In this document: positions 1-64,000 of the stretch, piece after piece | How positions within the stretch are numbered: the stretch's first letter is position 1 | How the letters are laid out: each line of letters begins with the position of its first letter | Virus record (IMG/VR): IMGVR_UViG_3300024268_000043 | Location: 13,665 to 77,664 of that record | DNA from: a virus | Taxonomy: Duplodnaviria; Heunggongvirae; Uroviricota; Caudoviricetes | Direction: 5' to 3' (one strand) | Length of the DNA stretch: 64,000 bases | The notes under the pieces: generated by a model | Told to the model about the DNA's origin: nothing | The model's input: only the letters and a program-made list of their open reading frames with translations | The model's database searches: none | Program-made: the position numbers and the translations under genes

Positions 1-213
1 AAACCCAAGAGACTTGCTGATGGGGTTATTAAATGGATAAAAATAAGGGCTACCGTAATTGGTAGTCCTTATTTTTTTGGCTATAATCACTCGCAATAAT
101 TATAACCTGCGTAAATATAAAAAATACATGGATATTTTTTATGTTTATATAATATCATATTTTGTTTTGCTATGCAAGAAAAAAACAAAAAATATAAGAG
201 CGACTATTCGCTC

Positions 214-2160
214 TTATAGATATCTCGATATCCATGTATTAATCTTAATAATGGTTTCGAATTGTGCATTAAGGTTACAGTATCTGTAGATAGTATCAAT
301 GTCAGTACATATATTGAAACCTCTCAGCATATCATCTTTGGACGCTATACAGATATATGGAGGATGATCCGCCTTGTGTCTTTTCTCTGTTTGTTTAACA
401 AAACCCTTTTCTATGAATTCATCTATTATAGGAACTATAGCATAATTAGCGATAGTATCATATTTACGAACTTCATTAAGAAGTTTTATTTTCCCAAAAC
501 TATTAACACTGGAAATATAATTTATGATAGTTCGTTTTATTCTATCTTCTTTTGACATTCTCATAATAGTTTGGTCCTCAAAAATATTTCCTAATTCTCC
601 ACGAAGTCGTACTTCAATATATTGGTCTTCATATACATATATTTTTTCAACTAAAGTTTCTAATTGTCGTTTACTTATTTTTGGCGAGTTGATAATTTCA
701 TCAAATAAACCTAATGCCGTTGTAAAGTTACGTTTTATATTACTTCTGTTTTTATCCATATTTTCATATTCATTAATTTGGGCCTGTAAATTATTAATTT
801 TATTTAACTTTTCTTTTCGAATTTCGTCATATGTCTGCGCAATCATTTCTGTCATTGTAGGGTCGCCCCCGGCATCTTTAATATCTCTAATTTTTTGTTG
901 CATTATAATTTTTAATTCTTCTTGTGCGTTTTTAATATTTTCTTTAATCATTTTTAGCTTTTTATCTTTGCCATTACTTTGCTTCAATTGCTCGTACATT
1001 ATACTATCTAATGATTCAATCATACTTTTCATTGCACTTCTGCATAATATTAGATAATCTTGCACAATTAAATCAAGTTCTTTTTTATTAATGCTGTGCG
1101 CGGAACAAGCAGACACACCTCTTTCTCTATATACTCTACAAGCATATGAAGTAATTCCCTCATCGTTATAATGAGCGACTGTTAAAGAGCTTTCGCAGTC
1201 TCCGCAGAATAATAATCCTCCGTACAAATTATCGTATTTTCTTGTGCCTTTGTATGCATTGCTCTCTCTTCTTCTTTCATTGATAGATTGTACTAAATTA
1301 AATAATTCAAGTGAAATTATCGGAGGATGTGCATTTTCAAAGACGTGTTGTTCTTCCTCTGAAAGATGCTTTTGATCGCCATGGATTCCATTTCTAATTG
1401 TTTTTCTTAATCTTAATGTTCCAATATAGAAATCATTTTGAATAATCCTTCTAATAGCATTTGTTTCCCATCCGTTTGCCACTTTTATTTTAGATACTAT
1501 TCCCTTTTCTTTCTTGCGGCGGTCAAGCAACATACTTGGAGTTGGTGCCCCCATTTCATTAAGTATTTTTGCAGTCTTTTTATATCCACCGCCATCTGCA
1601 TATGTTTCAAATATTTTTTTTACCCATATGGCAGCCTCTTCATCTATGTAATATTTTGTTTTTACATACGGATCTTTAATATATCCATAGGGAACGCTCA
1701 TTATAAGATTGCCATTCTCTTGCATATTTTTCATGGCATTACGTACTTTTTTACTTCCGTCTTTTACATATCTTTCATTATACCAAGTTTTAATTCCAAC
1801 AATATCATCGTCATCCACTTCGCTATCATAATTATCATCAATCATGATAATCCTAACACCATGTTTTCTAAGTCTTTCTAAAATAAGTAGAACGCCTGCA
1901 TTATGTCTTCCGAGTCTAGATAAGTCTTTAACTAAAAGTACATCAACTAAGTTTTCGTCAATTAGATGTTGTATCTCATTAAACGCAGGTCTATCCATGG
2001 TGTATCCAGTATATCCATCATCTTCATATATTTCATCTACAACAAGACCGTGTTCTTTTGCATATTTGTTAATAATATCTTTTTGGTTTTCAATTGACAC
2101 ATATTTTTTTCTTAGGTCGTCTTTTGATAGACGTGCATATCCTATTACCATTATAATCAC
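214..2160 (-). CDS. large serine recombinase (resolvase catalytic domain + recombinase domain + zinc ribbon)
   Basis: N-terminal GYARLSKDD resolvase motif with nucleophilic Ser; 648 aa with a C-terminal Cys-rich zinc ribbon and coiled coil typical of large serine integrases. Confidence 0.85.
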   Translation of the reverse strand: MIIMVIGYARLSKDDLRKKYVSIENQKDIINKYAKEHGLVVDEIYEDDGYTGYTMDRPAFNEIQHLIDENLVDVLLVKDLSRLGRHNAGVLLILERLRKHGVRIIMIDDNYDSEVDDDDIVGIKTWYNERYVKDGSKKVRNAMKNMQENGNLIMSVPYGYIKDPYVKTKYYIDEEAAIWVKKIFETYADGGGYKKTAKILNEMGAPTPSMLLDRRKKEKGIVSKIKVANGWETNAIRRIIQNDFYIGTLRLRKTIRNGIHGDQKHLSEEEQHVFENAHPPIISLELFNLVQSINERRRESNAYKGTRKYDNLYGGLLFCGDCESSLTVAHYNDEGITSYACRVYRERGVSACSAHSINKKELDLIVQDYLILCRSAMKSMIESLDSIMYEQLKQSNGKDKKLKMIKENIKNAQEELKIIMQQKIRDIKDAGGDPTMTEMIAQTYDEIRKEKLNKINNLQAQINEYENMDKNRSNIKRNFTTALGLFDEIINSPKISKRQLETLVEKIYVYEDQYIEVRLRGELGNIFEDQTIMRMSKEDRIKRTIINYISSVNSFGKIKLLNEVRKYDTIANYAIVPIIDEFIEKGFVKQTEKRHKADHPPYICIASKDDMLRGFNICTDIDTIYRYCNLNAQFETIIKINTWISRYL

Positions 2161-2362
2161 CTCTATTGGTAATTATAACATATCGTGTCACCTTGGTACA
2201 ATAAAATTCAATAAAACTTTTTTCATATTTTCATCCCCACTTCTTAAAAAAACCACTGTTTTAGTTGGATGTTGTGCTTTCAGATGATTCACTTCTTCTT
2301 TTGTGGTATCTTTATCTATTGGAATATAAACCATTCCCCTATCTACATACTTCATACTACGC

Positions 2363-2902
2363 CTACCTATCTGCTACAAAATATCCAAAGCAAGTGTAAT
2401 CAATCTGAGTATATGGCTTGTACCCTTCCCAATCAAAATGATGGCTGGTTCTAAAGTAAAGACAATACTCTGGTAGGGTTGAACCATTCTTTAACACATA
2501 ATCAACTGCCTCATAGTTGATTTCTGTTGGTGTTGTTTGATAAATTAAATTAGCAGGAGTAAATTGATAAGGTGCATACACAACCTTTAGTAGCGTCTGT
2601 CCCCATCTTCCATCTTGCCATCTGTTAATTACTACTGATGCCACGGCCATTTGACATTCAAGACTTTCCGTATTAGCTTCTAGATAAACCAATCTTGCTA
2701 GCATTTCTCTTTCCATTGATGTGATATTGTAGGCATATAGCGGTTCTTTTTCAACCTCAACGATTACTTCTTTTTCTACTTCTTTAATAACCTCTATCGT
2801 TTCAGCTTCTTTTGGTATGATTGCAATAATAATGCAAAGCAATACAATAATACTTATTAGTTTTATAATAATACAATAATAGGTTCGTTTTTGTTCTTCC
2901 AT
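2363..2902 (-). CDS. SleB/CwlJ-like cell-wall hydrolase with N-terminal TM anchor
   Basis: Hydrophobic N-terminus then a SleB-type Hydrolase_2 domain (MLARLVYLEA...VASVVINR...YAPYQF). Confidence 0.6.
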   Translation of the reverse strand: MEEQKRTYYCIIIKLISIIVLLCIIIAIIPKEAETIEVIKEVEKEVIVEVEKEPLYAYNITSMEREMLARLVYLEANTESLECQMAVASVVINRWQDGRWGQTLLKVVYAPYQFTPANLIYQTTPTEINYEAVDYVLKNGSTLPEYCLYFRTSHHFDWEGYKPYTQIDYTCFGYFVADR

Positions 2903-2963
2903 TTATACCACTCCTTAAAAATAAAAAGAGGTGATAAATAATACCACCTCTATGAAATTTTAA

Positions 2964-3638
2964 TTACTTGTTATTATTTAATGTCTCTACCGTTGCATAT
3001 GCGTTGGAAAGATTGAAATCTCCATCCAAAGCTATGGCTCCAGACTCGCCACAGTCTCCTGAGACGCCTCTTATAGAACTTGTCACACAGGACATTGTTG
3101 TGTACAAATCATTGACTCCCTTAGATGTGTATGTATAGCCAGTGGCGTAATCTCTCGAAATACCAATGCTTTCTGCTTCTTTTACAGCATCCATATTGGC
3201 ACCAAGGAACATAAATTTCCAGCCGTGGCCATTAGTCTGATGCTTAATCATCTTTTCAATCTGACTTTTAGTGTACTTACGACTAGAGTTCTCTTCGCCA
3301 TCCGTGGTGATTACAAAAAGCACCTCTTCGGGTTTCTCCGTGCCAAGCTCGTCATGTCTATCCTGCACGCGGTTGATAATTTCGCCAATAGCATCAAGCA
3401 TTGCTGTTCCGCCGCCCGCAACATAGTCTGAATTTGTCATAGACTTAATTTCGCGAAGATCTACACCATCGTGCAGAATTCTCCATGAAGTGTCGAATAA
3501 AACAGTAGTCAATGTGGCTTTTCCGTCAATAGCCTTTTGACTTTCAATAAATCCGTTGAAGCCACCAATAGTGTCTCCTGCTAAATGACTCATCGAACCC
3601 GACTTATCAATTACAAAAACAATTTCTGTATTTTTCAT
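2964..3638 (-). CDS. von Willebrand factor A (vWA) domain protein
   Basis: MIDAS motif VFVIDKSGSM near the N-terminus, conserved T and D downstream, about 220 aa. Confidence 0.65.
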   Translation of the reverse strand: MKNTEIVFVIDKSGSMSHLAGDTIGGFNGFIESQKAIDGKATLTTVLFDTSWRILHDGVDLREIKSMTNSDYVAGGGTAMLDAIGEIINRVQDRHDELGTEKPEEVLFVITTDGEENSSRKYTKSQIEKMIKHQTNGHGWKFMFLGANMDAVKEAESIGISRDYATGYTYTSKGVNDLYTTMSCVTSSIRGVSGDCGESGAIALDGDFNLSNAYATVETLNNNK

Positions 3639-3655
3639 TTTTATATTTCTCCTTA

Positions 3656-4087
3656 TTAGTTTGTTCCGGTAGACCCGAGTCCGCCTCTGTCCGTATTATT
3701 TTCTAATGACGATTCAGTAAATTTAATCTTAGGTTGATGTTCCATAATTCTAAACTGACAAATACGGTCGTTTGTATTAATAACAGTGTCTCTTAAAGCA
3801 TACGCAGGGAAGAACCACTGGTCATTTGGTCCAGAGTATGATTCATCTATAATGCCTTGAGAATTGGTCTGAATAATACCAAAATTTTTAAAGGTAGAAC
3901 TTCTCGGTACGACGTGCGCTTCATAACCTTCTGGTAATTGCATTGCAATCCCAAGCGGGATGAGCTTAAATTCTCCGGCCTTAAGCTCTACTGTTTCCGC
4001 TGCTCTAAGATCAATCCAATCAGACTTGCCGTCTATATAACGGAGCTTATCAATCTTGTCGGTAAAATATTTGATTTTAATTTCCAT
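3656..4087 (-). CDS. dut: dUTP pyrophosphatase
   Basis: dUTPase motifs ([18 protein letters not shown]-terminal RGGLGSTG). Confidence 0.85.
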
Positions 4088-4099
4088 ATCTACTCCTCA

Positions 4100-4402
4100 T
4101 TACCAAACCCAATTCCAAAACTTAGAACTGAAAAGCGGATTTATATCATCGTCATCTGATGTATATGAGTAAATGCCATAGTCGTGCATATATGCCTTAA
4201 CAAGCTCTCTGCACTTTTCGATAGCGTTATCCACTTCCTTCTTACGAGCTTCCTTTTCCGCGTCGAGCTTAGCTTTCTTGGCCATTTCCTCTTCAATTTT
4301 CTTCTTTTCCTCGCAGTCTAAAATACAACGAGCAAGACCGCCAGGTGTTTCGTGCGCCCCCTTACAATAAGGGCATATGTATAATGCATGTTTATTTCCC
4401 AT
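4100..4402 (-). CDS. hypothetical protein with CxxC...C zinc-ribbon and lysine/glutamate-rich coiled coil
   Basis: ORF preceded by the ACAAAATGATTA leader motif and AAAGGAG RBS. Confidence 0.45.
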   Translation of the reverse strand: MGNKHALYICPYCKGAHETPGGLARCILDCEEKKKIEEEMAKKAKLDAEKEARKKEVDNAIEKCRELVKAYMHDYGIYSYTSDDDDINPLFSSKFWNWVW

Positions 4403-4435
4403 AATTAAATCTCCTTTTAATCATTTTGTATTGTT

Positions 4436-4648
4436 TTAATCTTCTACTTTGATAATTTTGTATTTGCCACAGTTACATTCGGTTTCTTCACCTCTTGCGA
4501 GAGCTTCTCTAAACACCTTGCAGCAACACTTTGTGTCCTCATTCCACTCAAGCGCACAAGGGCAATAGCCTTTTGTCTCTTGGAGTTGTCTATTTACCTC
4601 GGCAATTAACTCTCGATCGTCGCCAAGTACAATTTTATATTTAACCAT
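4436..4648 (-). CDS. small Cys-rich protein, ferredoxin-thioredoxin-reductase-catalytic-subunit-like
   Basis: CPC...CCC...CNC cysteine spacing reminiscent of FTR catalytic chain; sits next to nrdG/nrdD. Confidence 0.35.
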   Translation of the reverse strand: MVKYKIVLGDDRELIAEVNRQLQETKGYCPCALEWNEDTKCCCKVFREALARGEETECNCGKYKIIKVED

Positions 4649-5126
4649 TATGATATCCTTTCTGGAATCTATATGTTATATCATTCCATTTGCCACATTT
4701 CCAATCCCACGCAAGCATTTTTTGATTGGTGTTTGGGTTATCAAGACCACCATAAGTTACATCGTAATGTCCCAGTTTGCAATAGTCTAAATTACCCAAT
4801 ATACGAATATGCAAGTCGCTCATAAAATCACAGCCTGTATATAAAGCTGTTTTTAGTCCGTAATTATGAACAAGTATTAATAAGTCAGTTAGTTCTTTTT
4901 GATTCTGATCTCCGCCCATAAAACACACGCAAGTGATTAGTTCTTTATATTTTTCAATTAAGTCTTTTAAATCATCGGATACATAATGTCCGTCATATTC
5001 CCATAGATACTTGCTGTGGCAACCCTCACATTTGTGAGGGCAACCACTAATATTAATTGCAAGAGTTACTTCGTCTGGGACTTCTTGGAATACAATGCTA
5101 TATCCCAGATATTTTAACTTATTCAT
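4641..5126 (-). CDS. nrdG: anaerobic ribonucleotide reductase activating protein (radical SAM)
   Basis: CPHKCEGC = CxxxCxxC radical-SAM cluster; about 160 aa; immediately downstream of nrdD. Confidence 0.8.
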   Translation of the reverse strand: MNKLKYLGYSIVFQEVPDEVTLAINISGCPHKCEGCHSKYLWEYDGHYVSDDLKDLIEKYKELITCVCFMGGDQNQKELTDLLILVHNYGLKTALYTGCDFMSDLHIRILGNLDYCKLGHYDVTYGGLDNPNTNQKMLAWDWKCGKWNDITYRFQKGYHNG

Positions 5127-6942
5127 AATATCTCTTTTTCTCTTCCTTCTGTCTTGCCTCAGAGAATGCAGACACTCTCTTAAGATAGCCGATGATTCTC
5201 GTTAGGTAATCAATGTTTGTGCTTCCACACTTTTCACAATGATCTAAACGGTGCTTACTAATATGTCCGCATTCATTACAGATTGTGTTGGGGATATTGA
5301 AGGTGAAGTAAGAACATCCGGTCTTAATTGCATCATTCATCAGCACTTTATACTGTTCCTTTGTAAGATGCTCATTAAGGTTTGCATGGAGCGCACTACC
5401 ACCATCGAGATACTTTGTAAGCTTTTCTCCGTGAAGAATGAACTTATCTACTACGTTTGTTCCTTCATCTTCGACAATATAGAAATAACTATTATAGCAA
5501 TCACGGGGAACGAAGTATCCGTCTTCTCTGTCCCACTTGGCATTCTTTACGCCCAGATTTTCAGCAGGGACGAATTCCGTATTAAACATCAATTCGTCAG
5601 TTCTCTCTGCTTTGTTGAGTTCATAGATGGGCTTAAGAATTTTTTCACAATAATTGAAATACTCATCATTGGGCGTAATCGGAATACCTAAAAACTCAGC
5701 ACCCTCTACAAATCCATTTACGCCAATCGTTACAAACTGCTTGTCAAGAGATATGTATCCGGCATCGTACACAGGAAGGAGTCTTGCGTTGAAATTGTCC
5801 TTCATAATCTCATTAAATGCCTTAAGGTAACAATGCACTTTCTTAATCTGTTCGGTTACCGCCTCAGAAATGTCTCTGTTGGACTTTGTTGCGTCCTGTA
5901 CAAGCCTATTAATGTTAATAGTAATAACTCCCTTAGAACCAGTAGATACACCACCAGCACCAAGAGTAAATGAGAAAGTGTTATCCTGAAGCTCATTACG
6001 AAGTCTACAACAACTTGCAAGAGAATCTACGCTTCCGCTTCTATATGTAAAGAACGAATGTCCTTCTGAGTACATTTCGGCCGCAAAGTCGAACCATTCG
6101 TTATCAACATATGACTTGCCATCATCAAGAAGATTTACGGTCTCTACGGGGAAGGTCAGAGGCTTTCTAAGTCTCTCTGCATTGAACCACTTCATAAATC
6201 TCTTCTGAAGCCAGTTCACGCTTTTCCACTGAGGCTCAGTATCATCGGGGAAAATAAATTCGTGGAAGATTCCATCAAAATAATTCTTATCGAAATATGC
6301 AATATTCCAGAATACTGCCTGATATCCTCTTGCCGCAGCAGGCTGATTGATAGAATACACTACCTGTCCAAACTTATCAGTGATTACTTTGTCGATAGTT
6401 TTAGGTTTATTGCTCATAGTAACAACCTTATCTGCATTAAGATAATAGTCGTCGCCATATTCCTTTCTAATAAAGTAATCAAGATATGTCAAAAACTCAG
6501 GTGTCGATACTGCTCCGGCAAACTGTGACGCAATGGCAAACACCAAGTTGATGAATGACCCACAGAATGAATCAAGATTCTGTGGAGCCTCAGAAAGTCC
6601 ACCAATAGATTTAAGTCCTTCAAACAAGAATGGATACATAGTAATACTTACGCAATAAGGCATTACTGAAGTTTCGTCGTGCTTGTAAATCTCGTGAGAT
6701 TCAAGCTGTCTGATATACTCATCTGCCATATCCTCGCCAAACATTTCGGAAATCTTATTCCACATAAGCAATCTGTTTGTTCCAATTAGGTCTCTCTTGG
6801 GTAACTCTCCCTGCATTGTTGCAATGTTCTTATTTTCAACATTGGCATTTGCGTCTACTTCACTACCACTTGATGCATTGCTTGCCTTCTTATACTTATT
6901 AATAAAATTTACATATTTTGAATAACTACTATACTTAGCCAT
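5119..6942 (-). CDS. nrdD: anaerobic ribonucleoside-triphosphate reductase
   Basis: 607 aa; C-terminal zinc ribbon (CNECGH...CEKCGS) followed by the glycyl-radical motif RIIGYL. Confidence 0.9.
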   Translation of the reverse strand: MAKYSSYSKYVNFINKYKKASNASSGSEVDANANVENKNIATMQGELPKRDLIGTNRLLMWNKISEMFGEDMADEYIRQLESHEIYKHDETSVMPYCVSITMYPFLFEGLKSIGGLSEAPQNLDSFCGSFINLVFAIASQFAGAVSTPEFLTYLDYFIRKEYGDDYYLNADKVVTMSNKPKTIDKVITDKFGQVVYSINQPAAARGYQAVFWNIAYFDKNYFDGIFHEFIFPDDTEPQWKSVNWLQKRFMKWFNAERLRKPLTFPVETVNLLDDGKSYVDNEWFDFAAEMYSEGHSFFTYRSGSVDSLASCCRLRNELQDNTFSFTLGAGGVSTGSKGVITININRLVQDATKSNRDISEAVTEQIKKVHCYLKAFNEIMKDNFNARLLPVYDAGYISLDKQFVTIGVNGFVEGAEFLGIPITPNDEYFNYCEKILKPIYELNKAERTDELMFNTEFVPAENLGVKNAKWDREDGYFVPRDCYNSYFYIVEDEGTNVVDKFILHGEKLTKYLDGGSALHANLNEHLTKEQYKVLMNDAIKTGCSYFTFNIPNTICNECGHISKHRLDHCEKCGSTNIDYLTRIIGYLKRVSAFSEARQKEEKKRYYE

Positions 6943-7147
6943 TTGACTGCTCCTTTATCCAATCTGCTGCTTCTTTAAATCCCATGACAATACCCTCAAC
7001 TTCAAGTTTAGGCGCCTCGTTAAAACCTTTGGCTTTCATAGCCTCAAGATCATTCACTGTCTCATATTGAATGCCGCTCTTGTCGAGTTTCATCTTAAGC
7101 ACCTTGCATTTCGGACATCCATGCTCATACAAAATTACTTTTCCCAT
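6935..7147 (-). CDS. nrdH: NrdH-like glutaredoxin
   Basis: 70 aa, CPKC redox motif; overlaps the nrdD start by a few nt, consistent with translational coupling. Confidence 0.75.
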   Translation of the reverse strand: MGKVILYEHGCPKCKVLKMKLDKSGIQYETVNDLEAMKAKGFNEAPKLEVEGIVMGFKEAADWIKEQSNG

Positions 7148-7704
7148 TCTCTCTCTTTCCTTTCAATTATATTTATTACATTATTTATCTCACCCCAATT
7201 ACGGATACGATATATACTATAAACATAGTCCATGTCTTTATCCACATTCCAAGGCTGATTAAAACATATTCTATCTGCAAATGTGCTTTTCAGATTATCG
7301 AGTTTATCTTCTACTAACACATCTACATTAAGTAACGCCTTATTATGAATACGAATTAGATTCTTCTTTGGAATAAACGGAAAGTGCTTCTTAAGCAATT
7401 CTTCCTTCCATTCCATATTTCTCACATCAGTTGCTGTTGCAATATACACTTCGTGTCCTTGCTCAACAAGAGTTTTAACCGCCCTAATTGCACCTTTATA
7501 AGGTTGTAAAGAAGAATACACATCCTTCTCTATGAAAAGTTCTATTAACTCGTCTGCAACATCTGACTCAAAACTATCTGACAAGTTATATGTGACAATC
7601 TGCGATAATTCAAAATTTGTGCCGTGACGTTTGTTATAGATCTCAAGAACTTTTTCTAGTGTTGGAAACAGTGTTTCGTCAAAGTCGATTGCTATCTTTT
7701 TCAT
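7135..7704 (-). CDS. 5'(3')-deoxyribonucleotidase (HAD superfamily, NT5C-like)
   Basis: N-terminal DFDETL HAD motif I; about 190 aa, as in phage NT5C-type enzymes. Confidence 0.6.
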   Translation of the reverse strand: MKKIAIDFDETLFPTLEKVLEIYNKRHGTNFELSQIVTYNLSDSFESDVADELIELFIEKDVYSSLQPYKGAIRAVKTLVEQGHEVYIATATDVRNMEWKEELLKKHFPFIPKKNLIRIHNKALLNVDVLVEDKLDNLKSTFADRICFNQPWNVDKDMDYVYSIYRIRNWGEINNVINIIERKEREWEK

Positions 7705-8294
7705 TTTGTTTCCTCCCCGAGATTATTCTTCCATACGCCTTCAACTGTTGCCACCCAACGAAGAACAGAGTATGCTTTTGCTGCATCTATATTAGATATT
7801 GCATAATCAAAATCTGCATTTCTTAACATAACGCGAAATTGGTCTCTCTCTGCCATATCCCTCTTCATAAATACAAGTCTATCATCGCCGCGCTTGTTAA
7901 GTGCTCGTTCTTTGCGAACATCATCTGGCGTGTTGATGAAAATAGTTACAAGACGAAGATTGGGCAGATTTAATTCTCGGAGAGTCTCAATCCCTTTGTA
8001 ATCTATAATATACACTGAGTGTTCATATAACTGCTCGATAGTGGTCCAATAGATGTTTCCAGCAATCTCGGTATATGCCGCAACATTACCATCCGCCTGC
8101 ATTTGCTCATAAGCTTCTTTAGTAGAGAAGATGTGCGTGTCACCCTCATTATTTCTACGAGGACGTGTAGTATATGATGTTATTGCAGTTAAACCTGTAC
8201 GCTCACACAACTTATTAACAAGAGTATCTTTGCCACAGGATGTGCGTCCGAGGATACAAAGTAATACGTGTTCTTTATTCATCACTATCACCAC
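7701..8294 (-). CDS. P-loop nucleoside-monophosphate kinase (guanylate-kinase-like / dNMP kinase)
   Basis: Walker A GRTSCGKDT plus TTRPRR motif characteristic of guanylate kinase family. Confidence 0.5.
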   Translation of the reverse strand: MVIVMNKEHVLLCILGRTSCGKDTLVNKLCERTGLTAITSYTTRPRRNNEGDTHIFSTKEAYEQMQADGNVAAYTEIAGNIYWTTIEQLYEHSVYIIDYKGIETLRELNLPNLRLVTIFINTPDDVRKERALNKRGDDRLVFMKRDMAERDQFRVMLRNADFDYAISNIDAAKAYSVLRWVATVEGVWKNNLGEETK

Positions 8295-8832
8295 CCTGAT
8301 ATTTCTTGTTTAACCCACAACAATTGAATTCTGTACATATACCATTTCTATATCCACATAGGGGTACAAGCACATCATTAAGCTCTGGATTTGTTTCAAC
8401 CACCTGTCTAACAATTTCTTGCATAACCTTACGAGTGTATGGATCTGCTTGCCCACACAATCTCTTATGTGCCATAAATACCAGCTCTTGAGCGTTTACA
8501 GACATAATATGGGCGACCATTGCGTCTTGCGGAGCTTTGGTTCTATCGTAATTATCTTGTCTGTCATTACGCTGAGACTGCACATAATGATTAACTCCGA
8601 TGTGATGACGCACAAAATGTACCGACACATATGAGGGTATCGTCATTTTGATGCCAAACCATAGTTCTCTAAGAGGGCTATGCTCCGCCTGAATAAGTTT
8701 CTTCTTCCATTCGTCTGTTGGTAGCTTTGCACTAACTTTACCGACGGTATTTAATGTGCAGGTTTTACACCACATCCAATCCTCTTCTTTAGGGTATTTT
8801 AAAATTTCAACTTTAAAATCCATTTGTTTCAC
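8275..8832 (-). CDS. ThyX-like flavin-dependent thymidylate synthase (short)
   Basis: RHHIG...SQRNDR resembles the ThyX RHRx7-8S signature; nucleotide-metabolism neighbourhood. Confidence 0.45.
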   Translation of the reverse strand: MKQMDFKVEILKYPKEEDWMWCKTCTLNTVGKVSAKLPTDEWKKKLIQAEHSPLRELWFGIKMTIPSYVSVHFVRHHIGVNHYVQSQRNDRQDNYDRTKAPQDAMVAHIMSVNAQELVFMAHKRLCGQADPYTRKVMQEIVRQVVETNPELNDVLVPLCGYRNGICTEFNCCGLNKKYQGGDSDE

Positions 8833-8833
8833 C

Positions 8834-8986
8834 TCAAAGCTCTATTTTAGTCACGCCGCAGTGTTCTAATGCACACTCAAGACAACAAAATACTTCGCCG
8901 TCGTCATTTACGTAATATTCTTCGCCTTCGTCCGTAACAGGGTCACCGCAATTTTCGCAGTATCCGAAAGTTCTAACTTCATCCAT
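8834..8986 (-). CDS. small zinc-ribbon protein (start moved to internal Met)
   Basis: Track ORF 8834..9100 overlaps the upstream gene by about 120 nt; the internal start MDEVRTF... lies just after the upstream stop; CxxC...CxxC. Confidence 0.35.
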   Translation of the reverse strand: MDEVRTFGYCENCGDPVTDEGEEYYVNDDGEVFCCLECALEHCGVTKIEL

Positions 8987-9317
8987 TGTTCTGTTCTCCT
9001 TCCTGTTCAAACTTTTCTTTTTCAAACAAGATGCCATTCTTTGCCGGTCTTGTGATAACATCCTGCGGAAGAAGTCTCTGTCCTCTTGGTATTTCTTCAT
9101 ATGCTTCTGACATTACGTCATCGAATTGGGATTTATTGAGTACACAAATAACTTTATCATCATAAAATGGAGCACAACCCAACATTTCATGATCGAAATG
9201 ATTAAAGTTATATCTTCTCTTGCGAATTCTCTCTATAAGAGCTTTTCTTCTTTCCTTCGTAAAAGGCACGACAGAATATTGTGTCGTATATGCATCAGTC
9301 CAGCCTATCACTGTCAT
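8979..9317 (-). CDS. hypothetical protein
   Basis: Start overlaps the stop of the upstream HD-domain gene (ATGA-type coupling). Confidence 0.4.
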   Translation of the reverse strand: MTVIGWTDAYTTQYSVVPFTKERRKALIERIRKRRYNFNHFDHEMLGCAPFYDDKVICVLNKSQFDDVMSEAYEEIPRGQRLLPQDVITRPAKNGILFEKEKFEQEGEQNNG

Positions 9318-10117
9318 ATTTCGTCCTCCTCTTCAAAATATTTCTTAATCATAGTAAGTAATGGCTCTCTAGTTAAATTCTCCTGGGCCCAAACAAGCCA
9401 ACCTCTATCTACGACAGCAATCTCGGTGATAGTCTTGCCGCTATGTTTGCCAAAATTCAACTTATATTCATTGATGTCGGGCAACTTTGGTTTACTATCT
9501 TCGCCTTCAAACAGAATGTGAATATCACCACGGCTTGCAATATAATCGCTGAGGTGCACGAGCTCCTGTACGAGCGTCTGAGGAGAAGGTAATACTACCT
9601 TACTTCTCTTGCTTGTAGTCCATTCGCCACTGTGACTAGCAACGGCATCACCAATGATAACTCTAATTTCATCACTGACAATTCCATTGAGTCTTTCATC
9701 AGTCTTGACAAATTCTGCAGCGAGTACTGGATGCTGATGCACTGAGAAACCAGTCTTATTCTCCCAATCGTGTTTCAGACAATCGTGTAACAGTGCAGCA
9801 CAAATTACACAGTCCTTCTCGACCTCATTTAACTTGCTTTTATACTGCTGTAAGTTAACAAGATAATTTGCAACCTTGGCGACGGATCTAGTGTGATACA
9901 CTAGACCGCCAAAGCCACATTCAAGGCCGCTATGAAACTTACCAGAAGAGGACGCCGGAACCTCAAAGAAGTAATCGGGCACAAGCGTTATTGCCTTTTT
10001 GAAGAAATCTTTAATGTTTTCGATCTCCATATAATCGATTTCTTTTTCAAACAGAGAAATCTTCTCTTTATTAGTCATTAGCAACTTCCTCCGAGGCATT
10101 GTTCTCTGTTGAATCAT
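9314..10117 (-). CDS. HD-domain phosphohydrolase
   Basis: H...HD...D metal-binding pattern (HTRSV...LLHDCLKHD); ends in the acidic tail EEEDEI. Confidence 0.55.
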   Translation of the reverse strand: MIQQRTMPRRKLLMTNKEKISLFEKEIDYMEIENIKDFFKKAITLVPDYFFEVPASSSGKFHSGLECGFGGLVYHTRSVAKVANYLVNLQQYKSKLNEVEKDCVICAALLHDCLKHDWENKTGFSVHQHPVLAAEFVKTDERLNGIVSDEIRVIIGDAVASHSGEWTTSKRSKVVLPSPQTLVQELVHLSDYIASRGDIHILFEGEDSKPKLPDINEYKLNFGKHSGKTITEIAVVDRGWLVWAQENLTREPLLTMIKKYFEEEDEI

Positions 10118-10376
10118 TTTGTTTTGTAAGCTGTACTAAGAGCATCTTCTTAATATCCGCAATACAACGTTCATAGTCTCGCAAACTAATTTTGCCCGGC
10201 TTTTCAAGATGCTTCTTGAATTTGCCCATTACCCCTGCGGCTATAAACTGAGCTCCAATTTTCATACCGTCTGTGCGAGTACTTTCGAACCAGCCTTCGA
10301 TAACCTTACGCAGACTCTCTTCATCTGCACTCTTGATTTCGTCAATAACCGCAGACATATTTGTCGTTTCTTCCAT
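10071..10376 (-). CDS. hypothetical protein
   Basis: Preceded by a sigma70-like promoter, leader motif and RBS. Confidence 0.4.
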   Translation of the reverse strand: MEETTNMSAVIDEIKSADEESLRKVIEGWFESTRTDGMKIGAQFIAAGVMGKFKKHLEKPGKISLRDYERCIADIKKMLLVQLTKQNDSTENNASEEVAND

Positions 10377-10423
10377 ATTACAATCCTTTCCAAATTATTG
10401 TACAATCATTTTGTACTGTAATT

Positions 10424-10451
10424 ATTATATCACTTTTATTTCGGTTGTCAA
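10424..10451 (-). promoter_or_regulatory. sigma70-type promoter (TTGACA-16-TATAAT) with upstream TTGTAAA direct repeat
   Basis: Minus-strand TTGACAACCGAAATAAAAGTGATATAAT; repeat AATTGTAAATAAATTGTAAAC about 15 nt upstream of -35; leader motif about 9 nt downstream of -10. Confidence 0.6.
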
Positions 10452-10636
10452 CACACAAATTTATTTGTTTACAATTTATTTACAATTATACATTTTCTTC
10501 CATAAGGGTTTTGAGTTCCGCAAGGATGTTCTCGTAACTTCCTCTGGAAACAACCCACTTGCCGTCGAGGTAAAGGTCGTAAACTCGATCCTCTCTAAGT
10601 TTAATTGTAAAATTGTGTACTGTCTTATTTGCCATA

Positions 10637-11437
10637 TTAAATAGTCTCCTTGTCTCCACTTCTTATTCCATATCGTTCGAACAGCTCTCGTTGTGGTGCA
10701 AAATCACCATAATACTTTGCTTCTGCATTTAGACGAGCCATTATTGCATCGTTCTTATCTACATATCGTCCCAGCCAATGTATCTGTTTATCAATATGAA
10801 TTGATGCTATCCAATTGTTATTACTCTTATCCCAATATACACCAGTAAACCCGCTTGTATTATCTTTTCTTTTTGTATGATTTCTTGCGTTTTCTGATTG
10901 TGTGGCTGGTCGCAAATTGTTCCTTCGGTTGTTTAACGTGTTCCTATCAATATGATCGCATAATTCATATCCAGTCAACACATACCACATCGAAACATAT
11001 CTTTTTTCGGTTTTATCCCACGCTTCAAGCATTCGATATCCATTTTGATGTATATGTTCATACCAACAATAGTTATCTATAAGAAGATCCTTATCTTCTT
11101 TGTCAAAATAGAATTCTGAATTAGTATTTAATGTTAATCCAACATAATATTCATCCTTTATATCTACCGGATTTGTTTTATTATTGTTTTTGCCTATATC
11201 TCTTGTTTTTTCTCTTCTAATACACCCACACGAATTTGTATGCCCGTTTCTTAAATGTTGACCCGTCGAAATCACATAATCAGAATTACCGCACGAACAT
11301 TTACACTTCCATTGCGGCGTGCGTGTTTGAGTATTTGGATTAATATAATCCTCCGCTCTCTCAACTATTGTCAATCTACTATTTGGAACTCCGTGTTCCG
11401 ACATAACCCAACCTGTCATATCTATGAACTTTCTCAT
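10637..11437 (-). CDS. HNH homing endonuclease with AP2 DNA-binding domain
   Basis: Cys cluster (CKCSCGN...CGC), HNH_3-like DHIDRN...N...NL, AP2-like C-terminus; paralog of 40685..41485; its stop overlaps the ligA start. Confidence 0.7.
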   Translation of the reverse strand: MRKFIDMTGWVMSEHGVPNSRLTIVERAEDYINPNTQTRTPQWKCKCSCGNSDYVISTGQHLRNGHTNSCGCIRREKTRDIGKNNNKTNPVDIKDEYYVGLTLNTNSEFYFDKEDKDLLIDNYCWYEHIHQNGYRMLEAWDKTEKRYVSMWYVLTGYELCDHIDRNTLNNRRNNLRPATQSENARNHTKRKDNTSGFTGVYWDKSNNNWIASIHIDKQIHWLGRYVDKNDAIMARLNAEAKYYGDFAPQRELFERYGIRSGDKETI

Positions 11438-13395
11438 TGTATTTCTCCAAGCATATTTAAAAATGTTAGTTCATCAATAATCGGCACATTCAGTTCTACT
11501 GCTTTCTTGTATTTACTACTACCGCTTGCTTCATTAGTGATAAGGTAGTCAGTGTTCTTACTAACTGAACCAGCAGACTTTGCACCGAGTTCTGCAATCT
11601 TTTCGTTGATACTATCTCTCGTGAAGTGATTGAGCTTGCCAGTCACGCAAAGCGTTTTGCCACTAAACGGATTATCCACCACTACCTTACTTTCACGCTT
11701 TACAAAACGCATCTCTGAAGCGAGAAGGTTAATCTCATCAAAATTATCAGTTAAGTACTTAGTGATATTTTGAGAGGTCTTATCTCCGATATCCTCTAAT
11801 TCGGACCAATCAAATCCACTATTAAAAGCACTAAGCAGTTTATCAAAATCACCTTCAAAAGCGTCAGAAATGGTCTTGGACGCAGACTTACCTACACCAT
11901 CAATTGAGAGAGCGCAAATAAAGTTTTCGAGCCTTACATCTCTACTGCTCTCAATTGCGTCAAGTATTTTTTCTACGGATTTTTCTCCGTATCCACTTGT
12001 AAGCTTCCATCTATAAACAACCCCTGGTGCAATTTCAAGTTTATATAAATCACAGAACGACTTAATCCAACCCTTGTCAATTAAAAACTCCAATGTTGCC
12101 TCACTCAATCCGTCAATGTTCATTGCGGGCTTGGATACAAAGAACTTCAATCTACCCAATAATTTGCCTGAACAGTTGGGATTTGTACACATCAATACTT
12201 CGGATGAATTCTCGGTCACTACTTCGGTTTCACCTCCGCAAACTGGGCAGTACTTAGGGATTTTTATATCAGAATCACCATCCTGAATGCGAGAATCTAT
12301 CTGCGGAATTATTTGGTTTGCTTTATATACTCTTACGGTGCAATTATTGGTGAGTCCCAACTTCTTGATAATAGAAATGTTATGAAGCGAGGCCTTACTG
12401 ACATCTGTTCCGTCAATGTTGACAGTTTCAAAAATTGCAGTAGGAGTAAGAGTATTGGTCTTGCCCATTGTCCATTCGATGTCAAGCAGCTTGGTCTCAT
12501 AGAGTTCGTCGTAGAACTTAAATGCGTAGGCTGCTCGGCTATGATGACCTGTTGTTCCAAGCGATTCTCCGTATGTAATATCGTTAAATCTACCAACTAA
12601 TCCGTCTATTGGATATCCATATACCTCAGCCTGTTCTACTAAAAACTCTTTTGCATCCCAATCAAAGCTGCTTGTCCAGGGTGTTACCGTAAAACCAAGA
12701 TTGTCCATTGCCACCAAATTATCAATTACTGTGTTGTGTGGGCCTTTAATAACGTTCCACAATACAAACTTAAGCTTACGATTGACACATTCTCGAGAAT
12801 CCAATAGCCTAATGGAACCCGATGCAAAATTGCGAGGATTCGCGTACTCTGTTTTAAACTCTTCAAAATCTGCTTTGGTGCAAATAATCTCTCCGTCTAC
12901 AATGAGCTCGTCTGTATAATTAATCTTTTTGGGAATGTTTTTTACAACCAAGGAATTATGCAGAATGTCTTCGCCTTCTTCTCCGTTACCACGAGTCTCA
13001 GCAGAGACAAGTTTACCGTCAACATATCGCAAGGAGCAGGTCAATCCATCGAGCTTGATCATTCCAACAACATCTTTGCTTCCAAAATATCGCACAAATT
13101 CATTCCAGTCCTTTGTCTTGTCAAGCGATAACATAGGGTGGTTGTGTTTAACCTTCTGCAACTCATTCACGACAGTATAGTTTACTTTCTGGGTGGGCGA
13201 GTTGGACAAAATGTATCCATAATTATGTTCAAGTGCCGCTAGTTCAAAATACATATCATCCCACTGCTTGTCGCTAATTTCTGGTATACCATTGTCGTAA
13301 AGTTCTGTGTGTCTGTTGAGTTCTGCGACCAAATACTCAATTCTTGCTTTTGCATCAAATGTCTCCATTTTCTCCTTAACCTCCGTTATACTCAC
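11434..13395 (-). CDS. ligA: NAD+-dependent DNA ligase
   Basis: 653 aa; adenylation motif MIKLDG (KxDG); zinc finger CPVCG...C; C-terminal HhH/BRCT-like region. Confidence 0.9.
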   Translation of the reverse strand: MSITEVKEKMETFDAKARIEYLVAELNRHTELYDNGIPEISDKQWDDMYFELAALEHNYGYILSNSPTQKVNYTVVNELQKVKHNHPMLSLDKTKDWNEFVRYFGSKDVVGMIKLDGLTCSLRYVDGKLVSAETRGNGEEGEDILHNSLVVKNIPKKINYTDELIVDGEIICTKADFEEFKTEYANPRNFASGSIRLLDSRECVNRKLKFVLWNVIKGPHNTVIDNLVAMDNLGFTVTPWTSSFDWDAKEFLVEQAEVYGYPIDGLVGRFNDITYGESLGTTGHHSRAAYAFKFYDELYETKLLDIEWTMGKTNTLTPTAIFETVNIDGTDVSKASLHNISIIKKLGLTNNCTVRVYKANQIIPQIDSRIQDGDSDIKIPKYCPVCGGETEVVTENSSEVLMCTNPNCSGKLLGRLKFFVSKPAMNIDGLSEATLEFLIDKGWIKSFCDLYKLEIAPGVVYRWKLTSGYGEKSVEKILDAIESSRDVRLENFICALSIDGVGKSASKTISDAFEGDFDKLLSAFNSGFDWSELEDIGDKTSQNITKYLTDNFDEINLLASEMRFVKRESKVVVDNPFSGKTLCVTGKLNHFTRDSINEKIAELGAKSAGSVSKNTDYLITNEASGSSKYKKAVELNVPIIDELTFLNMLGEIQ

Positions 13396-13849
13396 AAATC
13401 AATACGTCGCAATCACTATCGCCGAATATGTCCTCAATCATTTTGTAGACTATATTCCAGTCGCCACCGCCACGAGCACAGCCAATAAGATATGGAATTG
13501 CGATGGTTTTACCAGCCGACCTTAATTTGACTATTCTTAATGCGGTCTCTAAAGCGCTGTAATCTGTATATATTTTTGATTCTTTTCCATAAGTATCCTG
13601 CCCAAATAGATTTTCTATAACAGTTGTTTCATTAATGAATACTCTTAAAGATCTTCCAAGTAAGGCAATGGCTTTTTTCTTTTGACCATATCTATCAAAT
13701 ACAAAATTCCTATAAGTACCATAAACCCAAGGATACTTTTCTCTCACTTGTTTAGCAATACCGCTACCCATAACTCCTTGGCAATTTACCTGGTGACAAA
13801 TTACATCTGCACCAGACTCAAAAATATCGCATTTAATATGTTTAATCAT
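13376..13849 (-). CDS. macro domain protein (ADP-ribose binding/hydrolase)
   Basis: ADVICHQVNCQGVMGSGIAKQV matches the macro domain N-terminal signature. Confidence 0.65.
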   Translation of the reverse strand: MIKHIKCDIFESGADVICHQVNCQGVMGSGIAKQVREKYPWVYGTYRNFVFDRYGQKKKAIALLGRSLRVFINETTVIENLFGQDTYGKESKIYTDYSALETALRIVKLRSAGKTIAIPYLIGCARGGGDWNIVYKMIEDIFGDSDCDVLICEYNGG

Positions 13850-14874
13850 ACTTCACCTCTTACAATTCTTTCATTGACTGACATAACAAATTCGTTAATC
13901 TTCTTATAATCGGGTGTGCTAGGTAACTCGGTTGTTTCCTTTATCTTCTGCATCTCATTCTCAAAATAATCAACCATTTCCATAAATTCAGAGGTAGGTT
14001 GCTGATTATCATCGAGATACTTTCCGGCACGAATATCCATCAATAAGTCGTGGTCTTTCTCGCGATAGGTAATAATTTCACCGTCTTTCATAATGTCGAG
14101 ACACATAAGGTACAGTCTAATCAAGTGCATCATATGCTTTGCTATTTTACCGTGTTCAATTGCGTTTATATTTCTGTGTCCAATTTTGGAGTAATCTTTG
14201 ACGATGCTCTTCATAACATTCCACATACCCTTGTAGTCTCCCAAAGGGTAGTGATGTAAACTGATATCCATAAATATTTCTGTATCATATTCTGGCTTAC
14301 TGGATTTATCGATGTAGAGTTTGATGGAATCTTCGTCATACTCAAAGAAATCGTGCTTAAAATCATAAGCAGCATTTTTAATGCTATTAAGAATATACTG
14401 TGTCTGCTCTGCCTGGCTAACACTCTGTGCAGACTTTGAAGACAGTCTACGCAACTGCTGATTAGCATATCCGCCAAAAGAGTGGATGCACTTCTTAGAA
14501 AGGAAGAGATGACGGTTGTTTATGAGTTCCTGACCGATAGGTGAAAGGTAGAGATAGTGCTCGGCTTTTAGACCTAACAGCTCAATAACGTTTGGGTTAC
14601 AATTAGATAACAAGGAAATGATTTTATTAAACGCATAAATTGTAGTATCTGTTTCTTCATTTACAAATTGCTCGAAATTCTGATTGGTCAAAATTTCTAT
14701 TTTAGAATTTAATGCAATTCCTCTCCAATCCCAGTCGGATTCTTCATTGTCGGTGCCATAGCCTCTGCTTCCACCAAGACCTAATAAAATTATAGGTCTT
14801 TGAGTTTCAAAGTTTCTTATAAAATCATATTTTTCTTTCTTAAATTCATTTTTTAAATCTTTATTGGTCGTCAT
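13846..14874 (-). CDS. Pol-beta superfamily nucleotidyltransferase
   Basis: LGLGGSRGYG...DWDWRGI = GS...DxD nucleotidyltransferase motif. Confidence 0.5.
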   Translation of the reverse strand: MTTNKDLKNEFKKEKYDFIRNFETQRPIILLGLGGSRGYGTDNEESDWDWRGIALNSKIEILTNQNFEQFVNEETDTTIYAFNKIISLLSNCNPNVIELLGLKAEHYLYLSPIGQELINNRHLFLSKKCIHSFGGYANQQLRRLSSKSAQSVSQAEQTQYILNSIKNAAYDFKHDFFEYDEDSIKLYIDKSSKPEYDTEIFMDISLHHYPLGDYKGMWNVMKSIVKDYSKIGHRNINAIEHGKIAKHMMHLIRLYLMCLDIMKDGEIITYREKDHDLLMDIRAGKYLDDNQQPTSEFMEMVDYFENEMQKIKETTELPSTPDYKKINEFVMSVNERIVRGEV

Positions 14875-16025
14875 TATCTGTGTTCCCTCTTGTCTAAATT
14901 ACTTTTTCTCATATTAAAATGATTTCCGTCTATAAACGCAACACTTTGTCCATCTTTGGCATTCACGAGCAATCTGTTAAGATAAATACACTTTTTAGGT
15001 TTCCTAGTTCTAGAAATCACTCTACCATTTTCAATGTGCCATTTATATTTATTGACTATATCGATATCTTCTATATCAAAATATACATTACATTCTTTAA
15101 TTTTCAATATCGCTACATCTTGCAATATCGTTATATCATTTTCTTTTATTTTTTTAGACACGACAAATAAATCACTATAACATTTGCTACAATATATTCG
15201 TTTATCGATGTCATATATTTTATTTTTATAGCTAAGCGTTTTGAAACAATTACAACATGTCAATTGATTTGTTTCAATGTGCTCATTTGGATTAAAACTA
15301 TCACCCGACTTAATTGTTCTATCGTAAAGATTGATTTTAAGATTTTGATATGTCTTCCATTCGTCTGTACCTAGTTTATTAAATTTTTCATATTTTCTTT
15401 TCATAAAAATATTCGCATCTTGATACAGATATTCTCTGATTCGAATACATTGACGACACCCAGTAAAAGCCAATGTTGCTATTCTTTCATCTTTGCCTTT
15501 GTATGAAATTAATTTATTTTCATTTAACTCGCATTCCATGGCTATTACTTTATTGATGTCTGCAATAAATGGCCGATATCCTATAATTGAAAAGCATGTT
15601 TTATGATCACCGCTCTTTAATACCGATAAGCATATACTTCCATCTCCATCAAATACTCCACGAATAAAATGACGATATAATAATTTGGAGATGAAGTAAG
15701 GAAACGTGACTTGAAAAGTTTTCGCTTGCCCACAACCATGTTTCGCCAAACTGTCAGAAAGTTTTTTATTACTTACATATAACTCACAATAAGAGTAGTT
15801 ACCATTTCTGGTGCCATACCACAATGGTCGGTCTTGGTTTGGATATAATATATTTCTAAATTTTATTAAAAGCTCTTCGTCTTGTATGGAAAGTCTAATT
15901 TTAATTTCATGTTTTTTGACATTATTGTATCCGTCGGCATATAAAAATCCTAGAAAATATGCCTTTTCTTCTGTATCTATGTCATCAAAATAATCTTCAT
16001 TAATTTCCCATTTACATCTTGACAT
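14874..16025 (-). CDS. LAGLIDADG homing endonuclease (two motifs) with C-terminal HNH_3-like domain
   Basis: FLGFLYADGY and IRGVFDGDGSI motifs; C-terminal AFIDGNHFNMRKSNL. Start moved from 16043 to the internal Met (MSRCKW) because the track start codon is the CAT inside the conserved leader motif and GGAGGTGA RBS precedes the internal ATG. Confidence 0.65.
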   Translation of the reverse strand: MSRCKWEINEDYFDDIDTEEKAYFLGFLYADGYNNVKKHEIKIRLSIQDEELLIKFRNILYPNQDRPLWYGTRNGNYSYCELYVSNKKLSDSLAKHGCGQAKTFQVTFPYFISKLLYRHFIRGVFDGDGSICLSVLKSGDHKTCFSIIGYRPFIADINKVIAMECELNENKLISYKGKDERIATLAFTGCRQCIRIREYLYQDANIFMKRKYEKFNKLGTDEWKTYQNLKINLYDRTIKSGDSFNPNEHIETNQLTCCNCFKTLSYKNKIYDIDKRIYCSKCYSDLFVVSKKIKENDITILQDVAILKIKECNVYFDIEDIDIVNKYKWHIENGRVISRTRKPKKCIYLNRLLVNAKDGQSVAFIDGNHFNMRKSNLDKREHR

Positions 16026-16053
16026 ACCATCACCTCCAATCATTTTGTATGGT

Positions 16054-16926
16054 TTAATGTGCTGCCAAATCAGCTTCGTGTAATAAATCTACCTGCTTTT
16101 TAAGAAACGGAGGTAGATTGTTATAATATTTGGTGTTCATATAAGGGTCCATATGTGTACTAATAAGCCACGCGATATGTGGAGTAATATGCTCAAAACC
16201 ATAAGATAAGTAAGCCCCTACGCACTGATGCTGGTAAAAATGCGCGTGTTCACAAGGATTGCCTTTACTATCCACAAAAGCTTTAACATATGGTTTGCCT
16301 ATGTCATGCCACAATGCGGCCATACACACATCCGAGTCAGTAGAATGACAACATACTTCTTCATATGCTTCTTGACAATGATCATAAACACAAAGAGTAT
16401 GATGTGGATTATCGTGTGGGATGCACATAGCAAACGTTGTGGCGCCGTAATACTTGGTAGTGCTAAAATTTGTGGGTTTGATTATCTTAATCTCATCAAT
16501 ACCCTCATCATAATAAGGTGCCTGAAACCTCTTAAGCATTTTATCAATCACTTCCTTGCCAACAGTTCTATCCCTCATCTTGTCACGCTGAATGCATTCT
16601 TCGATAGGTGCCCAAATCACATAACATTCGATCTTAGCGAACTTTGGACAGACCCCAATAATACCCCATCTATCCTTGCGAGTTATATTTGTTGCATCAT
16701 AAATCACATCCTGTCCATTATTTAGAGCCTCAATTGCTCTCTTCTGCATCAAAGAAAACACATCAGCCGGATTGCCCTGTGTGGATTCGTCGCCATAGAG
16801 TTCGGCACGAATTGCATCAGAACTAAGATGAATTGTGTTGGGTTGAAGTGTAATATAATTTTTAGCATAGTGGGATTTGCCGGCGCCCGGAATTCCACAT
16901 AACAAAATTAACTTCGGTCTATTCAT
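16054..16926 (-). CDS. P-loop polynucleotide-kinase-like domain fused to HD phosphohydrolase domain (Pnkp-like RNA/DNA end-healing candidate)
   Basis: Walker A LLCGIPGAGKSHYA; C-terminal H...HD...H...D (LWHDIGKP...HAHFY...D) HD domain. Confidence 0.55.
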   Translation of the reverse strand: MNRPKLILLCGIPGAGKSHYAKNYITLQPNTIHLSSDAIRAELYGDESTQGNPADVFSLMQKRAIEALNNGQDVIYDATNITRKDRWGIIGVCPKFAKIECYVIWAPIEECIQRDKMRDRTVGKEVIDKMLKRFQAPYYDEGIDEIKIIKPTNFSTTKYYGATTFAMCIPHDNPHHTLCVYDHCQEAYEEVCCHSTDSDVCMAALWHDIGKPYVKAFVDSKGNPCEHAHFYQHQCVGAYLSYGFEHITPHIAWLISTHMDPYMNTKYYNNLPPFLKKQVDLLHEADLAAH

Positions 16927-17762
16927 TTGTTAATCTCCAATTCTTTTGTTATACCAATTTTAATAGTGTTATATGTTACTTCTTCAAAAAGTTTATATAT
17001 AGTTTCATCTACGGTATTATCGCAAGTCTTCAGATAACTCTCATACATCTCCTGAATAAAGTCCATTGAGCCTTTGCCATATCGTCTCGCATCCTCAAGA
17101 TTGTATTTGCCCTTCTTGACATCAACAAGCCACTCGGGTTCAACGGAGATTAAGCAACACTCGAAAGACTCTCCATTTATCCATCTATACATAAACTCTT
17201 TGATTCTAAAGAGATGGTGCAGTTGTTTGCAATCATAGCCCCATTTTTCAATGACATGCATTCTAGAGGGATACTTATGTTCGAGAGCATGATACTTCTC
17301 ACTTGCAATTCCTTTCATTGATTTAATAAGGGAAGGCAAATTCATTTTTACGATAGAATCTCTTGCCTTAACAAGCTTATTCCATTCCTCTTCATAGATA
17401 GGGTTGATAATATAATATTTCGTATAGAGAATTTCAAGGAAGTTGAGATTAGATTTTCTGAAGGTTTCCAACATCACTCTAATATCTTTAAAGTCAATGT
17501 GTTCATCATTCTCTCTTACATAGGTAGTGCTAGCCATCTTGCTTTCTGCAAGTTCTTTAAGAGACGGTGCCAATACGCATTTGGTATCAACGTCTGAGCC
17601 TTCATAATCGAGACAATAGTTGCCAGACCCTTGGTAGTACACACCTATAATTCTATGTTCAGGATACTGTGTGAGAGCATCGTTGTAATGCTCCCACATT
17701 TTATTCATTATCCATTCATCGGTATGAAAATTCATTTTACTCTCCTCAATTTCCAATCTCAA
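16923..17762 (-). CDS. Pol-beta superfamily nucleotidyltransferase (second copy)
   Basis: GVYYQGSGNY...DYEGSDVDTKCV = GS...DxD motif. Confidence 0.5.
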   Translation of the reverse strand: MRLEIEESKMNFHTDEWIMNKMWEHYNDALTQYPEHRIIGVYYQGSGNYCLDYEGSDVDTKCVLAPSLKELAESKMASTTYVRENDEHIDFKDIRVMLETFRKSNLNFLEILYTKYYIINPIYEEEWNKLVKARDSIVKMNLPSLIKSMKGIASEKYHALEHKYPSRMHVIEKWGYDCKQLHHLFRIKEFMYRWINGESFECCLISVEPEWLVDVKKGKYNLEDARRYGKGSMDFIQEMYESYLKTCDNTVDETIYKLFEEVTYNTIKIGITKELEINK

Positions 17763-18750
17763 TAAGATACTTAATTGTCATCTGCTCTTCCTTATAAACA
17801 ACAATTTCATCGTTTCTTAGCATACCTCTGTCGGCGTGTGCGTGTAGGCAATTTGCCCCAGACTTAAACTGCTGAAGTTTGTTATAATCAAGGTTATAGT
17901 ACTTGCTATCAAAATTGTACACGTCATAAGGCGTTCCATAGGCTACATCGAAAATTGCCATATAAGCAGTGTTGTTACCGCCGTGAGCCCAATAAGAACC
18001 AGAAAGTGAGGTATAACCAATGCTCTTTGCGCACTTGGGAGCATAATATACCCCGTATCCAAACATCTTTCCGGTGATGACGGCATTAGTAGGTCTAAGC
18101 ACCAAGCCGGTCTTCATAATGGACCAGAAGTTTTCCGATCTACTACCGTGGAACAGCAACCTCGTATCCTTAATACCATTCTCCTTAACAAACTTGTCGA
18201 AACGTTCTTGCGTCTTCAGATTGGTAACTCTCCAAGCCTTTCTAAACTTATCAGCAGAATCATTCATTAATGTTTTAATGAGTGCAACATCATCTCTAGT
18301 AGTCTCTTCCATTACAAGGCCGAGTTCCTCAAGAATAGTCTGTTGCTTCTTTTCGGTCATGACTGTGGGTTCAATCTCCGGCTTCACATAAATCTGTCCA
18401 CGCATTACATCAAGAAGATCCTGCTCTTTGGTGATGATTTTCGCAAAGTCATCGGGTTTATTTGCTAAGTAATCTCGCACATCGCCCATCTTTCGAGGAA
18501 TAACTGTAAACAACCTAAGCAGATTCGCGTTGAACTCATCAGTGGTAGAGCTATTATTGGCAAGTTCATCAATGATTTTCTGTGCCGCATCAACCATATC
18601 CTGGGTAACGGCAGATGCCTTGACTGTATAGTTCTTACGAATTGTATCACGAGCGAGACTCTGTAACTTTTCAACAATCAGTCTTACGGCTTCATTCTCA
18701 ATTTCTCTATAGGGACTTTCGGGATTGGTAGAGGAAATCTCCTCCACCAA
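17746..18750 (-). CDS. PARP-like ADP-ribosyltransferase catalytic domain protein
   Basis: LLFHGSRSENFWSIMKTGL...GKMFGYGVYYA...EIVVY reproduces the PARP H-G-S / Y / E signature blocks; helical regulatory-like N-terminal region; track start is a TTG. Confidence 0.7.
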   Translation of the reverse strand: MVEEISSTNPESPYREIENEAVRLIVEKLQSLARDTIRKNYTVKASAVTQDMVDAAQKIIDELANNSSTTDEFNANLLRLFTVIPRKMGDVRDYLANKPDDFAKIITKEQDLLDVMRGQIYVKPEIEPTVMTEKKQQTILEELGLVMEETTRDDVALIKTLMNDSADKFRKAWRVTNLKTQERFDKFVKENGIKDTRLLFHGSRSENFWSIMKTGLVLRPTNAVITGKMFGYGVYYAPKCAKSIGYTSLSGSYWAHGGNNTAYMAIFDVAYGTPYDVYNFDSKYYNLDYNKLQQFKSGANCLHAHADRGMLRNDEIVVYKEEQMTIKYLIEIGN

Positions 18751-18813
18751 ATCCTTCTTGAGGTCGGTTACATCCTGGTATCCCTTCTTTAACTTGCTAT
18801 TAATCTGCGAATT

Positions 18814-18963
18814 CTACTTAGACATAGGATAATACGCCGTCGTCTTGGTTGCGTCTACTCTACCATACTCAACACGGAACTGGTCGCCTTCTGGAAAACA
18901 GTTATAATATTTATTGTTATTTGCCGTTGTAACCATAATGAGATAAGTAGGTCTAACTTCCAT
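18814..18963 (-). CDS. WGR-like small ORF, in frame with the downstream PARP ORF and separated by one TAG
   Basis: 49 aa with KYYNCFPEGDQFRVEYGRVDA (WGR-domain-like); ATG start with upstream RBS; 21 sense codons connect its TAG to the PARP TTG start in the same frame. Confidence 0.4.
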   Translation of the reverse strand: MEVRPTYLIMVTTANNNKYYNCFPEGDQFRVEYGRVDATKTTAYYPMSK

Positions 18964-18975
18964 ATCTTTCTCCTA

Positions 18976-19401
18976 TCAAATCTCACAAATCAAAATCTCG
19001 ACATCCGTATTCTCAAATACATCACAGATGATATCGTAGACCTGTTCCCACGTTAATCTGTCAAGACCGCAACCTATCTTGGGCATTGCGAGTTTAGTAG
19101 TTGAGTTGAAATCCATTATATCTTTCATAGTTACAAGTGCTTCACGTACTGAATCATATGTCGGCTTATGATAACACTTATTCTTGGTTACAAGATTAAA
19201 AACATTATCAATCAAAAGCGCATCTCCGCCCACGTAAGAATACATATCATACTCTCTGAAGAGTTTAAATCTCATATTATAGATTTCATCAAATGTCTTT
19301 GCTATGCCAGCACCGAGTGCGAAGTCTGCGCTGATGCAATGTGCGAGGTAATAGCCCTGAGGCACCGTAAATAAATCTCTCTTTTCAATAGTAATAGTCA
19401 T
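18976..19401 (-). CDS. macro domain protein (second copy)
   Basis: YLAHCISADFALGAGIAKTF resembles the macro domain nucleotide-binding loop; 141 aa. Confidence 0.5.
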   Translation of the reverse strand: MTITIEKRDLFTVPQGYYLAHCISADFALGAGIAKTFDEIYNMRFKLFREYDMYSYVGGDALLIDNVFNLVTKNKCYHKPTYDSVREALVTMKDIMDFNSTTKLAMPKIGCGLDRLTWEQVYDIICDVFENTDVEILICEI

Positions 19402-19433
19402 AATTCAATCTCCTTTATATAAATAAATTTTCA

Positions 19434-20810
19434 TCATTCTGTATCGTTTTCAACCGACTCTGCTTCCTCGATATCAGGAGCCTCAGCCTCCACCTTAACA
19501 ATTCCTTCAAGGGCTTTAAAGAACCAATTCTTATGCTTATAAGCACAGAACTTAGGACGATTTATGATACGAACTACCACACCCTCGCGAATATGAGTCT
19601 TGCCTATAGGGTCGGGTCCATCATAGTACTTTTCTGCTCTTGCCATAACATACTCACCAGGTTTCTTATTCTTTGCTGGAATTGTAAACTTGTCAAACAC
19701 AGGCACACACTTAACACCCATCTGTTCACAACGATAACGCATAAAGTCAGGAGTGTATTCTACTATGAAGCCATCTTCGTTGGTCATAGTCATACGATAT
19801 ACATAGATGTCAGACTGAGGAAGAGTGTCTGCGAGTTGAAGCTCACCATTTTCATTGACATAATCGGCGGGTGTTTCATCCACACAAGGCACACATCCAT
19901 AAGAGAATACCGTTGTCTCTCCATACTTCTTTACAAAGTCCTTATCGTTGAGCTTCTTGTTATCACCGCTCGCCATAATAGGAGTACCAGTATGAGTGAA
20001 ACCAACTACTTCATAGAAAATTTCCTCGCCCTTATTTAACTTGCCCTCAAAGAACTTTGAATGTGCTTCACGGAATTCGTTACTTCCGTAATATCCACCT
20101 TCAAAATTCTCAAGCACTGTACGACGAGTGCCAGATACATAGCCCCAATCATAGATGGGCTTGCCTTCCTTGCGAGTGATTTTGTCCCATAGGGTTTTCT
20201 TGTAGCTCTTGAGTACGGGAAAATCGCCGGTTCTCTGACTCGTTCCGTGCATCTTGAGTGTAATCTCAATCTCGTCGCCAGGCTTAAAAGCAGCAAGATT
20301 ATACGCAAGTTGTTCGGTATCTGCGTGCTCCGCAAACAAGGGTGCTACAGGAACTTTCTTCTTGCGAGTCTTGTTGCCCTCTGAATAATGTCCTCTTCTA
20401 TTCTGGGTACGAGGTACATACTTACAGCAAATCTCATGTCCATTGAAGTTGTCAATTCTGTCACCCTCACGAAGAGTTGTAATATCTCCGAAAGACTCAA
20501 GTGACTTAAGGGGAAGAAAGAGTCCATCTGACTTCTCTCCACGCAGTTTGATAGCAGTCACATTTCTCTTGTCTGGGTCCATATAACCACCGATGTTATT
20601 GCCGTTCTCATCCTTCTTACGAAGCAGGTTGTTGGCCTCGGCAAACTCCACAGACAACTGCCCGTCTGAGGGGAAATATACGCCGAGCTGATTATCCTCG
20701 TATTCCATTGATACGATTACGGCATTTCCGAAGCACTCTCCAATCTGAAGTCTATCAGCATTAGGGTGCTTGTGCATATTCTTAATCCTTGTAATATAAG
20801 CGTTATACAT
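19434..20810 (-). CDS. RNA ligase (Rnl2-like nucleotidyltransferase) with N-terminal tRNA-binding OB domain
   Basis: N-terminus KHPNADRLQIGE = tRNA-binding (Myf/Trbp111-type) motif; ligase motif I LKMHGTS (KxHGT), III EEIFYEVVG, IV HIREGVVVR, V YKHKNWF. Confidence 0.7.
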   Translation of the reverse strand: MYNAYITRIKNMHKHPNADRLQIGECFGNAVIVSMEYEDNQLGVYFPSDGQLSVEFAEANNLLRKKDENGNNIGGYMDPDKRNVTAIKLRGEKSDGLFLPLKSLESFGDITTLREGDRIDNFNGHEICCKYVPRTQNRRGHYSEGNKTRKKKVPVAPLFAEHADTEQLAYNLAAFKPGDEIEITLKMHGTSQRTGDFPVLKSYKKTLWDKITRKEGKPIYDWGYVSGTRRTVLENFEGGYYGSNEFREAHSKFFEGKLNKGEEIFYEVVGFTHTGTPIMASGDNKKLNDKDFVKKYGETTVFSYGCVPCVDETPADYVNENGELQLADTLPQSDIYVYRMTMTNEDGFIVEYTPDFMRYRCEQMGVKCVPVFDKFTIPAKNKKPGEYVMARAEKYYDGPDPIGKTHIREGVVVRIINRPKFCAYKHKNWFFKALEGIVKVEAEAPDIEEAESVENDTE

Positions 20811-21456
20811 TTTTCTCCATCTCCTTTGCTCTTACAATTGCCTCAGCCATTTCCTGAATACGCTTCTCTCTTTCCATGGCACGCTTCTTCTCCCAGTGCT
20901 TCTGCAACTTCTTGCGATTCTTTTCGGCGGCAATTCTCTTCTTTTCCTCTTCCTTGGCTTTCTTCTTCTTGTCTGCCTCTGCCTTGTTGTAAATATCCGT
21001 AGCATAAGAAAGTAGCTTACCAAGAATAGCGGTACCTTCCTTACCAATCATCTCTTTTACGATACATCTGAGGAGACCGTCTTCAAGAGAAAATGCGTCA
21101 CCCTTCTGTGCGGTAGACTTCTGAACGTCTCCATTCACGAATGTTACCTTAACCGTATTTTTATTAAATACTTCAACCGATTTAATAGCAGGAATGAGAT
21201 CTTTGCTATCGGTAAAGAATCCGTCCTTATAGAACCTAGCAACAACTCTTTTCTTAATTTCAAGAGAAGAACGCTGCTCTGTCCTAACCTCTGGTTTCTT
21301 TGTAGCCTCATTTATGGCAGATGTTACGTAGTCAGATGTGACAACAGTGCCACATATGTTATCAATTGTAGAATAGACTGAATTACTACAAGTAATAGCC
21401 GAACTGCCATCGTAGGTAAGAGTTGCATTCCCGTCTTTGTCTGTTTTCACAATCAT
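20803..21456 (-). CDS. hypothetical protein with lysine/glutamate-rich C-terminal coiled coil
   Basis: ORF, operon context. Confidence 0.4.
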   Translation of the reverse strand: MIVKTDKDGNATLTYDGSSAITCSNSVYSTIDNICGTVVTSDYVTSAINEATKKPEVRTEQRSSLEIKKRVVARFYKDGFFTDSKDLIPAIKSVEVFNKNTVKVTFVNGDVQKSTAQKGDAFSLEDGLLRCIVKEMIGKEGTAILGKLLSYATDIYNKAEADKKKKAKEEEKKRIAAEKNRKKLQKHWEKKRAMEREKRIQEMAEAIVRAKEMEKNV

Positions 21457-21488
21457 AATAATTTCTCCCTTTTCTTTTAAAATTTATT

Positions 21489-21749
21489 TTAAGCATTATT
21501 AAATGAAACCATAATAATATGACTATCTATTTTCGTTGTCTGTTCAAAATTTCCTAAACAAATAATTTCAAGATTAGAGCTTCTTAAATAATAAGGAATG
21601 TCTTTGAAGTAATGTTTGCCCTCGTAAATGTCGTCACAGACATATTCATACATATATTCGAGAGCCGTAGGAATATTTTCTGCGACAATAACAAACCCTT
21701 TATAACAATCGTAATCATAATCCTTAACCGTAATCTTAAAAAGTTTCAT
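21489..21749 (-). CDS. hypothetical protein
   Basis: ORF preceded by the leader motif and GGAGACGA RBS. Confidence 0.35.
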   Translation of the reverse strand: MKLFKITVKDYDYDCYKGFVIVAENIPTALEYMYEYVCDDIYEGKHYFKDIPYYLRSSNLEIICLGNFEQTTKIDSHIIMVSFNNA

Positions 21750-21761
21750 ATCGTCTCCTAA

Positions 21762-22322
21762 TCATTTTGTTTTGTTATATCCATCAATAATTTCGTCAAG
21801 CGTCCGGGGCGTATAATCCATATACGGAATCATTGCTCCGCAATTATACATTTCACAGGGCTTCGTATAAAGCTCTTCGAACAGATACTTATTATGCTCC
21901 ATCATATTCCACTCAAATGAAGTATGAACATGACCATATAAGTGATACCAGCCATAGAAGTGGTTTCTGTAACAAGGTATAGGATAGTGACAAAGCACTA
22001 CTTTTCTGCCGTTATCATCAATCACCTTATACTCTTTGACATCTGCAAAATATCGGCGAGTTTTATTTGGTGCAATATCATGATTGCCTTGGATTAAAGT
22101 TTTCTGCCCATTAAGCCTTGAAAGTATTTCAAGCCATCTATCTTCTTTCTTCCAACAAAAATCACCAAGTATATAAACGTGGTCTTCATTGGTTACGGCA
22201 TTATTCCAATTTTCAATCATCTTTTCATTCATTTCGTCCACATCTTTAAAGGGACGAGCGTCAAAATGAAGACAATTAGCATGGTCAAAATGCAAATCTG
22301 CAATATAAAAATTCTTGCCCAT
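21762..22322 (-). CDS. calcineurin-like metallophosphoesterase
   Basis: DLHFDH ... GDFCW ... GNHD metal-binding motifs. Confidence 0.75.
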   Translation of the reverse strand: MGKNFYIADLHFDHANCLHFDARPFKDVDEMNEKMIENWNNAVTNEDHVYILGDFCWKKEDRWLEILSRLNGQKTLIQGNHDIAPNKTRRYFADVKEYKVIDDNGRKVVLCHYPIPCYRNHFYGWYHLYGHVHTSFEWNMMEHNKYLFEELYTKPCEMYNCGAMIPYMDYTPRTLDEIIDGYNKTK

Positions 22323-22346
22323 CTTAAACTCCTTTCTTTATTAATC

Positions 22347-22598
22347 TTAATCACCGAGCGTCATCGGTGTATAACAATTTTCACAAATTCGTTCGCCATT
22401 CGCAAGTTCAATGTGATCGCCGTAAATCCATTCGCTACAACAACCACAACGATATGTTTTTACATAATCACCTTTACAAACAGGACATCCACTAACCGTT
22501 TCCGAACACGGTATGCCCCAAAATTCACCTCGGTCTTCTTGCCACACAGCAATTTCATCCTCTTCAAACAATGCACCACAATCTAAACATACAAGCAT
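22347..22598 (-). CDS. small zinc-ribbon protein
   Basis: CLDCG...CPVCKG...CGCC...CENC; leader motif upstream. Confidence 0.35.
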   Translation of the reverse strand: MLVCLDCGALFEEDEIAVWQEDRGEFWGIPCSETVSGCPVCKGDYVKTYRCGCCSEWIYGDHIELANGERICENCYTPMTLGD

Positions 22599-22718
22599 TC
22601 ACTTCCCTCCAATCATTTTGTTGTGTCTATATTATATATCCAAACTTCCTCAATGTCAATACATTTATGTAAATGTTTACATTTTATTAACAAATAAAGG
22701 CATAGCCAAAGCTACACC

Positions 22719-23540
22719 CTATAATTTCTTTGTGTAAGTTAAGCAGATCCATCCGGCACCACTCAACAATTTGCCCCAAACATCATTGCCAACAACCTTT
22801 TCTTCTATTATTGTATAAACTTCATTCATCTTGACAGTTGTTACAATATTATGATTTGTTCCAGCACCCTTTCTAACATTTAGCACATCAGTTGTCACTC
22901 TTACTAAATATCTTGCTTGCATACTTAAGAATGACTCTACTAACTTTCTAAAGTCGCCCATAGTCTTCCCGTGCTTCTTGAACCAATGTTCTGGATCTGC
23001 GTGATTAGATGCATAACCTTTTCTGTATGCCTCGCAGTGCCCTACAATTGTCGCTGGATGAAGATTGAACTGTTTGCAAAGCATAGCACAGTATTCGGCA
23101 GCAGTGCTAAATACGGCATTAAAATAAGCCTCATTTGTTAAATCATCCTCGCATAATTCAATCTGAATATGTCCAGTTGGATTGTAGTTGTAACTTCCGT
23201 GTTTTCCCCTACCACATCCCCAACAAGCGTAATTATAAGGTAGAATGTTTGCCACTCTTACCTTGTTATACTTATCGTAGCCAATGAAACTATGTACACA
23301 CTGCTCGCCAATTTTGTTTGATGGATTGTTCCAATGGTTGTTGTACCAATTCTTGCCGCATTCAGATGGACAATCTACGTATCTTTTTAAGTTTGGATTG
23401 TTTGCTCCAGTGCTATGTAATACAATTCCTACTGGAGTCATTGGTTGTTTAATAACATAACAATCATTTTTGGTAGCATAAGCTGTAATAATATTCATAA
23501 AAAAATCACTCCTCGTATAATCATCAATTCCATTATACAA
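22719..23540 (-). CDS. endolysin: N-acetylmuramoyl-L-alanine amidase (Amidase_2/PGRP) with C-terminal SH3b domain
   Basis: Amidase_2-like His/Cys zinc ligands (VLHSTG...H...C); C-terminal VRVTTDVLNVRKGAGTNH...WGKL SH3_3-like; own consensus promoter. Confidence 0.7.
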   Translation of the reverse strand: MYNGIDDYTRSDFFMNIITAYATKNDCYVIKQPMTPVGIVLHSTGANNPNLKRYVDCPSECGKNWYNNHWNNPSNKIGEQCVHSFIGYDKYNKVRVANILPYNYACWGCGRGKHGSYNYNPTGHIQIELCEDDLTNEAYFNAVFSTAAEYCAMLCKQFNLHPATIVGHCEAYRKGYASNHADPEHWFKKHGKTMGDFRKLVESFLSMQARYLVRVTTDVLNVRKGAGTNHNIVTTVKMNEVYTIIEEKVVGNDVWGKLLSGAGWICLTYTKKL

Positions 23541-23559
23541 GGAGCAATCTTATTTGTCA
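23531..23559 (-). promoter_or_regulatory. sigma70 consensus promoter (TTGACA-17-TATAAT) for the endolysin
   Basis: Minus-strand TTGACAAATAAGATTGCTCCTTGTATAAT; the ACAAAATGATT motif abuts the -35. Confidence 0.6.
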
Positions 23560-23560
23560 A

Positions 23561-24007
23561 TCATTTTGTATTGTTATTATACCATTGCATAAATTCTGTG
23601 CCGAATTTTGTAGCATCTCTCTCATACCATACAGCATCATATTCAGGTAGATCATCCGAGTTTACAACTCCATTGTCAACAACCCATCGTCTACACCAGT
23701 AACGAATTGCCGAAGGAATTGCAACAACGAAAGGCATAAATGGACCAAGCAGACAGTTCTGAATGGCATGTCCAACTTCGTGGTTTTTAGTGTGCTCCGA
23801 AGGATTTCGACTTGTTACAAAGATTGGTCCAAGGTTTACGCCGCCCCAATCTTCTCCAATTTCGAAATAATAACAGTATCCCCATTTCTTAGGTTTATAT
23901 CCCATTGCAAGTAAGACACCTGCCGCAATAAACCCAATCAAGGTCATTATACATCCCCAAGTGCAAGACAAGAAGTAAAATACAAATTTATTTCGTATCA
24001 TAATCAA
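23561..24007 (-). CDS. membrane protein with HExxH zinc-metallopeptidase-like motif
   Basis: Two hydrophobic segments; NHEVGHAIQN. Confidence 0.4.
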   Translation of the reverse strand: MIMIRNKFVFYFLSCTWGCIMTLIGFIAAGVLLAMGYKPKKWGYCYYFEIGEDWGGVNLGPIFVTSRNPSEHTKNHEVGHAIQNCLLGPFMPFVVAIPSAIRYWCRRWVVDNGVVNSDDLPEYDAVWYERDATKFGTEFMQWYNNNTK

Positions 24008-24163
24008 TCTCCTTATTAACCGAGTGCTTTAAACTGTCTTTCAAGCTTTTTAATTATCGGATAATTATCCTTACCTCTTGATCTAAGACGGTCAATTCTG
24101 TTTTGAATTGCAAGTTTCTTGAATTCAGTGTTCATAAGTTTTCTCTCTTTTATAAAAAAATAA

Positions 24164-24240
24164 TGGTCGGGATGAGGTGAGTCGAACACCCTGCATCTAG
24201 TTCCCAAAACTAGTGCCTTGACCGATAGGCTACATCCCGA
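24164..24240 (-). tRNA. tRNA-Pro (anticodon UGG)
   Basis: Canonical cloverleaf built by hand: acceptor CGGGATG/CATCCCG, D-arm GCCTATCGGTCAAGGC, anticodon loop TTTGGGA, T-loop TTCGACT, CCA encoded. Confidence 0.8.
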
Positions 24241-24242
24241 TT

Positions 24243-24333
24243 TGGCGGCGAACCAGGGACTCGAACCCTGAAGGGCTTTCACACCCACGGCAGTTTTCAG
24301 GACTGCTGTCTTACCAATTAGACTAATTCGCCG
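24243..24333 (-). tRNA. tRNA-Ser (anticodon UGA), type II with long variable arm
   Basis: Acceptor CGGCGAA/TTCGCCG perfect 7 bp, T-loop TTCGAGT, long variable arm, anticodon loop containing TGA; CCA encoded. Confidence 0.6.
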
Positions 24334-24339
24334 TATATA

Positions 24340-24590
24340 GGCAGTGTGCTACCACTACACTACCGGGCCAATGCATATACATCAACCCAGACCGGAATCG
24401 AACCGGTGTTACTGCCTGTGGTGCCCCGAGCGGGAATTGAACCCGCGACCCACAGATTATGGTGGTTGAAGCAAGCTTCGAACTTGCGTCCCTCCCCTGC
24501 CTTCTCGGCTACCAGGGAGACTCTATCCAGTTGAGTTATTCAACCAAAGTCTGTTGCTCTACCATCTGAGCTACCGGAGCATATATTAAA
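24340..24590 (-). other. cluster of tRNA-like fragments / irregular tRNA-like elements (possible pseudo-tRNAs)
   Basis: Several canonical 5' halves (acceptor + D-arm: GGCCCGGTAGTGTAGTGGTAGCAC; GCTCCGGTAGCTCAGATGGTAGAGC) and 3' halves (T-arm + acceptor + CCA) whose acceptor strands do not pair with one another; one 91-nt element (GGTTGAA...TTCAACCACCA) has a matching acceptor but a 28-nt anticodon region. Confidence 0.35.
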
Positions 24591-24809
24591 TAACACTTCC
24601 TCCCATCACCAGATTCCGCTTTATGATGGGCCATTTTATGACTGCTTACGGGTCGTAACTTCTCTGAGCGGTTACGGGCGACTTATCACGAGTTCATTAG
24701 GACTTCTACCTTACGGTAATTCTCGACTTAGGTCATCTCTGGCACTCTTCTATCTATTTTCATAGACCTGATATCAGGCGTGTTATTTTATAACAAAGAA
24801 TAATATACT

Positions 24810-25358
24810 TTATCCACAAGTAGACCAAACGGGGTCTTTCTTGTATGCAATGTCACTTTCCGTAAAGTAAACATTGGTCTTATCAATAATCTTCTTGGCA
24901 CCAAACTCTTCTGCATGATCGTGGAAAGCACGGGCCTTGCCATACTTGTTCATACAGTCTCTGAAAGCCTTGTCAGACTCGCCAAGAATATAAACCTCTT
25001 CATAAGAACAAATCGGAATAGGAATGATGGGGGCAAGGAAAGTCTGTCTTAAGCCAAGCCAATATTCCATATTCTTTTCTCCCCAATCAAAATTAGCCTC
25101 CTTACCATAGAAGAGTCTTGTGCAATCCCAATAGGGGCAGCTTTCAGAACCAGCCGCCATAGGCTCTATCCACTTATCAATCTGTTTGTCGTGACCTACA
25201 ATAATCTCACCGAGATGATTGGGCGAACCTAAAGTACCCTCGATCTTAGACTGTCTTTTAGCTTCTTTACGCGCCTTAAATACTTCGAGGCAGTTGCCAA
25301 TATCTCTCAAGCCTAAAACTCGCTTGAATGCCCAATTAAATAACATTTGCTTATTCAT
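24810..25358 (-). CDS. hypothetical protein embedded in the tRNA array
   Basis: 182-aa ORF between the tRNA-like fragments and tRNA-Trp; no recognisable motif. Confidence 0.4.
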   Translation of the reverse strand: MNKQMLFNWAFKRVLGLRDIGNCLEVFKARKEAKRQSKIEGTLGSPNHLGEIIVGHDKQIDKWIEPMAAGSESCPYWDCTRLFYGKEANFDWGEKNMEYWLGLRQTFLAPIIPIPICSYEEVYILGESDKAFRDCMNKYGKARAFHDHAEEFGAKKIIDKTNVYFTESDIAYKKDPVWSTCG

Positions 25359-25399
25359 TTTCTCAAACCTCTTTCATAATATTTTAATTCTTTTATTTT

Positions 25400-25473
25400 T
25401 TGGCAGGAGAGCAGGGATTCGAACCCCGATTGACCGTTTTGGAGACGGTGAGCCTACCGTTGACAGACTCTCC
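25400..25473 (-). tRNA. tRNA-Trp (anticodon CCA)
   Basis: Acceptor AGGAGAG/CTCTCCT, anticodon arm ACCGT-CTCCAAA-ACGGT, T-arm CGGGGTTCGAATCCCTG, CCA encoded; D-arm irregular. Confidence 0.55.
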
Positions 25474-25476
25474 TAT

Positions 25477-25551
25477 ATGGCAGAGGTAGTATGATTCGAA
25501 CATACGAATGAGGGAGTCAAAGTCCCTTGCCTTACCGCTTGGCTATACCCC
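25477..25551 (-). tRNA. tRNA-Gln (anticodon UUG)
   Basis: D-arm GCCAAGCGGTAAGGC identical to bacterial tRNA-Gln, anticodon arm AGGGA-CTTTGAC-TCCCT, T-loop TTCGAAT, CCA encoded. Confidence 0.85.
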
Positions 25552-25557
25552 TATAAT

Positions 25558-25649
25558 TTGGCGGAGAGGGTGAGATTCGAACTCACGAGCCCCCTTGAGG
25601 GCTGCCGCGTTAGCAGTGCGGTGCATTTAACCATGCTCTGCCACCTCTC
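25558..25649 (-). tRNA. tRNA-Ser (anticodon GCU), type II
   Basis: Acceptor GGAGAGG/CCTCTCC, D-arm GCAGAGCATGGTTAAATGC, anticodon loop CTGCTAA, long variable arm, T-arm GTGAGTTCGAATCTCAC, CCA encoded. Confidence 0.75.
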
Positions 25650-27265
25650 CATATTAAATGCAGCCTTACCCTAACTGCCACTGGTAATCGTTATCCCAAC
25701 CTTCTTTCGAAGTTGCCAGTCCCTTCAAGTGTTTGCTTTACCATCAACCGCAGATTCCATCACACTCGGCCCTTCAATCAGATGCACAATGATAAAGCGA
25801 TGATTTGCAAATCATTTTTGCCCTTGTCGGGCTAAACTTGTGGCTGGACTTACACCTCTACAAGATGCCCTTCCACTACGCATATAAACCCCTCACTTTC
25901 TTTGATGGTGGAGGAAACCACATTTTGTAGTCAATTCACAAAATGGCTTTACCGAGTTTCACGGTCTTTTTAGATGAAGCGTCCTGCAGTCGTTACCTGC
26001 CACTTGGAGTCCCTTCAACCTGTCAATAGGATATTCGTATCATTCGGATTTCCCGACTTTTTTCGAATAGTAGTATGTTATAACTACACGCCATTACTAA
26101 GCCTTTCGATGCTTCCCGAGTACAGCCCAGCGAAGACGCACTCGTTATGAATTTGAAGACCTCATCCGTATCGTGTTTGCAACCACTACACAGGAAAAAC
26201 TAATATCGTACTCATTATTTCAGAGCATTGATATTCTCAAAAGCCTTAGCCTTCTCGACTTTTATCCCACATGTGCTACCACCTTGTTTTATGACTACAA
26301 GGAAAACAATAATATGACTGGCTCACCCGCAAAAACAGTCTGGATAAAATGCTCTCTGGTGATGATTGTAGCTCCACCTAAACTCCACAGTCTTTCACTT
26401 TATCACTATGCCCTTCACTACAAATCGGCGGGTTTTTAAAACGGAAACGCCATTGCTGACGAAACCTCAACTCAACCCACACTACTACAAGCCTAATCAC
26501 TTGGCGCGAATTGAAGCCCTCAGTGAGTTTACACTTACATTGCCACGCGAGAAAGGATGGGTGAGTAATGGTAGTTTTCTTTCGGCTTTCACCTATCGTA
26601 GAATTGGCTCACTATCAACCGTTTGTGCTTCTCCCTAACCCCTTCACTCCCTACGCCGAGCAAAGGTCTTCATCGGATTCGATACCGCCTCAAGAATGCG
26701 ATAACATGGACCGGTCTACCAGTCGTGCAGATTTGCTCCCATTCACCAGAGAAGACTTCTCCCTTTTTCTGTTGTGTAACCAACGCTCCGTCCCTTACAT
26801 ACGGAATTAAAGAGGGTGAATTGTGATACTTACCTACCCGCAGGATAATGTAAGTTGTTCGTTAATCCTTGCAGTAGAAACCCCTCAACATTCATTGAGT
26901 ACCGATTTACCACATACCTACTTCTACTGGATTGGATCAACCTTTAAATCACTCGCTTGATTAGGTGCAAGCGAACACCAATTATGGCAGGTTGACAACC
27001 TCTCTGCCACGAGGTTTACTTAGTTAGGTGGAGTTTCCTCCGCAATAAAATTAATCATAATTCAATCTCCTTTCCTAAGTAGATTTGCAAGCCTACGCAC
27101 ATCCTCGCTTGCCTTCTATCCTACCGAGCCTCAGTTTACTGCAGACACCGAGGTGATCCTGTGCGTTTCCGACGGTTAAGGATAACCGCTTTGTCACCGT
27201 TTGTCTTACACGGGCAGAAATTTGTCCGAGAATACCAATATCAGTTTAAAATATGTAGTCCAGAA
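25650..27265 (-). ncRNA. about 1.6 kb ORF-free, GC-enriched region: candidate large structured non-coding RNA (GOLLD/ROOL-like, or an ORF-less intron)
   Basis: No ORF above 90 aa on either strand in an otherwise gene-dense genome; GC content visibly higher than flanking coding DNA; embedded in the tRNA/Y-RNA array, the typical neighbourhood of phage-borne giant ornate RNAs. Confidence 0.4.
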
Positions 27266-27269
27266 CCAA

Positions 27270-28095
27270 ATGTACTATGAAGTAACTGATAAAACCGCAT
27301 CGGAACAATATTATATTTTCGAGGATATTTTATAGAGTAAACAAATATGCATAATATAAGGGAGTTATATAATTCAAACTTATCATTAATTTCTATGAAG
27401 TAACTCTATAATCTGCATCGAAAATAGTTTTTTCATTTGAATTTACGAGAATAAATGTAACAGTACATTATAACGTTGCGCTACCAACTGCGCCACCTCC
27501 CGTTATAGTCGGGAGGGTAGGACTCGAACCTACGACACACGGCACCCAAAGCAAGAAGTAACTGTTACGACTGCATCGTAAATATGGTATAAGAATTATG
27601 AGAATAACTAGATTAGTAATTTTAGCGCTCTACCTGCTGAGCTACAACCCAATTGGGTAGGTTGGATTCGAACCAACGACCTCTCGGTTAACAGCCGAAG
27701 TAACTAATCTAACTGCATCATAATTAATATCTGTGTAATTTGTGAGAATATCGACAATAGTATAAAGGCACCTTTGCCTATAACAAATGGACGTTATAAA
27801 AAGAATTGAACTTTTCGAAGTAACTATCATCACTGCATCACAAATAGTTTATGCTATTAAATTTCTGAGAGTATCGAAATGAGTTTATGTAAACTAATTG
27901 GAAGTTAGTAGGTATTTTGATTAGAAGTCAAAGCCTGAAGTAACTCATTTCACTGCATCAGAAATGTAGTCCAAGGAAGAAATGCTTGAGAAAAACGACA
28001 ATGCTAAAGTACGGACTCGAACCGCTATATCAGTTTTCAAGACTAATTTTCAACCAGATGAAGTAAGCATTAATCACTGCATCAAGCATTTATAT
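27270..28095 (-). ncRNA. tandem array of about 7 Y-RNA-like (YrlA-like) tRNA-mimic modules immediately upstream of the Ro60/Rsr gene
   Basis: Seven copies of a conserved 23-nt element (minus strand GATGCAG-N7/8-AGTTACTTC) at 119-158 nt spacing. Modules at about 27440-27578 and 27580-27722 carry a canonical T-arm (GTAGGTTCGAGTCCTAC; GTTGGTTCGAATCCAAC) and D-arm (GCGCAGTTGGTAGCGC; GCTCAGCAGGTAGAGC) in which the acceptor 3' strand is joined directly to its complementary 5' strand (CCTCCCG-ACTATAA-CGGGAGG; CTACCCA-AT-TGGGTTG), while sequences flanking the module are mutually complementary. This is the topology described for bacterial Y RNAs: tRNA-like domain closed at the acceptor, long Ro-binding stem formed by the ends. 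Confidence 0.55.
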
Positions 28096-28100
28096 TAAAA

Positions 28101-29753
28101 TTAATTATTTGAATCAATTGCGTTCCACTGGTCAATCATCGCCTTAGCGAATACGGCTTCTTTACCAGTCCATCCGTACATTATGTTGGTACGATACGCA
28201 TATTCGGGTAGAACCGCGTTGTCATAACCTGCAGTCTGCACAGAGAACACATTCACTTTAGGATTAACCTTCTTACGGTACTCCTGTACGAGCTTGAACA
28301 CATTGATATAAGAGCCATCTACAAACCAACCACGTCCACAGCCATATCCACGATTCTGATATTCCGTCTTATGTCTGTCGGTGCCATAGAGACCACCGTG
28401 ACCAGCCTGCTGATCGGAATAAATAAAGATATTATCCCAGTGTTCCTTGTTGGCAATGGCGTCTCTGAAGAACTCCCAAATACCACCCTCGGTAGCACCA
28501 CCTACATCACTATATCTATTTCTGGTAATCTCCTGTGCCTGAGAGAGAACGCCCTTACGCTTACTGATAGGACTTACGATAAGCTTGTCGCCAAACTTGC
28601 CTACATATCCTTCGTCAGAACAAGCAGCAGTAATTACAGAAGAAAGATTATCAATGTCTGCCACAGTAACAGTGCCATACTCAGAATTAAGAGCACCCCA
28701 AGCCGAACCAGAATTATCTGACAAGCACATAGTCTTGCCGGAAAGCTTAGGATAATTTTCAAGTGAAATATCCATGCACTCCTCAAGAGCATCAATAATT
28801 AAAGGCTGATGATTGCATTTGCTCGTTCTAATAGCTTGAATAGCAGAGTAATAACGGAACGGAAACTGCTTGCCGTCAACTACACCACTCTTAAGCTTCT
28901 CAAGATACTTCTTGCAAAACTCACTATCCTCTATTTCGGTAAACACTCCTCTGATGTTGCGGAGAAGTGCCATATGACCCATATCAACGGTGTCGAAAAT
29001 TTCCTTCCAAGACTTGCCCTCGGAACGAAGGTTTTCCCAAGTCTTCTCGTCTTCTTTAACTTCGACGGTGCCGGTAGTCATAAGTTCATCAATAACCTTA
29101 GAGTTAGCGTGGCAGAGACGAACTCCGTTAATCATACCAATCTCGTGATTCTTATACTTAGCAACCTTATAACGAGAGAGTTTACTAAGGTTCTTTGCCC
29201 AAGAACGCTTGATAATAGAAGGGATGTTGTTCTTCTTACCCTTATTAAGATACAGATAATAAGCCATCTGAGACATAGGTTCATCTGCTCTCTTCATAAC
29301 TTGCTGATTATACTCATCAAATTTACCAGGATTATCGTCGGTCCATTCTTTACGCTTAGGATGAGTAGCAGCTCTTACCATAATAACCTGAGGGTTAAGT
29401 CTCATCATATAGTCACTACGAAGAGTCGTTGCCCACTCAAGAGTTGCACCAAAATCATAATCAAGTGCCGCGTCGATGGATTCTTCCATAATAGTTTCAG
29501 TATCTTTGCCTTCATAACACTTAGGAATAACACTAAACTCTTTAACAAGGGCATCAACAACATATGCCTTTCTCGACTTAGATCCTCTGTAATACGACGG
29601 CTCTCCAAAGATTGAAGACGCACTAATCATCTTAAGAGTATCAAGAGGATTAATCTTATAGGAATCTCCTCCCATAAAGTTAGTGACCGTTTCGTCAAGT
29701 CTAAGATTGTTTCTCTGATTCATTTCAGAGACTGCTTTAGAAATCTTGCTCAT
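28101..29753 (-). CDS. rsr: Ro60/TROVE-domain protein (Rsr-like) with C-terminal vWA domain
   Basis: 550 aa, the size of bacterial Rsr; C-terminal vWA MIDAS motif CLSDNSGSAWG (DxSGS); adjacent to the tRNA-like Y-RNA-like array, as in bacterial rsr-yrl loci. Confidence 0.55.
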   Translation of the reverse strand: MSKISKAVSEMNQRNNLRLDETVTNFMGGDSYKINPLDTLKMISASSIFGEPSYYRGSKSRKAYVVDALVKEFSVIPKCYEGKDTETIMEESIDAALDYDFGATLEWATTLRSDYMMRLNPQVIMVRAATHPKRKEWTDDNPGKFDEYNQQVMKRADEPMSQMAYYLYLNKGKKNNIPSIIKRSWAKNLSKLSRYKVAKYKNHEIGMINGVRLCHANSKVIDELMTTGTVEVKEDEKTWENLRSEGKSWKEIFDTVDMGHMALLRNIRGVFTEIEDSEFCKKYLEKLKSGVVDGKQFPFRYYSAIQAIRTSKCNHQPLIIDALEECMDISLENYPKLSGKTMCLSDNSGSAWGALNSEYGTVTVADIDNLSSVITAACSDEGYVGKFGDKLIVSPISKRKGVLSQAQEITRNRYSDVGGATEGGIWEFFRDAIANKEHWDNIFIYSDQQAGHGGLYGTDRHKTEYQNRGYGCGRGWFVDGSYINVFKLVQEYRKKVNPKVNVFSVQTAGYDNAVLPEYAYRTNIMYGWTGKEAVFAKAMIDQWNAIDSNN

Positions 29754-29777
29754 TTGTTTTCTCCTTATATAAAATTA

Positions 29778-30002
29778 TTACTGTAGCAATTTTTCGAAGT
29801 TGGTAATAATCTTCTCGTTGCCTACCTTTAGTTCATCCAAAGAAGAATTTGTGCTTTGAATGGCAGCAATCATTGCATCATTCTTAGATCTCTCATCGTC
29901 TATGGCTTTGTTGGTGTTCTTAAGCCCCTCAATAGTCGTAAGAACGAGGCTGATGGCATTCTTGGATTTCTCGGTGAGTACCTGTAAGGTTGTCTTTTTC
30001 AT
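29778..30002 (-). CDS. hypothetical coiled-coil protein
   Basis: ORF with leader motif and AAGGAGAA RBS. Confidence 0.35.
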   Translation of the reverse strand: MKKTTLQVLTEKSKNAISLVLTTIEGLKNTNKAIDDERSKNDAMIAAIQSTNSSLDELKVGNEKIITNFEKLLQ

Positions 30003-30038
30003 TTGTTTTCTTCTCCTTTAATCATTTTGTTTTGTTAG

Positions 30039-30113
30039 TGGAGCGGGATAAGGGATTCGAACCCTCACTACCAGTTCGGAGGACTGGGGTGCTAGCCGTT
30101 ACACTAATCCCGC
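30039..30113 (-). tRNA. tRNA-Gly (anticodon UCC)
   Basis: Acceptor GCGGGAT/ATCCCGC, D-arm GTGTAACGGCTAGCAC, anticodon arm CCAGT-CCTCCGA-ACTGG (C at position 33 is unusual), T-arm GAGGGTTCGAATCCCTT, discriminator U, CCA encoded. Confidence 0.65.
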
Positions 30114-30283
30114 ATTCGATGAGCAATCTTTAAAACCTACTGCAATAGGAAACTCAACTGCTCGGAGTTTTTGGATGAAAGGAGGTGTTTTCGTGATAAC
30201 AAATCACATATTTCTAAGTCTCATAAAGGGTGGTGCGGGAAACCGGGGTCGAACCGGCACGGGCATAATGCCCACGGGATTTT

Positions 30284-31255
30284 CTTCCCACTCTATGTCG
30301 CCATAGCCGATTTCTCGTTGTGGGCTGGACTATGTCTTAACCATATCTTGCGACTTAGGTTGACTCCGTATAGTCTCTACGCATTTTATCAATAAACAAT
30401 CTACTAATTAGGAAGGAATTGCACTTGCCATCCTTTGCAGTTTCACTCTGCCTATAGCCGACTTACCGTTATTGACGTTATAGATTGTTTATTTAATTTA
30501 GTACGGCGTTCTCAGAATCTTCGCCGTTTAGAAGCCATTCACTCAAGAGGTTTCCCTCCTGGTGCTCCTGCATAAGATGTACTATGTTGTACTTAAAAAT
30601 AAGCTCCCTTGCTCGGCGATAATTATCGCCTTTTGGAGTTAGCCCTAACCTTCTCAGAGCTTGTCTGATATTAGGACTGTTCCTCAATACCTCCGCAAAA
30701 TCATCGTCCGACACCTTAACAACCCCATTGTTGATGTTCTTGCCACGATAATTTTTTGTAAGAGCATGACAGTTTGGACATAATAATTTCAAATTTTCCA
30801 TTTCATTATTCAAAGAATCACCATCTTCGTGATGTACTTCCAATGGTATTGGTTGATTCAACCACTCTTCTTTGTTACATCGTTCGCAGCGATGTCCTCT
30901 AACATAAGACAAAGCTGCTACAGCCTGAGATGTTTTAATTACAACTCCTTGACGAAATCGTGTGTAATCAAAATTGTTTTTATTCCAGGCCTGGTTTTTA
31001 AAGTGAGACACATCTAGATCAAGCTCTTCAATCATAGATTTAAGAGTAGTCAAACAACTGCCACTCGTTGTTAAATATCCCAACTTCTCTGCCAGCGATG
31101 CAAATCCGTCACTGTCTTGTACAAACTTTTCAATCTCTTGCCGAGTAAAATTTCTCCACTTTGCTATCTTCATAATACCCTCTCCAATATAAATTGAAGA
31201 GTAATTTTTCAGGTATCTTTTGTGGAATCTTTTAGAGAAAAATCACCTTCTGATA
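30284..31255 (-). mobile_element. group I intron (about 972 nt) in the tRNA-Leu(UAA) anticodon loop, carrying an HNH homing-endonuclease ORF
   Basis: Bounded by the tRNA exons above; 5' exon terminal U / intron terminal G; a GACTA-containing segment in the about 200-nt region downstream of the ORF, consistent with a P7/G-binding core; encloses ORF 30493..31173. Confidence 0.65.
30493..31173 (-). CDS. intron-encoded HNH homing endonuclease
   Basis: HHEDGDSLNNEMENLKLLCPNCH = HNH motif with zinc-ligand Cys pairs (CERCNK...CPNCH); lies wholly inside the tRNA-Leu intron. Confidence 0.7.
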   Translation of the reverse strand: MKIAKWRNFTRQEIEKFVQDSDGFASLAEKLGYLTTSGSCLTTLKSMIEELDLDVSHFKNQAWNKNNFDYTRFRQGVVIKTSQAVAALSYVRGHRCERCNKEEWLNQPIPLEVHHEDGDSLNNEMENLKLLCPNCHALTKNYRGKNINNGVVKVSDDDFAEVLRNSPNIRQALRRLGLTPKGDNYRRARELIFKYNIVHLMQEHQEGNLLSEWLLNGEDSENAVLN

Positions 31256-31293
31256 AAGTCCCGGGCGTCTGCCTATTCCGCCATTCCCGCATA

Positions 31294-31377
31294 TGGTGCA
31301 CCAAAAAGGACTTGAACCTTCACGTCGATGACACTAGATCCTAAGTCTAGCGCGTCTGCCAATTCCGCCATTGGTGC
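31294..31377 (-). tRNA. tRNA-Leu (anticodon UAG), type II
   Basis: Acceptor GCACCAA/TTGGTGC, Leu-type D-arm GCGGAATTGGCAGACGC, anticodon arm CTAGA-CTTAGGA-TCTAG, long variable arm, T-arm GAAGGTTCAAGTCCTTT, CCA encoded. Confidence 0.7.
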
Positions 31378-31434
31378 ATATCGTTGCTCGTCTAGTTCCG
31401 AGCCGCCAACACAATCATTTTGTCTTGTGTACTT

Positions 31435-31463
31435 ATTATAGCACAAACTTTTCAGTTTGTCAA
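31435..31463 (-). promoter_or_regulatory. sigma70 consensus promoter (TTGACA-17-TATAAT) driving the tRNA-Leu/tRNA-Gly operon
   Basis: Minus-strand TTGACAAACTGAAAAGTTTGTGCTATAAT; TTGTAAAC direct repeat upstream; ACAAAATGATTG leader about 11 nt downstream of -10. Confidence 0.6.
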
Positions 31464-31498
31464 GTGGTTGTTGTTATCGTTTACAATTTGTTTACAAA

Positions 31499-32473
31499 TT
31501 AAGGATTTCTAGTATCGAGGATTAAAGAATCGCCACCCATAATACCAGGGAGCTCACCATTCCACTGCTCATACTTAATCTTATCAAGAAGCTCAGGTGT
31601 CAAAGATTCTGCGATCTTCTTGTTTGCCTCTGCTTTTGCTTCAGCCTCAATACGAATTGCCTCTGCCTCAGCCTCAGCAGCTACAAGAATCTTTTCTGCC
31701 TCGATGCGTGTGACTTCCTTCTCAGCTTCTGCTTTAGTAAGTGCAACTTCCTTGTCTTTCTCTGCCTGCATAAGTGCTACTTGCTTATCCTTTTCTGCCT
31801 GAATAAGTGCAGTCTTCGCTTCAATCTCTGCAAGCTCAAGTTCCTGCTGTGCGGTTACCTTCTTCTGAATGGCAGCCGCAGTCTCATCATCTACAGATAT
31901 ATTGGTAAAGTTTACAGTGTCAATAATAATACCGTAGGGCTCAAACTTCTCTCGCAGATATACATCGAGCTCGGCGTTGATTTGAGTTCTCTTATCTCCG
32001 AAAATATCAGTTACTGGATGATTAGCAGATACTTCTTGAGTCCAAGCAACAATCTTAGGCTTAATGAAAGAAGTTTTAACCTCCTCGCCCGACATTCCCT
32101 TAAATAGAACAAAGGTTTCTGCCACTCTTTCTGCATCAAACTTATACGAGAATTCAAGATCGACCTTTACCGTTTTACCATCTGATGTCGGGATATTGAA
32201 ACTCTCATCAGTGGGAGAATCTCCCTTGTCTGCTGCGGTCAAATATGACTGCTCAATACCGATAGAATAAGTGGTAACCTTCTTAGTGGGTGAAACTATA
32301 TGCCAACCCTGAGTGAGGATTTCTCCGTCAACGCCGCCGTCCATATTGTATACAACACCAACATAACCTGCGGGCACTCTAGCAAGACACAGAAGTCCGC
32401 AAATTAGCACTCCCAAAATAATTACTGCTAAAATAATGCCACCAAGCATTCCCTTGTTTATTGTCTTTTTCAT
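31499..32473 (-). CDS. SPFH/Band-7 (prohibitin/HflK-like) membrane protein
   Basis: N-terminal TM helix, SPFH core, then Ala/Glu/Lys-rich coiled coil (EAEAEAIRIEAEAKAEA). Confidence 0.75.
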   Translation of the reverse strand: MKKTINKGMLGGIILAVIILGVLICGLLCLARVPAGYVGVVYNMDGGVDGEILTQGWHIVSPTKKVTTYSIGIEQSYLTAADKGDSPTDESFNIPTSDGKTVKVDLEFSYKFDAERVAETFVLFKGMSGEEVKTSFIKPKIVAWTQEVSANHPVTDIFGDKRTQINAELDVYLREKFEPYGIIIDTVNFTNISVDDETAAAIQKKVTAQQELELAEIEAKTALIQAEKDKQVALMQAEKDKEVALTKAEAEKEVTRIEAEKILVAAEAEAEAIRIEAEAKAEANKKIAESLTPELLDKIKYEQWNGELPGIMGGDSLILDTRNP

Positions 32474-32664
32474 TTTAATTCTTCTCCTTTGTTTTCGTTT
32501 TTATTTTCTTCTTCGGTCATTACTCTTTTCGCGTCATCTACTAATCGTTTTCCAACTGACCCAATGGGTTTGAATAAAAACGACAACAACAACCATAATA
32601 ACGCTCCAGCAGCAAACAAACCAATAAAAAATACCGGATTCATTTTTTTGTTCTCCTTAATCAT
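32470..32664 (-). CDS. small membrane protein, overlapping the SPFH start
   Basis: Single TM helix; own sigma70 promoter and a degenerate second copy of the leader motif before the RBS. Confidence 0.4.
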   Translation of the reverse strand: MIKENKKMNPVFFIGLFAAGALLWLLLSFLFKPIGSVGKRLVDDAKRVMTEEENKNENKGEELK

Positions 32665-32678
32665 CGTGTTGTGTATTA

Positions 32679-32707
32679 ATTATATCATAATCATTTTGTT
32701 TTGTCAA
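32679..32707 (-). promoter_or_regulatory. sigma70 consensus promoter (TTGACA-17-TATAAT)
   Basis: Minus-strand TTGACAAAACAAAATGATTATGATATAAT (leader motif inside the spacer); TTGTAAAC repeat upstream. Confidence 0.55.
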
Positions 32708-32724
32708 GTACTTTTTGAAATCGT

Positions 32725-32937
32725 TTACATTTTGTTTACAAATTCCTTAAAATCGTCATAATTGCCATCTCCGGCAACGCACAAGAACTTCTCATTAAGG
32801 TTCAGTGCAAGCACGCCAAGGATGCTCTTACCATCTACTGAGTAATTTCCCTGAAACAATTTTACCTCTGATGGATGCTTCTGTGCGACTTCGAGGAAAT
32901 CATAGATGTCCGATATAAAAGTCAATTTAATATCCAT
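32725..32937 (-). CDS. HPr-like phosphocarrier domain protein
   Basis: GNYSVDGKSILGVLALNLNEKFLCVAGDG resembles the HPr fold (DAKSIMGxMSL...G..V...G.D); start moved to the internal Met with GGAGAA RBS. Confidence 0.45.
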   Translation of the reverse strand: MDIKLTFISDIYDFLEVAQKHPSEVKLFQGNYSVDGKSILGVLALNLNEKFLCVAGDGNYDDFKEFVNKM

Positions 32938-32967
32938 TCGTTTTCTCCTTCGTCTTATTGCTCTTAT

Positions 32968-32996
32968 ATTATAGCACAATCATTCTGTATTGTCAA
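32968..32996 (-). promoter_or_regulatory. sigma70 consensus promoter (TTGACA-17-TATAAT)
   Basis: Minus-strand TTGACAATACAGAATGATTGTGCTATAAT; TTGTAAAT repeat upstream. Confidence 0.55.
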
Positions 32997-33044
32997 TAGG
33001 GTTTTGAAACTGTTTACATTTTATTTACAATTAACGATATTTAA

Positions 33045-33566
33045 TTATATAACTTCAATTTGACACATTTTCATAGCTTCAAGAGCGTTCTTGTGACTCT
33101 CGGGCGTAACACCGGCACAACAAGAACTGTCTATGATGATAGGAGTCTCGGGGAAGTGTGCCTTAAGCATCATTGCGTTACTAATAACGCAGATGTCCGT
33201 GCATAAGCCGACAAGTTCTATACTATCAATTCGGTTGCGAAAATTACTGTGGATATATGTAGGAAGCCATGTGCTACCAAATGTAGGCTTATCAACTACC
33301 GTACAACCCTGTCTATAAAGACCGGCTGCAATTTCCCAACCGTGTGTGCCATTAATGCAATGAGGTACGGGCAACTTTTTACCTTCCTGAGTTTCAAGAT
33401 AGTTATCATAATGGGTGTCTCTGGTATAAATTACCACATCAGAAGAAGAATTAGAATATTCTTCTATCTTATACTTTACATTAGGCACTATTGCCTGGGC
33501 TTCGGGAGTGCCAAGAGCATCCGAAATAAAATCATTCTGCATATCTACTACTACAAGTAACTTCAT
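33045..33566 (-). CDS. pncA: nicotinamidase / isochorismatase-family hydrolase (PncA-like)
   Basis: VVDMQNDF N-terminal motif and GLCTDICV catalytic-Cys motif of cysteine hydrolases; adjacent to pncB. Confidence 0.6.
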   Translation of the reverse strand: MKLLVVVDMQNDFISDALGTPEAQAIVPNVKYKIEEYSNSSSDVVIYTRDTHYDNYLETQEGKKLPVPHCINGTHGWEIAAGLYRQGCTVVDKPTFGSTWLPTYIHSNFRNRIDSIELVGLCTDICVISNAMMLKAHFPETPIIIDSSCCAGVTPESHKNALEAMKMCQIEVI

Positions 33567-33568
33567 AA

Positions 33569-34798
33569 TTAAATTCCTTCCTTTATTCTATAATCTACTG
33601 CGTTCTTAAGATATTCAAGATAACTGCCATCCTGACACATTGCTTTGCCAGGAGTATCGCTCAACTTTGCTACAGGATGGCCATTGACATACTGCAATTT
33701 AATGACAATATTAAGAGGATCTGCGTAAGTATCATTGCTAAGGAAAGTGCCGATACCAAAACTAACATTAATACGGTCTTTGAAATAGTCATTAATGCGC
33801 TGAGCACGGTCAAAATCAAGACCATCGCTAAACAAAAGTGTTTTTGTTTTGGGGTCAATACCAAGCTTCTCGTAATGAGCAATTATCTTGTCGCCCCACT
33901 CATAAGGGTCACCCGAGTCGTGCCTTACTCCCGTGTAGCAAAGTGCCTGAAGTTTATTGAAGTCACGAAGGAATAAGTCAGTGCCGAGAGTATCTGTAAG
34001 TGCTGTACCAAGATCACCCTGATATTCATCAAACCATTCCTCAAGAGCCATCTTATTGGTGTATGCGAGCTGAACTCCGGGAACGCCCTGGAACATTTGT
34101 ACATATTCATGAGCATAAGTACCAATAGGCTTCACTCTATACTTCATCGCAAGATACACATTAGATGTACCAACACAATGTTCATCTCTGATGAGATCGC
34201 TTACAACATAATCCTGCCACTCACGACTCAAACGACGTCTGCAACCAAATTCTGCAAACTTAAAATCATACTCCTGTGAACGGAATCCATTCATCTTTGC
34301 CACAAGTTTCTCTTTTGCACTCTCTACAAGAGAAAAGCGATCATACTTCGTGCGAAAATAAACTTCATTAACTATTTCAAGGAGATAAATCTCAAACTGC
34401 ATTACAGAGAAGAGCGGACCATCTACATAGAGAACCATACCACCAGAGGCGATATTCTCTTCGTCCTCGTAAAGATAGTAAGTATCTGCTTTGAAACAAT
34501 GTACATAGCGACGGAGGGGTCTCCAAAGACGAAGAAACTCAACATAGTCTGGCTTGATAAAGCGGAGAGACTTGAGATAATCAAGCTCTTCATCGGTAAA
34601 AGTCAACGTGCAAAGATGATCTATTTGGGCATTGATTTCGTCTATCATTTCATCGGTAAATATGACACCCTCATTTCTACACTTGAATATATACACACCA
34701 TTAAGATTAGTGTGTTTATGAAACATAACCTGATTCATTGAAAATTTGTACAAATCTGTATCTGTTAAATTCGTAATTATGGGACTAAGTTTCATCAT
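33569..34798 (-). CDS. pncB: nicotinate phosphoribosyltransferase (PncB-like type II PRTase)
   Basis: N-terminus TDLYKFSMNQVMFHKHTNLNGVYIFKCR parallels the E. coli PncB N-terminus; about 400 aa; flanked by pncA and nadE, which fits the deamido route. Confidence 0.6.
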   Translation of the reverse strand: MMKLSPIITNLTDTDLYKFSMNQVMFHKHTNLNGVYIFKCRNEGVIFTDEMIDEINAQIDHLCTLTFTDEELDYLKSLRFIKPDYVEFLRLWRPLRRYVHCFKADTYYLYEDEENIASGGMVLYVDGPLFSVMQFEIYLLEIVNEVYFRTKYDRFSLVESAKEKLVAKMNGFRSQEYDFKFAEFGCRRRLSREWQDYVVSDLIRDEHCVGTSNVYLAMKYRVKPIGTYAHEYVQMFQGVPGVQLAYTNKMALEEWFDEYQGDLGTALTDTLGTDLFLRDFNKLQALCYTGVRHDSGDPYEWGDKIIAHYEKLGIDPKTKTLLFSDGLDFDRAQRINDYFKDRINVSFGIGTFLSNDTYADPLNIVIKLQYVNGHPVAKLSDTPGKAMCQDGSYLEYLKNAVDYRIKEGI

Positions 34799-35340
34799 TT
34801 CTTTTTACCTTCTTTCAAAGTTTCTTTTAATTCCTTAAATGTTTTATCTACGCCAACCGCCACAATATGTACAAGCCAATATTCTAACTTTTCTCGTGTT
34901 TCTAAATGGAACTGATTTTCATCATAATGTGTTCCATAATAGTCCAAAGCAGACTTATCTGTAAACTTGTCGCCCAAATAAATCATTGATGCCGCAACTC
35001 TATCACAGAGCATTTCGGCAAGATATTTCGGTGGCATATCAATAGCAGTAGTTTTGCCATCTCTACCGATATCCTGCCAGTACTCGGCATGGTGCTTGTT
35101 TCTGTTATGATGATGTATCCACGCTTTGCTATAACCATACTTTTCACGTTCTCCTATATGCGGAGACTTTGTGCCCGTATAGAACTTCACTCCGTTCCAA
35201 AACTCTGTAGGTGAATATTTGGATAGATCGTGTGTTAGTCCCTGCCAATAGAGTCCACACTTGAAGCAGAGTTTACGCACCATTGCTCGATGTCGATGGA
35301 CGGTGCGAAGATGACCAAAGAATCGTTTAAATAAATTCAT
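34795..35340 (-). CDS. conserved hypothetical protein (His-rich)
   Basis: Start moved to the internal Met directly after the upstream stop; the first 58 codons of the track ORF overlap nadE out of frame. Confidence 0.4.
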   Translation of the reverse strand: MNLFKRFFGHLRTVHRHRAMVRKLCFKCGLYWQGLTHDLSKYSPTEFWNGVKFYTGTKSPHIGEREKYGYSKAWIHHHNRNKHHAEYWQDIGRDGKTTAIDMPPKYLAEMLCDRVAASMIYLGDKFTDKSALDYYGTHYDENQFHLETREKLEYWLVHIVAVGVDKTFKELKETLKEGKKK

Positions 35341-35341
35341 A

Positions 35342-36112
35342 TCATTCTCCTTTTTTAAACATAGGCATAGGACAATATTTGTGACGAGTGGCCTTGTGTA
35401 GTCGTTCAATCTTCTTGATGGTATCCCAACTAGTCTTACAATCCTTACCATTAAGAAGATAATCGTCTTCTTCTTCGTAAGTAAAGCCAAGCTTCTCTTC
35501 ATCTGATTTTCCACTCATACCATCTTCAGGTATTTTATATACCCACTCAGGCTTCAATACACCCTCATCTACATATTCCTGTCCAACAACAAGAAGCTCA
35601 CGAACCGTGAGGTCGCCAATGGGAGAAAAATCACCAGCAGCATCGCCATATTTGGTGGAATAACCAACATAATCTTCGCTGCGGTTGCAAGTATTTACTA
35701 CGCGGGAACCAGGGTAGAATGCGGCGACCGCATAAAGAGTGGTCATACGAAGGCGAGCCGGAGTATTTGTGGTAAACATATCGTTATTCCATACTGTTCC
35801 AAGTGGTTGTTCATCTTTTCTACAAATCGCATTAGCGACCTCCATTGAAAGAGCGTTGTAGGCGTTTCCTATATTGATATAGTGATGCTCAATGCCAAGT
35901 GCTTGACATATAGCAACAGAGTCCGCAAGGTCTATTTGACTTCCGTTAGGCATCATTATACCAACTACACGATCTGAACCAAGCGCTTCTACACAAAGTG
36001 CAGCAGTAATTGTACTGTCCTTGCCACCACTCATTCCTATTACGGCAACGCCATTATCATTGTCACGGAACTGGTCTCTTATAAACTCAACAATTTCACT
36101 TCTTATTGACAT
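35342..36112 (-). CDS. nadE: NH3-dependent NAD+ synthetase
   Basis: PP-loop VIGMSGGKDSTITAAL (SGGxDS). Confidence 0.85.
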   Translation of the reverse strand: MSIRSEIVEFIRDQFRDNDNGVAVIGMSGGKDSTITAALCVEALGSDRVVGIMMPNGSQIDLADSVAICQALGIEHHYINIGNAYNALSMEVANAICRKDEQPLGTVWNNDMFTTNTPARLRMTTLYAVAAFYPGSRVVNTCNRSEDYVGYSTKYGDAAGDFSPIGDLTVRELLVVGQEYVDEGVLKPEWVYKIPEDGMSGKSDEEKLGFTYEEEDDYLLNGKDCKTSWDTIKKIERLHKATRHKYCPMPMFKKGE

Positions 36113-36668
36113 CTTTTATTACCTCTTTCATAAATTCTACTTTATCTCTTATTCCATATGGAATGTACATTCTTATTACCATTTCATCGCCGGCGAGTAT
36201 ACCTTCACGAATTTCTGTTGCCGAAATAGGTATTATTGTTCTCGGAACCTTTACAACAGAAACATCAAGGTTGTCATACCAATGAGCTCGCTCCTCTTCT
36301 TCTCCCTCATAAATAACATCGGGCATTTCTCCGGTTGCCGACCACACCTTGTCGAGTAAATAATCGCCCCAAGAAGCATCATTACTAGGATGTTCTCTAT
36401 CCGGAATGGGAACAACGTGGAGGATATGATTTTTACGACTACAAAATGTCTCGACAATCCATCGACTTCTTGTGGCGAAGTCAAAGGGATTTCTCTGTGT
36501 ACCACTCTCTTGGGCCGAGCCAACTCCTACGATCACTACTTCGCATTCATCAAACATCTTGCTGATTATGCTCGTGTGTCCAATGTGCAAAGGCTGGAAG
36601 CGACCGACATATAAACCACACTTATACTTCTTCATCTTTCTGCTCCTTCTCGGATAACTCTTTTTCAA
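36096..36668 (-). CDS. nadM: nicotinamide/nicotinate mononucleotide adenylyltransferase (archaeal/NadM type)
   Basis: GRFQPLHIGH = (H/T)xGH nucleotidyltransferase motif as in NadM-type NMNATs; the start may be the internal MKKYKCGLY. Confidence 0.7.
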   Translation of the reverse strand: MKKSYPRRSRKMKKYKCGLYVGRFQPLHIGHTSIISKMFDECEVVIVGVGSAQESGTQRNPFDFATRSRWIVETFCSRKNHILHVVPIPDREHPSNDASWGDYLLDKVWSATGEMPDVIYEGEEEERAHWYDNLDVSVVKVPRTIIPISATEIREGILAGDEMVIRMYIPYGIRDKVEFMKEVIKDVNKK

Positions 36669-36799
36669 GTTCTTTCTTTTCGTGCTGCCGTACTCTCTTG
36701 GAGGACAACCTACGATTAAACTTACTGCCCCACCAAAAAGGCATCCATCCGGTTTCTGATACCTTCTTCTTATCTTTGTTTTTCATTGATGCTCTCCAA

Positions 36800-37252
36800 T
36801 CAATAATGAATCGAATTACGAATTCTACATGTTGCATCACTCACAAGGTGTTCAGATGCTTGATAATAATAACTTGTTAACGCACTGCCCAACTGCTGAC
36901 ACATCAACTCCACCAACACCTTAGGCATTAATTCAACTATAATTTTGCTCAATTCTTCATCTGTTATTTGACTGAAAATTTTATCAACAAGAGGAGATGT
37001 AAGGTTTCGTATTTCAAGAATCAATTCATCATTAACGTGACGTCGAGTTGCATCATTCAACTCACCAGTCCAACGATTAGCGACCAGATGAGATTCTACG
37101 CAATCTTCAACTTCGTCTTGGATTTTCCTATCAATTTTTGAATTAATGTCGTAGATTTTACTTAAATCCATCTCATTGATTTTTTCATGGATCTGCTGAT
37201 TGATTGCGTCATAATCAATTTTATTGAGGTCTAATTCGATTTCAAGTTTCAT
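36800..37252 (-). CDS. hypothetical protein
   Basis: Start moved to MKLEIE, which has GGAGA RBS spacing and follows the leader motif; own promoter. Confidence 0.4.
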   Translation of the reverse strand: MKLEIELDLNKIDYDAINQQIHEKINEMDLSKIYDINSKIDRKIQDEVEDCVESHLVANRWTGELNDATRRHVNDELILEIRNLTSPLVDKIFSQITDEELSKIIVELMPKVLVELMCQQLGSALTSYYYQASEHLVSDATCRIRNSIHY

Positions 37253-37285
37253 TTTCATTCTCCAATCATTTTGTTTTGTACCTCT

Positions 37286-37313
37286 ATTATACTCACATTT
37301 TTCCAATTGTCAA
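37286..37313 (-). promoter_or_regulatory. sigma70 consensus promoter (TTGACA-16-TATAAT)
   Basis: Minus-strand TTGACAATTGGAAAAATGTGAGTATAAT; TTGTAAAC repeat upstream. Confidence 0.55.
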
Positions 37314-37478
37314 CCACTTATTCCATTTGTTTACATTTTGTTTACAATTGCACTTAAAGTGCAACTCAAATGTGCAACTTTTGCACTTTAAAAAGATTAT
37401 GAATATGCAATTATACCCCAAAGGGCGTTCCAATGGGGTACAATTTTGTCGTAAAAAGTGTATAGTTTTGGTGACGAG

Positions 37479-40400
37479 TTATTCAATAGTATAGGATGCG
37501 AGCCAAATATCTTCTCGGCTATAGTCTTGCACCCACTCTCCTTTTTCGTCTTTCTTCCACGCAGGCTTCTTTGTTGTACGGTAATTAATAATCATACCTG
37601 AGGCGACCGGATTATTCTCGTAGTCCTTCTTCTTCAACTTTACACTGACCGTCTGTCCATCATAGAGTCTATACAATGAAAGTTTGGGCGTGTATTTAGT
37701 GTTGATTTCAAGAATAATAGCTTTGGTAGGCTTGGTAGGATCTACAAGATCAATATAACCTAAAAATTCCTTCTGTGCCTCAATCTGAGCCATAACATCA
37801 AGCTCTTGGTTTGGCACCATATCACACAGCTCAGTAAGCATTGCCATCATACTCTCGGGCTCAAAACGATATTGCTTCTCGGTTTCTGAGTTAGCATACT
37901 TGGTTACGATATCAATCGGCAGACCGAGTTTCTCCTTTTTCAAAATTTTCTTTCCGTTGTATGTATCATAAAGTTCCGCTATTTTTAATAGCCTTAAACT
38001 GCCTCCAAACTCAGAAAAATAGTTTAATTTTATGAGTATGGAAAGCTGTTTGCTATTGCCCGGAAATACTGAAAGAAGGTCGGTGAAAGAATCAAAGTGT
38101 CTATCTTTCATTGCATAAAGTTGCTCTGCCATATCTGCGGATAAAAACTTTACGCTACTACAGCCTTTATATAACGAATGTGTTTCTTTATCAACCGTAT
38201 AATTCGCACCCGAATGTCTAAACTTAATAGGATGTATTTTAATATTCTTAACTCTCGCCAATTCAGTACCATATCGAATATCATCCTCATTATTGGCGTT
38301 ATTGAGATATGCTGCTATAAACTCCTCTGGATAATAATATCTCATATAAGCGCACAAATAACCAATCATACTGTATCCTGTGGAGTGGTTAAAGCCAAAC
38401 TGATAATTACTTGAGTCTTCTATAATCTGTAAGAACTCTTTGGCCTCTTGTTCTGCTACATCTCTTGGCTTAGGTGACATCTTACAATAACCCTCAAGAA
38501 TTTCTGGCATTGCCGCTTCAAGTCTATCCTTTTGCTTACGACCAATAGCACGACGCACATTATCTGCATCGCCACCTGACAGTCCGCAAATGTTCTGAAG
38601 AAATGCAATTGTATCCTCCTGGTAAATCAAAAATCCAAGATTATCTTTTAGCAATTCATCAATAATCTCTGATGGATTCTTATTTACTTCGTGGGCAAGT
38701 AGTCTATCTCTATAAGATGCTCCAGACGGACGTAGCGCGGCGTTTACCATACTCATATCATTTATCTTATGAGGAACGAACTCCTTTAGCATCTTAAATG
38801 CATAATCACCTTCGAACTGGAAGATACCGGCAGGTGCAGTAATCATATCTGCCCAAACACTTTGGTCTTCCCAGTTGATAGTGTGTGACTTGGGATACGG
38901 AATACCTGCAAGCTTACAAGTATCTTTAATAATCTCAACGTTCTTCAATCCAAGAAGGTCATACTTAACAAGCGACACCTCGTGAATTTCTTCCATATTA
39001 ATCATCATAATACGCTTGCCATCTTGCCAGAATGTACCATAGTTATCGGGTAGTGTTAAAGGTGCAACGACTATGCCTGCCGGATGCATTGACTGTGAGA
39101 TTGCCGTATTAACAAGACCATCGAAGTAATAAAAGATATCGGGATATTTCTGTCTGGTTGCGTCGGGGTTTTCTTCATATTCTTTTTTAATACGAGCAAT
39201 ATTATCAAGAGAATATGGGTTTGCACCACCAGTATGATTATCATACAATGTATTGACATATGGATTATTACCGTTATTATATTCCTCATCCCATTTTGAC
39301 GCTAATGCTCTACCTATTTCATCAATAGTACCCTTATCAGAAATAGTGCCAATAGCAAGAATGTACGCCGTCTTATCCGAACCAAACTTATCAATAATAT
39401 GTTCGTATACAAGATGTCTCTGTGTAGGAGCAATATCCACATCAATATCACCAATCTCGGTTCTATGCTCATTACAGAAACGAGAGAATACCGTATTCCA
39501 TACAATAGGATCTACATCTATAATATCCGTAATATAGGCAATAACACTACCACCCACACTACCACGACACGGTCCAATCGGAATGCCGTTATCCCAACAC
39601 CAACAAATAAGCTCAGACATAAAAAGCATAAAGCCAACCATACCAATCTTCTTAAAGACTCGCATCTCTTCACGGATTTGCTCAACATATCTTGGGTTAT
39701 TCTGAATAATGCCCTTCTTAAGTTTGTCCTTATACATCTGATTAATACGCTGCTTAAACACCCTCTCTTCATCTTCGTAGAGTTTAGGATATTTAAAACT
39801 GGTGTCAAGCTCAAATTCTTCTACCGAAGCAGCCATCACATTTGTGTTTTCAATAGCGGTCAAATACACTTTTGATGGTAAGGCTCCCTGTTTATCGAAC
39901 ATCTCAACCAATTCATCATATGACTTATAGGTTAAATCAAACTCGTCCTCGTTGGTAAAAACAATATGTTTTGCTCGCTGAAGAATAGAACGACACTCTG
40001 CTTTATATTTATCAAGGTTGTGAGTATCCGTTCCTGCGATAAGAGGCTTGTTGTGTTTTACTGACATCTGATAAAGCCATTGGTTGTATTCCTTCTGATC
40101 TTGACTGTTGATATGGGGTTGAATCTCAAGATAATCATAATACTTAATAAGGCCTTCATCCCTTAACTTATTTAAGGGTGATGCAAGACAAGCACTAATC
40201 TTAATGATGTTATTTGAAATGTTTTTAAATTCATCAAAGGTTAAACGTGGCTTGTAATAGAAGTGGTCGTCCTGAGTAGATAAATCTACAAGAGTATTTA
40301 ATTCTTGGAATCCAGCATAGTTTTTGGCAACAAGAATGGTATGGTAGTTATCACGAATCTTCTTTTTGCCCTCTTCTAACATCGCATCAAGTTCTGCCTG

Positions 40401-40688
40401 AACTTCTTTTTCATCTCTGCCTAAGTTGCTTTCATACCATTCGTCTGGAATTTCTGGATATTCATACAACTTCTCCGTAAGATAACACTCGACTCCGTGC
40501 AGATATTTAATGCCTTGCTCTTTGCAATACATCTTCTTCTCAATCCAGTTATAACAATTGCCGTGCTCGCTGAAGCAAATAGCAGTCTGACCAAGCTCTT
40601 TTGCTTTGTCCACATATAATTTAAAACTTGTACACGAGTCAAGCAAACTCAACTCTGTATGCAAATGGTATGTAACATAATTACTCAT
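37479..40688 (-). CDS. dnaE: DNA polymerase III alpha subunit
   Basis: 1069 aa; N-terminal PHP domain (HLHTELSLLDS...FSEHG), polymerase core, C-terminal OB-like region. Confidence 0.9.
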   Translation of the reverse strand: MSNYVTYHLHTELSLLDSCTSFKLYVDKAKELGQTAICFSEHGNCYNWIEKKMYCKEQGIKYLHGVECYLTEKLYEYPEIPDEWYESNLGRDEKEVQAELDAMLEEGKKKIRDNYHTILVAKNYAGFQELNTLVDLSTQDDHFYYKPRLTFDEFKNISNNIIKISACLASPLNKLRDEGLIKYYDYLEIQPHINSQDQKEYNQWLYQMSVKHNKPLIAGTDTHNLDKYKAECRSILQRAKHIVFTNEDEFDLTYKSYDELVEMFDKQGALPSKVYLTAIENTNVMAASVEEFELDTSFKYPKLYEDEERVFKQRINQMYKDKLKKGIIQNNPRYVEQIREEMRVFKKIGMVGFMLFMSELICWCWDNGIPIGPCRGSVGGSVIAYITDIIDVDPIVWNTVFSRFCNEHRTEIGDIDVDIAPTQRHLVYEHIIDKFGSDKTAYILAIGTISDKGTIDEIGRALASKWDEEYNNGNNPYVNTLYDNHTGGANPYSLDNIARIKKEYEENPDATRQKYPDIFYYFDGLVNTAISQSMHPAGIVVAPLTLPDNYGTFWQDGKRIMMINMEEIHEVSLVKYDLLGLKNVEIIKDTCKLAGIPYPKSHTINWEDQSVWADMITAPAGIFQFEGDYAFKMLKEFVPHKINDMSMVNAALRPSGASYRDRLLAHEVNKNPSEIIDELLKDNLGFLIYQEDTIAFLQNICGLSGGDADNVRRAIGRKQKDRLEAAMPEILEGYCKMSPKPRDVAEQEAKEFLQIIEDSSNYQFGFNHSTGYSMIGYLCAYMRYYYPEEFIAAYLNNANNEDDIRYGTELARVKNIKIHPIKFRHSGANYTVDKETHSLYKGCSSVKFLSADMAEQLYAMKDRHFDSFTDLLSVFPGNSKQLSILIKLNYFSEFGGSLRLLKIAELYDTYNGKKILKKEKLGLPIDIVTKYANSETEKQYRFEPESMMAMLTELCDMVPNQELDVMAQIEAQKEFLGYIDLVDPTKPTKAIILEINTKYTPKLSLYRLYDGQTVSVKLKKKDYENNPVASGMIINYRTTKKPAWKKDEKGEWVQDYSREDIWLASYTIE

Positions 40689-41485
40689 TCTTTCACCCCA
40701 TAATCATTTTGTGTTGTTATGCCGTATTCATCGAACAGATGTCTTTGTGGTGCAAAATCTCTGCCGAAATATTTAAGTTCTGCTTCTAATCTTGCCACAA
40801 CAGCATCATTTAAATCATTATATAACCCTAAGTCAATTTGTTTATAATCAACTATGATATAACTACGCCATCTTTGACGATTTTTGTTCCAGCTCACACC
40901 TGTAAAACCAGATGTGTTAGTGTTATATTTTGAATGATTTCTTCTGTTTTCTGTTTTTGATACTGCTCTTAAATTACAATCTCTATTATCTAATGGATTT
41001 CGGTTTATATGATCGTAATCTTTATATCCCAATAAGTCCGTCATTTTAATCATTCGATGTCTATCTTTGCTCCAAGCAAACAAACTTACATATCCATCTT
41101 TTTGCTTTCTTTCACACCAACAATAGTCCTTAATTTCATCATATCGACATAAATCAAAATAAAATTCGTTATTCGTATTGGATGTAAATCCAATGCCATA
41201 TTCGCCAGATAAGTCGTATGTATTACTCTTTATTTGTGCTTTTGCCGCCTTTTCTTTCTGTATGCACCCACACGACCTTGTAGGTGATTTTTTACTTGTC
41301 AAAGATGTTCCAACTATAATTTTACGTGTTTTATTGTCACAACTACATTCGCATAACCACTGAGCACTACGCTGACCACTCGGACGAATATAGTCCTCTG
41401 CGCGGCTTAACACGGTCAATCTGCCAAACACTCGACCTGTTAAATCTTCTTTAACTTTAACCATCCATCTCACCTCTCTAATCAT
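40685..41485 (-). CDS. HNH homing endonuclease with AP2 domain (paralog of 10637..11437)
   Basis: Same architecture and clear sequence similarity to the ligA-adjacent copy; its stop overlaps the dnaE start. Confidence 0.7.
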   Translation of the reverse strand: MIREVRWMVKVKEDLTGRVFGRLTVLSRAEDYIRPSGQRSAQWLCECSCDNKTRKIIVGTSLTSKKSPTRSCGCIQKEKAAKAQIKSNTYDLSGEYGIGFTSNTNNEFYFDLCRYDEIKDYCWCERKQKDGYVSLFAWSKDRHRMIKMTDLLGYKDYDHINRNPLDNRDCNLRAVSKTENRRNHSKYNTNTSGFTGVSWNKNRQRWRSYIIVDYKQIDLGLYNDLNDAVVARLEAELKYFGRDFAPQRHLFDEYGITTQNDYGVKE

Positions 41486-41560
41486 TTTGTCGTGTATAGA
41501 ATAGCACCAAAATGCGTTATTGTCAATACACTTTGGTGCTAATTTACAATTTATTTACAA

Positions 41561-42163
41561 TTAGATTTCATCATCTTCTTCTTCGGAGCCATTCACATTT
41601 AAGAATTCTGTGAATTTATCATAGGCTCGTTGCTTCAACTTGCCATCTTTGCCGTTAATTGAGTAAGTAAGATTTTTCTCAAACAATTTTGCAACATCAC
41701 GCCGGGCGTTCTCATAACCTCTAGAAAGTCCATCTCTGTATCCCTTATTAGATTTGCCCTCTCCGAGTGCAGACTTCTCCCCGTCCTGTCCACCAGAAGT
41801 TTTGTTGCGAAGCTGGTATCCATTATCAGCATTCCACTTAATCCAATATCTCTCTCTTTCATCAAGAGCTTCTTCCGCACACTCTTCAATTATCTCTACA
41901 TGATATCCATAAGGATTAGTTTCCTCGTCATAAAACTTATGCTTCTTAATGCTACAATCTATGTGTTGATAACCTGTCAGATGCTCTGCAAGTCTCTTTA
42001 AAAGGTTCTTTGCCTGTCCTACATACGCGAATTTAAATCCATTCTCATCTATGCGCCAAAATGCGTATATGCCAGATTTCTCTGATGCCGTAGGACAGAG
42101 CCTCCGTATCTTATCTTCGTTGGCTTTTCGTATAGCCATTATCTGTCTGTAATTTGGAGCCAT
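41561..42163 (-). CDS. GIY-YIG homing endonuclease
   Basis: GIYAFW...YVGQAKNL...R...E...N GIY-YIG catalytic motifs; basic C-terminal DNA-binding region; acidic tail EEEDDEI. Confidence 0.7.
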   Translation of the reverse strand: MAPNYRQIMAIRKANEDKIRRLCPTASEKSGIYAFWRIDENGFKFAYVGQAKNLLKRLAEHLTGYQHIDCSIKKHKFYDEETNPYGYHVEIIEECAEEALDERERYWIKWNADNGYQLRNKTSGGQDGEKSALGEGKSNKGYRDGLSRGYENARRDVAKLFEKNLTYSINGKDGKLKQRAYDKFTEFLNVNGSEEEDDEI

Positions 42164-42176
42164 ATCTTAGCCCTCC

Positions 42177-43784
42177 TTAATCATTTTGTTGCGTATAATC
42201 ATCAGTTGTCAACTGTAGATACTGAACCCTGCCGTATCTCGGAGAACTCAACGTGCCTACTGCGACCAACTGCTTGTCATTCTTCATCGTCTGCCAATCA
42301 TTGGTGTTCCACTTAACAATCAGAAGTCCACTCTCATCTATAACCTTTAAGTGCTTCTTGGTAGAGAATGTACTAACTTCATAGTTATTGGTTCTCACTA
42401 ATACCGTCACAGGAGGGAAGCCTTCGCCGCTTATACGGTTAATGGCATTCAGTTGTTTCACCAAATTCTCATTAATCTGGCTCGGAGTAAGTTCTATATC
42501 TGCTTCTATATTAACAGAGAACTCAACGTCCTTAAGTTCTTCCTCAATAACCTCTTTGAACTGCTCGAACTTATCTATGTCTATAAAAGCACCGGCAGCA
42601 TTGGGGTGTCCTTGACAAAGACACAACCTCGTACCATTAGCAACCTCAAGGAAGTTCTCAGTGCCCATACTTCTCATACTACCTTGATATTGTCCATCTC
42701 TCACCTTTAAGATAAATAACGGTCTCTGATACATTGCAAGGAGTTTGTTGCCGATAAGTCCTGTGATTTCCGCATCCGTATCATTGTCAAGCATAAAGAA
42801 CATACACTTTCTATCAAGTTGCGACTCGCCTTGCTCAAGCAATCCGTCAAGCATTTCTGCTACAACCTTGTTCTGCTCTTCTCTGCAATTCTTCAGATCT
42901 TTAACCAGCTCATCAATCTCGTCCTCGTCTTCTGCAAGAAAAACATTCATTGCTTTTTCATTTTGATGCATTCTCATGGCGGCATTAACCAACGGTCCAA
43001 TACTGAAACTTACCGACTGACTATCGAATGTATAGTTGCCGACCATCTTCTGCACCATAGGGTTTCTGAACTGCGCCAGCCCTCGATATGCAATATATCT
43101 ATTTTCTGGCTCTGCCATTGAACTCATATCTGCTATAAGTCCTATTGCTGCGTATGCCCATAGGTCGTCGCTATAATCAGTCAAGTTTTGGTAATCACAG
43201 TATTGTACAAATTTTAGACAAACTCCTGCACCAGACAAGAACTCATTTGGATATCCGTTTGCAGAGCTTACGAGTACGAAGTCTAATCTAGCGTCAAATA
43301 ATCTTTGCTCAGGAAGATGGTGGTCAAACACCACAAGTTTTACACCAGTATCGAGAATTCTTTTGTATACCTCCGGATTGTTGTCCAAAGAATCGACTAT
43401 AATCATTACATCAACGCCGTCAAGTAACTTCGAATTGAAGTCTTCGGCCCCGTGCTTTTTACCGTCATTGATAACACACTCAACATTTGCTCCACACTTA
43501 CGCAGATACCGTGTTATAATAGCATTGCTACTGCAACCATCTGCATCCACATCTGCAAGCACGAGGAATTTTTCTCCCATCGTGATGGCGTCATCTATAA
43601 TCCGATATGCGTCGTCAAGCCCTTTTAACTCCTCAAATGGTATCATATCGTCCTCAGTGGGCTTTAGAAAATCACTAATATCCTCTATGCCACGACTATC
43701 CAAAATAGCATCTATAATCTCAAAATCATCTTCCATCTGTCTGCCATCAATCTTGGCAGTCAAAACTTTTTCCATATATATCAC
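42177..43784 (-). CDS. RecJ-like DHH/DHHA1 single-strand exonuclease
   Basis: DHH motif (VVFDHH) and DHHA1 motif GHPNAAGAF. Confidence 0.7.
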   Translation of the reverse strand: MIYMEKVLTAKIDGRQMEDDFEIIDAILDSRGIEDISDFLKPTEDDMIPFEELKGLDDAYRIIDDAITMGEKFLVLADVDADGCSSNAIITRYLRKCGANVECVINDGKKHGAEDFNSKLLDGVDVMIIVDSLDNNPEVYKRILDTGVKLVVFDHHLPEQRLFDARLDFVLVSSANGYPNEFLSGAGVCLKFVQYCDYQNLTDYSDDLWAYAAIGLIADMSSMAEPENRYIAYRGLAQFRNPMVQKMVGNYTFDSQSVSFSIGPLVNAAMRMHQNEKAMNVFLAEDEDEIDELVKDLKNCREEQNKVVAEMLDGLLEQGESQLDRKCMFFMLDNDTDAEITGLIGNKLLAMYQRPLFILKVRDGQYQGSMRSMGTENFLEVANGTRLCLCQGHPNAAGAFIDIDKFEQFKEVIEEELKDVEFSVNIEADIELTPSQINENLVKQLNAINRISGEGFPPVTVLVRTNNYEVSTFSTKKHLKVIDESGLLIVKWNTNDWQTMKNDKQLVAVGTLSSPRYGRVQYLQLTTDDYTQQND

Positions 43785-43797
43785 TCCTGGCTTAATT

Positions 43798-44049
43798 CTA
43801 ATAACTTAAATCTCGTAATGCACGAATAATGACCTCTTCTGCCTCTTCTTTACTATATCCTTCAAGAATATCTGTAAAATAATCATAAATCAATTTCATC
43901 AAATCATGATTTTTCGCTATCTTCATATATGAATAGCGCAACGAATCCTCAAAGTCCTTACATTTATTAATACAAAAATCCTCGGATACAGAGCAAAGTG
44001 TTCTAAATGTAGAACAGTTACTTGCTTTTTCGCAATGATAACATAACAT
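43798..44049 (-). CDS. hypothetical Cys-containing protein
   Basis: ORF only. Confidence 0.35.
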   Translation of the reverse strand: MLCYHCEKASNCSTFRTLCSVSEDFCINKCKDFEDSLRYSYMKIAKNHDLMKLIYDYFTDILEGYSKEEAEEVIIRALRDLSY

Positions 44050-44052
44050 ACA

Positions 44053-44682
44053 TCATCCCTCCAACAAATCTGCATTCTCAAACACGGTGCCAATCTTCAC
44101 AATATCGTCATAGTATGAGTGATCATCGAAACCCCATCTTAAGCACTGTTCTCTGCTTTCAAGCTTACGCTTTCTATATTCATCCTTATTTGAAGTATGA
44201 TTAAAGTATGGTTCATACAAATCACGGGTCATCGGAGGTTCTCTATCATATTCTTCCTTGCCTCTTGCTTTACAAATAGACTTATTGTAATTATTCTCAA
44301 AATCAATAAGCCATCTACCATATTTAAGCATAATAACCCCTCTGAATTTCACCTTACCGTCATACTGGCTCCAATTAGACTGATATATTTCTCTATTACC
44401 CCATACTTCTACAATGTCACCCTCATAGAGTTTAGCATTACGAGTTTCATCCATAAGTACCCATTCATCAAAGCCTGTATACTGCCCAACCGACTCTGGA
44501 ATAACCGGCGTAGCATATCCATCAATGCAACCCAAATCATTCATATATGGAACGTCTATGGGATGCAACTTATCTTCATCTTGTAAAATGCAACAGTAAT
44601 CACCATAATGAATCAAGCAACCTTCCACCCATTTGTCTTCATCTCTGCACTTACCGCGAAAAATATATTCTCTCATAATCAA
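44053..44682 (-). CDS. YopX-domain phage protein
   Basis: GQYTGF...YEGDIVEV...IGTVFENADLLEG matches the YopX family pattern. Confidence 0.65.
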   Translation of the reverse strand: MIMREYIFRGKCRDEDKWVEGCLIHYGDYCCILQDEDKLHPIDVPYMNDLGCIDGYATPVIPESVGQYTGFDEWVLMDETRNAKLYEGDIVEVWGNREIYQSNWSQYDGKVKFRGVIMLKYGRWLIDFENNYNKSICKARGKEEYDREPPMTRDLYEPYFNHTSNKDEYRKRKLESREQCLRWGFDDHSYYDDIVKIGTVFENADLLEG

Positions 44683-45077
44683 TCCTCCACTTTGACTGCA
44701 AACTTATCAAAACTATCGGCACGCCACTTCGGCAAACCTAACGCCTTTTCACTCAAGTCTTTTACAAACACCCATTTAATCTTGGTGTCTGGATGAACGT
44801 CATATAAAGACGCATCATAATCCACATCGTCTATTCGACCACAAATTGTGCACACTTTGGTAGGTTGCTTAGACTCAGAAGTTCTCGGCTCACCAAGATT
44901 AAAATGATAATAGCGAGTCAGAAGAACCGTTTCATAAGTATGTTTATGCTTCGACCGAGGTTGACCCTTTTTCTTTGATTTCTTTCTATATGCCGGAATA
45001 TCGTAATCAATTAAATCTATTTTATTACTCATCCTTTTGTCTCCTCTTTGGCATAACATACAATGTGGTATGTCCAA
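44679..45077 (-). CDS. hypothetical zinc-finger protein
   Basis: CMLCQ...CTICGR. Confidence 0.4.
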   Translation of the reverse strand: MDIPHCMLCQRGDKRMSNKIDLIDYDIPAYRKKSKKKGQPRSKHKHTYETVLLTRYYHFNLGEPRTSESKQPTKVCTICGRIDDVDYDASLYDVHPDTKIKWVFVKDLSEKALGLPKWRADSFDKFAVKVED

Positions 45078-45262
45078 TCAATTTTATCTTTCTGTAACAA
45101 TGCAACTGGAATAGCATCACCTTTCATAACTCTAACTGCCTCATTTATACCGCCATAGGGCTTAAGCTTGCTCAGAGCGTGAGCATATTCACACATATCA
45201 TCGCATTCTTCTGTATATTGCTTACCATATCTATTCAAACATTCAAAACATGGATTATACAT
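45029..45262 (-). CDS. hypothetical Cys-rich protein
   Basis: ORF only. Confidence 0.35.
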   Translation of the reverse strand: MYNPCFECLNRYGKQYTEECDDMCEYAHALSKLKPYGGINEAVRVMKGDAIPVALLQKDKIDWTYHIVCYAKEETKG

Positions 45263-45542
45263 TGTCTTCTACCTCACTTTCAAGCCACATCTTCACAATC
45301 TCCTTACTGTCCGGCACATCTTCCATCTCATCAAAAAAGCGACATTTATCATAAATTTCGCAGTACGCACAACGATATTGTCTTGAATCATCTGGAGACT
45401 TGCATATAATATCTTCACAGTTCTTACAGTATTTGCGGTCAAACCATAGGCTCCAGGGTGCTGTATCATACTGCCCATTCTCGTCAAGCCACTCGGTGAA
45501 TTGGTCTATGTTAAGCGATTTTAATTTATCAAAATTATTCAT
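45255..45542 (-). CDS. hypothetical zinc-ribbon protein
   Basis: CKNCE...CAYCE. Confidence 0.4.
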   Translation of the reverse strand: MNNFDKLKSLNIDQFTEWLDENGQYDTAPWSLWFDRKYCKNCEDIICKSPDDSRQYRCAYCEIYDKCRFFDEMEDVPDSKEIVKMWLESEVEDNV

Positions 45543-45766
45543 AATTTACCTCTTAAAATTTTATTTTTATATGTTATATTGATTGTCCCATTTGATAAAT
45601 CTAATCACAGTATCAAATTGACAATACTGTTTTCCACTATATTCATACATAGCTTCGCATTTATCGCATTTGCCTTTGATGCACTCACAAGCCTTGCTTT
45701 TATAATATTCAATAGTTCCTATTGTCAGTTCGTAATCTTCCATAACTACCTCTTAAAAGTTTGTTT

Positions 45767-46207
45767 TTATTGCTCTTTCGGCTTCCACATATGACAGAAT
45801 CCATACGGATTCAATCCTACTGCTCCCCATTTTGGACAATTCAACTCGTTTTTAAATTCATCTTTAAGATGAAAACTTTCTTTTGCGTTACCGCAATTTT
45901 GACAACAACCAAATTGTGTTTTTTCAAATTCACCTACAACACCATCGCCAAGAACAATAAATCTTTCTTTAAAAAATAGCTTTGACCAAGAATCATTTAT
46001 AACAATTTGCTTTCTCAACGCTGCTTCGTGGTCTTCAGATACCCAATCATATCCATCAATGGCAGTTAACTCATCTACAGTACCTTGCGCCATAGGTGTG
46101 TAGATATATGGTTTAATTTGTTTTATATAAATTTTCATATTTAAACCTCTTAAAATTCGTATTTTATTTCTTCCCACCGAAGTAAAGCCACCAGCGTTTA
46201 ACATCAC
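45767..46207 (-). CDS. hypothetical protein
   Basis: ORF only. Confidence 0.4.
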   Translation of the reverse strand: MMLNAGGFTSVGRNKIRILRGLNMKIYIKQIKPYIYTPMAQGTVDELTAIDGYDWVSEDHEAALRKQIVINDSWSKLFFKERFIVLGDGVVGEFEKTQFGCCQNCGNAKESFHLKDEFKNELNCPKWGAVGLNPYGFCHMWKPKEQ

Positions 46208-46628
46208 CAGTTATATTAGATTCTTTCAGCTCTTTAATTTTTTCATTATTAGCAATATAAACCTCTATTTGCTTTTGCACCAAAGTATCAGCCTTCAACT
46301 CAGGATAAAGGGCAACAAGTGTCACAGAGCTTTCGGGTGCAACCTCGGTAAATATTCCACTTTCATACTCTTGGTATTGTTGCACCGTCTCTGCTATTTG
46401 TGTTTCAATCTTTTGATTTTCTTGTTCATACATTGCTATTTTTTCATTAATGACGGTAAGATTGGAAACACCAATAATAAGAGATACCATTGCTATAAAA
46501 CTTGCAACCGCACCAAGTAATCCAACCACCCCCATCGCTCCACCCGAATATTCAAAGTCGGTGTCCGTGTTAAGCCAAATTCCTATGGCTGCCATTATAA
46601 TAAAAATTATTAAAAGTAATATAATCAT
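46164..46628 (-). CDS. membrane protein with coiled coil
   Basis: Two TM helices. Confidence 0.4.
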   Translation of the reverse strand: MIILLLIIFIIMAAIGIWLNTDTDFEYSGGAMGVVGLLGAVASFIAMVSLIIGVSNLTVINEKIAMYEQENQKIETQIAETVQQYQEYESGIFTEVAPESSVTLVALYPELKADTLVQKQIEVYIANNEKIKELKESNITGDVKRWWLYFGGKK

Positions 46629-46652
46629 TATTTTTTATCCTTCCTTGCTACC

Positions 46653-46946
46653 TCATAAAATACGCTTTTCGCCATCCATTTTTGCACCGCAACCGCCACA
46701 ATATTTCATTGCTACATCGCTATCAAACTTGCATAAATTACAAGAGAAACAGTCGTGTGTTGCGATATAATCCCACATTCCGTGCCTAACCGGGGCAACA
46801 TCAGCGGTGGGACTACAGTCTACTGTCGTTAATAAAGCATTAACATACGCCTTACCTGTCACGGTGCTTTGCGCTTTGGATGTTCGCTGACACCAAGCAA
46901 CCAACTCATCCGCATCAATATATCTGCTCATTCTGCGTCCACCCAT
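46653..46946 (-). CDS. hypothetical protein
   Basis: ORF only. Confidence 0.4.
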   Translation of the reverse strand: MGGRRMSRYIDADELVAWCQRTSKAQSTVTGKAYVNALLTTVDCSPTADVAPVRHGMWDYIATHDCFSCNLCKFDSDVAMKYCGGCGAKMDGEKRIL

Positions 46947-47091
46947 TCTGTCCGTCTATATCCTGCCCACCCATATTCTGGGCCACAGAATTTTGAGCAA
47001 TTGCAATCATCATCGCAGTGGTCACACGATAAGCAATCTGGCATTTCATCGTCTGCCGTAAATATGATACGTCTTCCCATTATTTCCATAA

Positions 47092-48126
47092 CTATATTTC
47101 ATCCTCTTCTTCTAAATTTTCTATTGGTTCTATTTCATTTGCTAATATATATTCAAACTCCGCCTTAGTATCGTCACAAGGAGCAGCTTTATCGTCTAAT
47201 GTTAAATTATCTTCCCAATTCCAATAACGGATCTCCAACTGCCTCATAGTACAAAATGTCTTGAGCAAGTCTGCATTCCTTTTGGTGTTCTCTAACTGTA
47301 AACTCTTATCGAGCATAAAAGTCACTTGCTTCGGATTTAATGACATTAGCAGTTTGGCTTGTGCCAGACTCAATGAGTTGCTGCCAAGAGCAACTACATT
47401 GTTATAACCCCAAGAGTCCAAAATAAGCACCGACTTCTCTGACTCAACCACAAGGATTTCATTCTCATAGAGCGAACTGTAATTCTCCGAATACCCAAAA
47501 AGAGTCTGTGACATTGGTCCATTAACTATGTAAAGATACTTGGGTTCGAACTCTTCTGGCGTACCGTTAAGCCTTCCTTTTATCGCCATAATTTCCCCAG
47601 TTGAAGTTCTTATCGGCATTGTTATGCGTTGTGATTCTACATCGTAACCTATGCCCCATTTTCGTTGAGTACTTAGCGAAATTCCGTCTTTTAACCAAAG
47701 CAGATTTGGCGTATTGCCATACTGTTCAAGTATCTCTTCTGGGTAAGTAGTTACGGATATTTCGCCATTAGAACGGCTCAGACCGTCATATATCCCGCCA
47801 AAGAGCCCAACCTTGCGTTTGTAATTATATATGGAATCAAGATGTAGCTCCTGTTTGATAACATTCATTACATCTTTAAATGGAATATTTTTGCTCTTGA
47901 TAAGGTAGTTTATTAAGTCGCACGAGAGATTTCGCTCGTAATCTTTCACAAACAAATTCTCGTTGTCTTGCAGCCTAATAACCACCGCGGTCGGGTTCAT
48001 CCCAGGCTCAAAAGCACACCTAAGTTCTCGGTTCCGAATTCGTATCTTATCAAAACCAAAGGTGTCTAAGATATGCTCTATGGACTCTGGTTGCTCTAAT
48101 AATTTTTCTTTTACTTCTTCGAACAC
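47092..48126 (-). CDS. DnaG-like primase (Toprim domain)
   Basis: Toprim-like ILVVESEKSVLILDS; immediately downstream of the DnaB-like helicase; acidic tail EEEDEI. Confidence 0.55.
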   Translation of the reverse strand: MFEEVKEKLLEQPESIEHILDTFGFDKIRIRNRELRCAFEPGMNPTAVVIRLQDNENLFVKDYERNLSCDLINYLIKSKNIPFKDVMNVIKQELHLDSIYNYKRKVGLFGGIYDGLSRSNGEISVTTYPEEILEQYGNTPNLLWLKDGISLSTQRKWGIGYDVESQRITMPIRTSTGEIMAIKGRLNGTPEEFEPKYLYIVNGPMSQTLFGYSENYSSLYENEILVVESEKSVLILDSWGYNNVVALGSNSLSLAQAKLLMSLNPKQVTFMLDKSLQLENTKRNADLLKTFCTMRQLEIRYWNWEDNLTLDDKAAPCDDTKAEFEYILANEIEPIENLEEEDEI

Positions 48127-48166
48127 ATCTCTGACACCTCCATTCTAATCATTTTGTCGTGTAATT

Positions 48167-48195
48167 ATAATAATATCATTTTTTCAATTTGTCAA
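48167..48195 (-). promoter_or_regulatory. sigma70-type promoter (TTGACA-17-TATTAT)
   Basis: Minus-strand TTGACAAATTGAAAAAATGATATTATTAT; TTGTAAAT repeat upstream; leader motif downstream. Confidence 0.5.
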
Positions 48196-48229
48196 GGTAG
48201 TTTGAGATTTATTTACAGTTTATTTACAA

Positions 48230-49810
48230 TTATCTACCCTCAGTATTAATCAACTTGTGTGTAGGTCTGCACTTGGCGGTTTCGTAAAACGTGCAAAAGT
48301 CTCCGTCGTATCTAACCAAATATGCAACGCCAGTATCATTACTGTCTGCACCTCTTCGTGACTTATCTATAAAGAAACACCTCCAAACCTTAGTTCTGTC
48401 GGGTTGGTAGGGCTCTTCGTACCACGAACCGTCTTCTCTTTGTTTTGATCTGAATGGATGAATAAAATAAGGAGAGGACGGATCTAGCTCGGCATCTGTA
48501 ATTTTACGGAACATTATTAAGTTCGAAAGCGTTTCCTTAATTGCACGGCTCTGTGATAAACAACTAGCATCAATCCAGCACCTATTTAAAGAATTAAGTG
48601 CAAGCTGAACCGTCATCAAACCAATAACATTATACTTCATTGCAAGCGATGTCAGGTCTCTAGTATCTTTAATAAGACTCATCCAAAACGCGTCATTGGA
48701 GCCGCCATCTGTAGTTAATTTGAATGTATCTACAAGGAAGGTTGTACATCCGTCTCTAAGAATATGTCTCTTAATAATCTGACAAGTTAGTCTTGCATCG
48801 GCGTCAGATAATGTTACTATCTTTACAGATTTTGCATATTTTTCCTTCCACCATTGTCTTGCCTCTTTAATCTTTTCTTTATCTTCATATGTAAGATTGC
48901 CTGATGTTAATTTCTTTTTAGAAATCTTCCAATAATCTAAGCATCTTGTAAGTATCCAAACTAAAAATTGAATACGAACATCTGAAATCTGGGACTCGTT
49001 ACTAACCAAGATAACCTTCTCTCCCTTCGCCACAAGGCTCATAAGCACCGTAATCATATACGTACTCTTACCGGCTCCCGAATGGGCTGCCCAGCAATTC
49101 AAAGTGCCTGGTTTTAATCCAAGAATATTGCCACTCATAAATGGGAACGTAGAAATTTCCTCTCCGTTGATATTAAGTCCAGCATCTCCAAATGAAACGC
49201 CTACTTCTTCCTTGCGTGAAAGCCTCTCAATGAATTCGTCATCGAAATCTACGAAGCCCTCATCCACAATTTTGCTACTATTAATATTAGTTTCAAGGCT
49301 TGCAAGTTGTGCATTATACCAGTCTAATATTTCAGAAGAACTTAATTTTTGAAACAACTCATATGGAATAACTTTCTTTCCACTATCGAGTGTCATTTCC
49401 TCGAAGATGTTAAAGTTCTTCTTATAGAGAGACATTAAAACATTTCTCTTGTTTAATTCATCCATAAAAGCATCCATATTCTTTACAGACACAACATCTA
49501 TAATATTCTGGATCGCTCTAAATCCACCCAATTCATTGTCTATCTTTTCTTTAACATCGTCATTCACATTAGAAAGCAGAGTTATTTCATCGAAGTTTGC
49601 ACAACCCTTTTCTCTGAGTTGCTTACCAATGGTAAATAGCATACGCCCATGCTTAGTTACGAAATCCTTGCTCTCTAATCCACAATCATCATAAAAGGTG
49701 AGATCAGAGAGAAGTAATCCACAGACATTACCTTCAGTTGTCAAAGAATTTTCAAGCAACCTATGGTCATATTTCTCCATAACTCCACTAATAAATTGAT
49801 TCTTATCCAT
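48230..49810 (-). CDS. DnaB-family replicative helicase
   Basis: Walker A AAHSGAGKST within a RecA-like C-terminal domain; 526 aa. Confidence 0.75.
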   Translation of the reverse strand: MDKNQFISGVMEKYDHRLLENSLTTEGNVCGLLLSDLTFYDDCGLESKDFVTKHGRMLFTIGKQLREKGCANFDEITLLSNVNDDVKEKIDNELGGFRAIQNIIDVVSVKNMDAFMDELNKRNVLMSLYKKNFNIFEEMTLDSGKKVIPYELFQKLSSSEILDWYNAQLASLETNINSSKIVDEGFVDFDDEFIERLSRKEEVGVSFGDAGLNINGEEISTFPFMSGNILGLKPGTLNCWAAHSGAGKSTYMITVLMSLVAKGEKVILVSNESQISDVRIQFLVWILTRCLDYWKISKKKLTSGNLTYEDKEKIKEARQWWKEKYAKSVKIVTLSDADARLTCQIIKRHILRDGCTTFLVDTFKLTTDGGSNDAFWMSLIKDTRDLTSLAMKYNVIGLMTVQLALNSLNRCWIDASCLSQSRAIKETLSNLIMFRKITDAELDPSSPYFIHPFRSKQREDGSWYEEPYQPDRTKVWRCFFIDKSRRGADSNDTGVAYLVRYDGDFCTFYETAKCRPTHKLINTEGR

Positions 49811-50313
49811 TAAAACATATCCTCCAAGTCTGCTAAACTTCTACGCTTATTAAGAGATTGTGTTGGTGCTTCGTAGATAGTTTCTTCGACTACAACCTTC
49901 GGCTTCTCAACAACCTCAACCTTCGGCACAAATGCCTTAATTTTATCCCTAATTATCACCGACAAATAGCGTATACGCGCGTACTCAGAACTCTGCAGCC
50001 TAGCAATCACCGAAGTTAAGTAGTCCTTGTTTTCCTCTAAGTACTTAGCAATTTTTTCGTTATCTGCGACCTTTAGCCACACTTGCCACTCCTTGAATAA
50101 CGCCGTACTGATTATTTCCTTCTCGCCCATAATATCACATATCAAACGATACACTCTATCCTTATCTTCCTGGATTTTCTTCTTGCGCTCTTCTTCTGCC
50201 TCGAACTCAGAGGCTGAGCAAAAATATTTGTTCTTTCCATTCTTATCTGTCACCTTATACGCAACATTTGTATCTAAAGTGTTTCCACAAATTTTACATT
50301 TTGCTTTTGCCAT
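49810..50313 (-). CDS. hypothetical protein with N-terminal CxxC zinc knuckle
   Basis: ORF only. Confidence 0.4.
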   Translation of the reverse strand: MAKAKCKICGNTLDTNVAYKVTDKNGKNKYFCSASEFEAEEERKKKIQEDKDRVYRLICDIMGEKEIISTALFKEWQVWLKVADNEKIAKYLEENKDYLTSVIARLQSSEYARIRYLSVIIRDKIKAFVPKVEVVEKPKVVVEETIYEAPTQSLNKRRSLADLEDMF

Positions 50314-50330
50314 CTCAATTCCTCCTTATG

Positions 50331-50368
50331 TCAAAAGTAGGTGGCGGTGATTCCTCACCAACCACCTA
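50331..50368 (-). terminator. rho-independent terminator
   Basis: Minus-strand hairpin TAGGTGG-(17)-CCACCTA followed by TTTTGAC, directly after the stop of 50377..51639. Confidence 0.5.
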
Positions 50369-50376
50369 TGTGTTTA

Positions 50377-51639
50377 TTAAACCTCGTCGTTCAATCCAAG
50401 GATTTCCTCGATAGCATTAACATCGCTAATCTTCATCTCTGCACTTAATTTGTTTGAATAATCAACAAGATGCTTCTTAACCTTTGCCTTAGTTGTTGCA
50501 TCAGAACCCTTAAACGCCGCTCGGATTGCGTTGAGTCTATCCTCATCAAGAGTGATGATTGCATCCTCATCAACCTCTTCCTCTTCATCCTCATCGATGT
50601 CAAAAGGCACAGCATCATCGGGAATCTCATCCTCGTTTACACCATACATTTCATTATCAGTAGTCTCATCTTCTTCTGCCTTCTCAACTACTGCTCTAAG
50701 CATTGCAGTAAGGTCATCTTCTTCCTCATCATCTACTACAGGAGTAGGTTCAGGCTTCTTGGTAGTCTTCTTGGAGGTAGGCTTTTTCTTAGCGCCAAAA
50801 TCAAGCTTACTCTTCTCCATACCTTCTTCGCAGGTCTTAAGGAATAGTTCTGCAAACTCCATATCAGACATATCATAAGTAAGATACTCAGGCACTGCTC
50901 CATCTGCAAATCTCGAACCTGCATCAATCAAAGTTGTACCTCTAAAGTACAGCTTACGAATTTCTCCTGTAGCATACTTCTTTGCCTTATCTCCCTCGCC
51001 CTTGGTTTCATATGCTCTGTCAATAACACCTGTAAGGGTGGCATCAAAAATGTCGCCGAAAGCAGCTTCGTAGTTGGAGACAAGATTACTAGTTAGCTGC
51101 ATATATCCATCTTCATCAAGTCCGCCCTTTTCCTTAATGGTCTTAAACTTGGAATGTGCGATAACCCATACACCATAGCCTGCCTGAATAAACTTATCGA
51201 AGTACGCCTTAATCATCTCGCCAACATACTCGGGTCCAGCCATATACCCACCAAATGCTCCCTTAATTGACTTGGTAGGTCTATTAGGATTCTCAATATT
51301 TGAAAGACGAATCGCTTCCTTTTCAAACATGGGACACAGTTCGTCGGCGGTATCAAAGCAAAGAATCTTTACATTGCCCGGATTTTCAAGAAACCACTTC
51401 TGGAATTCAATAGCATCCTTATATGTGTCGATGTGTGCCTTGTTGAGATTATCCAAAAGCTTATAGCCCTTCTCCTTGCCACATCCAACAAGAAGTCCAT
51501 AACTAGGATCACCATATTTGGCAAGAATAGTAGATCTAAACAGAGTGCTCTTACCAAACTTCTTTACCGATCTAATATAAATGCTAAGTGTTGCCATATC
51601 AGGCTTAATTTCATTAATTGAAGGTTTTACAAATGCCAT
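50377..51639 (-). CDS. AAA_24-family RecA-like ATPase (Sak4-like)
   Basis: Walker A SVKKFGKST; acidic C-terminal region. Confidence 0.5.
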   Translation of the reverse strand: MAFVKPSINEIKPDMATLSIYIRSVKKFGKSTLFRSTILAKYGDPSYGLLVGCGKEKGYKLLDNLNKAHIDTYKDAIEFQKWFLENPGNVKILCFDTADELCPMFEKEAIRLSNIENPNRPTKSIKGAFGGYMAGPEYVGEMIKAYFDKFIQAGYGVWVIAHSKFKTIKEKGGLDEDGYMQLTSNLVSNYEAAFGDIFDATLTGVIDRAYETKGEGDKAKKYATGEIRKLYFRGTTLIDAGSRFADGAVPEYLTYDMSDMEFAELFLKTCEEGMEKSKLDFGAKKKPTSKKTTKKPEPTPVVDDEEEDDLTAMLRAVVEKAEEDETTDNEMYGVNEDEIPDDAVPFDIDEDEEEEVDEDAIITLDEDRLNAIRAAFKGSDATTKAKVKKHLVDYSNKLSAEMKISDVNAIEEILGLNDEV

Positions 51640-51674
51640 AATTACTATCTCCTTTTAATCATTCTGTACTGTTA

Positions 51675-52766
51675 TCATATTTCATCGTCTTCATTTTCAG
51701 GGAAGACATCAATATCTGCATCCTCAGGCTCATCCTTCGTAGGAGTCTTAGTTAAATCATCTGCTTCATAAACAGTCTCCTTGGCGCCGGTCGTGTATCC
51801 ACGAGCAAGGTCTGTAATTCTCGTCTCAGTCTTCTTGTCTCCATATACAGAACCGCCCATATCTCTCTGAATATCTTCAAGAGTAATAAGTCCGTCCTCA
51901 ATCATCTCTTTCTGTTCGTCGGTAAGATGCTCCTCAGAAATTTCTACCTTCTGTGCACCATTAACATAAACTACATTTACAGAAAGCTCTTTAACTGCAT
52001 CGCCTTCCGCCTTGTTATACTGTCTTGTTAAGCCCTTAGCCTTAGGGTGATCCTTAGCAATTACAAGAGGCATGGGAGTGAAGCAATTCTTCTTACACTG
52101 CTGGTCATAATACTGAGTATAAACATTGAAGAGGATATCGTTCTCGCCCTCGTCATCTACACATCCCTCAGAGAAGAATGTCTTAATAGTACCTACACAC
52201 TGAGGCTCGGTTGTAGGATCTACATGGTATACTCTTCTAGGAACAAAGTCACGATAATACTTACCGTTGTTATAACGATACTCAACCTCGCCAGTTACCT
52301 TCCATACCCAATCCTTAGTCTTCTCATTGACGGTTACCTTATCAAGCCACTTTACAAAGTCTATTGCTGCGATAAAAGTCTTATGCTTCTTAGCGGACGC
52401 CTCAATTGCAGCCTTATCTCCGCTTGCCTCAATATCCTTTCTTGCCTGTGCAATCTCCGTATCTACAGTATAGGTCTTGTAATTTGCGACACTCTCTACT
52501 ACATCGGGATTAAATCTGTCTTCCCAATTAATAGTAATCTTCTCATCTTTGCCTCCCTCGTTGTACTTAACAGTCATAACACTGTTCTTACTCGCGTGCT
52601 TCTCGTCCCACATACCACCAGATGCTTTCAGGAACTGTACGTTGTCGCCACAAGCCATCGTAAAGTTTAGCTCATTAATAAGCCACCCCGAACCAAATGA
52701 TTTCTCTACAAATGCGTTTTCTTTTCTACGGGAAATCTTTCCCACAAAACTAAATGTGTTTGCCAT
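51675..52766 (-). CDS. hypothetical protein, possible ssDNA-binding/annealing protein
   Basis: Position beside the AAA_24 ATPase; acidic C-terminal tail ENEDDEI. Confidence 0.3.
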   Translation of the reverse strand: MANTFSFVGKISRRKENAFVEKSFGSGWLINELNFTMACGDNVQFLKASGGMWDEKHASKNSVMTVKYNEGGKDEKITINWEDRFNPDVVESVANYKTYTVDTEIAQARKDIEASGDKAAIEASAKKHKTFIAAIDFVKWLDKVTVNEKTKDWVWKVTGEVEYRYNNGKYYRDFVPRRVYHVDPTTEPQCVGTIKTFFSEGCVDDEGENDILFNVYTQYYDQQCKKNCFTPMPLVIAKDHPKAKGLTRQYNKAEGDAVKELSVNVVYVNGAQKVEISEEHLTDEQKEMIEDGLITLEDIQRDMGGSVYGDKKTETRITDLARGYTTGAKETVYEADDLTKTPTKDEPEDADIDVFPENEDDEI

Positions 52767-52797
52767 TTTTTATTTTCTCCTTTTAATAATAATCATT

Positions 52798-52983
52798 TTA
52801 ATTGCTATTAGCCTTGCTTACAAGGATTGCCGTCTTAACACTATCCGGCAGATTAGACTTCTGAAGTTCTTCGTAAAAAATTTCAAGAGTGCGAATTGTC
52901 ATCTTGCAGGTTGCACGAATTCCATTTTCGAGCTCTGCCATATCCTCTTCATCTAAGTCCATCAAATCATCAAAATCAAACAT
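52798..52983 (-). CDS. hypothetical small protein
   Basis: ORF with leader motif upstream. Confidence 0.3.
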   Translation of the reverse strand: MFDFDDLMDLDEEDMAELENGIRATCKMTIRTLEIFYEELQKSNLPDSVKTAILVSKANSN

Positions 52984-53019
52984 AATTTTATTCCTTTCTT
53001 CTAATCATTTTGTATTGTT

Positions 53020-53229
53020 TCAATAATATCTTGGATCTGCGTTCACATCGTAATACAAATACAAATCTTCCGGTTTATTTCCCACCCAAAGATGATTTGT
53101 CATCTGCTTACAATGATTACATCTTACCTTTATGTACAATTCGTTCGCATCTATATCAGGCGGATCTTCTATCCAATGTAGAGTTCCACAATTCATACAT
53201 TGATACTGAGATTTTTGTTTGTCTCCCAT
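53020..53229 (-). CDS. small zinc-ribbon protein
   Basis: CMNCG...CNHCK; sigma70 promoter and leader upstream. Confidence 0.35.
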   Translation of the reverse strand: MGDKQKSQYQCMNCGTLHWIEDPPDIDANELYIKVRCNHCKQMTNHLWVGNKPEDLYLYYDVNADPRYY

Positions 53230-53279
53230 AAATTAGCCCTCCTTCCTGCTAATCATTTTGTTCCTTATCGGTTGTATAT

Positions 53280-53308
53280 ATAATAGCATAAGAAGGGCAA
53301 TTTGTCAA
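53280..53308 (-). promoter_or_regulatory. sigma70-type promoter (TTGACA-17-TATTAT)
   Basis: Minus-strand TTGACAAATTGCCCTTCTTATGCTATTAT; TTGTAAAT repeat upstream. Confidence 0.5.
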
Positions 53309-53325
53309 GAGGTTATGTTATTTAT

Positions 53326-53583
53326 TTACAATTTATTTACAATTATTATCGTCATCATCTTATCTCGCACCGTGTATGCGTTCTCATAAACCCAAAAATC
53401 AACCACGTCATGCTTGTACGCAAATAATTCTCTTCCTTTAATTATAACCCCAATTCTATGTTCATCATTGATAATCTGTGCATTGTCGCAGTCGTATTGC
53501 TGCTCATCAAACAGTGCGTGATTAATAATTACTCTGCAATTTTTATTTTGTAGTTGGTCCCATAATTCAAACGTTCTCATCAA
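53326..53583 (-). CDS. hypothetical protein
   Basis: ORF only. Confidence 0.35.
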   Translation of the reverse strand: MMRTFELWDQLQNKNCRVIINHALFDEQQYDCDNAQIINDEHRIGVIIKGRELFAYKHDVVDFWVYENAYTVRDKMMTIIIVNKL

Positions 53584-53780
53584 GTCTCTTCCCCTTTGTA
53601 TATAGATATGTGTATATTATACAACAAACATATGTTTGGATGCAATATTAAAATTATGGTAAAATTATGTATAATCTGACTATTCTGTCTTCCTTATACA
53701 TAATATACCAAATTTGGATTACACAAAGCGACGCCATTATAATCATTTTGTACTGTATGCCAAAAGAAGCAAAGGCAACA

Positions 53781-54722
53781 TTATTCAAAATATTGCCCCA
53801 ACTTATCTTGGATGATCTGAGCATACAGTTCTGATCTAATATCATACCTCTGTGCCAACCATTTTGCTCGCTCAGTTCTCACAAATTCCCTAAACGACAA
53901 CCCTGTTTCTTCCATACCAAGTTGAATGTGATGCAGTAACCCGCTTGCTTGTAGTCCGCTTGCAGTTAACCTAACGCCCAAGTCTTTTGAAATCAACAAT
54001 AACCTTCTTTGGATGAATCTATATCTGCGCTCCACTGATTGTATGTCGTTATAATCGGAGTTATCAGATAATGCATTACATCTCACCTTGTATAACGAAT
54101 TGCCAGTAACTTTGCTCACTCTCGTTGTTGACCCAAATGATACAAGTTCATCTTCTGCAAACGCCTCCATTAGCAAATCACAAATTTCATCCGTAACCGG
54201 AATGTTTTTTCCAGTTCTGAAGTACACCATCAAATGCTCTCTATCTACTTGGTTGCGCGTTAAGAATGCAACTTCTCTTAACCACTCGCCACCGGCTCCT
54301 TGGAATAACATCTCGACTATTGCTTTATCTATTGCATTCAATAAGTTATCTTTCATATTGTCAATGTCTTCTCTGCTGAAAATCAAACTTCTTTGTTTAT
54401 TAACATCAACAACCTCACTTAGAACATCTTTTGTTATCTCTTCATATGTGTTTGCTACTTCCTTCTTATGCTTATAAGCAAACCATCTTGCAGCGTGCTT
54501 CAATGCCAAATTGTTATTCTGCAACGTTACAACAGAGATGGCGTGAACGCTTTTATACATTTCCAATGCCTCTTCTGTCGTAAAGTAATAAAATGGCTTA
54601 TTGAATTTATACTCAAATTCAACCGCCCTATTAAGCGTTGCTCTTGTCGTCGTCTCTATGATAACTCTGCTTCTACCATACTCCTGTAGGAAATCTTCTA
54701 TTTCCTGTTCGTTTGTATACAC
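53781..54722 (-). CDS. hypothetical protein adjacent to the integrase
   Basis: 313-aa ORF; no confident motif. Confidence 0.4.
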   Translation of the reverse strand: MYTNEQEIEDFLQEYGRSRVIIETTTRATLNRAVEFEYKFNKPFYYFTTEEALEMYKSVHAISVVTLQNNNLALKHAARWFAYKHKKEVANTYEEITKDVLSEVVDVNKQRSLIFSREDIDNMKDNLLNAIDKAIVEMLFQGAGGEWLREVAFLTRNQVDREHLMVYFRTGKNIPVTDEICDLLMEAFAEDELVSFGSTTRVSKVTGNSLYKVRCNALSDNSDYNDIQSVERRYRFIQRRLLLISKDLGVRLTASGLQASGLLHHIQLGMEETGLSFREFVRTERAKWLAQRYDIRSELYAQIIQDKLGQYFE

Positions 54723-54754
54723 ACATATCGTCTCCTTACTTCTTTATCGATTTT

Positions 54755-54784
54755 ATTATAACACTACAAAATGATAAATTGCAA
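54755..54784 (-). promoter_or_regulatory. sigma70-type promoter (TTGCAA-17-TATAAT)
   Basis: Minus-strand TTGCAATTTATCATTTTGTAGTGTTATAAT upstream of 53781..54722. Confidence 0.45.
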
Positions 54785-54794
54785 TCATTTTGTT

Positions 54795-55781
54795 TTAGAA
54801 CAAGTTGTCGAGAACACCTTTAGTCTTTTCCTTATCCTCATTAAACACATCTACATAACGCATTGTTACGCCAATTCCGCTATGACCGAGCTGTTGTGAA
54901 ATTGCTTTAACCGGCACTCCTGCTTTCGCCAAAGCACAGGCCGAAGATGCTCTAAGTTTGTGAAATGTAACCCTTTTAATTCCGGCACAATCGCAATACT
55001 TCTCTAACATATCATTAGCATCCCACACAGACAATCTATTATAGTTTTTGGTGAAAAATAACGCCTGAGAATTAACGTCTTTATACTCATTGGACCTAAA
55101 TTCAACATACTCCATTAACATATTCTTTGTGTTCTCGCCCATAGGAATCTCGCGCACCTTCTGTCTCTTCTCAACGACCTTAATAACACTACCCTCAAAA
55201 TCAATATCATCAACATTAATATTAACTAGCGCACTCACACGAAGAGCCGTAGCAAGAGCAAGACTAATAATAGTTTTATCCCTCATTCTAAATGTCTCGT
55301 TTTGATTCTTGTCAATCGCCCTAAACAACTTATTGATCTCAACCTTTGTCAAATATGTTACTTTATGTTCTGTGTTATTCTTAGGCCTACTAACAACACC
55401 CATAGGATTCTTGTCAATATAACCCCTTTTCAGGCACCAATCAAAAAATGTATTCAATGAACTCCAACGATTCTGTAAAACATCATCGCCAGTTCTTTTA
55501 ATGCCGTTTGATGTATTCCTTGTTTCCAAAGAGATCATATAATTTTCAACATCGGATGCAGTGATATGCTTATAGAAATCTTCGGTCGGTTTTTCTCCTG
55601 CCACAAAACGTGCAAAATGCAGAACATTATTTATATATACTCCAACAGTTGTGTATGACTTTCTATTTGCTCTCATTGAAGTGCAATACTCTCCGATAAT
55701 CTTCGGCATCCCCTTCAATTTTTCTTTCATTTTTTCGTAAAATTGAGTTTCTTTTTCTAATCTTCCAGCTATATTATTCAT
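54795..55781 (-). CDS. tyrosine recombinase / phage integrase
   Basis: C-terminal catalytic region HKLRASSACALAKAG...LGHSGIGVTMRYV (HxxR...Y) and upstream conserved Arg. Confidence 0.8.
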   Translation of the reverse strand: MNNIAGRLEKETQFYEKMKEKLKGMPKIIGEYCTSMRANRKSYTTVGVYINNVLHFARFVAGEKPTEDFYKHITASDVENYMISLETRNTSNGIKRTGDDVLQNRWSSLNTFFDWCLKRGYIDKNPMGVVSRPKNNTEHKVTYLTKVEINKLFRAIDKNQNETFRMRDKTIISLALATALRVSALVNINVDDIDFEGSVIKVVEKRQKVREIPMGENTKNMLMEYVEFRSNEYKDVNSQALFFTKNYNRLSVWDANDMLEKYCDCAGIKRVTFHKLRASSACALAKAGVPVKAISQQLGHSGIGVTMRYVDVFNEDKEKTKGVLDNLF

Positions 55782-55793
55782 AATAACCTCCTA

Positions 55794-56141
55794 TTATTTT
55801 TTGATTTTATGTCTTGTGATATATTTGCGCCAAATGATAGTTGCAATAATCCAAATAATCCAATTGCCTTTAAAAATCGTTGCTACCGCCATTACAACAA
55901 TCCACAAAATTGTGGCCTCATCATTCTCTAAACTGTTGGGGTGATCACAATTAGCAAACAGATTTTCTGAATTTTGCTGCTTTTGCGCTACTTTTTCTCG
56001 CTCTCTTTCCTCGTCCCGCTTTTTTATTTCATCCAAGAATTCATTCAATTCTTTTTCTCGTTCTTCTGGCGTAAGATTTTTATTTCTTCGATACTCTGCG
56101 AGCCATTCTTCTTTGGTTTGTCCAGGCCATTCTCGAATCAT
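55794..56141 (-). CDS. hypothetical protein with C-terminal TM segment
   Basis: ORF only. Confidence 0.35.
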   Translation of the reverse strand: MIREWPGQTKEEWLAEYRRNKNLTPEEREKELNEFLDEIKKRDEEREREKVAQKQQNSENLFANCDHPNSLENDEATILWIVVMAVATIFKGNWIIWIIATIIWRKYITRHKIKK

Positions 56142-56153
56142 AGCCCCACCTCC

Positions 56154-56423
56154 TTATGACGCAAAACTATATATTGTTTGTTTTCTTGCTTTGCGCCTTT
56201 CCTTTTTCTGCTCGTGCTGCCTCCAAAAATCATGTTCTTCGTATTTCTTCAGCGCATCACACTGCTTCTTCAAGCATTCGTGACACTTCATGGTCTTCAC
56301 TGTCAAAGCTGCCTTATGATAATGGCAATACCCTACTGCTCTAGTTCTACTAATCATACTTCCATATAATCCGTGCAACATATCAATCTTGTTTACATCC
56401 ATCAATAATATAACCTCCTTCAA
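56154..56423 (-). CDS. hypothetical Cys/His-rich protein
   Basis: ORF only. Confidence 0.35.
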   Translation of the reverse strand: MKEVILLMDVNKIDMLHGLYGSMISRTRAVGYCHYHKAALTVKTMKCHECLKKQCDALKKYEEHDFWRQHEQKKERRKARKQTIYSFAS

Positions 56424-56439
56424 TCATTTTGATTCGTCA

Positions 56440-56706
56440 TTAAATTTCATCAACGCAGCTCGCCGCTTCTTCTGCTGCTTCAATTGCATTATCCATAGAT
56501 TTAATCGCCTCATTCATCGCATCAATTGCTTCTTCCGCGTCCATACCTCTAGTGCTGCCTTGCAAGTTCTCAGGCATATTGTCGAAGTAATCCTGTTCAT
56601 CAGAGCAAATATTCTCAAGTTCACTTTTCAGTCTTTCACCATGTGACGCCCATTCTTCTGCTTTTCTAACCCACTCTATAAGTTCCTTGCGTCTGTTCTT
56701 GTTCAT
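56440..56706 (-). CDS. hypothetical acidic protein
   Basis: ORF with sigma70 promoter. Confidence 0.35.
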   Translation of the reverse strand: MNKNRRKELIEWVRKAEEWASHGERLKSELENICSDEQDYFDNMPENLQGSTRGMDAEEAIDAMNEAIKSMDNAIEAAEEAASCVDEI

Positions 56707-56746
56707 AATCGCAATCTCCTTTTAATTTGTATTTTAATTATACATT

Positions 56747-56775
56747 ATAATTTTCAGTTTGTCAATCATTTTGTG
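56747..56775 (-). promoter_or_regulatory. sigma70 consensus promoter (TTGACA-17-TATAAT)
   Basis: Minus-strand TTGACAAACTGAAAATTATAATGTATAAT. Confidence 0.5.
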
Positions 56776-56798
56776 TTGTGTTCAAGAAATGTTTACAA

Positions 56799-57323
56799 TT
56801 ATGCCGTTTTCATTCTCTTAGCCATAGCTCGTCTATACGGCTCAAACGCTTCTTGCTCATCATAATTCATCTTGTTCATAATCTCAACTCTCTCCTCCTC
56901 GCTGAGAATCCTCGTAACCTTTATTCTGTCCGCTATAATCCACAGACGATTACCAGACTCTCTAAAATTATAAAAGCCTCCCTCAGGAAGTCGATCGATA
57001 AAACACTTCTTGGGTAATTTCTCAACTACGGATGTATAATCTACATCTGCTACATACTCTACTTCGCACCATACTCTTCTAAATTTCTTACCACGCTGAG
57101 ACTTGTAAGTCCCATCAGCTCCCATTAACCACGGGGCACTAGGTACTCCAGTTCCCAGGTGCCATCCAGGTCTGTGCGCGAACTGAGGATGATGCTCTAT
57201 AATCTCTGCCATGACCCATTCATTCATAGCTGTTTCCTCATTCTTGCCAATAAATAGAGGAAATAATCTCCCCTCAGAATTCATCTCGAACAGTTTCCAC
57301 CCTTTTGCAATTTTCATAATCAC
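56799..57323 (-). CDS. hypothetical protein
   Basis: ORF only. Confidence 0.4.
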   Translation of the reverse strand: MIMKIAKGWKLFEMNSEGRLFPLFIGKNEETAMNEWVMAEIIEHHPQFAHRPGWHLGTGVPSAPWLMGADGTYKSQRGKKFRRVWCEVEYVADVDYTSVVEKLPKKCFIDRLPEGGFYNFRESGNRLWIIADRIKVTRILSEEERVEIMNKMNYDEQEAFEPYRRAMAKRMKTA

Positions 57324-57380
57324 TTTACCTCCTTATTATATAATCATTTTGTATTGTTTTGTAATTAAAGAAAGAGATGA

Positions 57381-57755
57381 TTACTCATCTCTCATTTGTC
57401 TTGCCCATCTTTGCTCAAGCCAAGCTCTCATTGGTGATATATCGAGGTCATTTTCATCAATACACACAACCTTGATTCTTTCATCCTTAAATCTATCCAT
57501 AAGTGATATCAATCTTATATTACCCCTTGCAACCCTTGAAAGATTTTTAACGATTACAGTGTCTCCACTTTTTAATTCTTCAATAAGGTGCTTAAACTCT
57601 GGTCCAACGTCAAAACCACTTACACCGTCGTCACAGAAGAATCCATCAACTTTTAAGTTATTATCCTCACAATAATTTGCAATTACCCTCATTTGTTCTG
57701 ATATTTCTTCTTTACTTGCTAACGCAGCCCTACAATATCCATATACTTTACACAA
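57381..57755 (-). CDS. small resolvase/invertase N-terminal-domain protein (catalytic Ser apparently replaced by Ala)
   Basis: VYGYCRAALASKEE aligns to the resolvase GYARVS motif with Ala at the nucleophile position; rest of the catalytic domain is conserved (DGVSG, R...). Confidence 0.45.
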   Translation of the reverse strand: MCKVYGYCRAALASKEEISEQMRVIANYCEDNNLKVDGFFCDDGVSGFDVGPEFKHLIEELKSGDTVIVKNLSRVARGNIRLISLMDRFKDERIKVVCIDENDLDISPMRAWLEQRWARQMRDE

Positions 57756-57810
57756 TACAAACCTCTCCTTTTATAATCATTTTGTTTTGTTCTATTTAAC
57801 AAAGACCTGC

Positions 57811-57999
57811 TTATTCGCAGATCTTATTAATGTCGTTTTGCATTTGGCTTAAACACTTATCGCAAACATGAAACGATATAATGTTGTCTACTGGGTGAAT
57901 ACGTTGAATTCTGATATTGATATGCCCATCTGTGGAACTACAAATTAAACAACGATTCCCTTCTTTGCTTTGAGTTAATTCAATAATTTTATTTTCCAT
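57811..57999 (-). CDS. small zinc-ribbon protein
   Basis: ORF only. Confidence 0.3.
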   Translation of the reverse strand: MENKIIELTQSKEGNRCLICSSTDGHINIRIQRIHPVDNIISFHVCDKCLSQMQNDINKICE

Positions 58000-58056
58000 T
58001 ATAAACTCCTCCTTGATGATAATATTATATACTATTTTCTACAAATATACTATATT

Positions 58057-58248
58057 TTAATTCTCCTTCCATCCTATAATATCAACACAACAATTCTTAT
58101 AGTCTGCCTTAACACGCCATTCATACTTATTTTCCTCCAAATATTCGTTAATTGCCTTGGTCCAACGATAGACTGTACTTCTTGAACATCTTCCTAAACT
58201 AATACCTCCGTCAAAACCAAGCTCTTCTACTGCCATTACAATATCCAT
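58057..58248 (-). CDS. small helix-turn-helix DNA-binding protein
   Basis: GRCSRSTVYRWTKAI resembles an HTH recognition helix. Confidence 0.4.
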   Translation of the reverse strand: MDIVMAVEELGFDGGISLGRCSRSTVYRWTKAINEYLEENKYEWRVKADYKNCCVDIIGWKEN

Positions 58249-58260
58249 ACTAATCCTCTT

Positions 58261-58500
58261 CTATTCTTCATAAATACCCGCTTTGACATCTTCGCCATCA
58301 AGCCATTCTATAAAATTATTTGTCCTGTCCTTATTGGCTTCATCAAAATAATAGAGATATGTTCGCCACGTTTTATTTGCTTCTTTGGTAAATCTTTTAA
58401 ATGCAGAGTCGTATGTCTTGCCCACAACATACCAAATATAATTATCACCACTCTCTTCATCAATAACGTCTGCTATAAACAGTTTTAACCCTTTATTCAC
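58261..58500 (-). CDS. hypothetical protein
   Basis: ORF only. Confidence 0.35.
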   Translation of the reverse strand: MNKGLKLFIADVIDEESGDNYIWYVVGKTYDSAFKRFTKEANKTWRTYLYYFDEANKDRTNNFIEWLDGEDVKAGIYEE

Positions 58501-58708
58501 ACTACCACTCCTTAAAATATAAAATCTGTATAAACCTCAGCATCACCCTTAAGTTCCATTCCACTGGAAATATCATCCCATTTCTGACACCAATACTTCT
58601 TCGTGCTTCGGTCATAGTCTTCCTTAATATATACCTGCGATGGCTTCGCTTCTTGTTCGTACATCGGCTTCCTTGTGAAGTATTCGCCACGCTTCAGCTC
58701 TTTGAGTT

Positions 58709-59089
58709 TCATCTCACAACCTCCTTGTTAGCAATATTACGAATTGTCTTCTTTAGTTCTTCTGTAATCTCAACACCTTTGTTTTTGAGTTGCCTTATCC
58801 ATTTACGATATTCTTTTCTTGCCTTAATTTTTCTTTTAATCTTTGCTTTGATTGCACGCACCTTATCTCTCAATCTACACTTCCAGCACTCTGTATAACT
58901 CATAGAATCCCATCCGTCCCAACAATAAAAGTAATGTGTACTTACAAAGTTTCGTTTGTGATATTTACCGCAAGAATCGCACTTCTGATAATACCATTGC
59001 CACTTTGCCGTGTCACTCGGAAGTTCTTCTGCAAGATAATCATATGTTCCCTCATCGTCTAGCCGTGGGTCTTTCCAATATTCGTTCAT
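58709..59089 (-). CDS. hypothetical Cys-rich protein with basic C-terminus
   Basis: ORF only. Confidence 0.4.
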   Translation of the reverse strand: MNEYWKDPRLDDEGTYDYLAEELPSDTAKWQWYYQKCDSCGKYHKRNFVSTHYFYCWDGWDSMSYTECWKCRLRDKVRAIKAKIKRKIKARKEYRKWIRQLKNKGVEITEELKKTIRNIANKEVVR

Positions 59090-59101
59090 ATTAAAATCTC
59101 C

Positions 59102-59341
59102 TTAATTCCAACAGGTATACTGATTTTCATACGGAACCCTAATAGTGACTGCTACCCATCCTCTTCCAAGTAATTCACGCATATATCTATCTGCGTCCTC
59201 TGATGTGAATTCCAGAGGTAAAACATCCTTTTCAAATAGCGGTACTGTATTTTGAATCTTTGTAACGACTCTCATCGTTTTAAATCCACTTGCCGTATCA
59301 CAAAATCCATAACATCCTACATAATATTTGCACTTTTTCAT
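59102..59341 (-). CDS. hypothetical protein
   Basis: ORF only. Confidence 0.35.
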   Translation of the reverse strand: MKKCKYYVGCYGFCDTASGFKTMRVVTKIQNTVPLFEKDVLPLEFTSEDADRYMRELLGRGWVAVTIRVPYENQYTCWN

Positions 59342-59552
59342 ATTGGTCTCCTATATTTCTTTAATTCTGGATATGCTTCATAAAAATCTTTTCTGCTATC
59401 AAATTCCAAAATCATTTCATCGACTTGTCCATCTATCTCAGAATACTCGTTATAGTCTTTTAACTTTCTTCCAAGGAGATATTCGTATTTGTGTATGCAA
59501 TCTCTATCAATTTCATCGGCGCATTTTAACCAATCTCTCACGGCCGTGCTCC

Positions 59553-59906
59553 TTACATTCCAAAATTTTCAACATCCCAACTAAATTCAGGTACTTCTAA
59601 ACCTAACACATATGCAATTGCTGTCATATATAACAAATCACAATTATATAGACATGCTGACCACATATCATGTTCATCTTCTGATTCATCTTCATCATAC
59701 AGCCCATCATAAGATTCTGCCTTTGAAAACTCAGAATCTTTATCATTCATAAGCTCCCATACTTTTTCTTCGATCTTTTTAAATGTTCCTTTTTCCATAC
59801 ACTTTTCAAAAATCTCTTCTGAAATTTCTGAGCAATACATGTTATCTAATTTGTCAATCAAATCAATATCTTCATATTTTACATATTCTACAATTAAACT
59901 TTTCAT
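59553..59906 (-). CDS. hypothetical acidic protein
   Basis: ORF only. Confidence 0.35.
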   Translation of the reverse strand: MKSLIVEYVKYEDIDLIDKLDNMYCSEISEEIFEKCMEKGTFKKIEEKVWELMNDKDSEFSKAESYDGLYDEDESEDEHDMWSACLYNCDLLYMTAIAYVLGLEVPEFSWDVENFGM

Positions 59907-59907
59907 A

Positions 59908-60138
59908 TTAAACCCTCCTAATTCCTAAATCCTGTTCACGGTACCTGATAAACATTTCTTTCGTTTTCACGTCCAACTTATCCCCACAAGGAGAAAACGG
60001 ATCTGTCATAATTCTTCTTGTATCATCGAGCGCTTTCTCAAAAGCCTCACGTCTATCATTTGTGCTTCTTTCCCAAAATTTTAAACAGTCTTTAAAGAAG
60101 TTCTCCATTATTAATTGTGTTTCGTGTTCATTTAACAT
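59908..60138 (-). CDS. hypothetical protein
   Basis: ORF only. Confidence 0.35.
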   Translation of the reverse strand: MLNEHETQLIMENFFKDCLKFWERSTNDRREAFEKALDDTRRIMTDPFSPCGDKLDVKTKEMFIRYREQDLGIRRV

Positions 60139-60154
60139 TTATACCATCCTTTCA

Positions 60155-60412
60155 TTAATCATTCTTGATAATTTCTTCAATTTGTTCTAGATAGTCTATT
60201 GCCTGTCCATAGTGCAACCCAAACTCTTGATTATCTGCAACGCCATTCTTTTCTGTTATAATCGCTTTGATTTTATTTAGCTTTTCCACCGATGTTAGTT
60301 CCAATTTCAGTTCATCTAAAAGTATTTGCGATGTCATTGAATGATCTGCCTTAACTATTGACAAACCAAATTCGTTTTTTTGCAATCTGTTGCAATCTTT
60401 CAAAAGTGCCAT
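60155..60412 (-). CDS. hypothetical protein
   Basis: ORF with leader variant upstream. Confidence 0.35.
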   Translation of the reverse strand: MALLKDCNRLQKNEFGLSIVKADHSMTSQILLDELKLELTSVEKLNKIKAIITEKNGVADNQEFGLHYGQAIDYLEQIEEIIKND

Positions 60413-60445
60413 CTTTCATATACACACCCCAATAATTTTGTATTG

Positions 60446-61057
60446 TTATCTCATTTCTTTTCGCCATAAGCAACGAGCGTATCGAGTCTGATTTTCAATT
60501 GCTGACTGAAGACGTAGCACACAGGTGATTGCGCCCTTTACCGCCTCTACCTTTGATATTTTCTTTGCTTCAAGCTTACAATCCTGCATAGCAATATGAT
60601 AAGCAGCCTTCTCCATAGTAGCAAAACAAACCTCTTTACCATTTGGTTTCGTTCCAATAATATACTCTCTTTCAAGCCCTGGATAAAATGCTCCCTTTAT
60701 TTTATTACACGGTGCACACATAGTTTGCATATTAGATGCTCTATCAGCACCACCCTTGCTCTTGGGAATAATATGATCCTTGGTCATTAGTGTGCCATCA
60801 TCTGCATAAAGATTAAAGTGTCTACGATTGGTCCCCTCATCTCCATCGAGTTGAAAATATGCACCCTCCTTACCACAACAGATACATTTAGTTCCCTTTT
60901 GATAAAATGTCATGTACCTCAAAGAAATAGGATGTACCTTAAATCCATCTACCTCAATGTCATGTTTATGCTGGTCGGCATCATTGTTTCTGTTGAGATA
61001 TTCCTCTCCTATCATTTGGAATACTTCAGCTATAGAATATCTTTTCTTTTCTGTCAT
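60446..61057 (-). CDS. HNH endonuclease domain protein
   Basis: C-terminal DHIIPKSKGGADRASNMQTMCAPCNKIKG = HNH motif. Confidence 0.6.
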   Translation of the reverse strand: MTEKKRYSIAEVFQMIGEEYLNRNNDADQHKHDIEVDGFKVHPISLRYMTFYQKGTKCICCGKEGAYFQLDGDEGTNRRHFNLYADDGTLMTKDHIIPKSKGGADRASNMQTMCAPCNKIKGAFYPGLEREYIIGTKPNGKEVCFATMEKAAYHIAMQDCKLEAKKISKVEAVKGAITCVLRLQSAIENQTRYARCLWRKEMR

Positions 61058-61087
61058 TGTTGCTTTCTCCTAATCATTTTGTGTTGT

Positions 61088-61807
61088 TTAGTGATCATAA
61101 ACAGCAGTTATAATTCCCTTATTGCCAGAGAAACATCTCTTACATTCACTGCAAGTAACGCCAGTCTTACGACCCTTTTTATTAACAGCAGGGCAATGGA
61201 ATAACTTTTCTATAGCAGGGTCTGTGCCATCATCATACACAAATTTATTCAATCCATCGAATTGATAACCTTCTGTATTACCTTTCCACTCGGAAATATT
61301 ACACACCAAGTTCTCGGGGAACGCACCGTGGTCTTTTACATACTGCTCAATAAACGTAAATCTCTTTGTGTAGAAATAGAACTGCACGTCGGGCATCTCG
61401 ACTGCCATCTTGATCATATGAAGTAAATAATTATAATTCATTATCTCTCCACTTGACTGCCAACGAAGCACCTTTGCTTTGTTTTCAATCAACGCCTCCT
61501 TGATCTGCTTAAAGCCCTTATCCATGTCGTGTCTCATAATTACCGTATTCTTACCAACACTCGGAATTACAGAATTATGATGCATACGAGCATCTCTTAC
61601 CGCGTAACAATTTCCCTCACAGCCATCACAACATCCACCGCAAGTACCCCATACATTTGTTAGTTCTCCTTTGTCCTTCGTAGAAATAGGTTTATTGCCC
61701 GGCATAAGATTGAAGGCAAATACCTTCTTACCCAACTTGCTATTACCCTTTGCAAGAGAGATTATCATTGACTCATCGTAATTTATGTTATATAAAACGT
61801 TTCCCAT
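61088..61807 (-). CDS. hypothetical protein with Cys cluster (CGGCCDGCEGNCY)
   Basis: ORF only. Confidence 0.4.
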   Translation of the reverse strand: MGNVLYNINYDESMIISLAKGNSKLGKKVFAFNLMPGNKPISTKDKGELTNVWGTCGGCCDGCEGNCYAVRDARMHHNSVIPSVGKNTVIMRHDMDKGFKQIKEALIENKAKVLRWQSSGEIMNYNYLLHMIKMAVEMPDVQFYFYTKRFTFIEQYVKDHGAFPENLVCNISEWKGNTEGYQFDGLNKFVYDDGTDPAIEKLFHCPAVNKKGRKTGVTCSECKRCFSGNKGIITAVYDH

Positions 61808-61855
61808 TTTTACATTTCTCCTTTATTATATCATATTTTAATCATTTTGTATTGT

Positions 61856-62083
61856 TTAATCGAATATAATCTCTGTCGTATAATCCTCATCGTCTTTATC
61901 ATCCCATATCAAGGCCCTAAGTTTTTCTCCTAAAGGCTTTTCCATCAACACGGTAGGTCTACTTAAAGACTCGCCCATATCATCATCTGCAACAAACTCC
62001 ACACAAATACCAGGATAATTCAGATCGCCACTAATAGTGGCATATAGATAGCCGCCATCTACCTTAACTTTCAAACTTTCCAT
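61856..62083 (-). CDS. hypothetical protein
   Basis: ORF only. Confidence 0.35.
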   Translation of the reverse strand: MESLKVKVDGGYLYATISGDLNYPGICVEFVADDDMGESLSRPTVLMEKPLGEKLRALIWDDKDDEDYTTEIIFD

Positions 62084-62084
62084 G

Positions 62085-62444
62085 TTAATCCTCCTTAATT
62101 TCTACACATATTTTTTCGCAAGGCTCGAACGTATCGCACCAAGTATTCATAAAATTCTGAAGTCTTGCGGCACAATATTCTTTTACACATTCTTCATCAT
62201 CGGACGCCTCAACCATTCCATAGATATCATATGCTTCAGTAGAGCCGCCACCATAATATCCCATGGTGAATACGCCGTCCTCTTCATCGAATATTCTTGT
62301 TAATTTCATGCCATACCAGCCGCTTGGTTTACACTCCGGATATTTATCAATATCATCAAAAGTAAAATCCAATTTTTTAGTTTTTGTTTTTAGTTCAAAC
62401 AATCTATCAATGGCCTCTGCGGCCGTCATCATTTTATATTTCAT
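62085..62444 (-). CDS. hypothetical protein
   Basis: ORF only. Confidence 0.4.
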   Translation of the reverse strand: MKYKMMTAAEAIDRLFELKTKTKKLDFTFDDIDKYPECKPSGWYGMKLTRIFDEEDGVFTMGYYGGGSTEAYDIYGMVEASDDEECVKEYCAARLQNFMNTWCDTFEPCEKICVEIKED

Positions 62445-62496
62445 ATATTTCCTTCTTTCTCCCGGGGCTTAATAACCCCGGGTCGATTAATTATAC

Positions 62497-62895
62497 TTAT
62501 ACAATTTCTTCGCGAATATTATCACTATTTCGCTCAACGGTATCAATCAAAAATGACACACGCTCTTCCTGGTTCATATGGTCCCAACAATAATCAAGAA
62601 TGGTTTCAAACAGTTCAATACCTGAATTTCTGCCAAGATTAGTTACCTCAGTAATTTTATGAGTCTTACAGAATTCTATGACTTCTCCTATAGTCCTAAG
62701 TCTGCCTCTCATTAATGTGTTGGATGTTCTGTTTGACATCGGCAAAGACATAACCGATACATCATAAATTTCCTCGTTATAAGGAATCGATACTCTTCTC
62801 TTATTGTACACTCTCTTAAGCGCCTTAGAAAGTGTATCGCCCTCAACCATCTTGCTAACAATAATGTCCATTACGTCAATGTTTTTCTGTGTCAT
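62497..62895 (-). CDS. hypothetical protein, RNA-polymerase-alpha-CTD-like helix-hairpin-helix
   Basis: MSLPMSNRTSNTLMRGRLRTIGEV resembles the alpha-CTD DNA-binding motif. Confidence 0.3.
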   Translation of the reverse strand: MTQKNIDVMDIIVSKMVEGDTLSKALKRVYNKRRVSIPYNEEIYDVSVMSLPMSNRTSNTLMRGRLRTIGEVIEFCKTHKITEVTNLGRNSGIELFETILDYCWDHMNQEERVSFLIDTVERNSDNIREEIV

Positions 62896-62934
62896 AGTTA
62901 AAATTCTCCTTTTAAATCATCTTGTATTGTTTAA

Positions 62935-63171
62935 TTATTTTGTAACATATATGACCGCATTACCCATTTGTTCGGGAATCTGCAATCCAGCGCTCTTGAT
63001 TACCTCTTGAATTTCCTCTGCCTCTCCAAGGGTTGCTCCGTGCGACAAGTAAACCAAAATTCCACCCTCACGGTCATCGATGCTTTCCATGATTTTTGCA
63101 ATTTTATCTTTCTTTTTTCCCATTACACTTTTAAGAACCATTTCTACGATTACTTTAATTTCGTTGTTCAT
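62935..63171 (-). CDS. hypothetical protein
   Basis: ORF only. Confidence 0.35.
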   Translation of the reverse strand: MNNEIKVIVEMVLKSVMGKKKDKIAKIMESIDDREGGILVYLSHGATLGEAEEIQEVIKSAGLQIPEQMGNAVIYVTK

Positions 63172-63461
63172 TATTGGTCCTCCAAATCTACAATAATCGC
63201 ACCAATCGTGCCATACTCTTCGTCTTCAAATTCTTCCCACTCAATCGACACAACCTTCTTTGCCAGGTCTCTTGATGACACAAAGGTTTCTCGTACAGAT
63301 GGAATGCAGCCGCCATCATTTGTACTAATGGCGTAATCTCTATCGCCTTCCATGCGAAGCACGTACATCAGCTCATTAAGTGACTTAGGATTGCTTCGTG
63401 CAATCATAGGGTGCTTTGCGTACATTGCGTCAAGTTTTGCCATAAATTCTATGTTTGTCAT
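63171..63461 (-). CDS. hypothetical protein
   Basis: ORF only. Confidence 0.35.
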   Translation of the reverse strand: MTNIEFMAKLDAMYAKHPMIARSNPKSLNELMYVLRMEGDRDYAISTNDGGCIPSVRETFVSSRDLAKKVVSIEWEEFEDEEYGTIGAIIVDLEDQ

Positions 63462-63530
63462 TTGTTAATCCTCCAAGTTTATTAATTAAATAAGGGCCAA
63501 ATCTTACGACATAGCCCTTTTGGTTTACTA

Positions 63531-63860
63531 TTATTTATCATCTGCCCAAATAATGGAATTATAAGAAATTCCCTCAGAATCAGTATGAACATTTTTCTTA
63601 ACTATTGCCTTTTCGAAATCTGCAATCTGTTCATCACATAAACGTTTCACAATATCACATCCAAGGTCATCAATGTAATCTGCAATATATTCATTGTTCA
63701 TTATGCCTTCCTTACCTTTATAGCAAAGAATTGAATTTATCATATCTCTGCACTGCAATTCTCTTCTTAGTTGATTTTGCTCTGGCGTTAGGATTGGCGC
63801 TTTGCCGTTTTTCCATTGTGGTAATGTTGCCTTTGCTTGTTGGATTTGTTTATCCGTCAT
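63531..63860 (-). CDS. hypothetical protein
   Basis: ORF only. Confidence 0.35.
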   Translation of the reverse strand: MTDKQIQQAKATLPQWKNGKAPILTPEQNQLRRELQCRDMINSILCYKGKEGIMNNEYIADYIDDLGCDIVKRLCDEQIADFEKAIVKKNVHTDSEGISYNSIIWADDK

Positions 63861-64000
63861 AATTGATTCCTCCTAAAATTTGTTTTTAGTTTATAATTTA
63901 TATTAACACGTTATATGTTTTTATACAATTTGTTGCTTACCTCCAACCATAAACGTCCGCCACATCTTTATACAGCGACTTTGTATAATAATTCAATTTC

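What the first reader, a model, noticed from the sequence alone, without database searches (positions are those of the whole stretch)
17746..18963. PARP-family catalytic domain in a phage, with an in-frame upstream WGR-like ORF separated by a single TAG
ORF 17746..18750 contains the PARP H-G-S ... Y ... E signature (LLFHGSRSENFWSIMKTGL; GKMFGYGVYYA; NDEIVVY). This is the eukaryote-type H-Y-E ADP-ribosyltransferase fold rather than the T4 Alt/Mod type. The ORF immediately upstream (18814..18963, ATG start) contains a WGR-like block (YYNCFPEGDQFRVEYGRVDA) and is in the same reading frame. Only one TAG codon interrupts it, followed by 21 sense codons before the annotated TTG start. This could be two genes (WGR protein plus catalytic protein), a recent nonsense mutation, or programmed TAG read-through or suppression. 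The phage carries a large tRNA set, but TAG is clearly a genuine stop in other genes such as 2363..2902.
Basis: partly seen in the sequence, partly recalled or inferred. Interest (0 to 1): 0.8.

Follow-up and report, generated by a model that had tools for sequence, protein, structure and literature searches.

The report
Phage PARP gene broken by amber mutation
The two in-frame ORFs are one phage gene for a PARP-type ADP-ribosyltransferase, of a kind already known in phages and bacteria, that a single G-to-A change has cut with a stop codon in this one strain; this is an ordinary loss-of-function allele, not recoding.

Summary
On the minus strand, 18814..18963 and 17746..18750 are in one frame, separated by one TAG (18814..18816).

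They are not two genes. Together they form one 405-codon gene with three domains: WGR, helical domain and PARP catalytic domain (H272, Y306, E386). The TAG replaces Trp50 inside the WGR domain. That position is W in 134 of 135 aligned relatives. All 25 related IMG/VR loci and all 120 best database hits are uninterrupted 398-408-residue ORFs.

The invariant WGR residues K57, K60, G61 and Y62 lie in the 21 codons between the TAG and the TTG start, which neither ORF translates.

The TAG allele is real. It occurs in assemblies from five samples or runs that are identical or nearly identical to the window, so it marks one clonal strain.

TAG ends other genes normally. No tRNA with a CUA anticodon was found in the window plus 10 kb.

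The most likely reading is a recent nonsense mutation. At best, weak reinitiation at GTG 18747 yields a fragment without the WGR domain.

The gene is always paired with an upstream homologue of TARG1, an enzyme that removes ADP-ribose.

PARPs of this architecture are already annotated in cultured phages, so novelty is low.

The parts
17746..18963 (-). Whole PARP gene (405 codons plus TGA), interrupted at codon 50. It is the orthologue of intact 405-408-residue proteins.
   Evidence: The best hit is 97% identical over 100% of the length. PHROG 23333 matches residues 7-403, E 4e-65.
18814..18816 (-). TAG nonsense codon at position 50. Relatives carry TGG (Trp) here.
   Evidence: the window reads AAGTAGAAT where L033 reads AAGTGGAAT (L001: AAGTGGGAA). 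W in 134 of 135 sequences.
18817..18963 (-). Translated 49-residue N-terminal stub: the four beta strands of the WGR domain, including Y33-G34-R35.
   Evidence: The ATG is preceded by AGGAGA; anti-SD duplex -9.4 kcal/mol.
18751..18813 (-). Codons 51-71: the rest of the WGR domain (helix 47-59, K57, K60-G61-Y62). Neither ORF translates this stretch.
18769..18948 (-). WGR domain (residues 6-65), cut in two by the TAG.
   Evidence: Pfam PF05406 hits 12 of 12 family N-termini, best E 1.7e-8. The window lineage scores 15.6 bits, residues 11-65. An N-terminal profile against PDB hits only PARP2/PARP3 WGR domains. AF2 pLDDT is 85-95 over this stretch.
18244..18714 (-). Helical (regulatory-like) domain, residues ~84-240.
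   Evidence: A PDB profile match runs through the helical domain of PARP1/PARP2. The AF2 model is helical from residue 84 to 239, with one short beta strand at 216-220. Foldseek matches WGR-CAT chains.
17749..18243 (-). ADP-ribosyltransferase (PARP catalytic) domain, residues 241-405: H272 (18148..18150), Y306 (18046..18048), E386 (17806..17808).
   Evidence: Pfam PF00644, E 6e-23. The triad is invariant in 135 of 135 sequences.
18745..18747 (-). GTG (codon 73), the only plausible reinitiation start. It would give a 333-residue fragment with the helical and catalytic domains.
   Evidence: Gene callers chose it. Its anti-SD duplex is -6.4 kcal/mol against a median of -9.1 for 80 genes.
18976..19401 (-). 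TARG1/OARD1-like macrodomain (141 residues), 12 nt upstream. It is the conserved partner, a putative ADP-ribose eraser, and is intact.
   Evidence: Profile against PDB 4j5r, E 3.7e-34. It is present upstream of the PARP in 24 of 24 loci with upstream DNA.

Best explanation
Window 17746..18963 (minus strand) is a single gene for a phage PARP-family ADP-ribosyltransferase. Its architecture is WGR domain, helical domain and catalytic domain, the same as the core of human PARP1/2/3 and of bacterial PARPs. In this strain a single G-to-A transition turned the conserved Trp50 codon (TGG) into TAG. Translation from ATG 18963 therefore ends after 49 residues, in the middle of the WGR fold, and the full-length enzyme is not made. 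At most, a 333-residue fragment holding the helical and catalytic domains is produced by weak reinitiation at GTG 18747. By analogy with PARP1-3, such a fragment would lack break-dependent activation (inferred). In intact relatives the enzyme is most likely switched on when the WGR domain binds a nucleic-acid break. It would then transfer ADP-ribose from NAD+ to protein or nucleic-acid ends, and the adjacent TARG1-like macrodomain would remove the mark (inferred from homology and conserved gene pairing; not shown). The mutation looks recent, and the strain persists without the intact enzyme.
For: Sequence and frame.

Orthologues are single ORFs. The 120 best hits are 398-408 residues with 98-100% coverage. 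All 11 inspected carry W at position 50. 25 of 25 IMG/VR loci have no internal stop. W50 is W in 134 of 135 sequences and F in one.

DNA level: the window has TAG where the two compared relatives (L033, L001) have TGG.

The TAG lies inside the WGR domain. Pfam WGR hits 12 of 12 N-termini, and the match spans residues 11-65. PDB hits with the N-terminal profile are all PARP2/3 WGR domains. The AF2 model (pLDDT 84, pTM 0.80) places W50 in helix 47-59. Foldseek's top hits are the WGR-CAT chains of PARP1 and PARP2, E 1e-19.

The allele is real and clonal. L002 (20,426 nt), L005 (6,150 nt), L003 and L004 are 100% identical to the window, and L006 differs at 2 sites. All carry the TAG. The exact 333-residue product is on 22 contigs.

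The mutation is recent. Against the closest intact gene there are 106 synonymous and 10 missense codon differences. Changes specific to the window are about 22 synonymous, 3 missense and the stop, no worse than sister lineages.

There is no recoding. Stop usage is TAA 65, TGA 29, TAG 11. Other TAG-ended genes meet another stop within 1-13 codons or the next gene's SD and ATG. No CUA tRNA was found.
Against: The TAG allele appears fixed in a strain assembled from many samples, so the loss is at least tolerated. That alone does not exclude low-level read-through.

Only 74 kb of the ~170-kb genome could be scanned for a suppressor tRNA, and the host is unknown.

The absence of extra missense changes fits a recent mutation, but it equally fits continued selection on a read-through product. 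The branch is too short to tell these apart.

No expression or activity data exist for this protein or any close relative.
Confidence: 0.8

Rival explanations
1. The truncated allele is still functional. Ribosomes reinitiate at GTG 18747 and make a 333-residue helical-plus-catalytic fragment that works as a WGR-independent ADP-ribosyltransferase, so the strain keeps a deregulated or basal version of the activity.
For: GTG 18747 sits just after the WGR/linker boundary and has a partial SD (AAGGA, -6.4 kcal/mol). Gene callers pick it. The downstream 333 codons carry no further damage. Some bacterial PARPs consist of the catalytic domain alone (PMC4245714).
Against: The start is a non-ATG codon, its SD is weaker than that of about 75% of the window's genes, and it lies 63 nt downstream of the stop. 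In PARP1-3 the helical domain is autoinhibitory and needs the WGR domain for release (established knowledge; PMC5966428 makes the same argument for bacterial PARPs). All 120 + 119 + 25 relatives examined keep the WGR domain, which argues that it is needed.
Confidence: 0.12
2. The TAG is read through, either by a phage- or host-encoded amber suppressor or pyrrolysine tRNA or by near-cognate decoding, so that full-length PARP is made at a low and possibly regulated level.
For: The allele is fixed in a widely sampled strain. Both sides of the TAG are undamaged. The phage encodes its own tRNAs, including Gln(UUG) and Trp(CCA).
Against: No tRNA with a CUA anticodon was found in the window or in 10 kb beyond it. 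The odd tRNA with an 89-nt insert cannot yield CUA. TAG ends at least six other genes, each followed at once by a back-up stop or by the next gene's start. This is the only in-frame TAG inside a conserved gene among 105 ORFs. Relatives have TGG and the same downstream protein sequence, so no dedicated read-through signal has evolved.
Confidence: 0.05
3. These are two real genes: a small WGR protein and a separate catalytic protein that work together.
For: Each ORF has a possible start codon, and the upstream one has a strong SD.
Against: The 49-residue product ends before the WGR helix. Residues 50-72, which include invariant K57, K60, G61 and Y62, belong to neither ORF, so the two products cannot rebuild the domain. 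No relative is split.
Confidence: 0.02
4. The TAG is a sequencing or assembly error.
For: It is a single-base difference from the consensus of the family.
Against: The same base is present in assemblies from JGI 3300024270, JGI 3300028242, ENA ERZ27248306 and Logan SRR7031455 and SRR7032241. Some of these may be re-assemblies of overlapping read sets, but at least two different runs and two JGI samples are involved.
Confidence: 0.02

Closest known systems
Human PARP1/PARP2/PARP3 core (WGR, helical domain, ART)
   Same: The three-domain order and fold are the same. Foldseek's top hits are the PARP1 and PARP2 WGR-CAT chains, E 1e-19, TM up to 0.67. The H-Y-E triad and the residues equivalent to K903, S904 and Y907 are conserved.
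   Different: Sequence identity is only ~17%. There are no zinc fingers, BRCT domain or N-terminal extension. The WGR domain is minimal (~60 residues) with YGR instead of WGR. Pfam PARP_reg is not detected. Targets, and whether it makes poly- or mono-ADP-ribose, are unknown. In this window the gene is cut at codon 50.
Bacterial PARPs (Herpetosiphon aurantiacus PARP; Clostridioides difficile CD160 CdPARP)
   Same: They share the WGR-(helical)-PARP_cat architecture. They also share the 'YGR' variant and the three conserved WGR patches described for bacterial PARPs, N..KYY, YGRxG and K..KGY (PMC5966428; compare).
   Different: This gene is phage-borne, shorter, and strictly paired with a TARG1-like macrodomain. 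No direct sequence comparison with those two proteins was made here.
Annotated phage PARPs: Cellulophaga phage phi4:1/phi17:2, Xanthomonas phage XacN1, Klebsiella phage vB_KpM_FBKp34; PHROG 23333; Aeromonas phage Aeh1 (PMC4245714)
   Same: The homology is full length: residues 7-403, 24-33% identity, annotated 'poly (ADP-ribose) polymerase'. PHROG 23333 matches at E 4e-65.
   Different: No cultured phage exceeds 38% identity. This clade belongs to ~160-175-kb uncultured phages whose DnaE polymerase is closest to those of Clostridioides and Bacillus phages.
Human TARG1/OARD1 (C6orf130), for the neighbouring gene
   Same: The match is E 3.7e-34 over the whole domain. The catalytic Lys (K84 in TARG1, K73 here) and Asp (D125 in TARG1, D114 here) are conserved in most family members (the TARG1 numbering is from my own knowledge).
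   Different: It is a stand-alone 141-residue phage protein with unknown substrates. A few distant members lack the Asp.

Membership tests
PARP / ARTD family (H-Y-E ADP-ribosyltransferases) | PARP catalytic domain (Pfam PF00644) above the gathering score | tested here: met
   82 bits against a cut-off of 26.7, E 6e-23, residues 241-403.
PARP / ARTD family (H-Y-E ADP-ribosyltransferases) | Catalytic triad His-Tyr-Glu | tested here: met
   H272, Y306 and E386 are present in the window and invariant in 135 of 135 relatives. They align to PARP1 H862, Y896 and E988 (PARP1 numbering is from my own knowledge).
DNA-break-activated PARPs (PARP1-3 and bacterial PARP type: WGR, helical domain, ART) | N-terminal WGR domain | tested here: met
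   PF05406 hits 12 of 12 family N-termini, best E 1.7e-8. The window-lineage sequence alone scores 15.6 bits, below the cut-off of 22. PF05406 is precomputed on relatives about 48% identical to this protein. The N-terminal profile hits only PARP2/3 WGR domains in PDB. The fold is confirmed.
DNA-break-activated PARPs (PARP1-3 and bacterial PARP type: WGR, helical domain, ART) | Helical regulatory domain between the WGR and ART domains | tested here: met
   The profile match to PARP1/2 runs through the helical domain. The model is helical over residues 84-239 (one short strand, 216-220) and superposes on WGR-CAT chains. Pfam PARP_reg itself gave no hit, as reported for most bacterial PARPs (PMC5966428).
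DNA-break-activated PARPs (PARP1-3 and bacterial PARP type: WGR, helical domain, ART) | Uninterrupted reading frame that encodes all three domains in one chain | tested here: not met
   TAG at codon 50 in the window. The feature is met in all relatives examined.
DNA-break-activated PARPs (PARP1-3 and bacterial PARP type: WGR, helical domain, ART) | NAD+-dependent ADP-ribosylation stimulated by nucleic-acid breaks | not testable with these tools
   This needs biochemistry on an intact orthologue.
TARG1/OARD1-type macrodomain (neighbour 18976..19401) | Macrodomain homologous to TARG1, with the catalytic Lys and Asp | tested here: met
   E 3.7e-34 against 4j5r. K73 and D114 are present. Pfam Macro alone is weak: E 0.0075, 16.6 bits, below the cut-off of 22.
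Stop-codon-recoded (TAG-reassigned) phages | Many in-frame TAGs inside conserved genes | tested here: not met
   Only one case among 105 ORFs. Read-through of other TAG-ended genes meets another stop within 1-13 codons, or a separate SD and ATG.
Stop-codon-recoded (TAG-reassigned) phages | Phage-encoded suppressor tRNA with a CUA anticodon | tested here: not met
   None found by ARAGORN or Rfam in the 64-kb window or the 10 kb beyond its end. About 96 kb of the genome was not available.
Programmed stop-codon read-through | Stop codon and its context conserved among relatives | tested here: not met
   Relatives carry TGG or an aromatic codon at this position.

The most novel reading that the evidence does not exclude
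The amber codon is not a dead end. It would be partly suppressed, by a host or phage suppressor tRNA outside the sequence seen here or by near-cognate decoding, so that this strain makes small amounts of full-length PARP. That would make it a natural 'leaky' allele that throttles an NAD+-consuming enzyme. A weaker version is that the WGR-less fragment made from GTG 18747 is a functional, break-independent transferase.
Probability: 0.06. Interest if true: 0.5.

Novelty: new member of a known kind. Interest (0 to 1): 0.22.

Why it matters
For genome annotation, the two ORFs should be merged and flagged as one disrupted gene. The 49-residue ORF should not be called a 'WGR protein'.

The case also shows that public protein sets hold an artefact. 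On short contigs a gene caller read straight through this TAG.

Biologically, the nonsense allele shows that a large gut-type phage can spread without its intact PARP. In nearly all relatives the PARP is under strong purifying selection and is strictly paired with a TARG1-like eraser. That conserved writer-eraser pair sits among RNA-repair, tRNA, Ro/Y-RNA and NAD-salvage genes. It is abundant in metagenomes (more than 4,500 homologues), and I found no functional study of a phage PARP in the two literature searches made here. The pair, rather than the stop codon, is the part worth an experiment.

Tried and rejected
- **Nucleotide search of cultured phages.** A megablast of 17000..20000 against the cultured and GenBank phage collection found nothing. 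The phage has no close cultured relative.
- **Pfam on the fusion and on the 49-residue ORF alone.** Neither gave a WGR hit at E <= 1. The domain appeared only when N-termini of relatives were scanned.
- **First AlphaFold run.** With 22 near-identical sequences it gave pLDDT 42, with only the WGR part confident. I repeated it with 135 more diverse sequences.
- **Exact-pattern scans of the JGI metagenome collection.** I searched for the TAG or TGG allele in this strain's background, and for TAG alleles in any background. Both scans returned nothing. That collection evidently does not hold these contigs. A control in IMG/VR found four loci; all four are contigs already seen with TGG.
- **Extending the tRNA scan upstream of the window.** This failed because the first gene's product is not on record with my choice of start codon.
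- **Genome-wide recoding.** Rejected on stop-codon usage and read-through extensions.
- **The tRNA with an 89-nt insert as a hidden suppressor.** Rejected, because no choice of splice points gives a CUA anticodon.
Full report
**Observation**

- An ATG ORF, preceded by AGGAGA, runs 18963..18814 and ends in TAG (18816..18814).
- 21 sense codons follow the TAG. Then the TTG (18750) or GTG (18747) ORF runs to TGA at 17746..17748.
- The stretch 17746..18963 is 406 codons in one frame with that single internal stop.
- Pfam finds the PARP catalytic domain at 82 bits against a cut-off of 26.7, E 6e-23.
- The triad is present: H272 (18148..18150), Y306 (18046..18048) and E386 (17806..17808).

**One gene or two**

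Searching the conceptual fusion returned more than 4,500 homologues. The best 120 are all 398-408 residues, 88-97% identical, and cover 98-100% of the query. JGI already labels many of them 'poly [ADP-ribose] polymerase'.
- All 11 sequences I read have Trp where the window has TAG.
- All 25 related loci in IMG/VR encode one uninterrupted ORF, down to 48% identity, with W or F at that position.
- In a 135-sequence alignment the position is W 134 times and F once.
- At DNA level the window reads AAG TAG AAT where the closest relative reads AAG TGG AAT, a single G-to-A transition.

**The TAG lies inside a domain**

The N-terminal ~65 residues are a WGR domain.
- Pfam WGR (PF05406) matches all 12 family N-termini scanned, best E 1.7e-8. 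The window-lineage sequence matches weakly (15.6 bits, residues 11-65).
- A profile of the N-terminus hits only WGR domains of PARP3 and PARP2 in the PDB.
- Relatives about 48% identical to this protein carry a precomputed PF05406 label.
- The conserved patches N15/N17/K18/Y20, Y33-G34-R35 and K57/K60-G61-Y62 match the three patches and the 'YGR' variant described for bacterial PARPs (PMC5966428).
- An AlphaFold model built on 135 sequences (pLDDT 84, pTM 0.80) shows four strands (6-46), a helix (47-59) that holds W50, a helical domain and the ART fold.
- Foldseek's best matches are the WGR-CAT chains of human PARP1 (4dqy_C, 7s6m) and PARP2 (7aeo, 6x0l), E 1e-19. A sequence profile also aligns through the helical domain of PARP1/2.

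So the 49-residue ORF is about two-thirds of a WGR domain. Residues 50-72, with four invariant residues, lie in the 'spacer' and are translated by neither ORF. The 'WGR protein plus catalytic protein' reading fails for this reason.

**Is the TAG real**

Loci fetched through the neighbouring gene and through the 49-residue ORF come from JGI 3300024270, JGI 3300028242, ENA ERZ27248306, and Logan SRR7031455 and SRR7032241.
- Four are 100% identical to the window (20,426, 6,150, 1,365 and 1,341 nt). One differs at 2 of 1,408 sites. All carry the TAG.
- The exact 333-residue downstream product is recorded on 22 contigs, the longest about 170.1 kb.

It is therefore a true allele of one clonal ~170-kb phage strain that has been sampled repeatedly. 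One short contig counted with the 49-residue ORF (L007) is a different relative, cut off just as a TGG begins. It is not a TAG allele.

**Age and selection**

Against the closest intact gene (P0001, on L033) there are 106 synonymous and 10 missense codon differences, so the family is under strong purifying selection.

Changes specific to the window lineage are about 22 synonymous, 3 missense and the stop. This ratio is no worse than in sister lineages. There is no sign of decay. That fits a recent mutation, but it cannot by itself exclude continued selection on a read-through product.

**Recoding and suppression**

- A rough gene map gives stops TAA 65, TGA 29 and TAG 11.
- Every other TAG-ended gene on the coding strand is followed within 1-13 codons by another stop, or at once by the next gene's SD and ATG.
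- The PARP TAG alone opens onto 355 further sense codons.
- ARAGORN and Rfam find 8-9 tRNAs, none with a CUA anticodon. The 10 kb beyond the window's end has no tRNA.
- An unusual tRNA with an 89-nt insert in its anticodon loop cannot give CUA at any splice point.
- Because relatives have TGG, no read-through signal can have been selected at this site.

About 96 kb of the genome could not be inspected.

**What may still be made**

GTG 18747 (codon 73) lies just past the WGR domain. It has a partial SD with a duplex energy of -6.4 kcal/mol. The median for 80 genes is -9.1, and the true PARP start scores -9.4. Weak reinitiation could give a fragment with the helical and catalytic domains. In PARP1-3 such a fragment is autoinhibited without the WGR domain (established knowledge; PMC5966428 argues the same for bacterial PARPs).

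**Context and likely function of the intact gene**

The gene 12 nt upstream (18976..19401) is a clear TARG1/OARD1 homologue, E 3.7e-34, with the catalytic Lys and Asp. It precedes the PARP in all 24 related loci that have upstream DNA, while the other neighbours vary. The pair looks like an ADP-ribose writer and eraser.

Around it lie several related genes:
- an RNA ligase (19434..20810);
- a polynucleotide-kinase/HD protein (16054..16926);
- two nucleotidyltransferases, one of them RlaP-like;
- an NAD-dependent DNA ligase (11434..13395);
- a nicotinate phosphoribosyltransferase (33569..34798).

A perfect TTGACA-17-TATAAT promoter at 22659..22631 heads the gene block.

The DnaE-type polymerase is closest to one in an uncultured phage from human faeces (49%), then to those of Clostridioides (42%) and Bacillus (36%) phages. 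The genes use strong SD sites. Both point to a Bacillota host, probably gut-associated (inference).

The likely mechanism in intact relatives is as follows. The WGR domain senses a nucleic-acid break and releases the helical domain. ADP-ribose is then transferred from NAD+, and the TARG1-like enzyme removes it. Only the architecture and the conserved gene pairing are shown; the rest is inferred.

**Comparison with what is known**

PARP genes in phages were already reported for Aeromonas phage Aeh1 and Cellulophaga phage phi4:1 (PMC4245714). Here tblastn finds full-length homologues annotated as PARP in Cellulophaga, Xanthomonas and Klebsiella phages, and unannotated ones in Stenotrophomonas phages, at 24-33% identity. 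PHROG 23333 covers the whole protein. Bacterial PARPs with WGR, helical and catalytic domains are described in the literature (PMC8120803, PMC5966428).

**Verdict**

The window holds a new, and here broken, member of a known kind. The stop codon is an ordinary nonsense mutation.

Noticed in passing
window 24422..24580 (minus strand): A tRNA gene with an 89-nt insertion in the anticodon loop. Rfam tRNA scores 51.9 bits over the full model. ARAGORN instead calls a 100-nt 'tRNA-Ser(cga)' at 24419..24518. The insert has a closing stem (GGTTGAA...TTCAACC) and a T-arm-like hairpin, and it is too short for a group I intron. The anticodon is ambiguous (UUG, CAU or UUU).
   Followed up: partly
window 27279..28083 (minus strand) and gene 28101..29753: Seven copies of a 23-24-nt box (GATGCAG N8-9 GTTACTTC), 118-158 nt apart, separate RNA-like units. 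At least two units are circularly arranged tRNA mimics: T-arm, an acceptor stem closed by a loop, then D-arm. They give sub-threshold Rfam YrlA (Y RNA-like) hits at 37 bits (gathering score 69). The 550-residue gene just upstream has a TROVE (Ro60/Rsr) domain, E 3e-5. Phage Ro60 with YrlA RNAs is a known kind (PMC4201824), but such an array of boxed units may be worth a look.
   Followed up: partly
L003 793..1365 and L004 769..1341 (= window 18963..18391): On these short Logan contigs the public gene call runs straight through the TAG, giving a 191-residue product. The caller evidently chose a TAG-sense code, so public protein sets contain an artefactual 'fused' version of this broken gene.
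   Followed up: yes
window 14874..16043 (minus strand): A 389-residue homing-endonuclease-like gene (PHROG endonuclease, E 9e-47; faint LAGLIDADG hit) sits between the PNK/HD gene and the RlaP-like nucleotidyltransferase. It is absent at that place in relatives L001 and L033, so it is probably a strain-specific mobile insertion.
   Followed up: partly
window 33569..34798 (minus strand): A phage-encoded nicotinate phosphoribosyltransferase (Pfam NAPRTase, E 9e-67), an NAD+ salvage enzyme. The same genome holds an NAD+-consuming PARP and an NAD-dependent DNA ligase.
   Followed up: no
window 22631..22720 (minus strand): A terminator-like hairpin (22720..22697) lies right after the TAG-ended endolysin gene. 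It is followed by a perfect TTGACA-17-TATAAT promoter (22659..22631) that probably drives the block containing the RNA ligase, the macrodomain gene and the PARP.
   Followed up: no
window 58057..58500 (minus strand): A second pair of ORFs lies in the same frame across a TAG (58261..58500, then 58057..58248, with 4 codons between). Here the downstream ORF has its own AAGAGGA SD and ATG, so this is probably two genes in the same frame by chance.
   Followed up: partly
L034 4916..6178 (about 3.8-5.1 kb beyond the window's high end, same contig): A 420-residue reverse transcriptase gene (Pfam RVT_1, precomputed) in the same phage genome. Its type (retron, DGR or group II intron) was not examined.
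   Followed up: no
window 30304..30586 and 26036..26149 (minus strand): Two sub-threshold Rfam hits. One is a group I intron (27 bits, gathering score 50) that overlaps the 3' end of an HNH endonuclease gene (30493..31173). The other is RAGATH-33 (45.5 bits, gathering score 120).
   Followed up: no

What the first reader, a model, noticed from the sequence alone, without database searches (positions are those of the whole stretch)
27270..29753. Phage-encoded Ro60 (Rsr) ortholog preceded by a tandem array of about seven tRNA-mimicking Y-RNA-like modules
Directly upstream (in the transcriptional sense) of a 550-aa TROVE/vWA-type protein there are seven copies of a conserved 23-nt element (minus strand GATGCAG-N7-AGTTACTTC; plus-strand starts about 27278, 27397, 27555, 27697, 27817, 27937 and 28060). 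Between the copies are tRNA-like domains. In the two best-preserved units a canonical T-arm and D-arm are present, but the acceptor 3' strand is fused by a 2-7 nt loop to its perfectly complementary 5' strand (CCTCCCG/CGGGAGG; CTACCCA/TGGGTTG). The unit's flanks are complementary to each other: the variable N7 TTAGATT pairs with AATCTAG in the trailer. That is exactly the architecture reported for bacterial Y RNAs (YrlA): a tRNA-like module whose ends form the long Ro-binding stem. One or two Y RNAs next to rsr are known in bacteria and a few phages. A seven-fold tandem array, with degenerate copies, inside a phage tRNA island looks unusual. Together with the RNA ligase and end-healing enzymes about 8 kb away, it suggests a Ro-Y RNP used for RNA surveillance or repair during infection.
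Basis: partly seen in the sequence, partly recalled or inferred. Interest (0 to 1): 0.9.

Follow-up and report, generated by a model that had tools for sequence, protein, structure and literature searches.

The report
Phage Ro60 gene with seven Y-RNAs
A large phage of anaerobic gut or rumen bacteria encodes a Ro60-type RNA-binding protein followed by seven different small structured RNAs that share one conserved "handle", which makes it the largest tandem set of Y-RNA-like partners for a Ro protein that I could find described.

Summary
ORF 28101-29753(-) is a divergent Ro60-type protein: a TROVE ring plus a vWA domain with a DNSGS MIDAS motif. All 13 best PDB fold matches are Ro60/Rsr.

Nine bases after its stop codon lie exactly seven units on the same strand. 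Each unit has the plan P1 - GAUGCRG - P2 - UUACUUC - variable insert - P2' - UAUUCUC - P1'. P1 and P2 covary strongly among the seven units (94% paired; 14 of 17 pairs show double changes).

- U4 and U5 carry YrlA-type permuted tRNA mimics.
- U1 is a cloverleaf pseudo-tRNA.
- U2 carries two anticodon-stem-loop mimics.
- U3 has three conserved hairpins.
- U6 has a hairpin with a pyrimidine-rich loop.
- U7 is minimal.

These are not decayed copies. Seven close relatives keep the same units in the same order. Bacillus phage G has five tandem and two dispersed units. In a distant relative each unit has its own promoter and terminator.

Best reading: a panel of Y RNAs with different effector modules, all docking on the phage Ro60. 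This is a new variant of a known kind. Ro binding is inferred, not shown.

The parts
28101..29753 (-). Ro60-type protein gene (550 aa): N-terminal TROVE/HEAT-repeat ring, C-terminal vWA domain with MIDAS motif D346-N-S-G-S350.
   Evidence: Pfam TROVE scores 23.6 bits against a cutoff of 23. phrog_850 'RNA-binding protein' gives E 2.5e-41 over residues 5-530. PDB 9kop/9l5y (Thermus phage phiLo Ro60) gives E 2.5e-7. The AF2 model has pLDDT 68, and its 13 best Foldseek PDB hits are all Ro60/Rsr, followed by vWA domains. DNSGS is invariant in 41 homologs. The protein is 53.5% identical to Bacillus phage G gp540.
27982..28089 (-). Unit U1: handle plus a cloverleaf pseudo-tRNA in normal order. It has a D-like arm, an anticodon-arm mimic with loop CUUGAAA and a T arm GCGG-UUCGAGU-CCGU. 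P2 takes the place of the acceptor stem and there is no CCA.
   Evidence: ARAGORN calls 28003-28073 tRNA-Ser(tga), but Rfam tRNA gives only 19.2 bits against a gathering score of 29. The MFE fold gives P1-loop-P2 plus three hairpins. Its anticodon arm is 13/17 identical to that of the phage's own tRNA-Ser(UGA). Orthologs in L016, L017 and L181 are 94-97% identical.
27861..27965 (-). Unit U2: handle plus two anticodon-stem-loop mimics (uuuga-CUUCUAA-ucaaa and acuaa-CUUCCAA-uuagu).
   Evidence: Orthologs are present in all seven close relatives, and the 'anticodon' triplets change between them: UCU/UUU in the first hairpin; UCC/UGA/UAA in the second.
27738..27845 (-). Unit U3: handle plus three hairpins. 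The first is T-arm-like (aaaag-UUCAAUU-cuuuu).
   Evidence: MFE fold. RNAalifold on 6 orthologs keeps all three hairpins, and hairpin 2 has 3 pairs with compensatory changes.
27594..27725 (-). Unit U4: handle plus a complete circularly permuted tRNA mimic. In order: anticodon-arm-like hairpin UUCGG-CUGUUAA-CCGAG, variable loop AGGUC, T arm, closed acceptor-like hairpin, UA, D arm. This gives a five-way junction.
   Evidence: Rfam YrlA scores 37.0 bits, E 3.4e-6, over model positions 1-114. Between orthologs there are compensatory P2 changes (TTAGATT/AATCTAG becomes TCGGATT/AAGCCGG in L017) and wholly different acceptor hairpins.
27441..27583 (-). Unit U5: handle plus a canonical YrlA-type tRNA-like domain. 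An anticodon-stem analogue is formed by the 5' and 3' strands. It is followed by a T arm, a 7-bp closed acceptor hairpin CCUCCCG-ACUAUAA-CGGGAGG, UG, and a D arm.
   Evidence: Rfam YrlA scores 36.6 bits, E 4.5e-6, over model positions 23-86. Orthologs are 81-99% identical.
27315..27425 (-). Unit U6: handle plus an A/U-rich insert with a hairpin capped by a pyrimidine-rich loop (CUCCC).
   Evidence: MFE fold. Orthologs in five relatives are 78-92% identical. The hairpin stems differ between orthologs (AUAUAA/UUAUAU versus UACAUA/UAUGUA) while the loops stay pyrimidine-rich; this was read directly from the sequences. RNAalifold found no consensus for the insert.
27222..27307 (-). Unit U7: the shortest unit (86 nt), with the handle (GAUGCGG variant, one bulge in P1) plus a ~34-nt insert.
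   Evidence: It is the best match of covariance model R1, at 41.9 bits and E 5.7e-8. The ortholog in L016 is 93% identical.

Best explanation
**What it is.** The locus is a phage Ro60-Y RNA system with an expanded, ordered set of seven Y-RNA-like small RNAs. All seven lie on the sense strand, 9 nt downstream of the Ro60-type gene.

**The shared handle.** In every unit the 5' and 3' ends pair to form P1 (about 8 bp). An asymmetric internal loop follows, with 5' UGCRG opposite 3' (U)UAUUC. Then comes P2 (about 9 bp) and the invariant UUACUUC. I infer that this handle is the docking site for the phage Ro60 ring, as the terminal stem and bulge are in known Y RNAs.

**The variable insert.** The insert is the effector module, and it differs from unit to unit:
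- two L-shaped tRNA mimics of the YrlA type (U4, U5);
- one pseudo-tRNA (U1);
- a pair of anticodon-arm mimics (U2);
- a three-hairpin module (U3);
- a hairpin with a pyrimidine-rich loop, like YrlB or Yrn2 (U6);
- a minimal unit (U7).

**How it probably works.** In this phage the units are probably co-transcribed with the Ro60 gene and cut apart in the 6-15 nt A/U-rich spacers. Each RNA would then tether Ro60 to a different partner, such as tRNA-binding or tRNA-modifying enzymes, exonucleases like PNPase, or RNA-repair enzymes. This would give the phage several specialised RNA surveillance or repair particles during infection.

**Shown versus inferred.**
- Shown: the protein fold family, the unit architecture and its covariation, the tRNA-like parts, conservation and order in relatives, and independent promoters and terminators in one distant relative.
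- Inferred: Ro60 binding to the handle, processing of the precursor, and the partners and biological role.
For: **Protein.** The TROVE plus vWA/MIDAS assignment rests.

**Handle.**
- Chance expectation for the motif is 0.02 against 6 exact copies.
- The seven window units are 94% paired, with 14 of 17 pairs compensatory. Slid controls are 33-50% paired.
- In 21 units from six phage lineages, 15 of 19 pairs are compensatory.
- A frequent U-G pair (13 of 21 units) opens P2. It would be an A-C mismatch on the other strand.
- The 881-nt array folds into seven self-contained domains.

**Link to Ro60.**
- In 88 related loci the units lie next to the TROVE gene, upstream or downstream, and only on its strand. 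None was found on the opposite strand in about 600 kb.
- GUUACUUC repeats persist next to TROVE genes that are only 39-44% identical.

**Separate RNAs.** In L079 each of three units has its own TTGACA/TTGACT-16-TATNAT promoter, ending a few nt before P1, and its own intrinsic terminator.

**YrlA kinship.**
- U4, U5 and the phage G unit score 36-37 bits with E about 3e-6 against RF02553.
- The T arm, closed 7-bp acceptor hairpin of unrelated sequence, UA linker and D arm recur in about 28 units.

**Distinct, conserved units.** Arrays of 5-7 units keep the same order, and orthologs are 75-99% identical. The U3 insert shows covariation.

**Precedents.**
- Phage phiLo Ro60 binds two adjacent Yrl RNAs and PNPase (PMC12135203).
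- M. smegmatis YrlA and YrlB are processed from one precursor next to rsr, and different Y RNAs are proposed to recruit different partners (PMC4201824).
Against: - No experiment or RNA-seq shows that these RNAs exist as discrete species or bind the protein.
- Both Rfam YrlA hits are far below the gathering score (37 against 69 bits), and only the tRNA-like core aligns well.
- The YrlA 5' motif GNCGAAN0-1G, and the CGAA motif shown to matter for phiLo Ro60, is not literally present. It is replaced by YGA(U/A)GCRG.
- No Rfam Y_RNA hit was found at E<=10.
- The protein is very divergent: 18-19% identical to phiLo Ro60 and 11-14% to animal and Deinococcus Ro60. The AF2 model is of only moderate confidence (pLDDT 68).
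- No promoter-like or terminator-like site separates the units in the window, so they could stay joined.
Confidence: 0.75

Rival explanations
1. The array is one long multi-domain RNA that is not cut into units. It would act as a 'beads on a string' scaffold that loads up to seven Ro60 rings side by side and forms a higher-order particle.
For: - Spacers are only 6-15 nt, and no promoter or terminator lies between units in the window.
- The whole array folds as seven insulated domains.
- phiLo Ro60 forms 2:2 and higher-order complexes with its Yrl RNAs (PMC12135203).
Against: - In L079 each unit is a separate gene with its own promoter and terminator.
- In phage G and other loci, units also occur singly and kilobases apart.
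- Unit number varies from 1 to 7 among relatives.
- M. smegmatis Y RNAs are cut out of a common precursor (PMC4201824).
Confidence: 0.12
2. The handle is not a Ro60 site. It would be a general processing or stabilising cassette, or the site of another protein, used to express assorted small RNAs. Its position next to the TROVE gene would reflect only shared regulation.
For: - The handle lacks the literal CGAA motif.
- The inserts are heterogeneous.
- Some copies lie 3-5 kb from the TROVE gene.
Against: - Co-occurrence with one TROVE clade is tight and strand-specific across 88 loci.
- The motif drifts in step with protein divergence: GAUGCAG, then GAAGCGG, then GUAGCGG or CAGUAGUG.
- The stem / internal loop / stem design formed by the RNA ends is the Y RNA design. 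Two unit types are YrlA-like.
Confidence: 0.07
3. The tRNA-like units are permuted tRNA genes. They would mature, by cutting at the handle, ligation by the phage RNA ligase and opening of the acceptor loop by RNase P/Z, into ordinary decoding tRNAs.
For: - U4-type units contain every tRNA part, including an anticodon arm and an AGGUC variable loop.
- The phage G unit encodes ACCA after the acceptor 3' strand.
- M. smegmatis YrlA is cut by RNase P and receives CCA (PMC4201824).
- An RNA ligase gene lies nearby.
Against: - The same handle flanks inserts with no tRNA features.
- U5-type units have no anticodon loop at all.
- The window units lack CCA, while all eight genuine tRNAs of the island encode it.
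- There is no bulge-helix-bulge motif.
- The 'anticodon' triplet changes between close orthologs, which a decoding tRNA would not tolerate.
Confidence: 0.04
4. The repeats act at the DNA level, for example as iterons, protein-binding sites or miniature transposable elements with terminal inverted repeats.
For: They are tandem repeats with inverted flanks in a gene-free stretch.
Against: - The inverted flanks differ in every copy but stay complementary, including G-U pairs that would be A-C on the other strand.
- Orientation is strictly that of the gene.
- The inserts contain T arms, D arms and anticodon-arm mimics.
Confidence: 0.01

Closest known systems
YrlA / YrlB of Salmonella Typhimurium and Mycobacterium smegmatis (Rfam RF02553; Chen et al. 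2014, PMC4201824; Wang et al. 2018, bioRxiv 10.1101/312249)
   Same: - The RNAs are encoded beside rsr on the same strand.
- The 5' and 3' ends form a stem / internal loop / stem module.
- The effector module of YrlA is a permuted tRNA: T arm, closed acceptor stem-loop, UA linker and D arm. U5 matches this exactly.
[quoted passage not shown]
- Several Y RNAs can come from one precursor.
   Different: - There are seven units here instead of two.
- The scores are below the Rfam gathering threshold.
- The 5' motif is YGA(U/A)GCRG, not GNCGAAN0-1G.
- The handle has additional invariant UUACUUC and UAUUCUC motifs.
- The U4 type adds an anticodon-arm-like hairpin, giving a five-way junction.
- Other units display isolated anticodon-arm mimics.
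Thermus phage phiLo Ro60 with Yrl1 and Yrl2 (PMC12135203; PDB 9KOP, 9L5Y)
   Same: - It is a phage-encoded Ro60 homolog and the best sequence and structure match to the window protein.
- Its Y-like RNAs lie next to the gene.
- It forms a RYPER-like complex with host PNPase in vitro.
   Different: - It has two RNAs, found through CGAA motifs, upstream of the gene, and no tRNA-like domain is reported.
- Protein identity is only 18-19%.
- Its host and phage type are unrelated.
Bacillus phage G gp540 locus (NC_023719, 'putative TROVE domain ribonucleoprotein')
   Same: - It is the closest cultured relative (53.5% aa identity).
- It carries the same handle (GAAGCGG ... AGUUACUUC ... AUCUC).
- Five units lie in tandem in the 1-kb gap upstream of the gene, and two more lie within 5 kb. 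One of those is a YrlA-like unit (36.2 bits).
- It also sits in a tRNA island.
   Different: - The array is upstream of the gene, not downstream.
- The tandem units have no tRNA-like domain.
- According to PMC12135203, a Y-like RNA in phage G was already listed by Chen et al. 2014. I could not see which one, and I found no description of the array.
Deinococcus radiodurans Rsr-Yrn1-PNPase (RYPER) and animal Ro60-Y RNA particles
   Same: The logic is modular: one part of the RNA binds Ro60 and the other tethers an effector. A species can have several Y RNAs with different loops (four in humans, by general knowledge).
   Different: - There is no detectable sequence or covariance-model similarity (no Rfam Y_RNA hit at E<=10).
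- The genes in those systems are not in a tight tandem array behind the protein gene.

Membership tests
Ro60 / Rsr (TROVE + vWA) protein family | N-terminal TROVE (HEAT-repeat ring) domain | tested here: met
   Pfam PF05731 scores 23.6 bits against a cutoff of 23, which is marginal. phrog_850 gives E 2.5e-41 over nearly the full length. The 13 best Foldseek PDB hits are all Ro60/Rsr with probability 1.0. The model has pLDDT 68.
Ro60 / Rsr (TROVE + vWA) protein family | C-terminal von Willebrand factor A domain with a MIDAS DxSxS motif | tested here: met
   D346-N-S-G-S350 is invariant in 41 homologs. The predicted region 337-506 has alternating strands and helices. vWA domains are the next Foldseek hits after Ro60.
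Ro60 / Rsr (TROVE + vWA) protein family | Binds Y RNA on the outer surface and misfolded RNA ends in the central hole | not testable with these tools
   This needs EMSA, CLIP or a solved structure.
YrlA (Rfam RF02553) | Encoded within about 4 kb of the Ro60 ortholog on the same strand | tested here: met
   The units start 9 nt after the stop codon, all on the minus strand. The same holds in 88 related loci.
YrlA (Rfam RF02553) | Effector module is a permuted tRNA: T stem-loop, closed acceptor stem-loop, UA linker, D stem-loop, with the anticodon stem made by the two strands that lead to the Ro-binding module | tested here: met
   Met for U5. Met with an extra hairpin for U4. Not met for U1, U2, U3, U6 and U7.
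YrlA (Rfam RF02553) | Reaches the family's curated gathering score | tested here: not met
   The scores are 37.0 and 36.6 bits against 69. There was no YrlA hit at gathering threshold over the whole window.
YrlA (Rfam RF02553) | GNCGAAN0-1G motif near the 5' end (presumed Rsr contact) | tested here: inconclusive
   The equivalent place holds YGA(U/A)GCRG. A few relatives have CGAAGCAG. The resemblance to the Rfam consensus CgaAUGC is by eye only. The Rfam alignment of U4 placed that segment elsewhere, with many mismatches.
Y RNA in the broad sense (Ro60-bound modular ncRNA) | 5' and 3' ends pair into a stem with a conserved internal loop or bulge, and a variable second module lies distal to it | tested here: met
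   Covariation supports P1 and P2. MFE folds recover them. The inserts differ between units.
Y RNA in the broad sense (Ro60-bound modular ncRNA) | Physically bound and stabilised by Ro60 | not testable with these tools
   This is inferred from genomic linkage only.
tRNA (RF00005) | Cloverleaf in normal order reaching the gathering score, with a 7-bp acceptor stem and a CCA end | tested here: not met
   U1 scores 19.2 bits against 29. Only about 4 of 7 acceptor pairs form if it is read as a tRNA, and it has no CCA. All 8 genuine tRNAs in the window encode CCA.
Permuted tRNA genes that mature into functional tRNAs (as in red algae, from general knowledge) | Termini form a bulge-helix-bulge motif that is cut and ligated into a circular intermediate, producing a decoding tRNA | tested here: not met
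   The handle has 5-nt and 6-nt loops between 8-9 bp helices, not a 3-4-3 BHB. The same handle flanks non-tRNA inserts. U5 has no anticodon loop.

The most novel reading that the evidence does not exclude
The array may be a phage-encoded display library of tRNA parts anchored on Ro60. It would include whole L-shapes, a complete permuted tRNA and isolated anticodon stem-loops.

**Evidence for the stem-loops.** They keep the C32-U33 ... A37-A38 loop frame: 20 strict cases in 91 inserts, against 0.15 expected. That is roughly 40-fold above the background on the opposite strand.

**The variable triplet.** The 'anticodon' triplet changes between close relatives: UCU/UUU, UGA/GGA/GCA, UCC/UGA/UAA, GUU/GAU. 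It varies in 6 of 9 triplet columns against 99 of 427 other columns, p about 0.008 on small numbers.

**Possible role.** Such RNAs could act in either of two ways:
- as decoys or sensors for host tRNA-cleaving defence nucleases;
- as guides that bring Ro60 and the neighbouring RNA ligase, kinase and phosphoesterase genes' products to broken tRNAs.

Either way, Y RNAs would be tied directly to the phage-host conflict over tRNA.
Probability: 0.2. Interest if true: 0.85.

Novelty: new variant of a known kind. Interest (0 to 1): 0.66.

Why it matters
Ro60 and Y RNAs are conserved from bacteria to humans. Ro60 is a major lupus and Sjogren autoantigen. Yet the partner of the tRNA-like YrlA module, and the reason a cell needs several Y RNAs, remain unknown.

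This phage clade offers a natural comparative panel:
- One protein is paired with five to seven Y-like RNAs.
- All the RNAs share a sharply defined handle (GAWGCRG / UUACUUC / UAUUCUC).
- Each RNA carries a different, individually conserved effector module.

The handle gives a testable definition of a new Ro-binding consensus that current Rfam models miss. The modules give direct hypotheses about partners, such as proteins that bind the tRNA elbow, proteins that bind the anticodon loop, and PNPase.

A cultured member, Bacillus phage G on B. megaterium, makes the system experimentally accessible. The link to a tRNA island and to RNA ligase and end-healing genes puts the proposed repair-platform role of Ro-Y particles within reach of a genetic test.

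Tried and rejected
**Searches and models that gave nothing useful**
- Rfam at gathering thresholds over the whole window returned only 8 tRNAs and no YrlA.
- Covariance model R1, built from handles with the inserts trimmed out, found only the 5' halves of most units and spanned only the short U7. It was not used for counting. Counts come instead from a motif-plus-pairing script, which undercounts: at its strictest setting it finds 5 of the 7 window units.
- Megablast of the locus, and sensitive blastn of the 1.6-kb downstream region, found nothing in 50,697 phage records.
- An exact-pattern scan of IMG/VR gave mostly single hits, about the number expected by chance for 16 fixed bases. Only the known clade had multiple hits.
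- The Annual Review on bacterial Ro60 and the supplement of Chen et al. 2014 are not held. I therefore could not check which phage G RNA was already listed.

**Ideas considered and dropped**
- Hammerhead-like ribozyme (CUGAUG...): the C and U are not conserved, there is no GAAA, and there is no Rfam hit.
- MITE or iteron: rejected because the flanks covary, including G-U pairs.
- The GC-rich 27075-27222 stretch as a structured RNA: folding z-score is +0.18.

**A lead, not a result**
- From memory, the handle's 5' strand (YGAUGCAGUG ... GUUACUUC) resembles vertebrate Y RNA 5' strands (CCGAUGGUAGUG ... GUUAUC). No Rfam Y_RNA hit supports this.


Full report
**1. The observation**

On the minus strand, ORF 28101-29753 (550 aa) is followed after 9 nt by a gene-free stretch. 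The element GATGCRG-N7-AGTTACTTC occurs six times exactly, at 27279, 27397, 27555, 27697, 27817 and 27937. Chance would give 0.02 matches. A seventh copy at 28060-28083 has one extra spacer base and GC in place of AG.

Each copy is matched 60-120 nt downstream by a second conserved element, (U)UAUUCUC. Taking both elements as anchors gives exactly seven units:

| Unit | Coordinates |
|---|---|
| U1 | 28089-27982 |
| U2 | 27965-27861 |
| U3 | 27845-27738 |
| U4 | 27725-27594 |
| U5 | 27583-27441 |
| U6 | 27425-27315 |
| U7 | 27307-27222 |

The units are separated by 6-15 nt.

**2. Anatomy of a unit**

Every unit reads P1 (about 8 bp, ending GA/UC) - UGCRG - P2 (about 9 bp, ending AG/CU) - UUACUUC - insert - P2' - (U)UAUUC - P1'. 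The sequences of P1 and P2 differ in every unit but remain complementary.

- On the seven units defined by motif alone, 94.1% of cells pair and 14 of 17 pairs show changes on both sides. The covariation score is 0.737, against 0.226 +/- 0.05 in shuffles and 0.04-0.18 when the partner is slid by 1-3 columns.
- Adding 14 units from five other phage lineages gives 15 of 19 compensatory pairs. Those extra units were chosen with a pairing score, so their percentage paired is inflated.
- A U-G pair, present in 13 of 21 units, opens P2. It would be A-C on the other strand, so the functional strand is the sense strand of the ORF, as RNA.
- Thermodynamic folding recovers P1-loop-P2 for each unit.
- Folding the whole 881-nt array gives seven insulated domains.

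**3. The protein**

- Pfam TROVE just passes its cutoff (23.6 against 23 bits).
- PHROG 850 'RNA-binding protein' matches nearly the full length (E 2.5e-41).
- The only solved relatives by sequence are 9KOP and 9L5Y, the Ro60 of Thermus phage phiLo.
- An AlphaFold model of moderate confidence (pLDDT 68) finds Ro60/Rsr structures as its 13 best PDB matches. These are phiLo, human, Xenopus and Deinococcus, all with probability 1.0. Isolated vWA domains follow.
- The MIDAS signature DNSGS (residues 346-350) is invariant in 41 homologs.

The protein is therefore a Ro60-type TROVE+vWA protein. It is very divergent, at 11-19% identity to solved members, so strict orthology is not proven.

**4. The inserts**

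- **U5** is a textbook YrlA-type module. An anticodon-stem analogue is made by the two strands. Then come the variable loop GUGUC, the T arm guagg-UUCGAGU-ccuac, the closed 7-bp acceptor hairpin CCUCCCG-ACUAUAA-CGGGAGG, and the D arm gcgc-AGUUGGUA-gcgc.
- **U4** has the same T arm, acceptor hairpin, UA linker and D arm. It is preceded by a 5-bp, 7-nt-loop hairpin UUCGG-CUGUUAA-CCGAG and by AGGUC, which correspond to a complete anticodon arm and a class-I variable loop. The break of the permuted tRNA thus lies at position 26/27 and the junction is five-way.
- Rfam YrlA matches both units with E about 3e-6, but at 37 bits against a gathering score of 69.
- **U1** is a cloverleaf in normal order with a good T arm and an anticodon-arm mimic. 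ARAGORN calls it tRNA-Ser(tga), but it scores 19 bits against a gathering score of 29, has a poor acceptor stem and lacks CCA. All eight genuine tRNAs nearby encode CCA. Its anticodon arm is 13/17 identical to that of the phage's tRNA-Ser(UGA), which suggests descent from a tRNA gene.
- **U2** carries two anticodon-stem-loop mimics, with loops CUUCUAA and CUUCCAA.
- **U3** has three hairpins, the first T-arm-like.
- **U6** has a hairpin with a pyrimidine-rich loop. This is the feature Chen et al. noted for YrlB and Yrn2 (PMC4201824).
- **U7** is minimal.

**5. Relatives**

The protein family is abundant, with more than 3,900 hits. The top 120 are 76-94% identical and come from rumen and gut metagenomes.

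- *Close relatives.* Seven relatives at 82-94% aa identity carry arrays of 5-7 units in the same order. Orthologous units are 75-99% identical and paralogous units only 45-70%. The units are therefore old, distinct genes, not fresh or decaying duplicates.
- *Compensatory changes between orthologs.* They occur in P2 of U4, in the acceptor hairpins and in hairpin 2 of U3.
- *Strand and position.* Across 88 loci the units occur only on the strand of the TROVE gene, upstream or downstream of it, in numbers from 1 to 7. A strict detector found none on the opposite strand in about 600 kb.
- *Unit types.* I collected 97 unique units. By arm-by-arm dissection, about 28 are YrlA-like and the rest are not tRNA-like.
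- *Closest cultured relative.* This is Bacillus phage G gp540 (53.5% identity). Its 1-kb upstream gap holds five tandem units with the variant handle GAAGCGG ... AGUUACUUC ... AUCUC. Two more lie within 5 kb. One of those is YrlA-like (36.2 bits) and has ACCA encoded after the acceptor 3' strand.
- *Distant relatives.* GUUACUUC repeats persist beside TROVE genes only 39-44% identical. In one of them, L079, each of three units has its own near-consensus promoter ending a few bases before P1 and its own intrinsic terminator. The scan found 8 promoter-like sites against 3.3 expected and 4 terminator-like sites against 0.3 expected. The fold is the same. This is the best available evidence that a unit is one small RNA.

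**6. Context**

The window is the replication and nucleotide-metabolism region of a large phage. It encodes a Pol III alpha-type polymerase, DnaB-like helicase, primase, RecJ-like nuclease, anaerobic ribonucleotide reductase and an endolysin. MAG-associated relatives point to Clostridia, Ruminococcus and Bacillus hosts.

The array sits inside a tRNA island of eight tRNAs between 24.1 and 31.4 kb. Seven to fourteen kb downstream lie these genes:
- an RNA ligase (19434-20810, phrog_968, E 1e-65);
- a phosphoesterase (21762-22322);
- a kinase+HD protein (16054-16926, polynucleotide-kinase-like);
- two RlaP-type nucleotidyltransferases;
- a PARP-like protein.

An NAD salvage cluster lies upstream. 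The association of TROVE proteins with RNA-repair genes in jumbo phages has been noted before (PMC7824862).

**7. Mechanism**

The best-supported model, with confidence about 0.75, is a Ro60-Y RNA system in which the shared handle docks on the phage Ro60 and the inserts recruit different partners.

- *Shown:* the fold family of the protein, the covarying handle, the tRNA-like parts, the ordered conservation, the strand-specific linkage to the gene, and separate transcription units in L079.
- *Inferred:* binding, processing of the polycistronic precursor in this phage (no internal promoter or terminator), the partners, and the role in RNA surveillance or repair.

The rivals are a non-processed poly-Ro scaffold (0.12), a handle that serves another factor (0.07), maturation into real tRNAs (0.04) and DNA-level repeats (0.01).

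**8. An additional pattern**

Hairpins with a 5-bp stem and a 7-nt loop of the form CU-NNN-AA, the frame of a tRNA anticodon loop, are strongly enriched in the inserts.

- There are 20 in 91 inserts, against 0.15 in shuffles (maximum 3) and none in reversed sequences.
- The density is about 3 per kb, against 0.07 per kb on the opposite strand of the same loci.
- They occur both in U4-type units and in units with no other tRNA feature.
- Among close orthologs the three 'anticodon' positions vary more than other positions: 6 of 9 columns against 99 of 427, Fisher p 0.008.

The numbers for the last point are small and the sequences are related, so it is a lead only. It could mean mere lack of constraint on the triplet, or diversification. 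The latter would fit decoys or sensors for anticodon nucleases.

**9. Comparison and novelty**

Known systems have one to a few Y RNAs per Ro60 locus:
- Salmonella, M. smegmatis and D. radiodurans have two or more each (PMC4201824).
- Thermus phage phiLo has two (PMC12135203).
- Listeria phage CKA15 has up to three candidates (PMC12282133).
- Chen et al. found YrlA-like RNAs in 22 phages, reportedly including phage G.

In the searchable literature I found no description of the following:
- a tandem array of five to seven distinct units;
- this handle consensus;
- anticodon-arm-displaying units.

No Rfam family other than YrlA touches the region. I therefore rate this a new variant of a known kind. 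It is of clear interest to the Ro/Y RNA and phage RNA-biology fields, and it has a cultured model in Bacillus phage G.

Noticed in passing
window 25650-27220 (minus strand): About 1.6 kb lies between the array and the next tRNA cluster without any ORF over 90 aa. There are weak Rfam hits to RAGATH-33 (26036-26149, 45.5 bits against a gathering score of 120, E 1.4e-7) and to drum RNA (26567-26678, 28.7 against 43 bits, E 0.006). Only three short pieces are shared with the 94%-identical relative L016, so the region looks like a mosaic of inserted non-coding pieces. There was no match in the phage records. The 27075-27222 part shows no unusual folding (z = +0.18).
   Followed up: partly
L021 (Bacillus phage G, NC_023719) 2779-2936, and 4256-4935: The YrlA-like unit of phage G has the acceptor 3' strand UCCCGCG followed by ACCA and a 25-nt loop before CGCGGGA. 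That is an encoded discriminator plus CCA inside the closed acceptor hairpin. It is a candidate for RNase P cleavage and 3' trimming, as shown for M. smegmatis YrlA. Five further units without a tRNA-like domain fill the unannotated gap upstream of gp540.
   Followed up: partly
window 24419-24580 (minus strand): ARAGORN and Rfam disagree on one tRNA. ARAGORN gives a 100-nt tRNA-Ser(cga) at 24419-24518. Infernal places a full-length tRNA match over 24422-24580 (159 nt). This could mean an interrupted or otherwise unusual tRNA gene.
   Followed up: no
window 30493-31173 and 14874-16043 (minus strand): An HNH endonuclease gene sits between tRNA-Gly and tRNA-Leu just upstream of the Ro60-type gene. 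A LAGLIDADG-like ORF sits among the RNA-repair genes. Both are probably homing endonucleases, and they may explain the mosaic differences between close relatives.
   Followed up: no
window 33045-36668, 17746-18750, 11434-13395 (minus strand): The window holds an NAD+ salvage and synthesis cluster: isochorismatase/nicotinamidase-like, NAPRTase, NAD synthase and a cytidylyltransferase-like (NMNAT-like) gene. It also holds a PARP-catalytic-domain protein and an NAD-dependent DNA ligase. This gene set would fit counter-defence against NAD-depleting host systems.
   Followed up: no
window 214-2160, 53781-54722, 54795-55781 (minus strand): One window of a large phage holds three recombinase or integrase-like genes: one large serine recombinase and two tyrosine-integrase-like genes.
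   Followed up: no
window 28003-28073 versus 24243-24332: The anticodon arm of pseudo-tRNA unit U1 (uuagu-CUUGAAA-acuga) is 13/17 identical to that of the phage's own tRNA-Ser(UGA) (gcagu-CCUGAAA-acugc). This hints that the unit arose from a tRNA gene of the island.
   Followed up: partly
L079 3443-3876: In a TROVE relative only 39% identical, the handle's 5' loop reads CAG-UAGUG instead of YGA-UGCRG, while GUUACUUC and UUCUC are kept. The RNA motif therefore seems to drift along with the protein. From memory, GUAGUG ... GUUAYC also recalls the 5' strand of vertebrate Y RNAs; this was not tested, and no Rfam Y_RNA hit supports it.
   Followed up: partly

What the first reader, a model, noticed from the sequence alone, without database searches (positions are those of the whole stretch)
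30231..31290. tRNA-Leu(UAA) split by a group I intron that carries an HNH homing endonuclease
A 5' tRNA half (acceptor GCGGGAA, Leu-type D-arm, anticodon stem CGGGA, loop CTT) lies immediately downstream of tRNA-Leu(UAG). Its exact partner (AAAA-TCCCG, long variable arm, T-arm, TTCCCGC-A-CCA) is 972 nt away. Both the acceptor stem (7/7) and the anticodon stem (5/5) are complementary across the gap, and joining gives the loop CUU^AAAA. The break falls between anticodon positions 34 and 35, the ancient tRNA-Leu(UAA) group I intron site of cyanobacteria and plastids. Exon 1 ends in U and the intron ends in G. The intervening sequence encodes a 226-aa HNH endonuclease. An intron-containing tRNA with a homing-endonuclease gene in a phage is rare. 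A short orphan tRNA-like 3' piece had first looked like a truncated tRNA before the partner was found.
Basis: seen in the sequence. Interest (0 to 1): 0.8.

Follow-up and report, generated by a model that had tools for sequence, protein, structure and literature searches.

The report
Self-splicing intron inside a phage tRNA-Leu gene
A phage tRNA-Leu(UAA) gene is split at the classic anticodon site by a real group I self-splicing intron carrying an HNH homing-endonuclease gene; dozens of uncultured gut and rumen phages have close relatives, although a 2014 review states that no phage intron had been found in a tRNA gene.

Summary
On the minus strand, exon 1 (31290-31256) and exon 2 (30283-30231) join into an 88-nt class II tRNA-Leu(UAA). 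A 972-nt insert sits between anticodon positions 34 and 35 (CUU|...G|AAAA).

The insert is a genuine group I intron. Rfam's generic model gives only 27 bits. A covariance model built from nine independent ORF-less phage tRNA introns hits 30571-30278 at 149.8 bits (E 3e-40), full length, ending on the terminal G. Across 37 relatives, 96% of predicted pairs form and 35 of 51 pairs show compensatory changes.

The 226-aa ORF is an HNH endonuclease with an intact His/Asn/His and Cys4 motif. It lies in the P1 loop.

The element is not a rarity. One strict pattern found 50 distinct relatives in IMG/VR phage contigs and 32 hits in gut and rumen bacterial assemblies.

It is a new member of a known kind, in a setting (phage tRNA arrays) that I could not find described. 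Splicing and homing are inferred, not shown.

The parts
31256..31290 (-). tRNA-Leu(UAA) exon 1: acceptor 5' strand, D arm, anticodon stem 5' strand, loop C32-U33-U34
   Evidence: Sequence read directly. ARAGORN intron mode calls the split gene.
30284..31255 (-). Group I intron, 972 nt, inserted between tRNA positions 34 and 35
   Evidence: ARAGORN gives i(36,972). Rfam RF00028 scores 27 bits, E 1.5e-4. Family model R1 scores 149.8 bits, E 3e-40.
30231..30283 (-). tRNA-Leu(UAA) exon 2: A35-A36-A37-A38, anticodon stem 3' strand, long variable arm, T arm, acceptor 3' strand, A73, CCA
30493..31173 (-). HNH homing-endonuclease ORF, 226 aa, in the P1 loop. Its last 26 codons overlap the guide sequence, P2, P3, P4, P5 and the P6 5' strand, and the TAA stop lies in P6.
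   Evidence: ORF list. PHROG 10822 HNH endonuclease, 1.1e-38. Pfam HNH 20.6 bits, just under its 21.4 cut-off. H115, G118, N127 and H136 are invariant in 19 intron ORFs and Cys4 is present.
30565..30567 (-). Internal guide sequence GAG, pairing with exon C32-U33-U34 (P1, with U34.G wobble at the 5' splice site)
   Evidence: Invariant GAG in the family alignment. It changes to GAA or GGA where the exon reads UUU (L008, L061).
30540..30564 (-). P2 hairpin with a GAAA tetraloop
   Evidence: R1 alignment. All 8 modelled pairs covary across 37 sequences.
30503..30536 (-). P3 5' strand (30536-30532), J3/4, and P4-P5-P4' (30527-30503)
   Evidence: P3 is 100% paired and all 5 of its pairs covary.
30389..30495 (-). 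P6 stem (30495-30490 with 30394-30389) enclosing a 93-nt L6 insertion of unknown role
   Evidence: All 6 P6 pairs covary. L6 is also where relatives carry large inserts or the ORF.
30362..30375 (-). Conserved element R: P7 5' strand GACUAU (30375-30370) and P3 3' strand GAGUC (30366-30362)
30339..30361 (-). P8 hairpin carrying the CCUAAG/UAUGG 11-nt tetraloop-receptor motif
   Evidence: Sequence read directly. Pair counts.
30328..30338 (-). J8/7 and P7 3' strand AUAGUC (conserved element S)
   Evidence: P7 is invariant in all 37 sequences.
30285..30324 (-). P9.0 (CCCAC/GUGGG), P9 with a GAAA loop, and P9.1 (CUAUG-GCGA-CAUAG)
   Evidence: 11 of the 12 modelled pairs covary.
30284..30284 (-). 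Terminal G (omega G) at the 3' splice site
   Evidence: Aligned to the invariant G that precedes AAAAUC in every family member.
31435..31463 (-). Consensus sigma-70 promoter (TTGACA-17-TATAAT, with TG) that would drive tRNA-Leu(UAG), the split tRNA-Leu(UAA) and probably tRNA-Gly
   Evidence: 12 of 12 consensus positions match. Function is inferred.

Best explanation
This is a mobile group I intron of the tRNA-type (IC3-like) design, lodged in the anticodon loop of a phage-encoded tRNA-Leu(UAA).

Proposed mechanism:
1. The tRNA operon is transcribed, probably from the consensus promoter at 31463-31435.
2. The ribozyme core (30571-30284) folds.
3. The guide sequence GAG (30567-30565) pairs with exon C32-U33-U34, placing the U34.G wobble at the 5' splice site.
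4. Free guanosine attacks that site.
5. The terminal G (30284) then enters the P7 pocket and the exons are ligated, giving a normal 88-nt tRNA-Leu with loop CUUAAAA.

The exons' own anticodon and acceptor stems probably help bring the splice sites together across the 690-nt P1 loop.

The HNH protein encoded in that loop would nick or cut intron-less tRNA-Leu(UAA) genes in co-infecting phages or in host DNA. Repair would copy the intron in (homing).

What is shown: the split tRNA, the ribozyme fold with covariation, the intact HNH motif, and family membership. What is inferred: splicing, endonuclease activity and its target.
For: Split tRNA:
- Exact 7/7 acceptor and 5/5 anticodon stems across the insert. 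ARAGORN calls both the split gene and the joined tRNA-Leu(UAA).

Ribozyme:
- Rfam Intron_gpI matches at E 1.5e-4, including the R and S elements.
- Model R1, built from 9 ORF-less phage introns and excluding the window, matches full length at 149.8 bits, E 3e-40. It is the only hit in 64 kb and ends on the terminal G.
- Over 37 related cores, 96.3% of cells are paired, against 29-41% when partners are slid by 1-3 columns. 35 of 51 pairs have changes on both sides, and 0 of 500 shuffles reach the observed values.
- The window's own P3 (GGCUU/GAGUC) is a compensated version of the family's GCUGG/CCAGC.
- The guide sequence covaries with the exon: GAG with CUU, and GAA or GGA with UUU.

Relatives:
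- L001 carries a 60%-identical HNH ORF in the same loop of the same kind of split tRNA. Its core passes Rfam's gathering score (55.6 against 50).

Endonuclease:
- PHROG 10822 at 1e-38. Catalytic H/N/H residues are invariant and Cys4 is present.
- Homologous ORFs occur in at least 20 other tRNA introns.

Signs of mobility:
- The same intron family sits in Leu(UAA), Leu(CAA) and Leu(UAG) genes.
- L041 and L014 have near-identical exons and core but different L6 cargo, one with the HNH ORF.
- Intron-less tRNA-Leu(UAA) genes with an identical anticodon arm are common in viral contigs.
Against: - No RNA or biochemical data exist for this sequence.
- P1 is only 3 bp plus a wobble and must close a roughly 690-nt loop. 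Several relatives have a significant loop-closing helix (z -2.6 to -4.9), but the window does not (z +0.4).
- The ORF has lost the stop codon that in relatives overlaps the guide sequence. It now reads 23 extra codons through the core, so translation could interfere with folding.
- P3 has two G.U pairs.
- Rfam's own model scores below its gathering cut-off (27 against 50).
- Pfam HNH is marginally under its cut-off (20.6 against 21.4).
- The covariation alignment was fitted to the model's structure, which flatters the pair counts.
- No near-identical intron-less allele of this particular gene was found (best 74 of 88 identical).
Confidence: 0.85

Rival explanations
1. It is a decaying intron and the gene is a tRNA pseudogene. 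The ribozyme and ORF descend from a functional mobile intron, but this copy no longer splices efficiently, so the phage gets little or no tRNA-Leu(UAA) from it.
For: The window scores lower than most family members with R1 (149.8 against up to 217 bits). It has lost the stop codon at the guide sequence, so the ORF runs into the core. It has no significant loop-closing helix for the 690-nt P1 loop. P3 carries two wobble pairs, and there is a 93-nt insertion in L6.
Against: Every core helix is intact. All conserved junction residues (J3/4, J4/5, J6/7, J8/7, P7, terminal G) match the family consensus. The ORF is uninterrupted with all catalytic residues. Both exons are perfectly tRNA-like. Much of the score deficit is plausibly due to the large L6 insertion, which high-scoring relatives (L035, L047, L055) also carry.
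Confidence: 0.12
2. There is no ribozyme. A free-standing HNH gene landed in, or recombined next to, a tRNA gene and left two tRNA fragments, and the group I resemblance is accidental.
For: Homologous HNH genes do occur free-standing between tRNA genes in other phages (L002, L004, L005). Rfam's gathering-threshold scan of the window reports no intron.
Against: The full-length family-model match at E 3e-40 ends exactly on the G before exon 2. P2, P3, P6, P8 and P9 covary. The guide sequence matches the exon. The break falls exactly at 34/35 and leaves a perfect 7-nt loop.
Confidence: 0.01

Closest known systems
[quoted passage not shown] 1990, Kuhsel et al. 1990)
   Same: Same host gene and same insertion point, written CUU/...g/AAAA by Williams. 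P1 uses GAG against CUU. It is a compact tRNA-type core with a GNRA-capped P2 and P9. [quoted passage not shown] 1993, listed).
   Different: The classical intron is about 250 nt with no ORF and sits in a cellular or plastid chromosome. This one is 972 nt, carries an HNH gene in the P1 loop and a 93-nt L6 insert, and sits in a phage tRNA array. I did not score a cyanobacterial sequence against the family model, so the degree of direct homology was not measured.
HNH-encoding group I intron in tRNA-Leu(UAA) of Bacteroidota (mSystems 2026, PMC13011429)
   Same: Same gene, and both carry an HNH-family endonuclease (PF01844) inside a group I intron longer than 500 bp. The same intron family occurs in Paludibacteraceae and Bacteroidales assemblies.
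   Different: That survey covered complete bacterial genomes only. It found homing-endonuclease genes in 12 of 333 tRNA introns and does not report phage tRNA introns. I could not retrieve its sequence to compare directly.
Azoarcus tRNA-Ile IC3 intron
   Same: From memory of the published sequence, the R element, P8 with the CCUAAG/UAUGG receptor, the S element and AUAGUCCAG are nearly identical in order and wording. L2 and L9 are GAAA loops in both.
   Different: It sits in a different tRNA at a different loop position, is about 205 nt with no ORF, and has a full receptor in P5, which is minimal here.
Synechocystis tRNA-fMet intron encoding I-Ssp6803I (Bonocora and Shub 2001)
   Same: It is a bacterial tRNA group I intron that carries its own homing endonuclease aimed at the anticodon region (cited).
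   Different: The endonuclease is of the PD-(D/E)XK type, the tRNA is fMet(CAU), the site is 33/34, and the location is chromosomal.
Phage intron HNH endonucleases (I-HmuI of SPO1, I-TwoI of Twort) and T4 SegB
   Same: These are phage-borne and HNH-type, and they nick intron-less alleles (I-HmuI and I-TwoI; established knowledge). SegB is a homing endonuclease that lives in, and drives inheritance of, a phage tRNA cluster.
   Different: I-HmuI and I-TwoI sit in protein-coding genes, and no solved structure is detectably similar by sequence. SegB is GIY-YIG and free-standing, not inside an intron.

Membership tests
Group I intron | P1 with a U.G wobble at the 5' splice site, formed by an internal guide sequence | tested here: met
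   Exon U34 faces G30567 of the invariant GAG. The guide changes to GAA or GGA where the exon is UUU. C-1 variants pair C-G in the Leu(CAA) hosts.
Group I intron | Conserved core P3-P8 with the P3/P7 pseudoknot and the R and S elements | tested here: met
   The family model matches full length at 149.8 bits. P3, P6 and P8 covary, while P4 is nearly invariant (1 of 6 pairs has a change on both sides). P7 GACUAU/AUAGUC is invariant and so gives no covariation evidence. Rfam RF00028 scores 27 bits against a gathering score of 50 for the window, but 55.6 and 95.4 bits for relatives L001 and L003.
Group I intron | Terminal G (omega G) at the 3' splice site | tested here: met
   G30284 aligns to the invariant G before AAAAUC in all 61 family introns.
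Group I intron | Guanosine-dependent self-splicing | not testable with these tools
   This needs in-vitro transcription and a GTP chase, or RNA-seq.
Subgroup IC3 (tRNA-type group I introns) | Compact core without P2.1 or P5abc, with L2 GNRA docking to a P8 receptor and L9 GNRA docking to P5 | tested here: inconclusive
   L2 is GAAA, P8 carries CCUAAG/UAUGG, and L9 is GAAA. P5 is minimal here with no evident receptor. Subgroup covariance models were not available, so the assignment rests on resemblance.
tRNA-Leu(UAA) intron lineage (site 34/35) | Insertion between U34 and A35 of a class II tRNA-Leu with anticodon UAA | tested here: met
   The loop is CUU|AAAA, with a long variable arm and A73. 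Williams writes the classical site as CUU/a...g/AAAA.
tRNA-Leu(UAA) intron lineage (site 34/35) | Sequence homology to the cyanobacterial or plastid intron | not tested
HNH homing endonuclease | beta-beta-alpha-metal HNH motif with catalytic His and Asn/His, and a Cys4 zinc site | tested here: met
   The motif reads HRCERC...EVHHEDGD...NNEMENL...CPNCH. H115, G118, N127 and H136 are invariant in 19 intron ORFs. PHROG 10822 matches at 1.1e-38. Pfam HNH scores 20.6 bits against a 21.4 cut-off.
HNH homing endonuclease | Encoded within a self-splicing element at the site it targets, with presence/absence polymorphism | tested here: met
   The ORF lies inside the intron. Homologues lie in L1 or L6 of related introns and also free-standing in tRNA arrays. 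L041 and L014 differ only in their L6 cargo.
HNH homing endonuclease | Site-specific cleavage of the intron-less allele | not testable with these tools
   This needs purified protein and a synthetic target.

The most novel reading that the evidence does not exclude
[quoted passage not shown] On this reading the intron and its HNH gene move between tRNA isoacceptors (UAA, CAA, UAG, and UCA suppressor tRNAs), between phages, and into Bacteroidales and Clostridia chromosomes. Phages may also keep introns in anticodon loops because they delay tRNA maturation or shield it from anticodon-directed host defences. The same tRNA arrays hold two further, undescribed kinds of anticodon-loop insert: tRNA-like nested elements and 'ACAGCAA' mini-inserts.
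Probability: 0.3. Interest if true: 0.7.

Novelty: new member of a known kind. Interest (0 to 1): 0.5.

Why it matters
The 2014 review of bacterial group I introns states that all phage introns then known lie in protein-coding genes, despite the many phage tRNA genes. I found no later paper describing one in a phage tRNA gene.

This window, plus at least 50 distinct relatives in IMG/VR, shows that phage tRNA arrays are in fact a common home for the classic tRNA-Leu intron, often with an HNH homing gene.

Three things follow:
- tRNA finders run in default mode miss these genes, so phage tRNA repertoires are under-counted.
- Phages become a concrete, testable vector for the long-debated horizontal spread of the tRNA-Leu intron.
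- The family offers a set of small natural ribozymes with and without endonuclease cargo in two different loops.

Tried and rejected
- **Rfam at gathering threshold:** no intron reported in the window. Only the permissive scan showed RF00028, at 27 bits.
- **Megablast and blastn of the locus against 50,697 GenBank phage records:** only tRNA-exon hits, Twort-like intron cores, and one crAss-like hit. That last hit lies upstream of a terminase gene, not in a tRNA.
- **A typical family member (L048) against the same collection:** no match.
- **My first by-eye model:** it placed the P3 5' strand (GAUUCC) and P4-P5 upstream of the ORF. I dropped it once relatives and the family model placed the whole core downstream.
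- **A loop-closing P1 extension in the window (AAGGUG/CAUCUU):** no better than shuffled sequence (z +0.4), although it is significant in several relatives.
- **A hairpin that would hide the ORF's ribosome-binding site:** it is predicted but not significant (z -0.83).
- **Close relatives of the window phage, sought through the neighbouring SPFH-like gene:** none shares the tRNA-Leu arrangement, so there is no syntenic intron-less allele.
- **PDB sequence search with the HNH protein:** nothing useful.
- **Supplement of the 2026 mSystems paper:** it did not yield the Bacteroidota intron sequence.
- **The IC3 structure paper PMC110692:** not held in the library.
- **Pattern scan for the nested tRNA-like insert:** mostly chance hits, with 2 real among 50.

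Full report
**1. The observation**

On the minus strand, tRNA-Leu(UAG) occupies 31377-31294. Three bases downstream begins GCGGGAATGGCGGAATAGGCAGACGCCCGGGACTT (31290-31256). It has a Leu-type acceptor, D arm and anticodon-stem 5' strand, and ends in loop bases C-U-U.

Its partner is AAAATCCCG-TGGGCATTATGCCCGTG-CCGGTTCGACCCCGG-TTTCCCGC-A-CCA at 30283-30231. ARAGORN in default mode misses the gene. With introns allowed it calls tRNA-Leu(taa) c[30231,31290] with a 972-nt intron. It calls the joined exons as an 88-nt tRNA-Leu(UAA) with perfect stems and a long variable arm.

The break lies between positions 34 and 35.

**2. Is the insert a group I intron?**

Rfam at gathering thresholds reports nothing there. 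A permissive scan gives RF00028 at 30586-30304: 27 bits, E 1.5e-4. The R element (GUAGAGACUAUACGG) and the S element (AAGACAUAGUCC) are aligned. That is suggestive but below the curated cut-off of 50 bits, so I looked for relatives.

- The ORF's protein found five viral loci.
- In L001 a 60%-identical ORF sits in an identically split tRNA with loop CUU|AAAA. Its core passes Rfam's cut-off at 55.6 bits.
- A core pattern (AGAGACTA..CCTAAG..AGACATAGTCC) then found 69 IMG/VR loci.
- 63 of 70 pattern matches (the 69 loci plus L001) lie inside ARAGORN split tRNAs.
- After refining the boundaries there are 61 introns, 50 of them distinct. All sit at 34/35 and all end in G. Nearly all are in CUU|AAAA loops. 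A few are in CUC|AAAA (Leu-CAA) or CUU|AGGA (Leu-UAG) loops.
- Lengths fall into ORF-less (205-384 nt) and ORF-bearing (661-972 nt) classes.

**3. An independent model and covariation**

I built covariance model R1 from nine ORF-less members, leaving the window out.

- R1 hits the window once, at 30571-30278, over the full length of the model: 149.8 bits, E 3e-40. The invariant terminal G falls on 30284.
- An alignment of 37 contiguous cores shows 96.3% of cells paired, against 29-41% when partners are slid by 1-3 columns.
- 35 of 51 pairs have changes on both sides, and no shuffle out of 500 reaches the observed values.
- P2, P3, P6 and P9.0 covary at every modelled pair. P8 and P9.1 covary at most pairs. 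P4 is nearly invariant and P7 is invariant, so P7 is uninformative.
- The alignment was fitted to the model, which flatters these counts. The slid controls on the same alignment argue that the signal is real.
- The window's own P3 (GGCUU/GAGUC) is a compensated variant of the family's GCUGG/CCAGC.
- The guide sequence is an invariant GAG facing exon CUU. It becomes GAA or GGA in L008 and L061, where the exon reads UUU.

**4. Anatomy in the window**

| Element | Coordinates (minus strand) | Notes |
|---|---|---|
| Guide sequence GAG | 30567-30565 | pairs with exon CUU |
| P2 | 30564-30540 | GAAA loop |
| P3 | 30536-30532 with 30366-30362 | two G.U pairs |
| P4-P5 | 30527-30503 | |
| P6 | 30495-30490 with 30394-30389 | encloses a 93-nt insert |
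| P7 | 30375-30370 with 30333-30328 | |
| P8 | 30361-30339 | CCUAAG/UAUGG receptor motif |
| P9.0, P9, P9.1 | 30324-30287 | P9 has a GAAA loop |
| Terminal G | 30284 | |

The whole core lies downstream of the guide sequence, so the ORF (31173-30493) occupies the P1 loop. Its last 26 codons run through the guide sequence, P2, P3, P4 and P5, and its TAA stop is part of P6.

In L001, L037 and L012 the ORF's stop codon overlaps or abuts the guide sequence. The window has lost that stop and reads 23 codons further.

**5. The ORF**

- PHROG 10822 'HNH endonuclease' matches at 1.1e-38.
- Pfam HNH scores 20.6 bits, just under its 21.4 cut-off.
- In an alignment of 19 intron ORFs, H115, G118, N127 and H136 are invariant. 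The two CxxC pairs are present in all but two divergent members.
- Homologues occupy either the P1 loop or L6 of related introns. They also occur free-standing between tRNA genes (L002, L004, L005).
- L041 and L014 share near-identical exons and core but carry different L6 cargo, one of them this HNH family. This is the pattern expected of an endonuclease gene that moves independently of its intron.

**6. Context**

The window is a one-strand block of phage-type replication and nucleotide-metabolism genes. It includes a large DNA polymerase, NAD ligase, RNA ligase, NrdD, RecJ, DnaB, primase, a Sak4-like protein and integrases, together with several tRNA clusters. Relatives of its neighbouring gene lie mostly on 55-208-kb IMG/VR contigs, plus a few short fragments.

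A perfect sigma-70 promoter sits upstream of the two Leu tRNAs. No GenBank phage record holds a close relative.

The same intron family occurs 32 times in 185,579 species-representative genomes. Nearly all of these hits are gut, rumen or faecal assemblies (Paludibacteraceae, Bacteroidales, Clostridia and others). Some have the split gene as the only tRNA within 8 kb, and others sit in phage-like arrays.

**7. Mechanism and its weak points**

The best-supported reading is a self-splicing, homing-competent intron. The steps are given under the best explanation. The weak points are these:

- P1 is a 3-bp helix plus a wobble pair closing a loop of about 690 nt.
- There is no significant loop-closing helix in this copy (z +0.4), unlike L012, L031 and L056 (z -3.7 to -4.9).
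- The ORF has read through into the core.
- There are no RNA data.

[quoted passage not shown] 1993, listed). The same help is available here. I put 0.85 on a genuine, probably functional intron, about 0.12 on a decaying copy, and about 0.01 on no ribozyme at all.

**8. Comparison with the known, and novelty**

The site and design are those of the classical tRNA-Leu(UAA) intron.

- A 2026 survey of complete bacterial genomes found endonuclease genes in only 12 of 333 tRNA introns, including an HNH gene in a Bacteroidota tRNA-Leu(UAA).
- The 2014 review states that all phage introns then known were in protein-coding genes.
- I found no paper describing one in a phage tRNA.

So this is a new member of a known kind, in a setting that appears undocumented but is common in metagenomic phage contigs. 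Interest is moderate, at 0.5.

**9. Side observations**

The tRNA arrays of this window and of related phages also carry shorter anticodon-loop inserts that cannot be group I introns.

- The window's tRNA-Gln(UUG)-like gene (24580-24419) holds an 87-nt insert that folds as a cloverleaf ending in ACCA.
- Compensated acceptor stems occur in two other phages (L005/L288 and L255).
- A second class of 41-68-nt inserts shares an ACAGCAA motif.

These may be more novel than the assigned finding and are listed separately under things noticed in passing.

Noticed in passing
window 24419-24580 (minus strand); also L005 6050-6199 and L255 (around 6322-6398 on its minus strand): A tRNA-Gln(UUG)-like gene (Rfam tRNA, 51.9 bits over 159 nt) has an 86-87-nt insert in its anticodon loop (CUUUG|...|AA). 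The insert folds as a cloverleaf: acceptor GGUUGAA/UUCAACC, D-like and anticodon-like arms, T arm GCAAG-UUCGAAG-CUUGC, then ACCA (RNAfold -30.7 kcal/mol). Two other phage contigs have the same design with different, compensated acceptor stems. It is too short for group I. It may be excised by RNase P and 3' processing and the halves rejoined by the phage RNA ligase (window 19434-20810), but this is untested. I found no description of it.
   Followed up: partly
L128, L147, L166, L187, L202 (three tRNAs each in several of these); L036 6833-7101: A second kind of short anticodon-loop insert (41-68 nt) occurs in phage tRNAs of several isoacceptors. Most of these inserts contain a small hairpin, and all share a conserved ACAGCAA motif. 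Its nature is unknown.
   Followed up: no
L005 1462-1604, L049 6832-7018, L036 1896-2018, L035 6669-6788: Further 44-112-nt anticodon-loop inserts resemble acceptor/T-arm minihelices. All have a closing stem plus a T-arm-like hairpin. Three of the four end in CCA followed by one base, and the L005 insert ends in GUAU instead.
   Followed up: no
window 27473-27707 (minus strand) and 28101-29753 (minus strand): Two weak YrlA (Y RNA-like) matches (about 37 bits, below the gathering score of 69) lie next to a 550-aa ORF matching PHROG 850 'RNA-binding protein'. By its sequence I take this ORF to be Ro60/TROVE-like, which was not tested. If so, this would be a phage-borne Ro/Y-RNA module. ARAGORN's 'tRNA-Lys with intron' at 27508-27651 is probably the tRNA-like part of these RNAs.
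   Followed up: partly
L011, L015, L044, L060 (for example L011 at about 11088-11294, minus strand): The same phage contigs that carry a Leu(UAG) intron also carry a 605-629-nt group I intron at 34/35 of a tRNA with anticodon UCA (loop CUU|CAAA). This is a UGA-reading suppressor-type tRNA, so recoding tRNAs can be intron-bearing too.
   Followed up: no
L001, L018, L030, L035, L038 (intron-bearing tRNAs of 76-78 nt): Some hosts of the intron have anticodon UAA or CAA but a short variable arm, so they do not have the class II shape expected of tRNA-Leu. Their amino-acid identity is unclear.
   Followed up: no
L014 2123-2890 versus L041 657-993: The exons and intron core are near-identical, but L6 holds a structured insert of about 130 nt in L041 and an HNH ORF of about 560 nt in L014. 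That ORF contains in-frame TAG codons, meaning either a decaying gene or a TAG-recoded phage.
   Followed up: partly
window 26036-26149 (minus strand); L002 4580-5172; L004 2016-2610: The window has a weak RAGATH-33 match (45.5 bits, gathering score 120). Related loci carrying HNH homologues have strong ROOL RNA matches (280-346 bits), and L005 (not L002 or L004) also has skipping-rope and cow-rumen-3 RNA matches next to its tRNA arrays.
   Followed up: no
window 31435-31463 (minus strand): A 12-of-12 sigma-70 consensus promoter with an extended -10 TG lies upstream of the Leu tRNA pair. Together with the strong GGAGAGGG ribosome-binding site of the HNH ORF, this hints at a Firmicutes-type host rather than Bacteroidota.
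   Followed up: no
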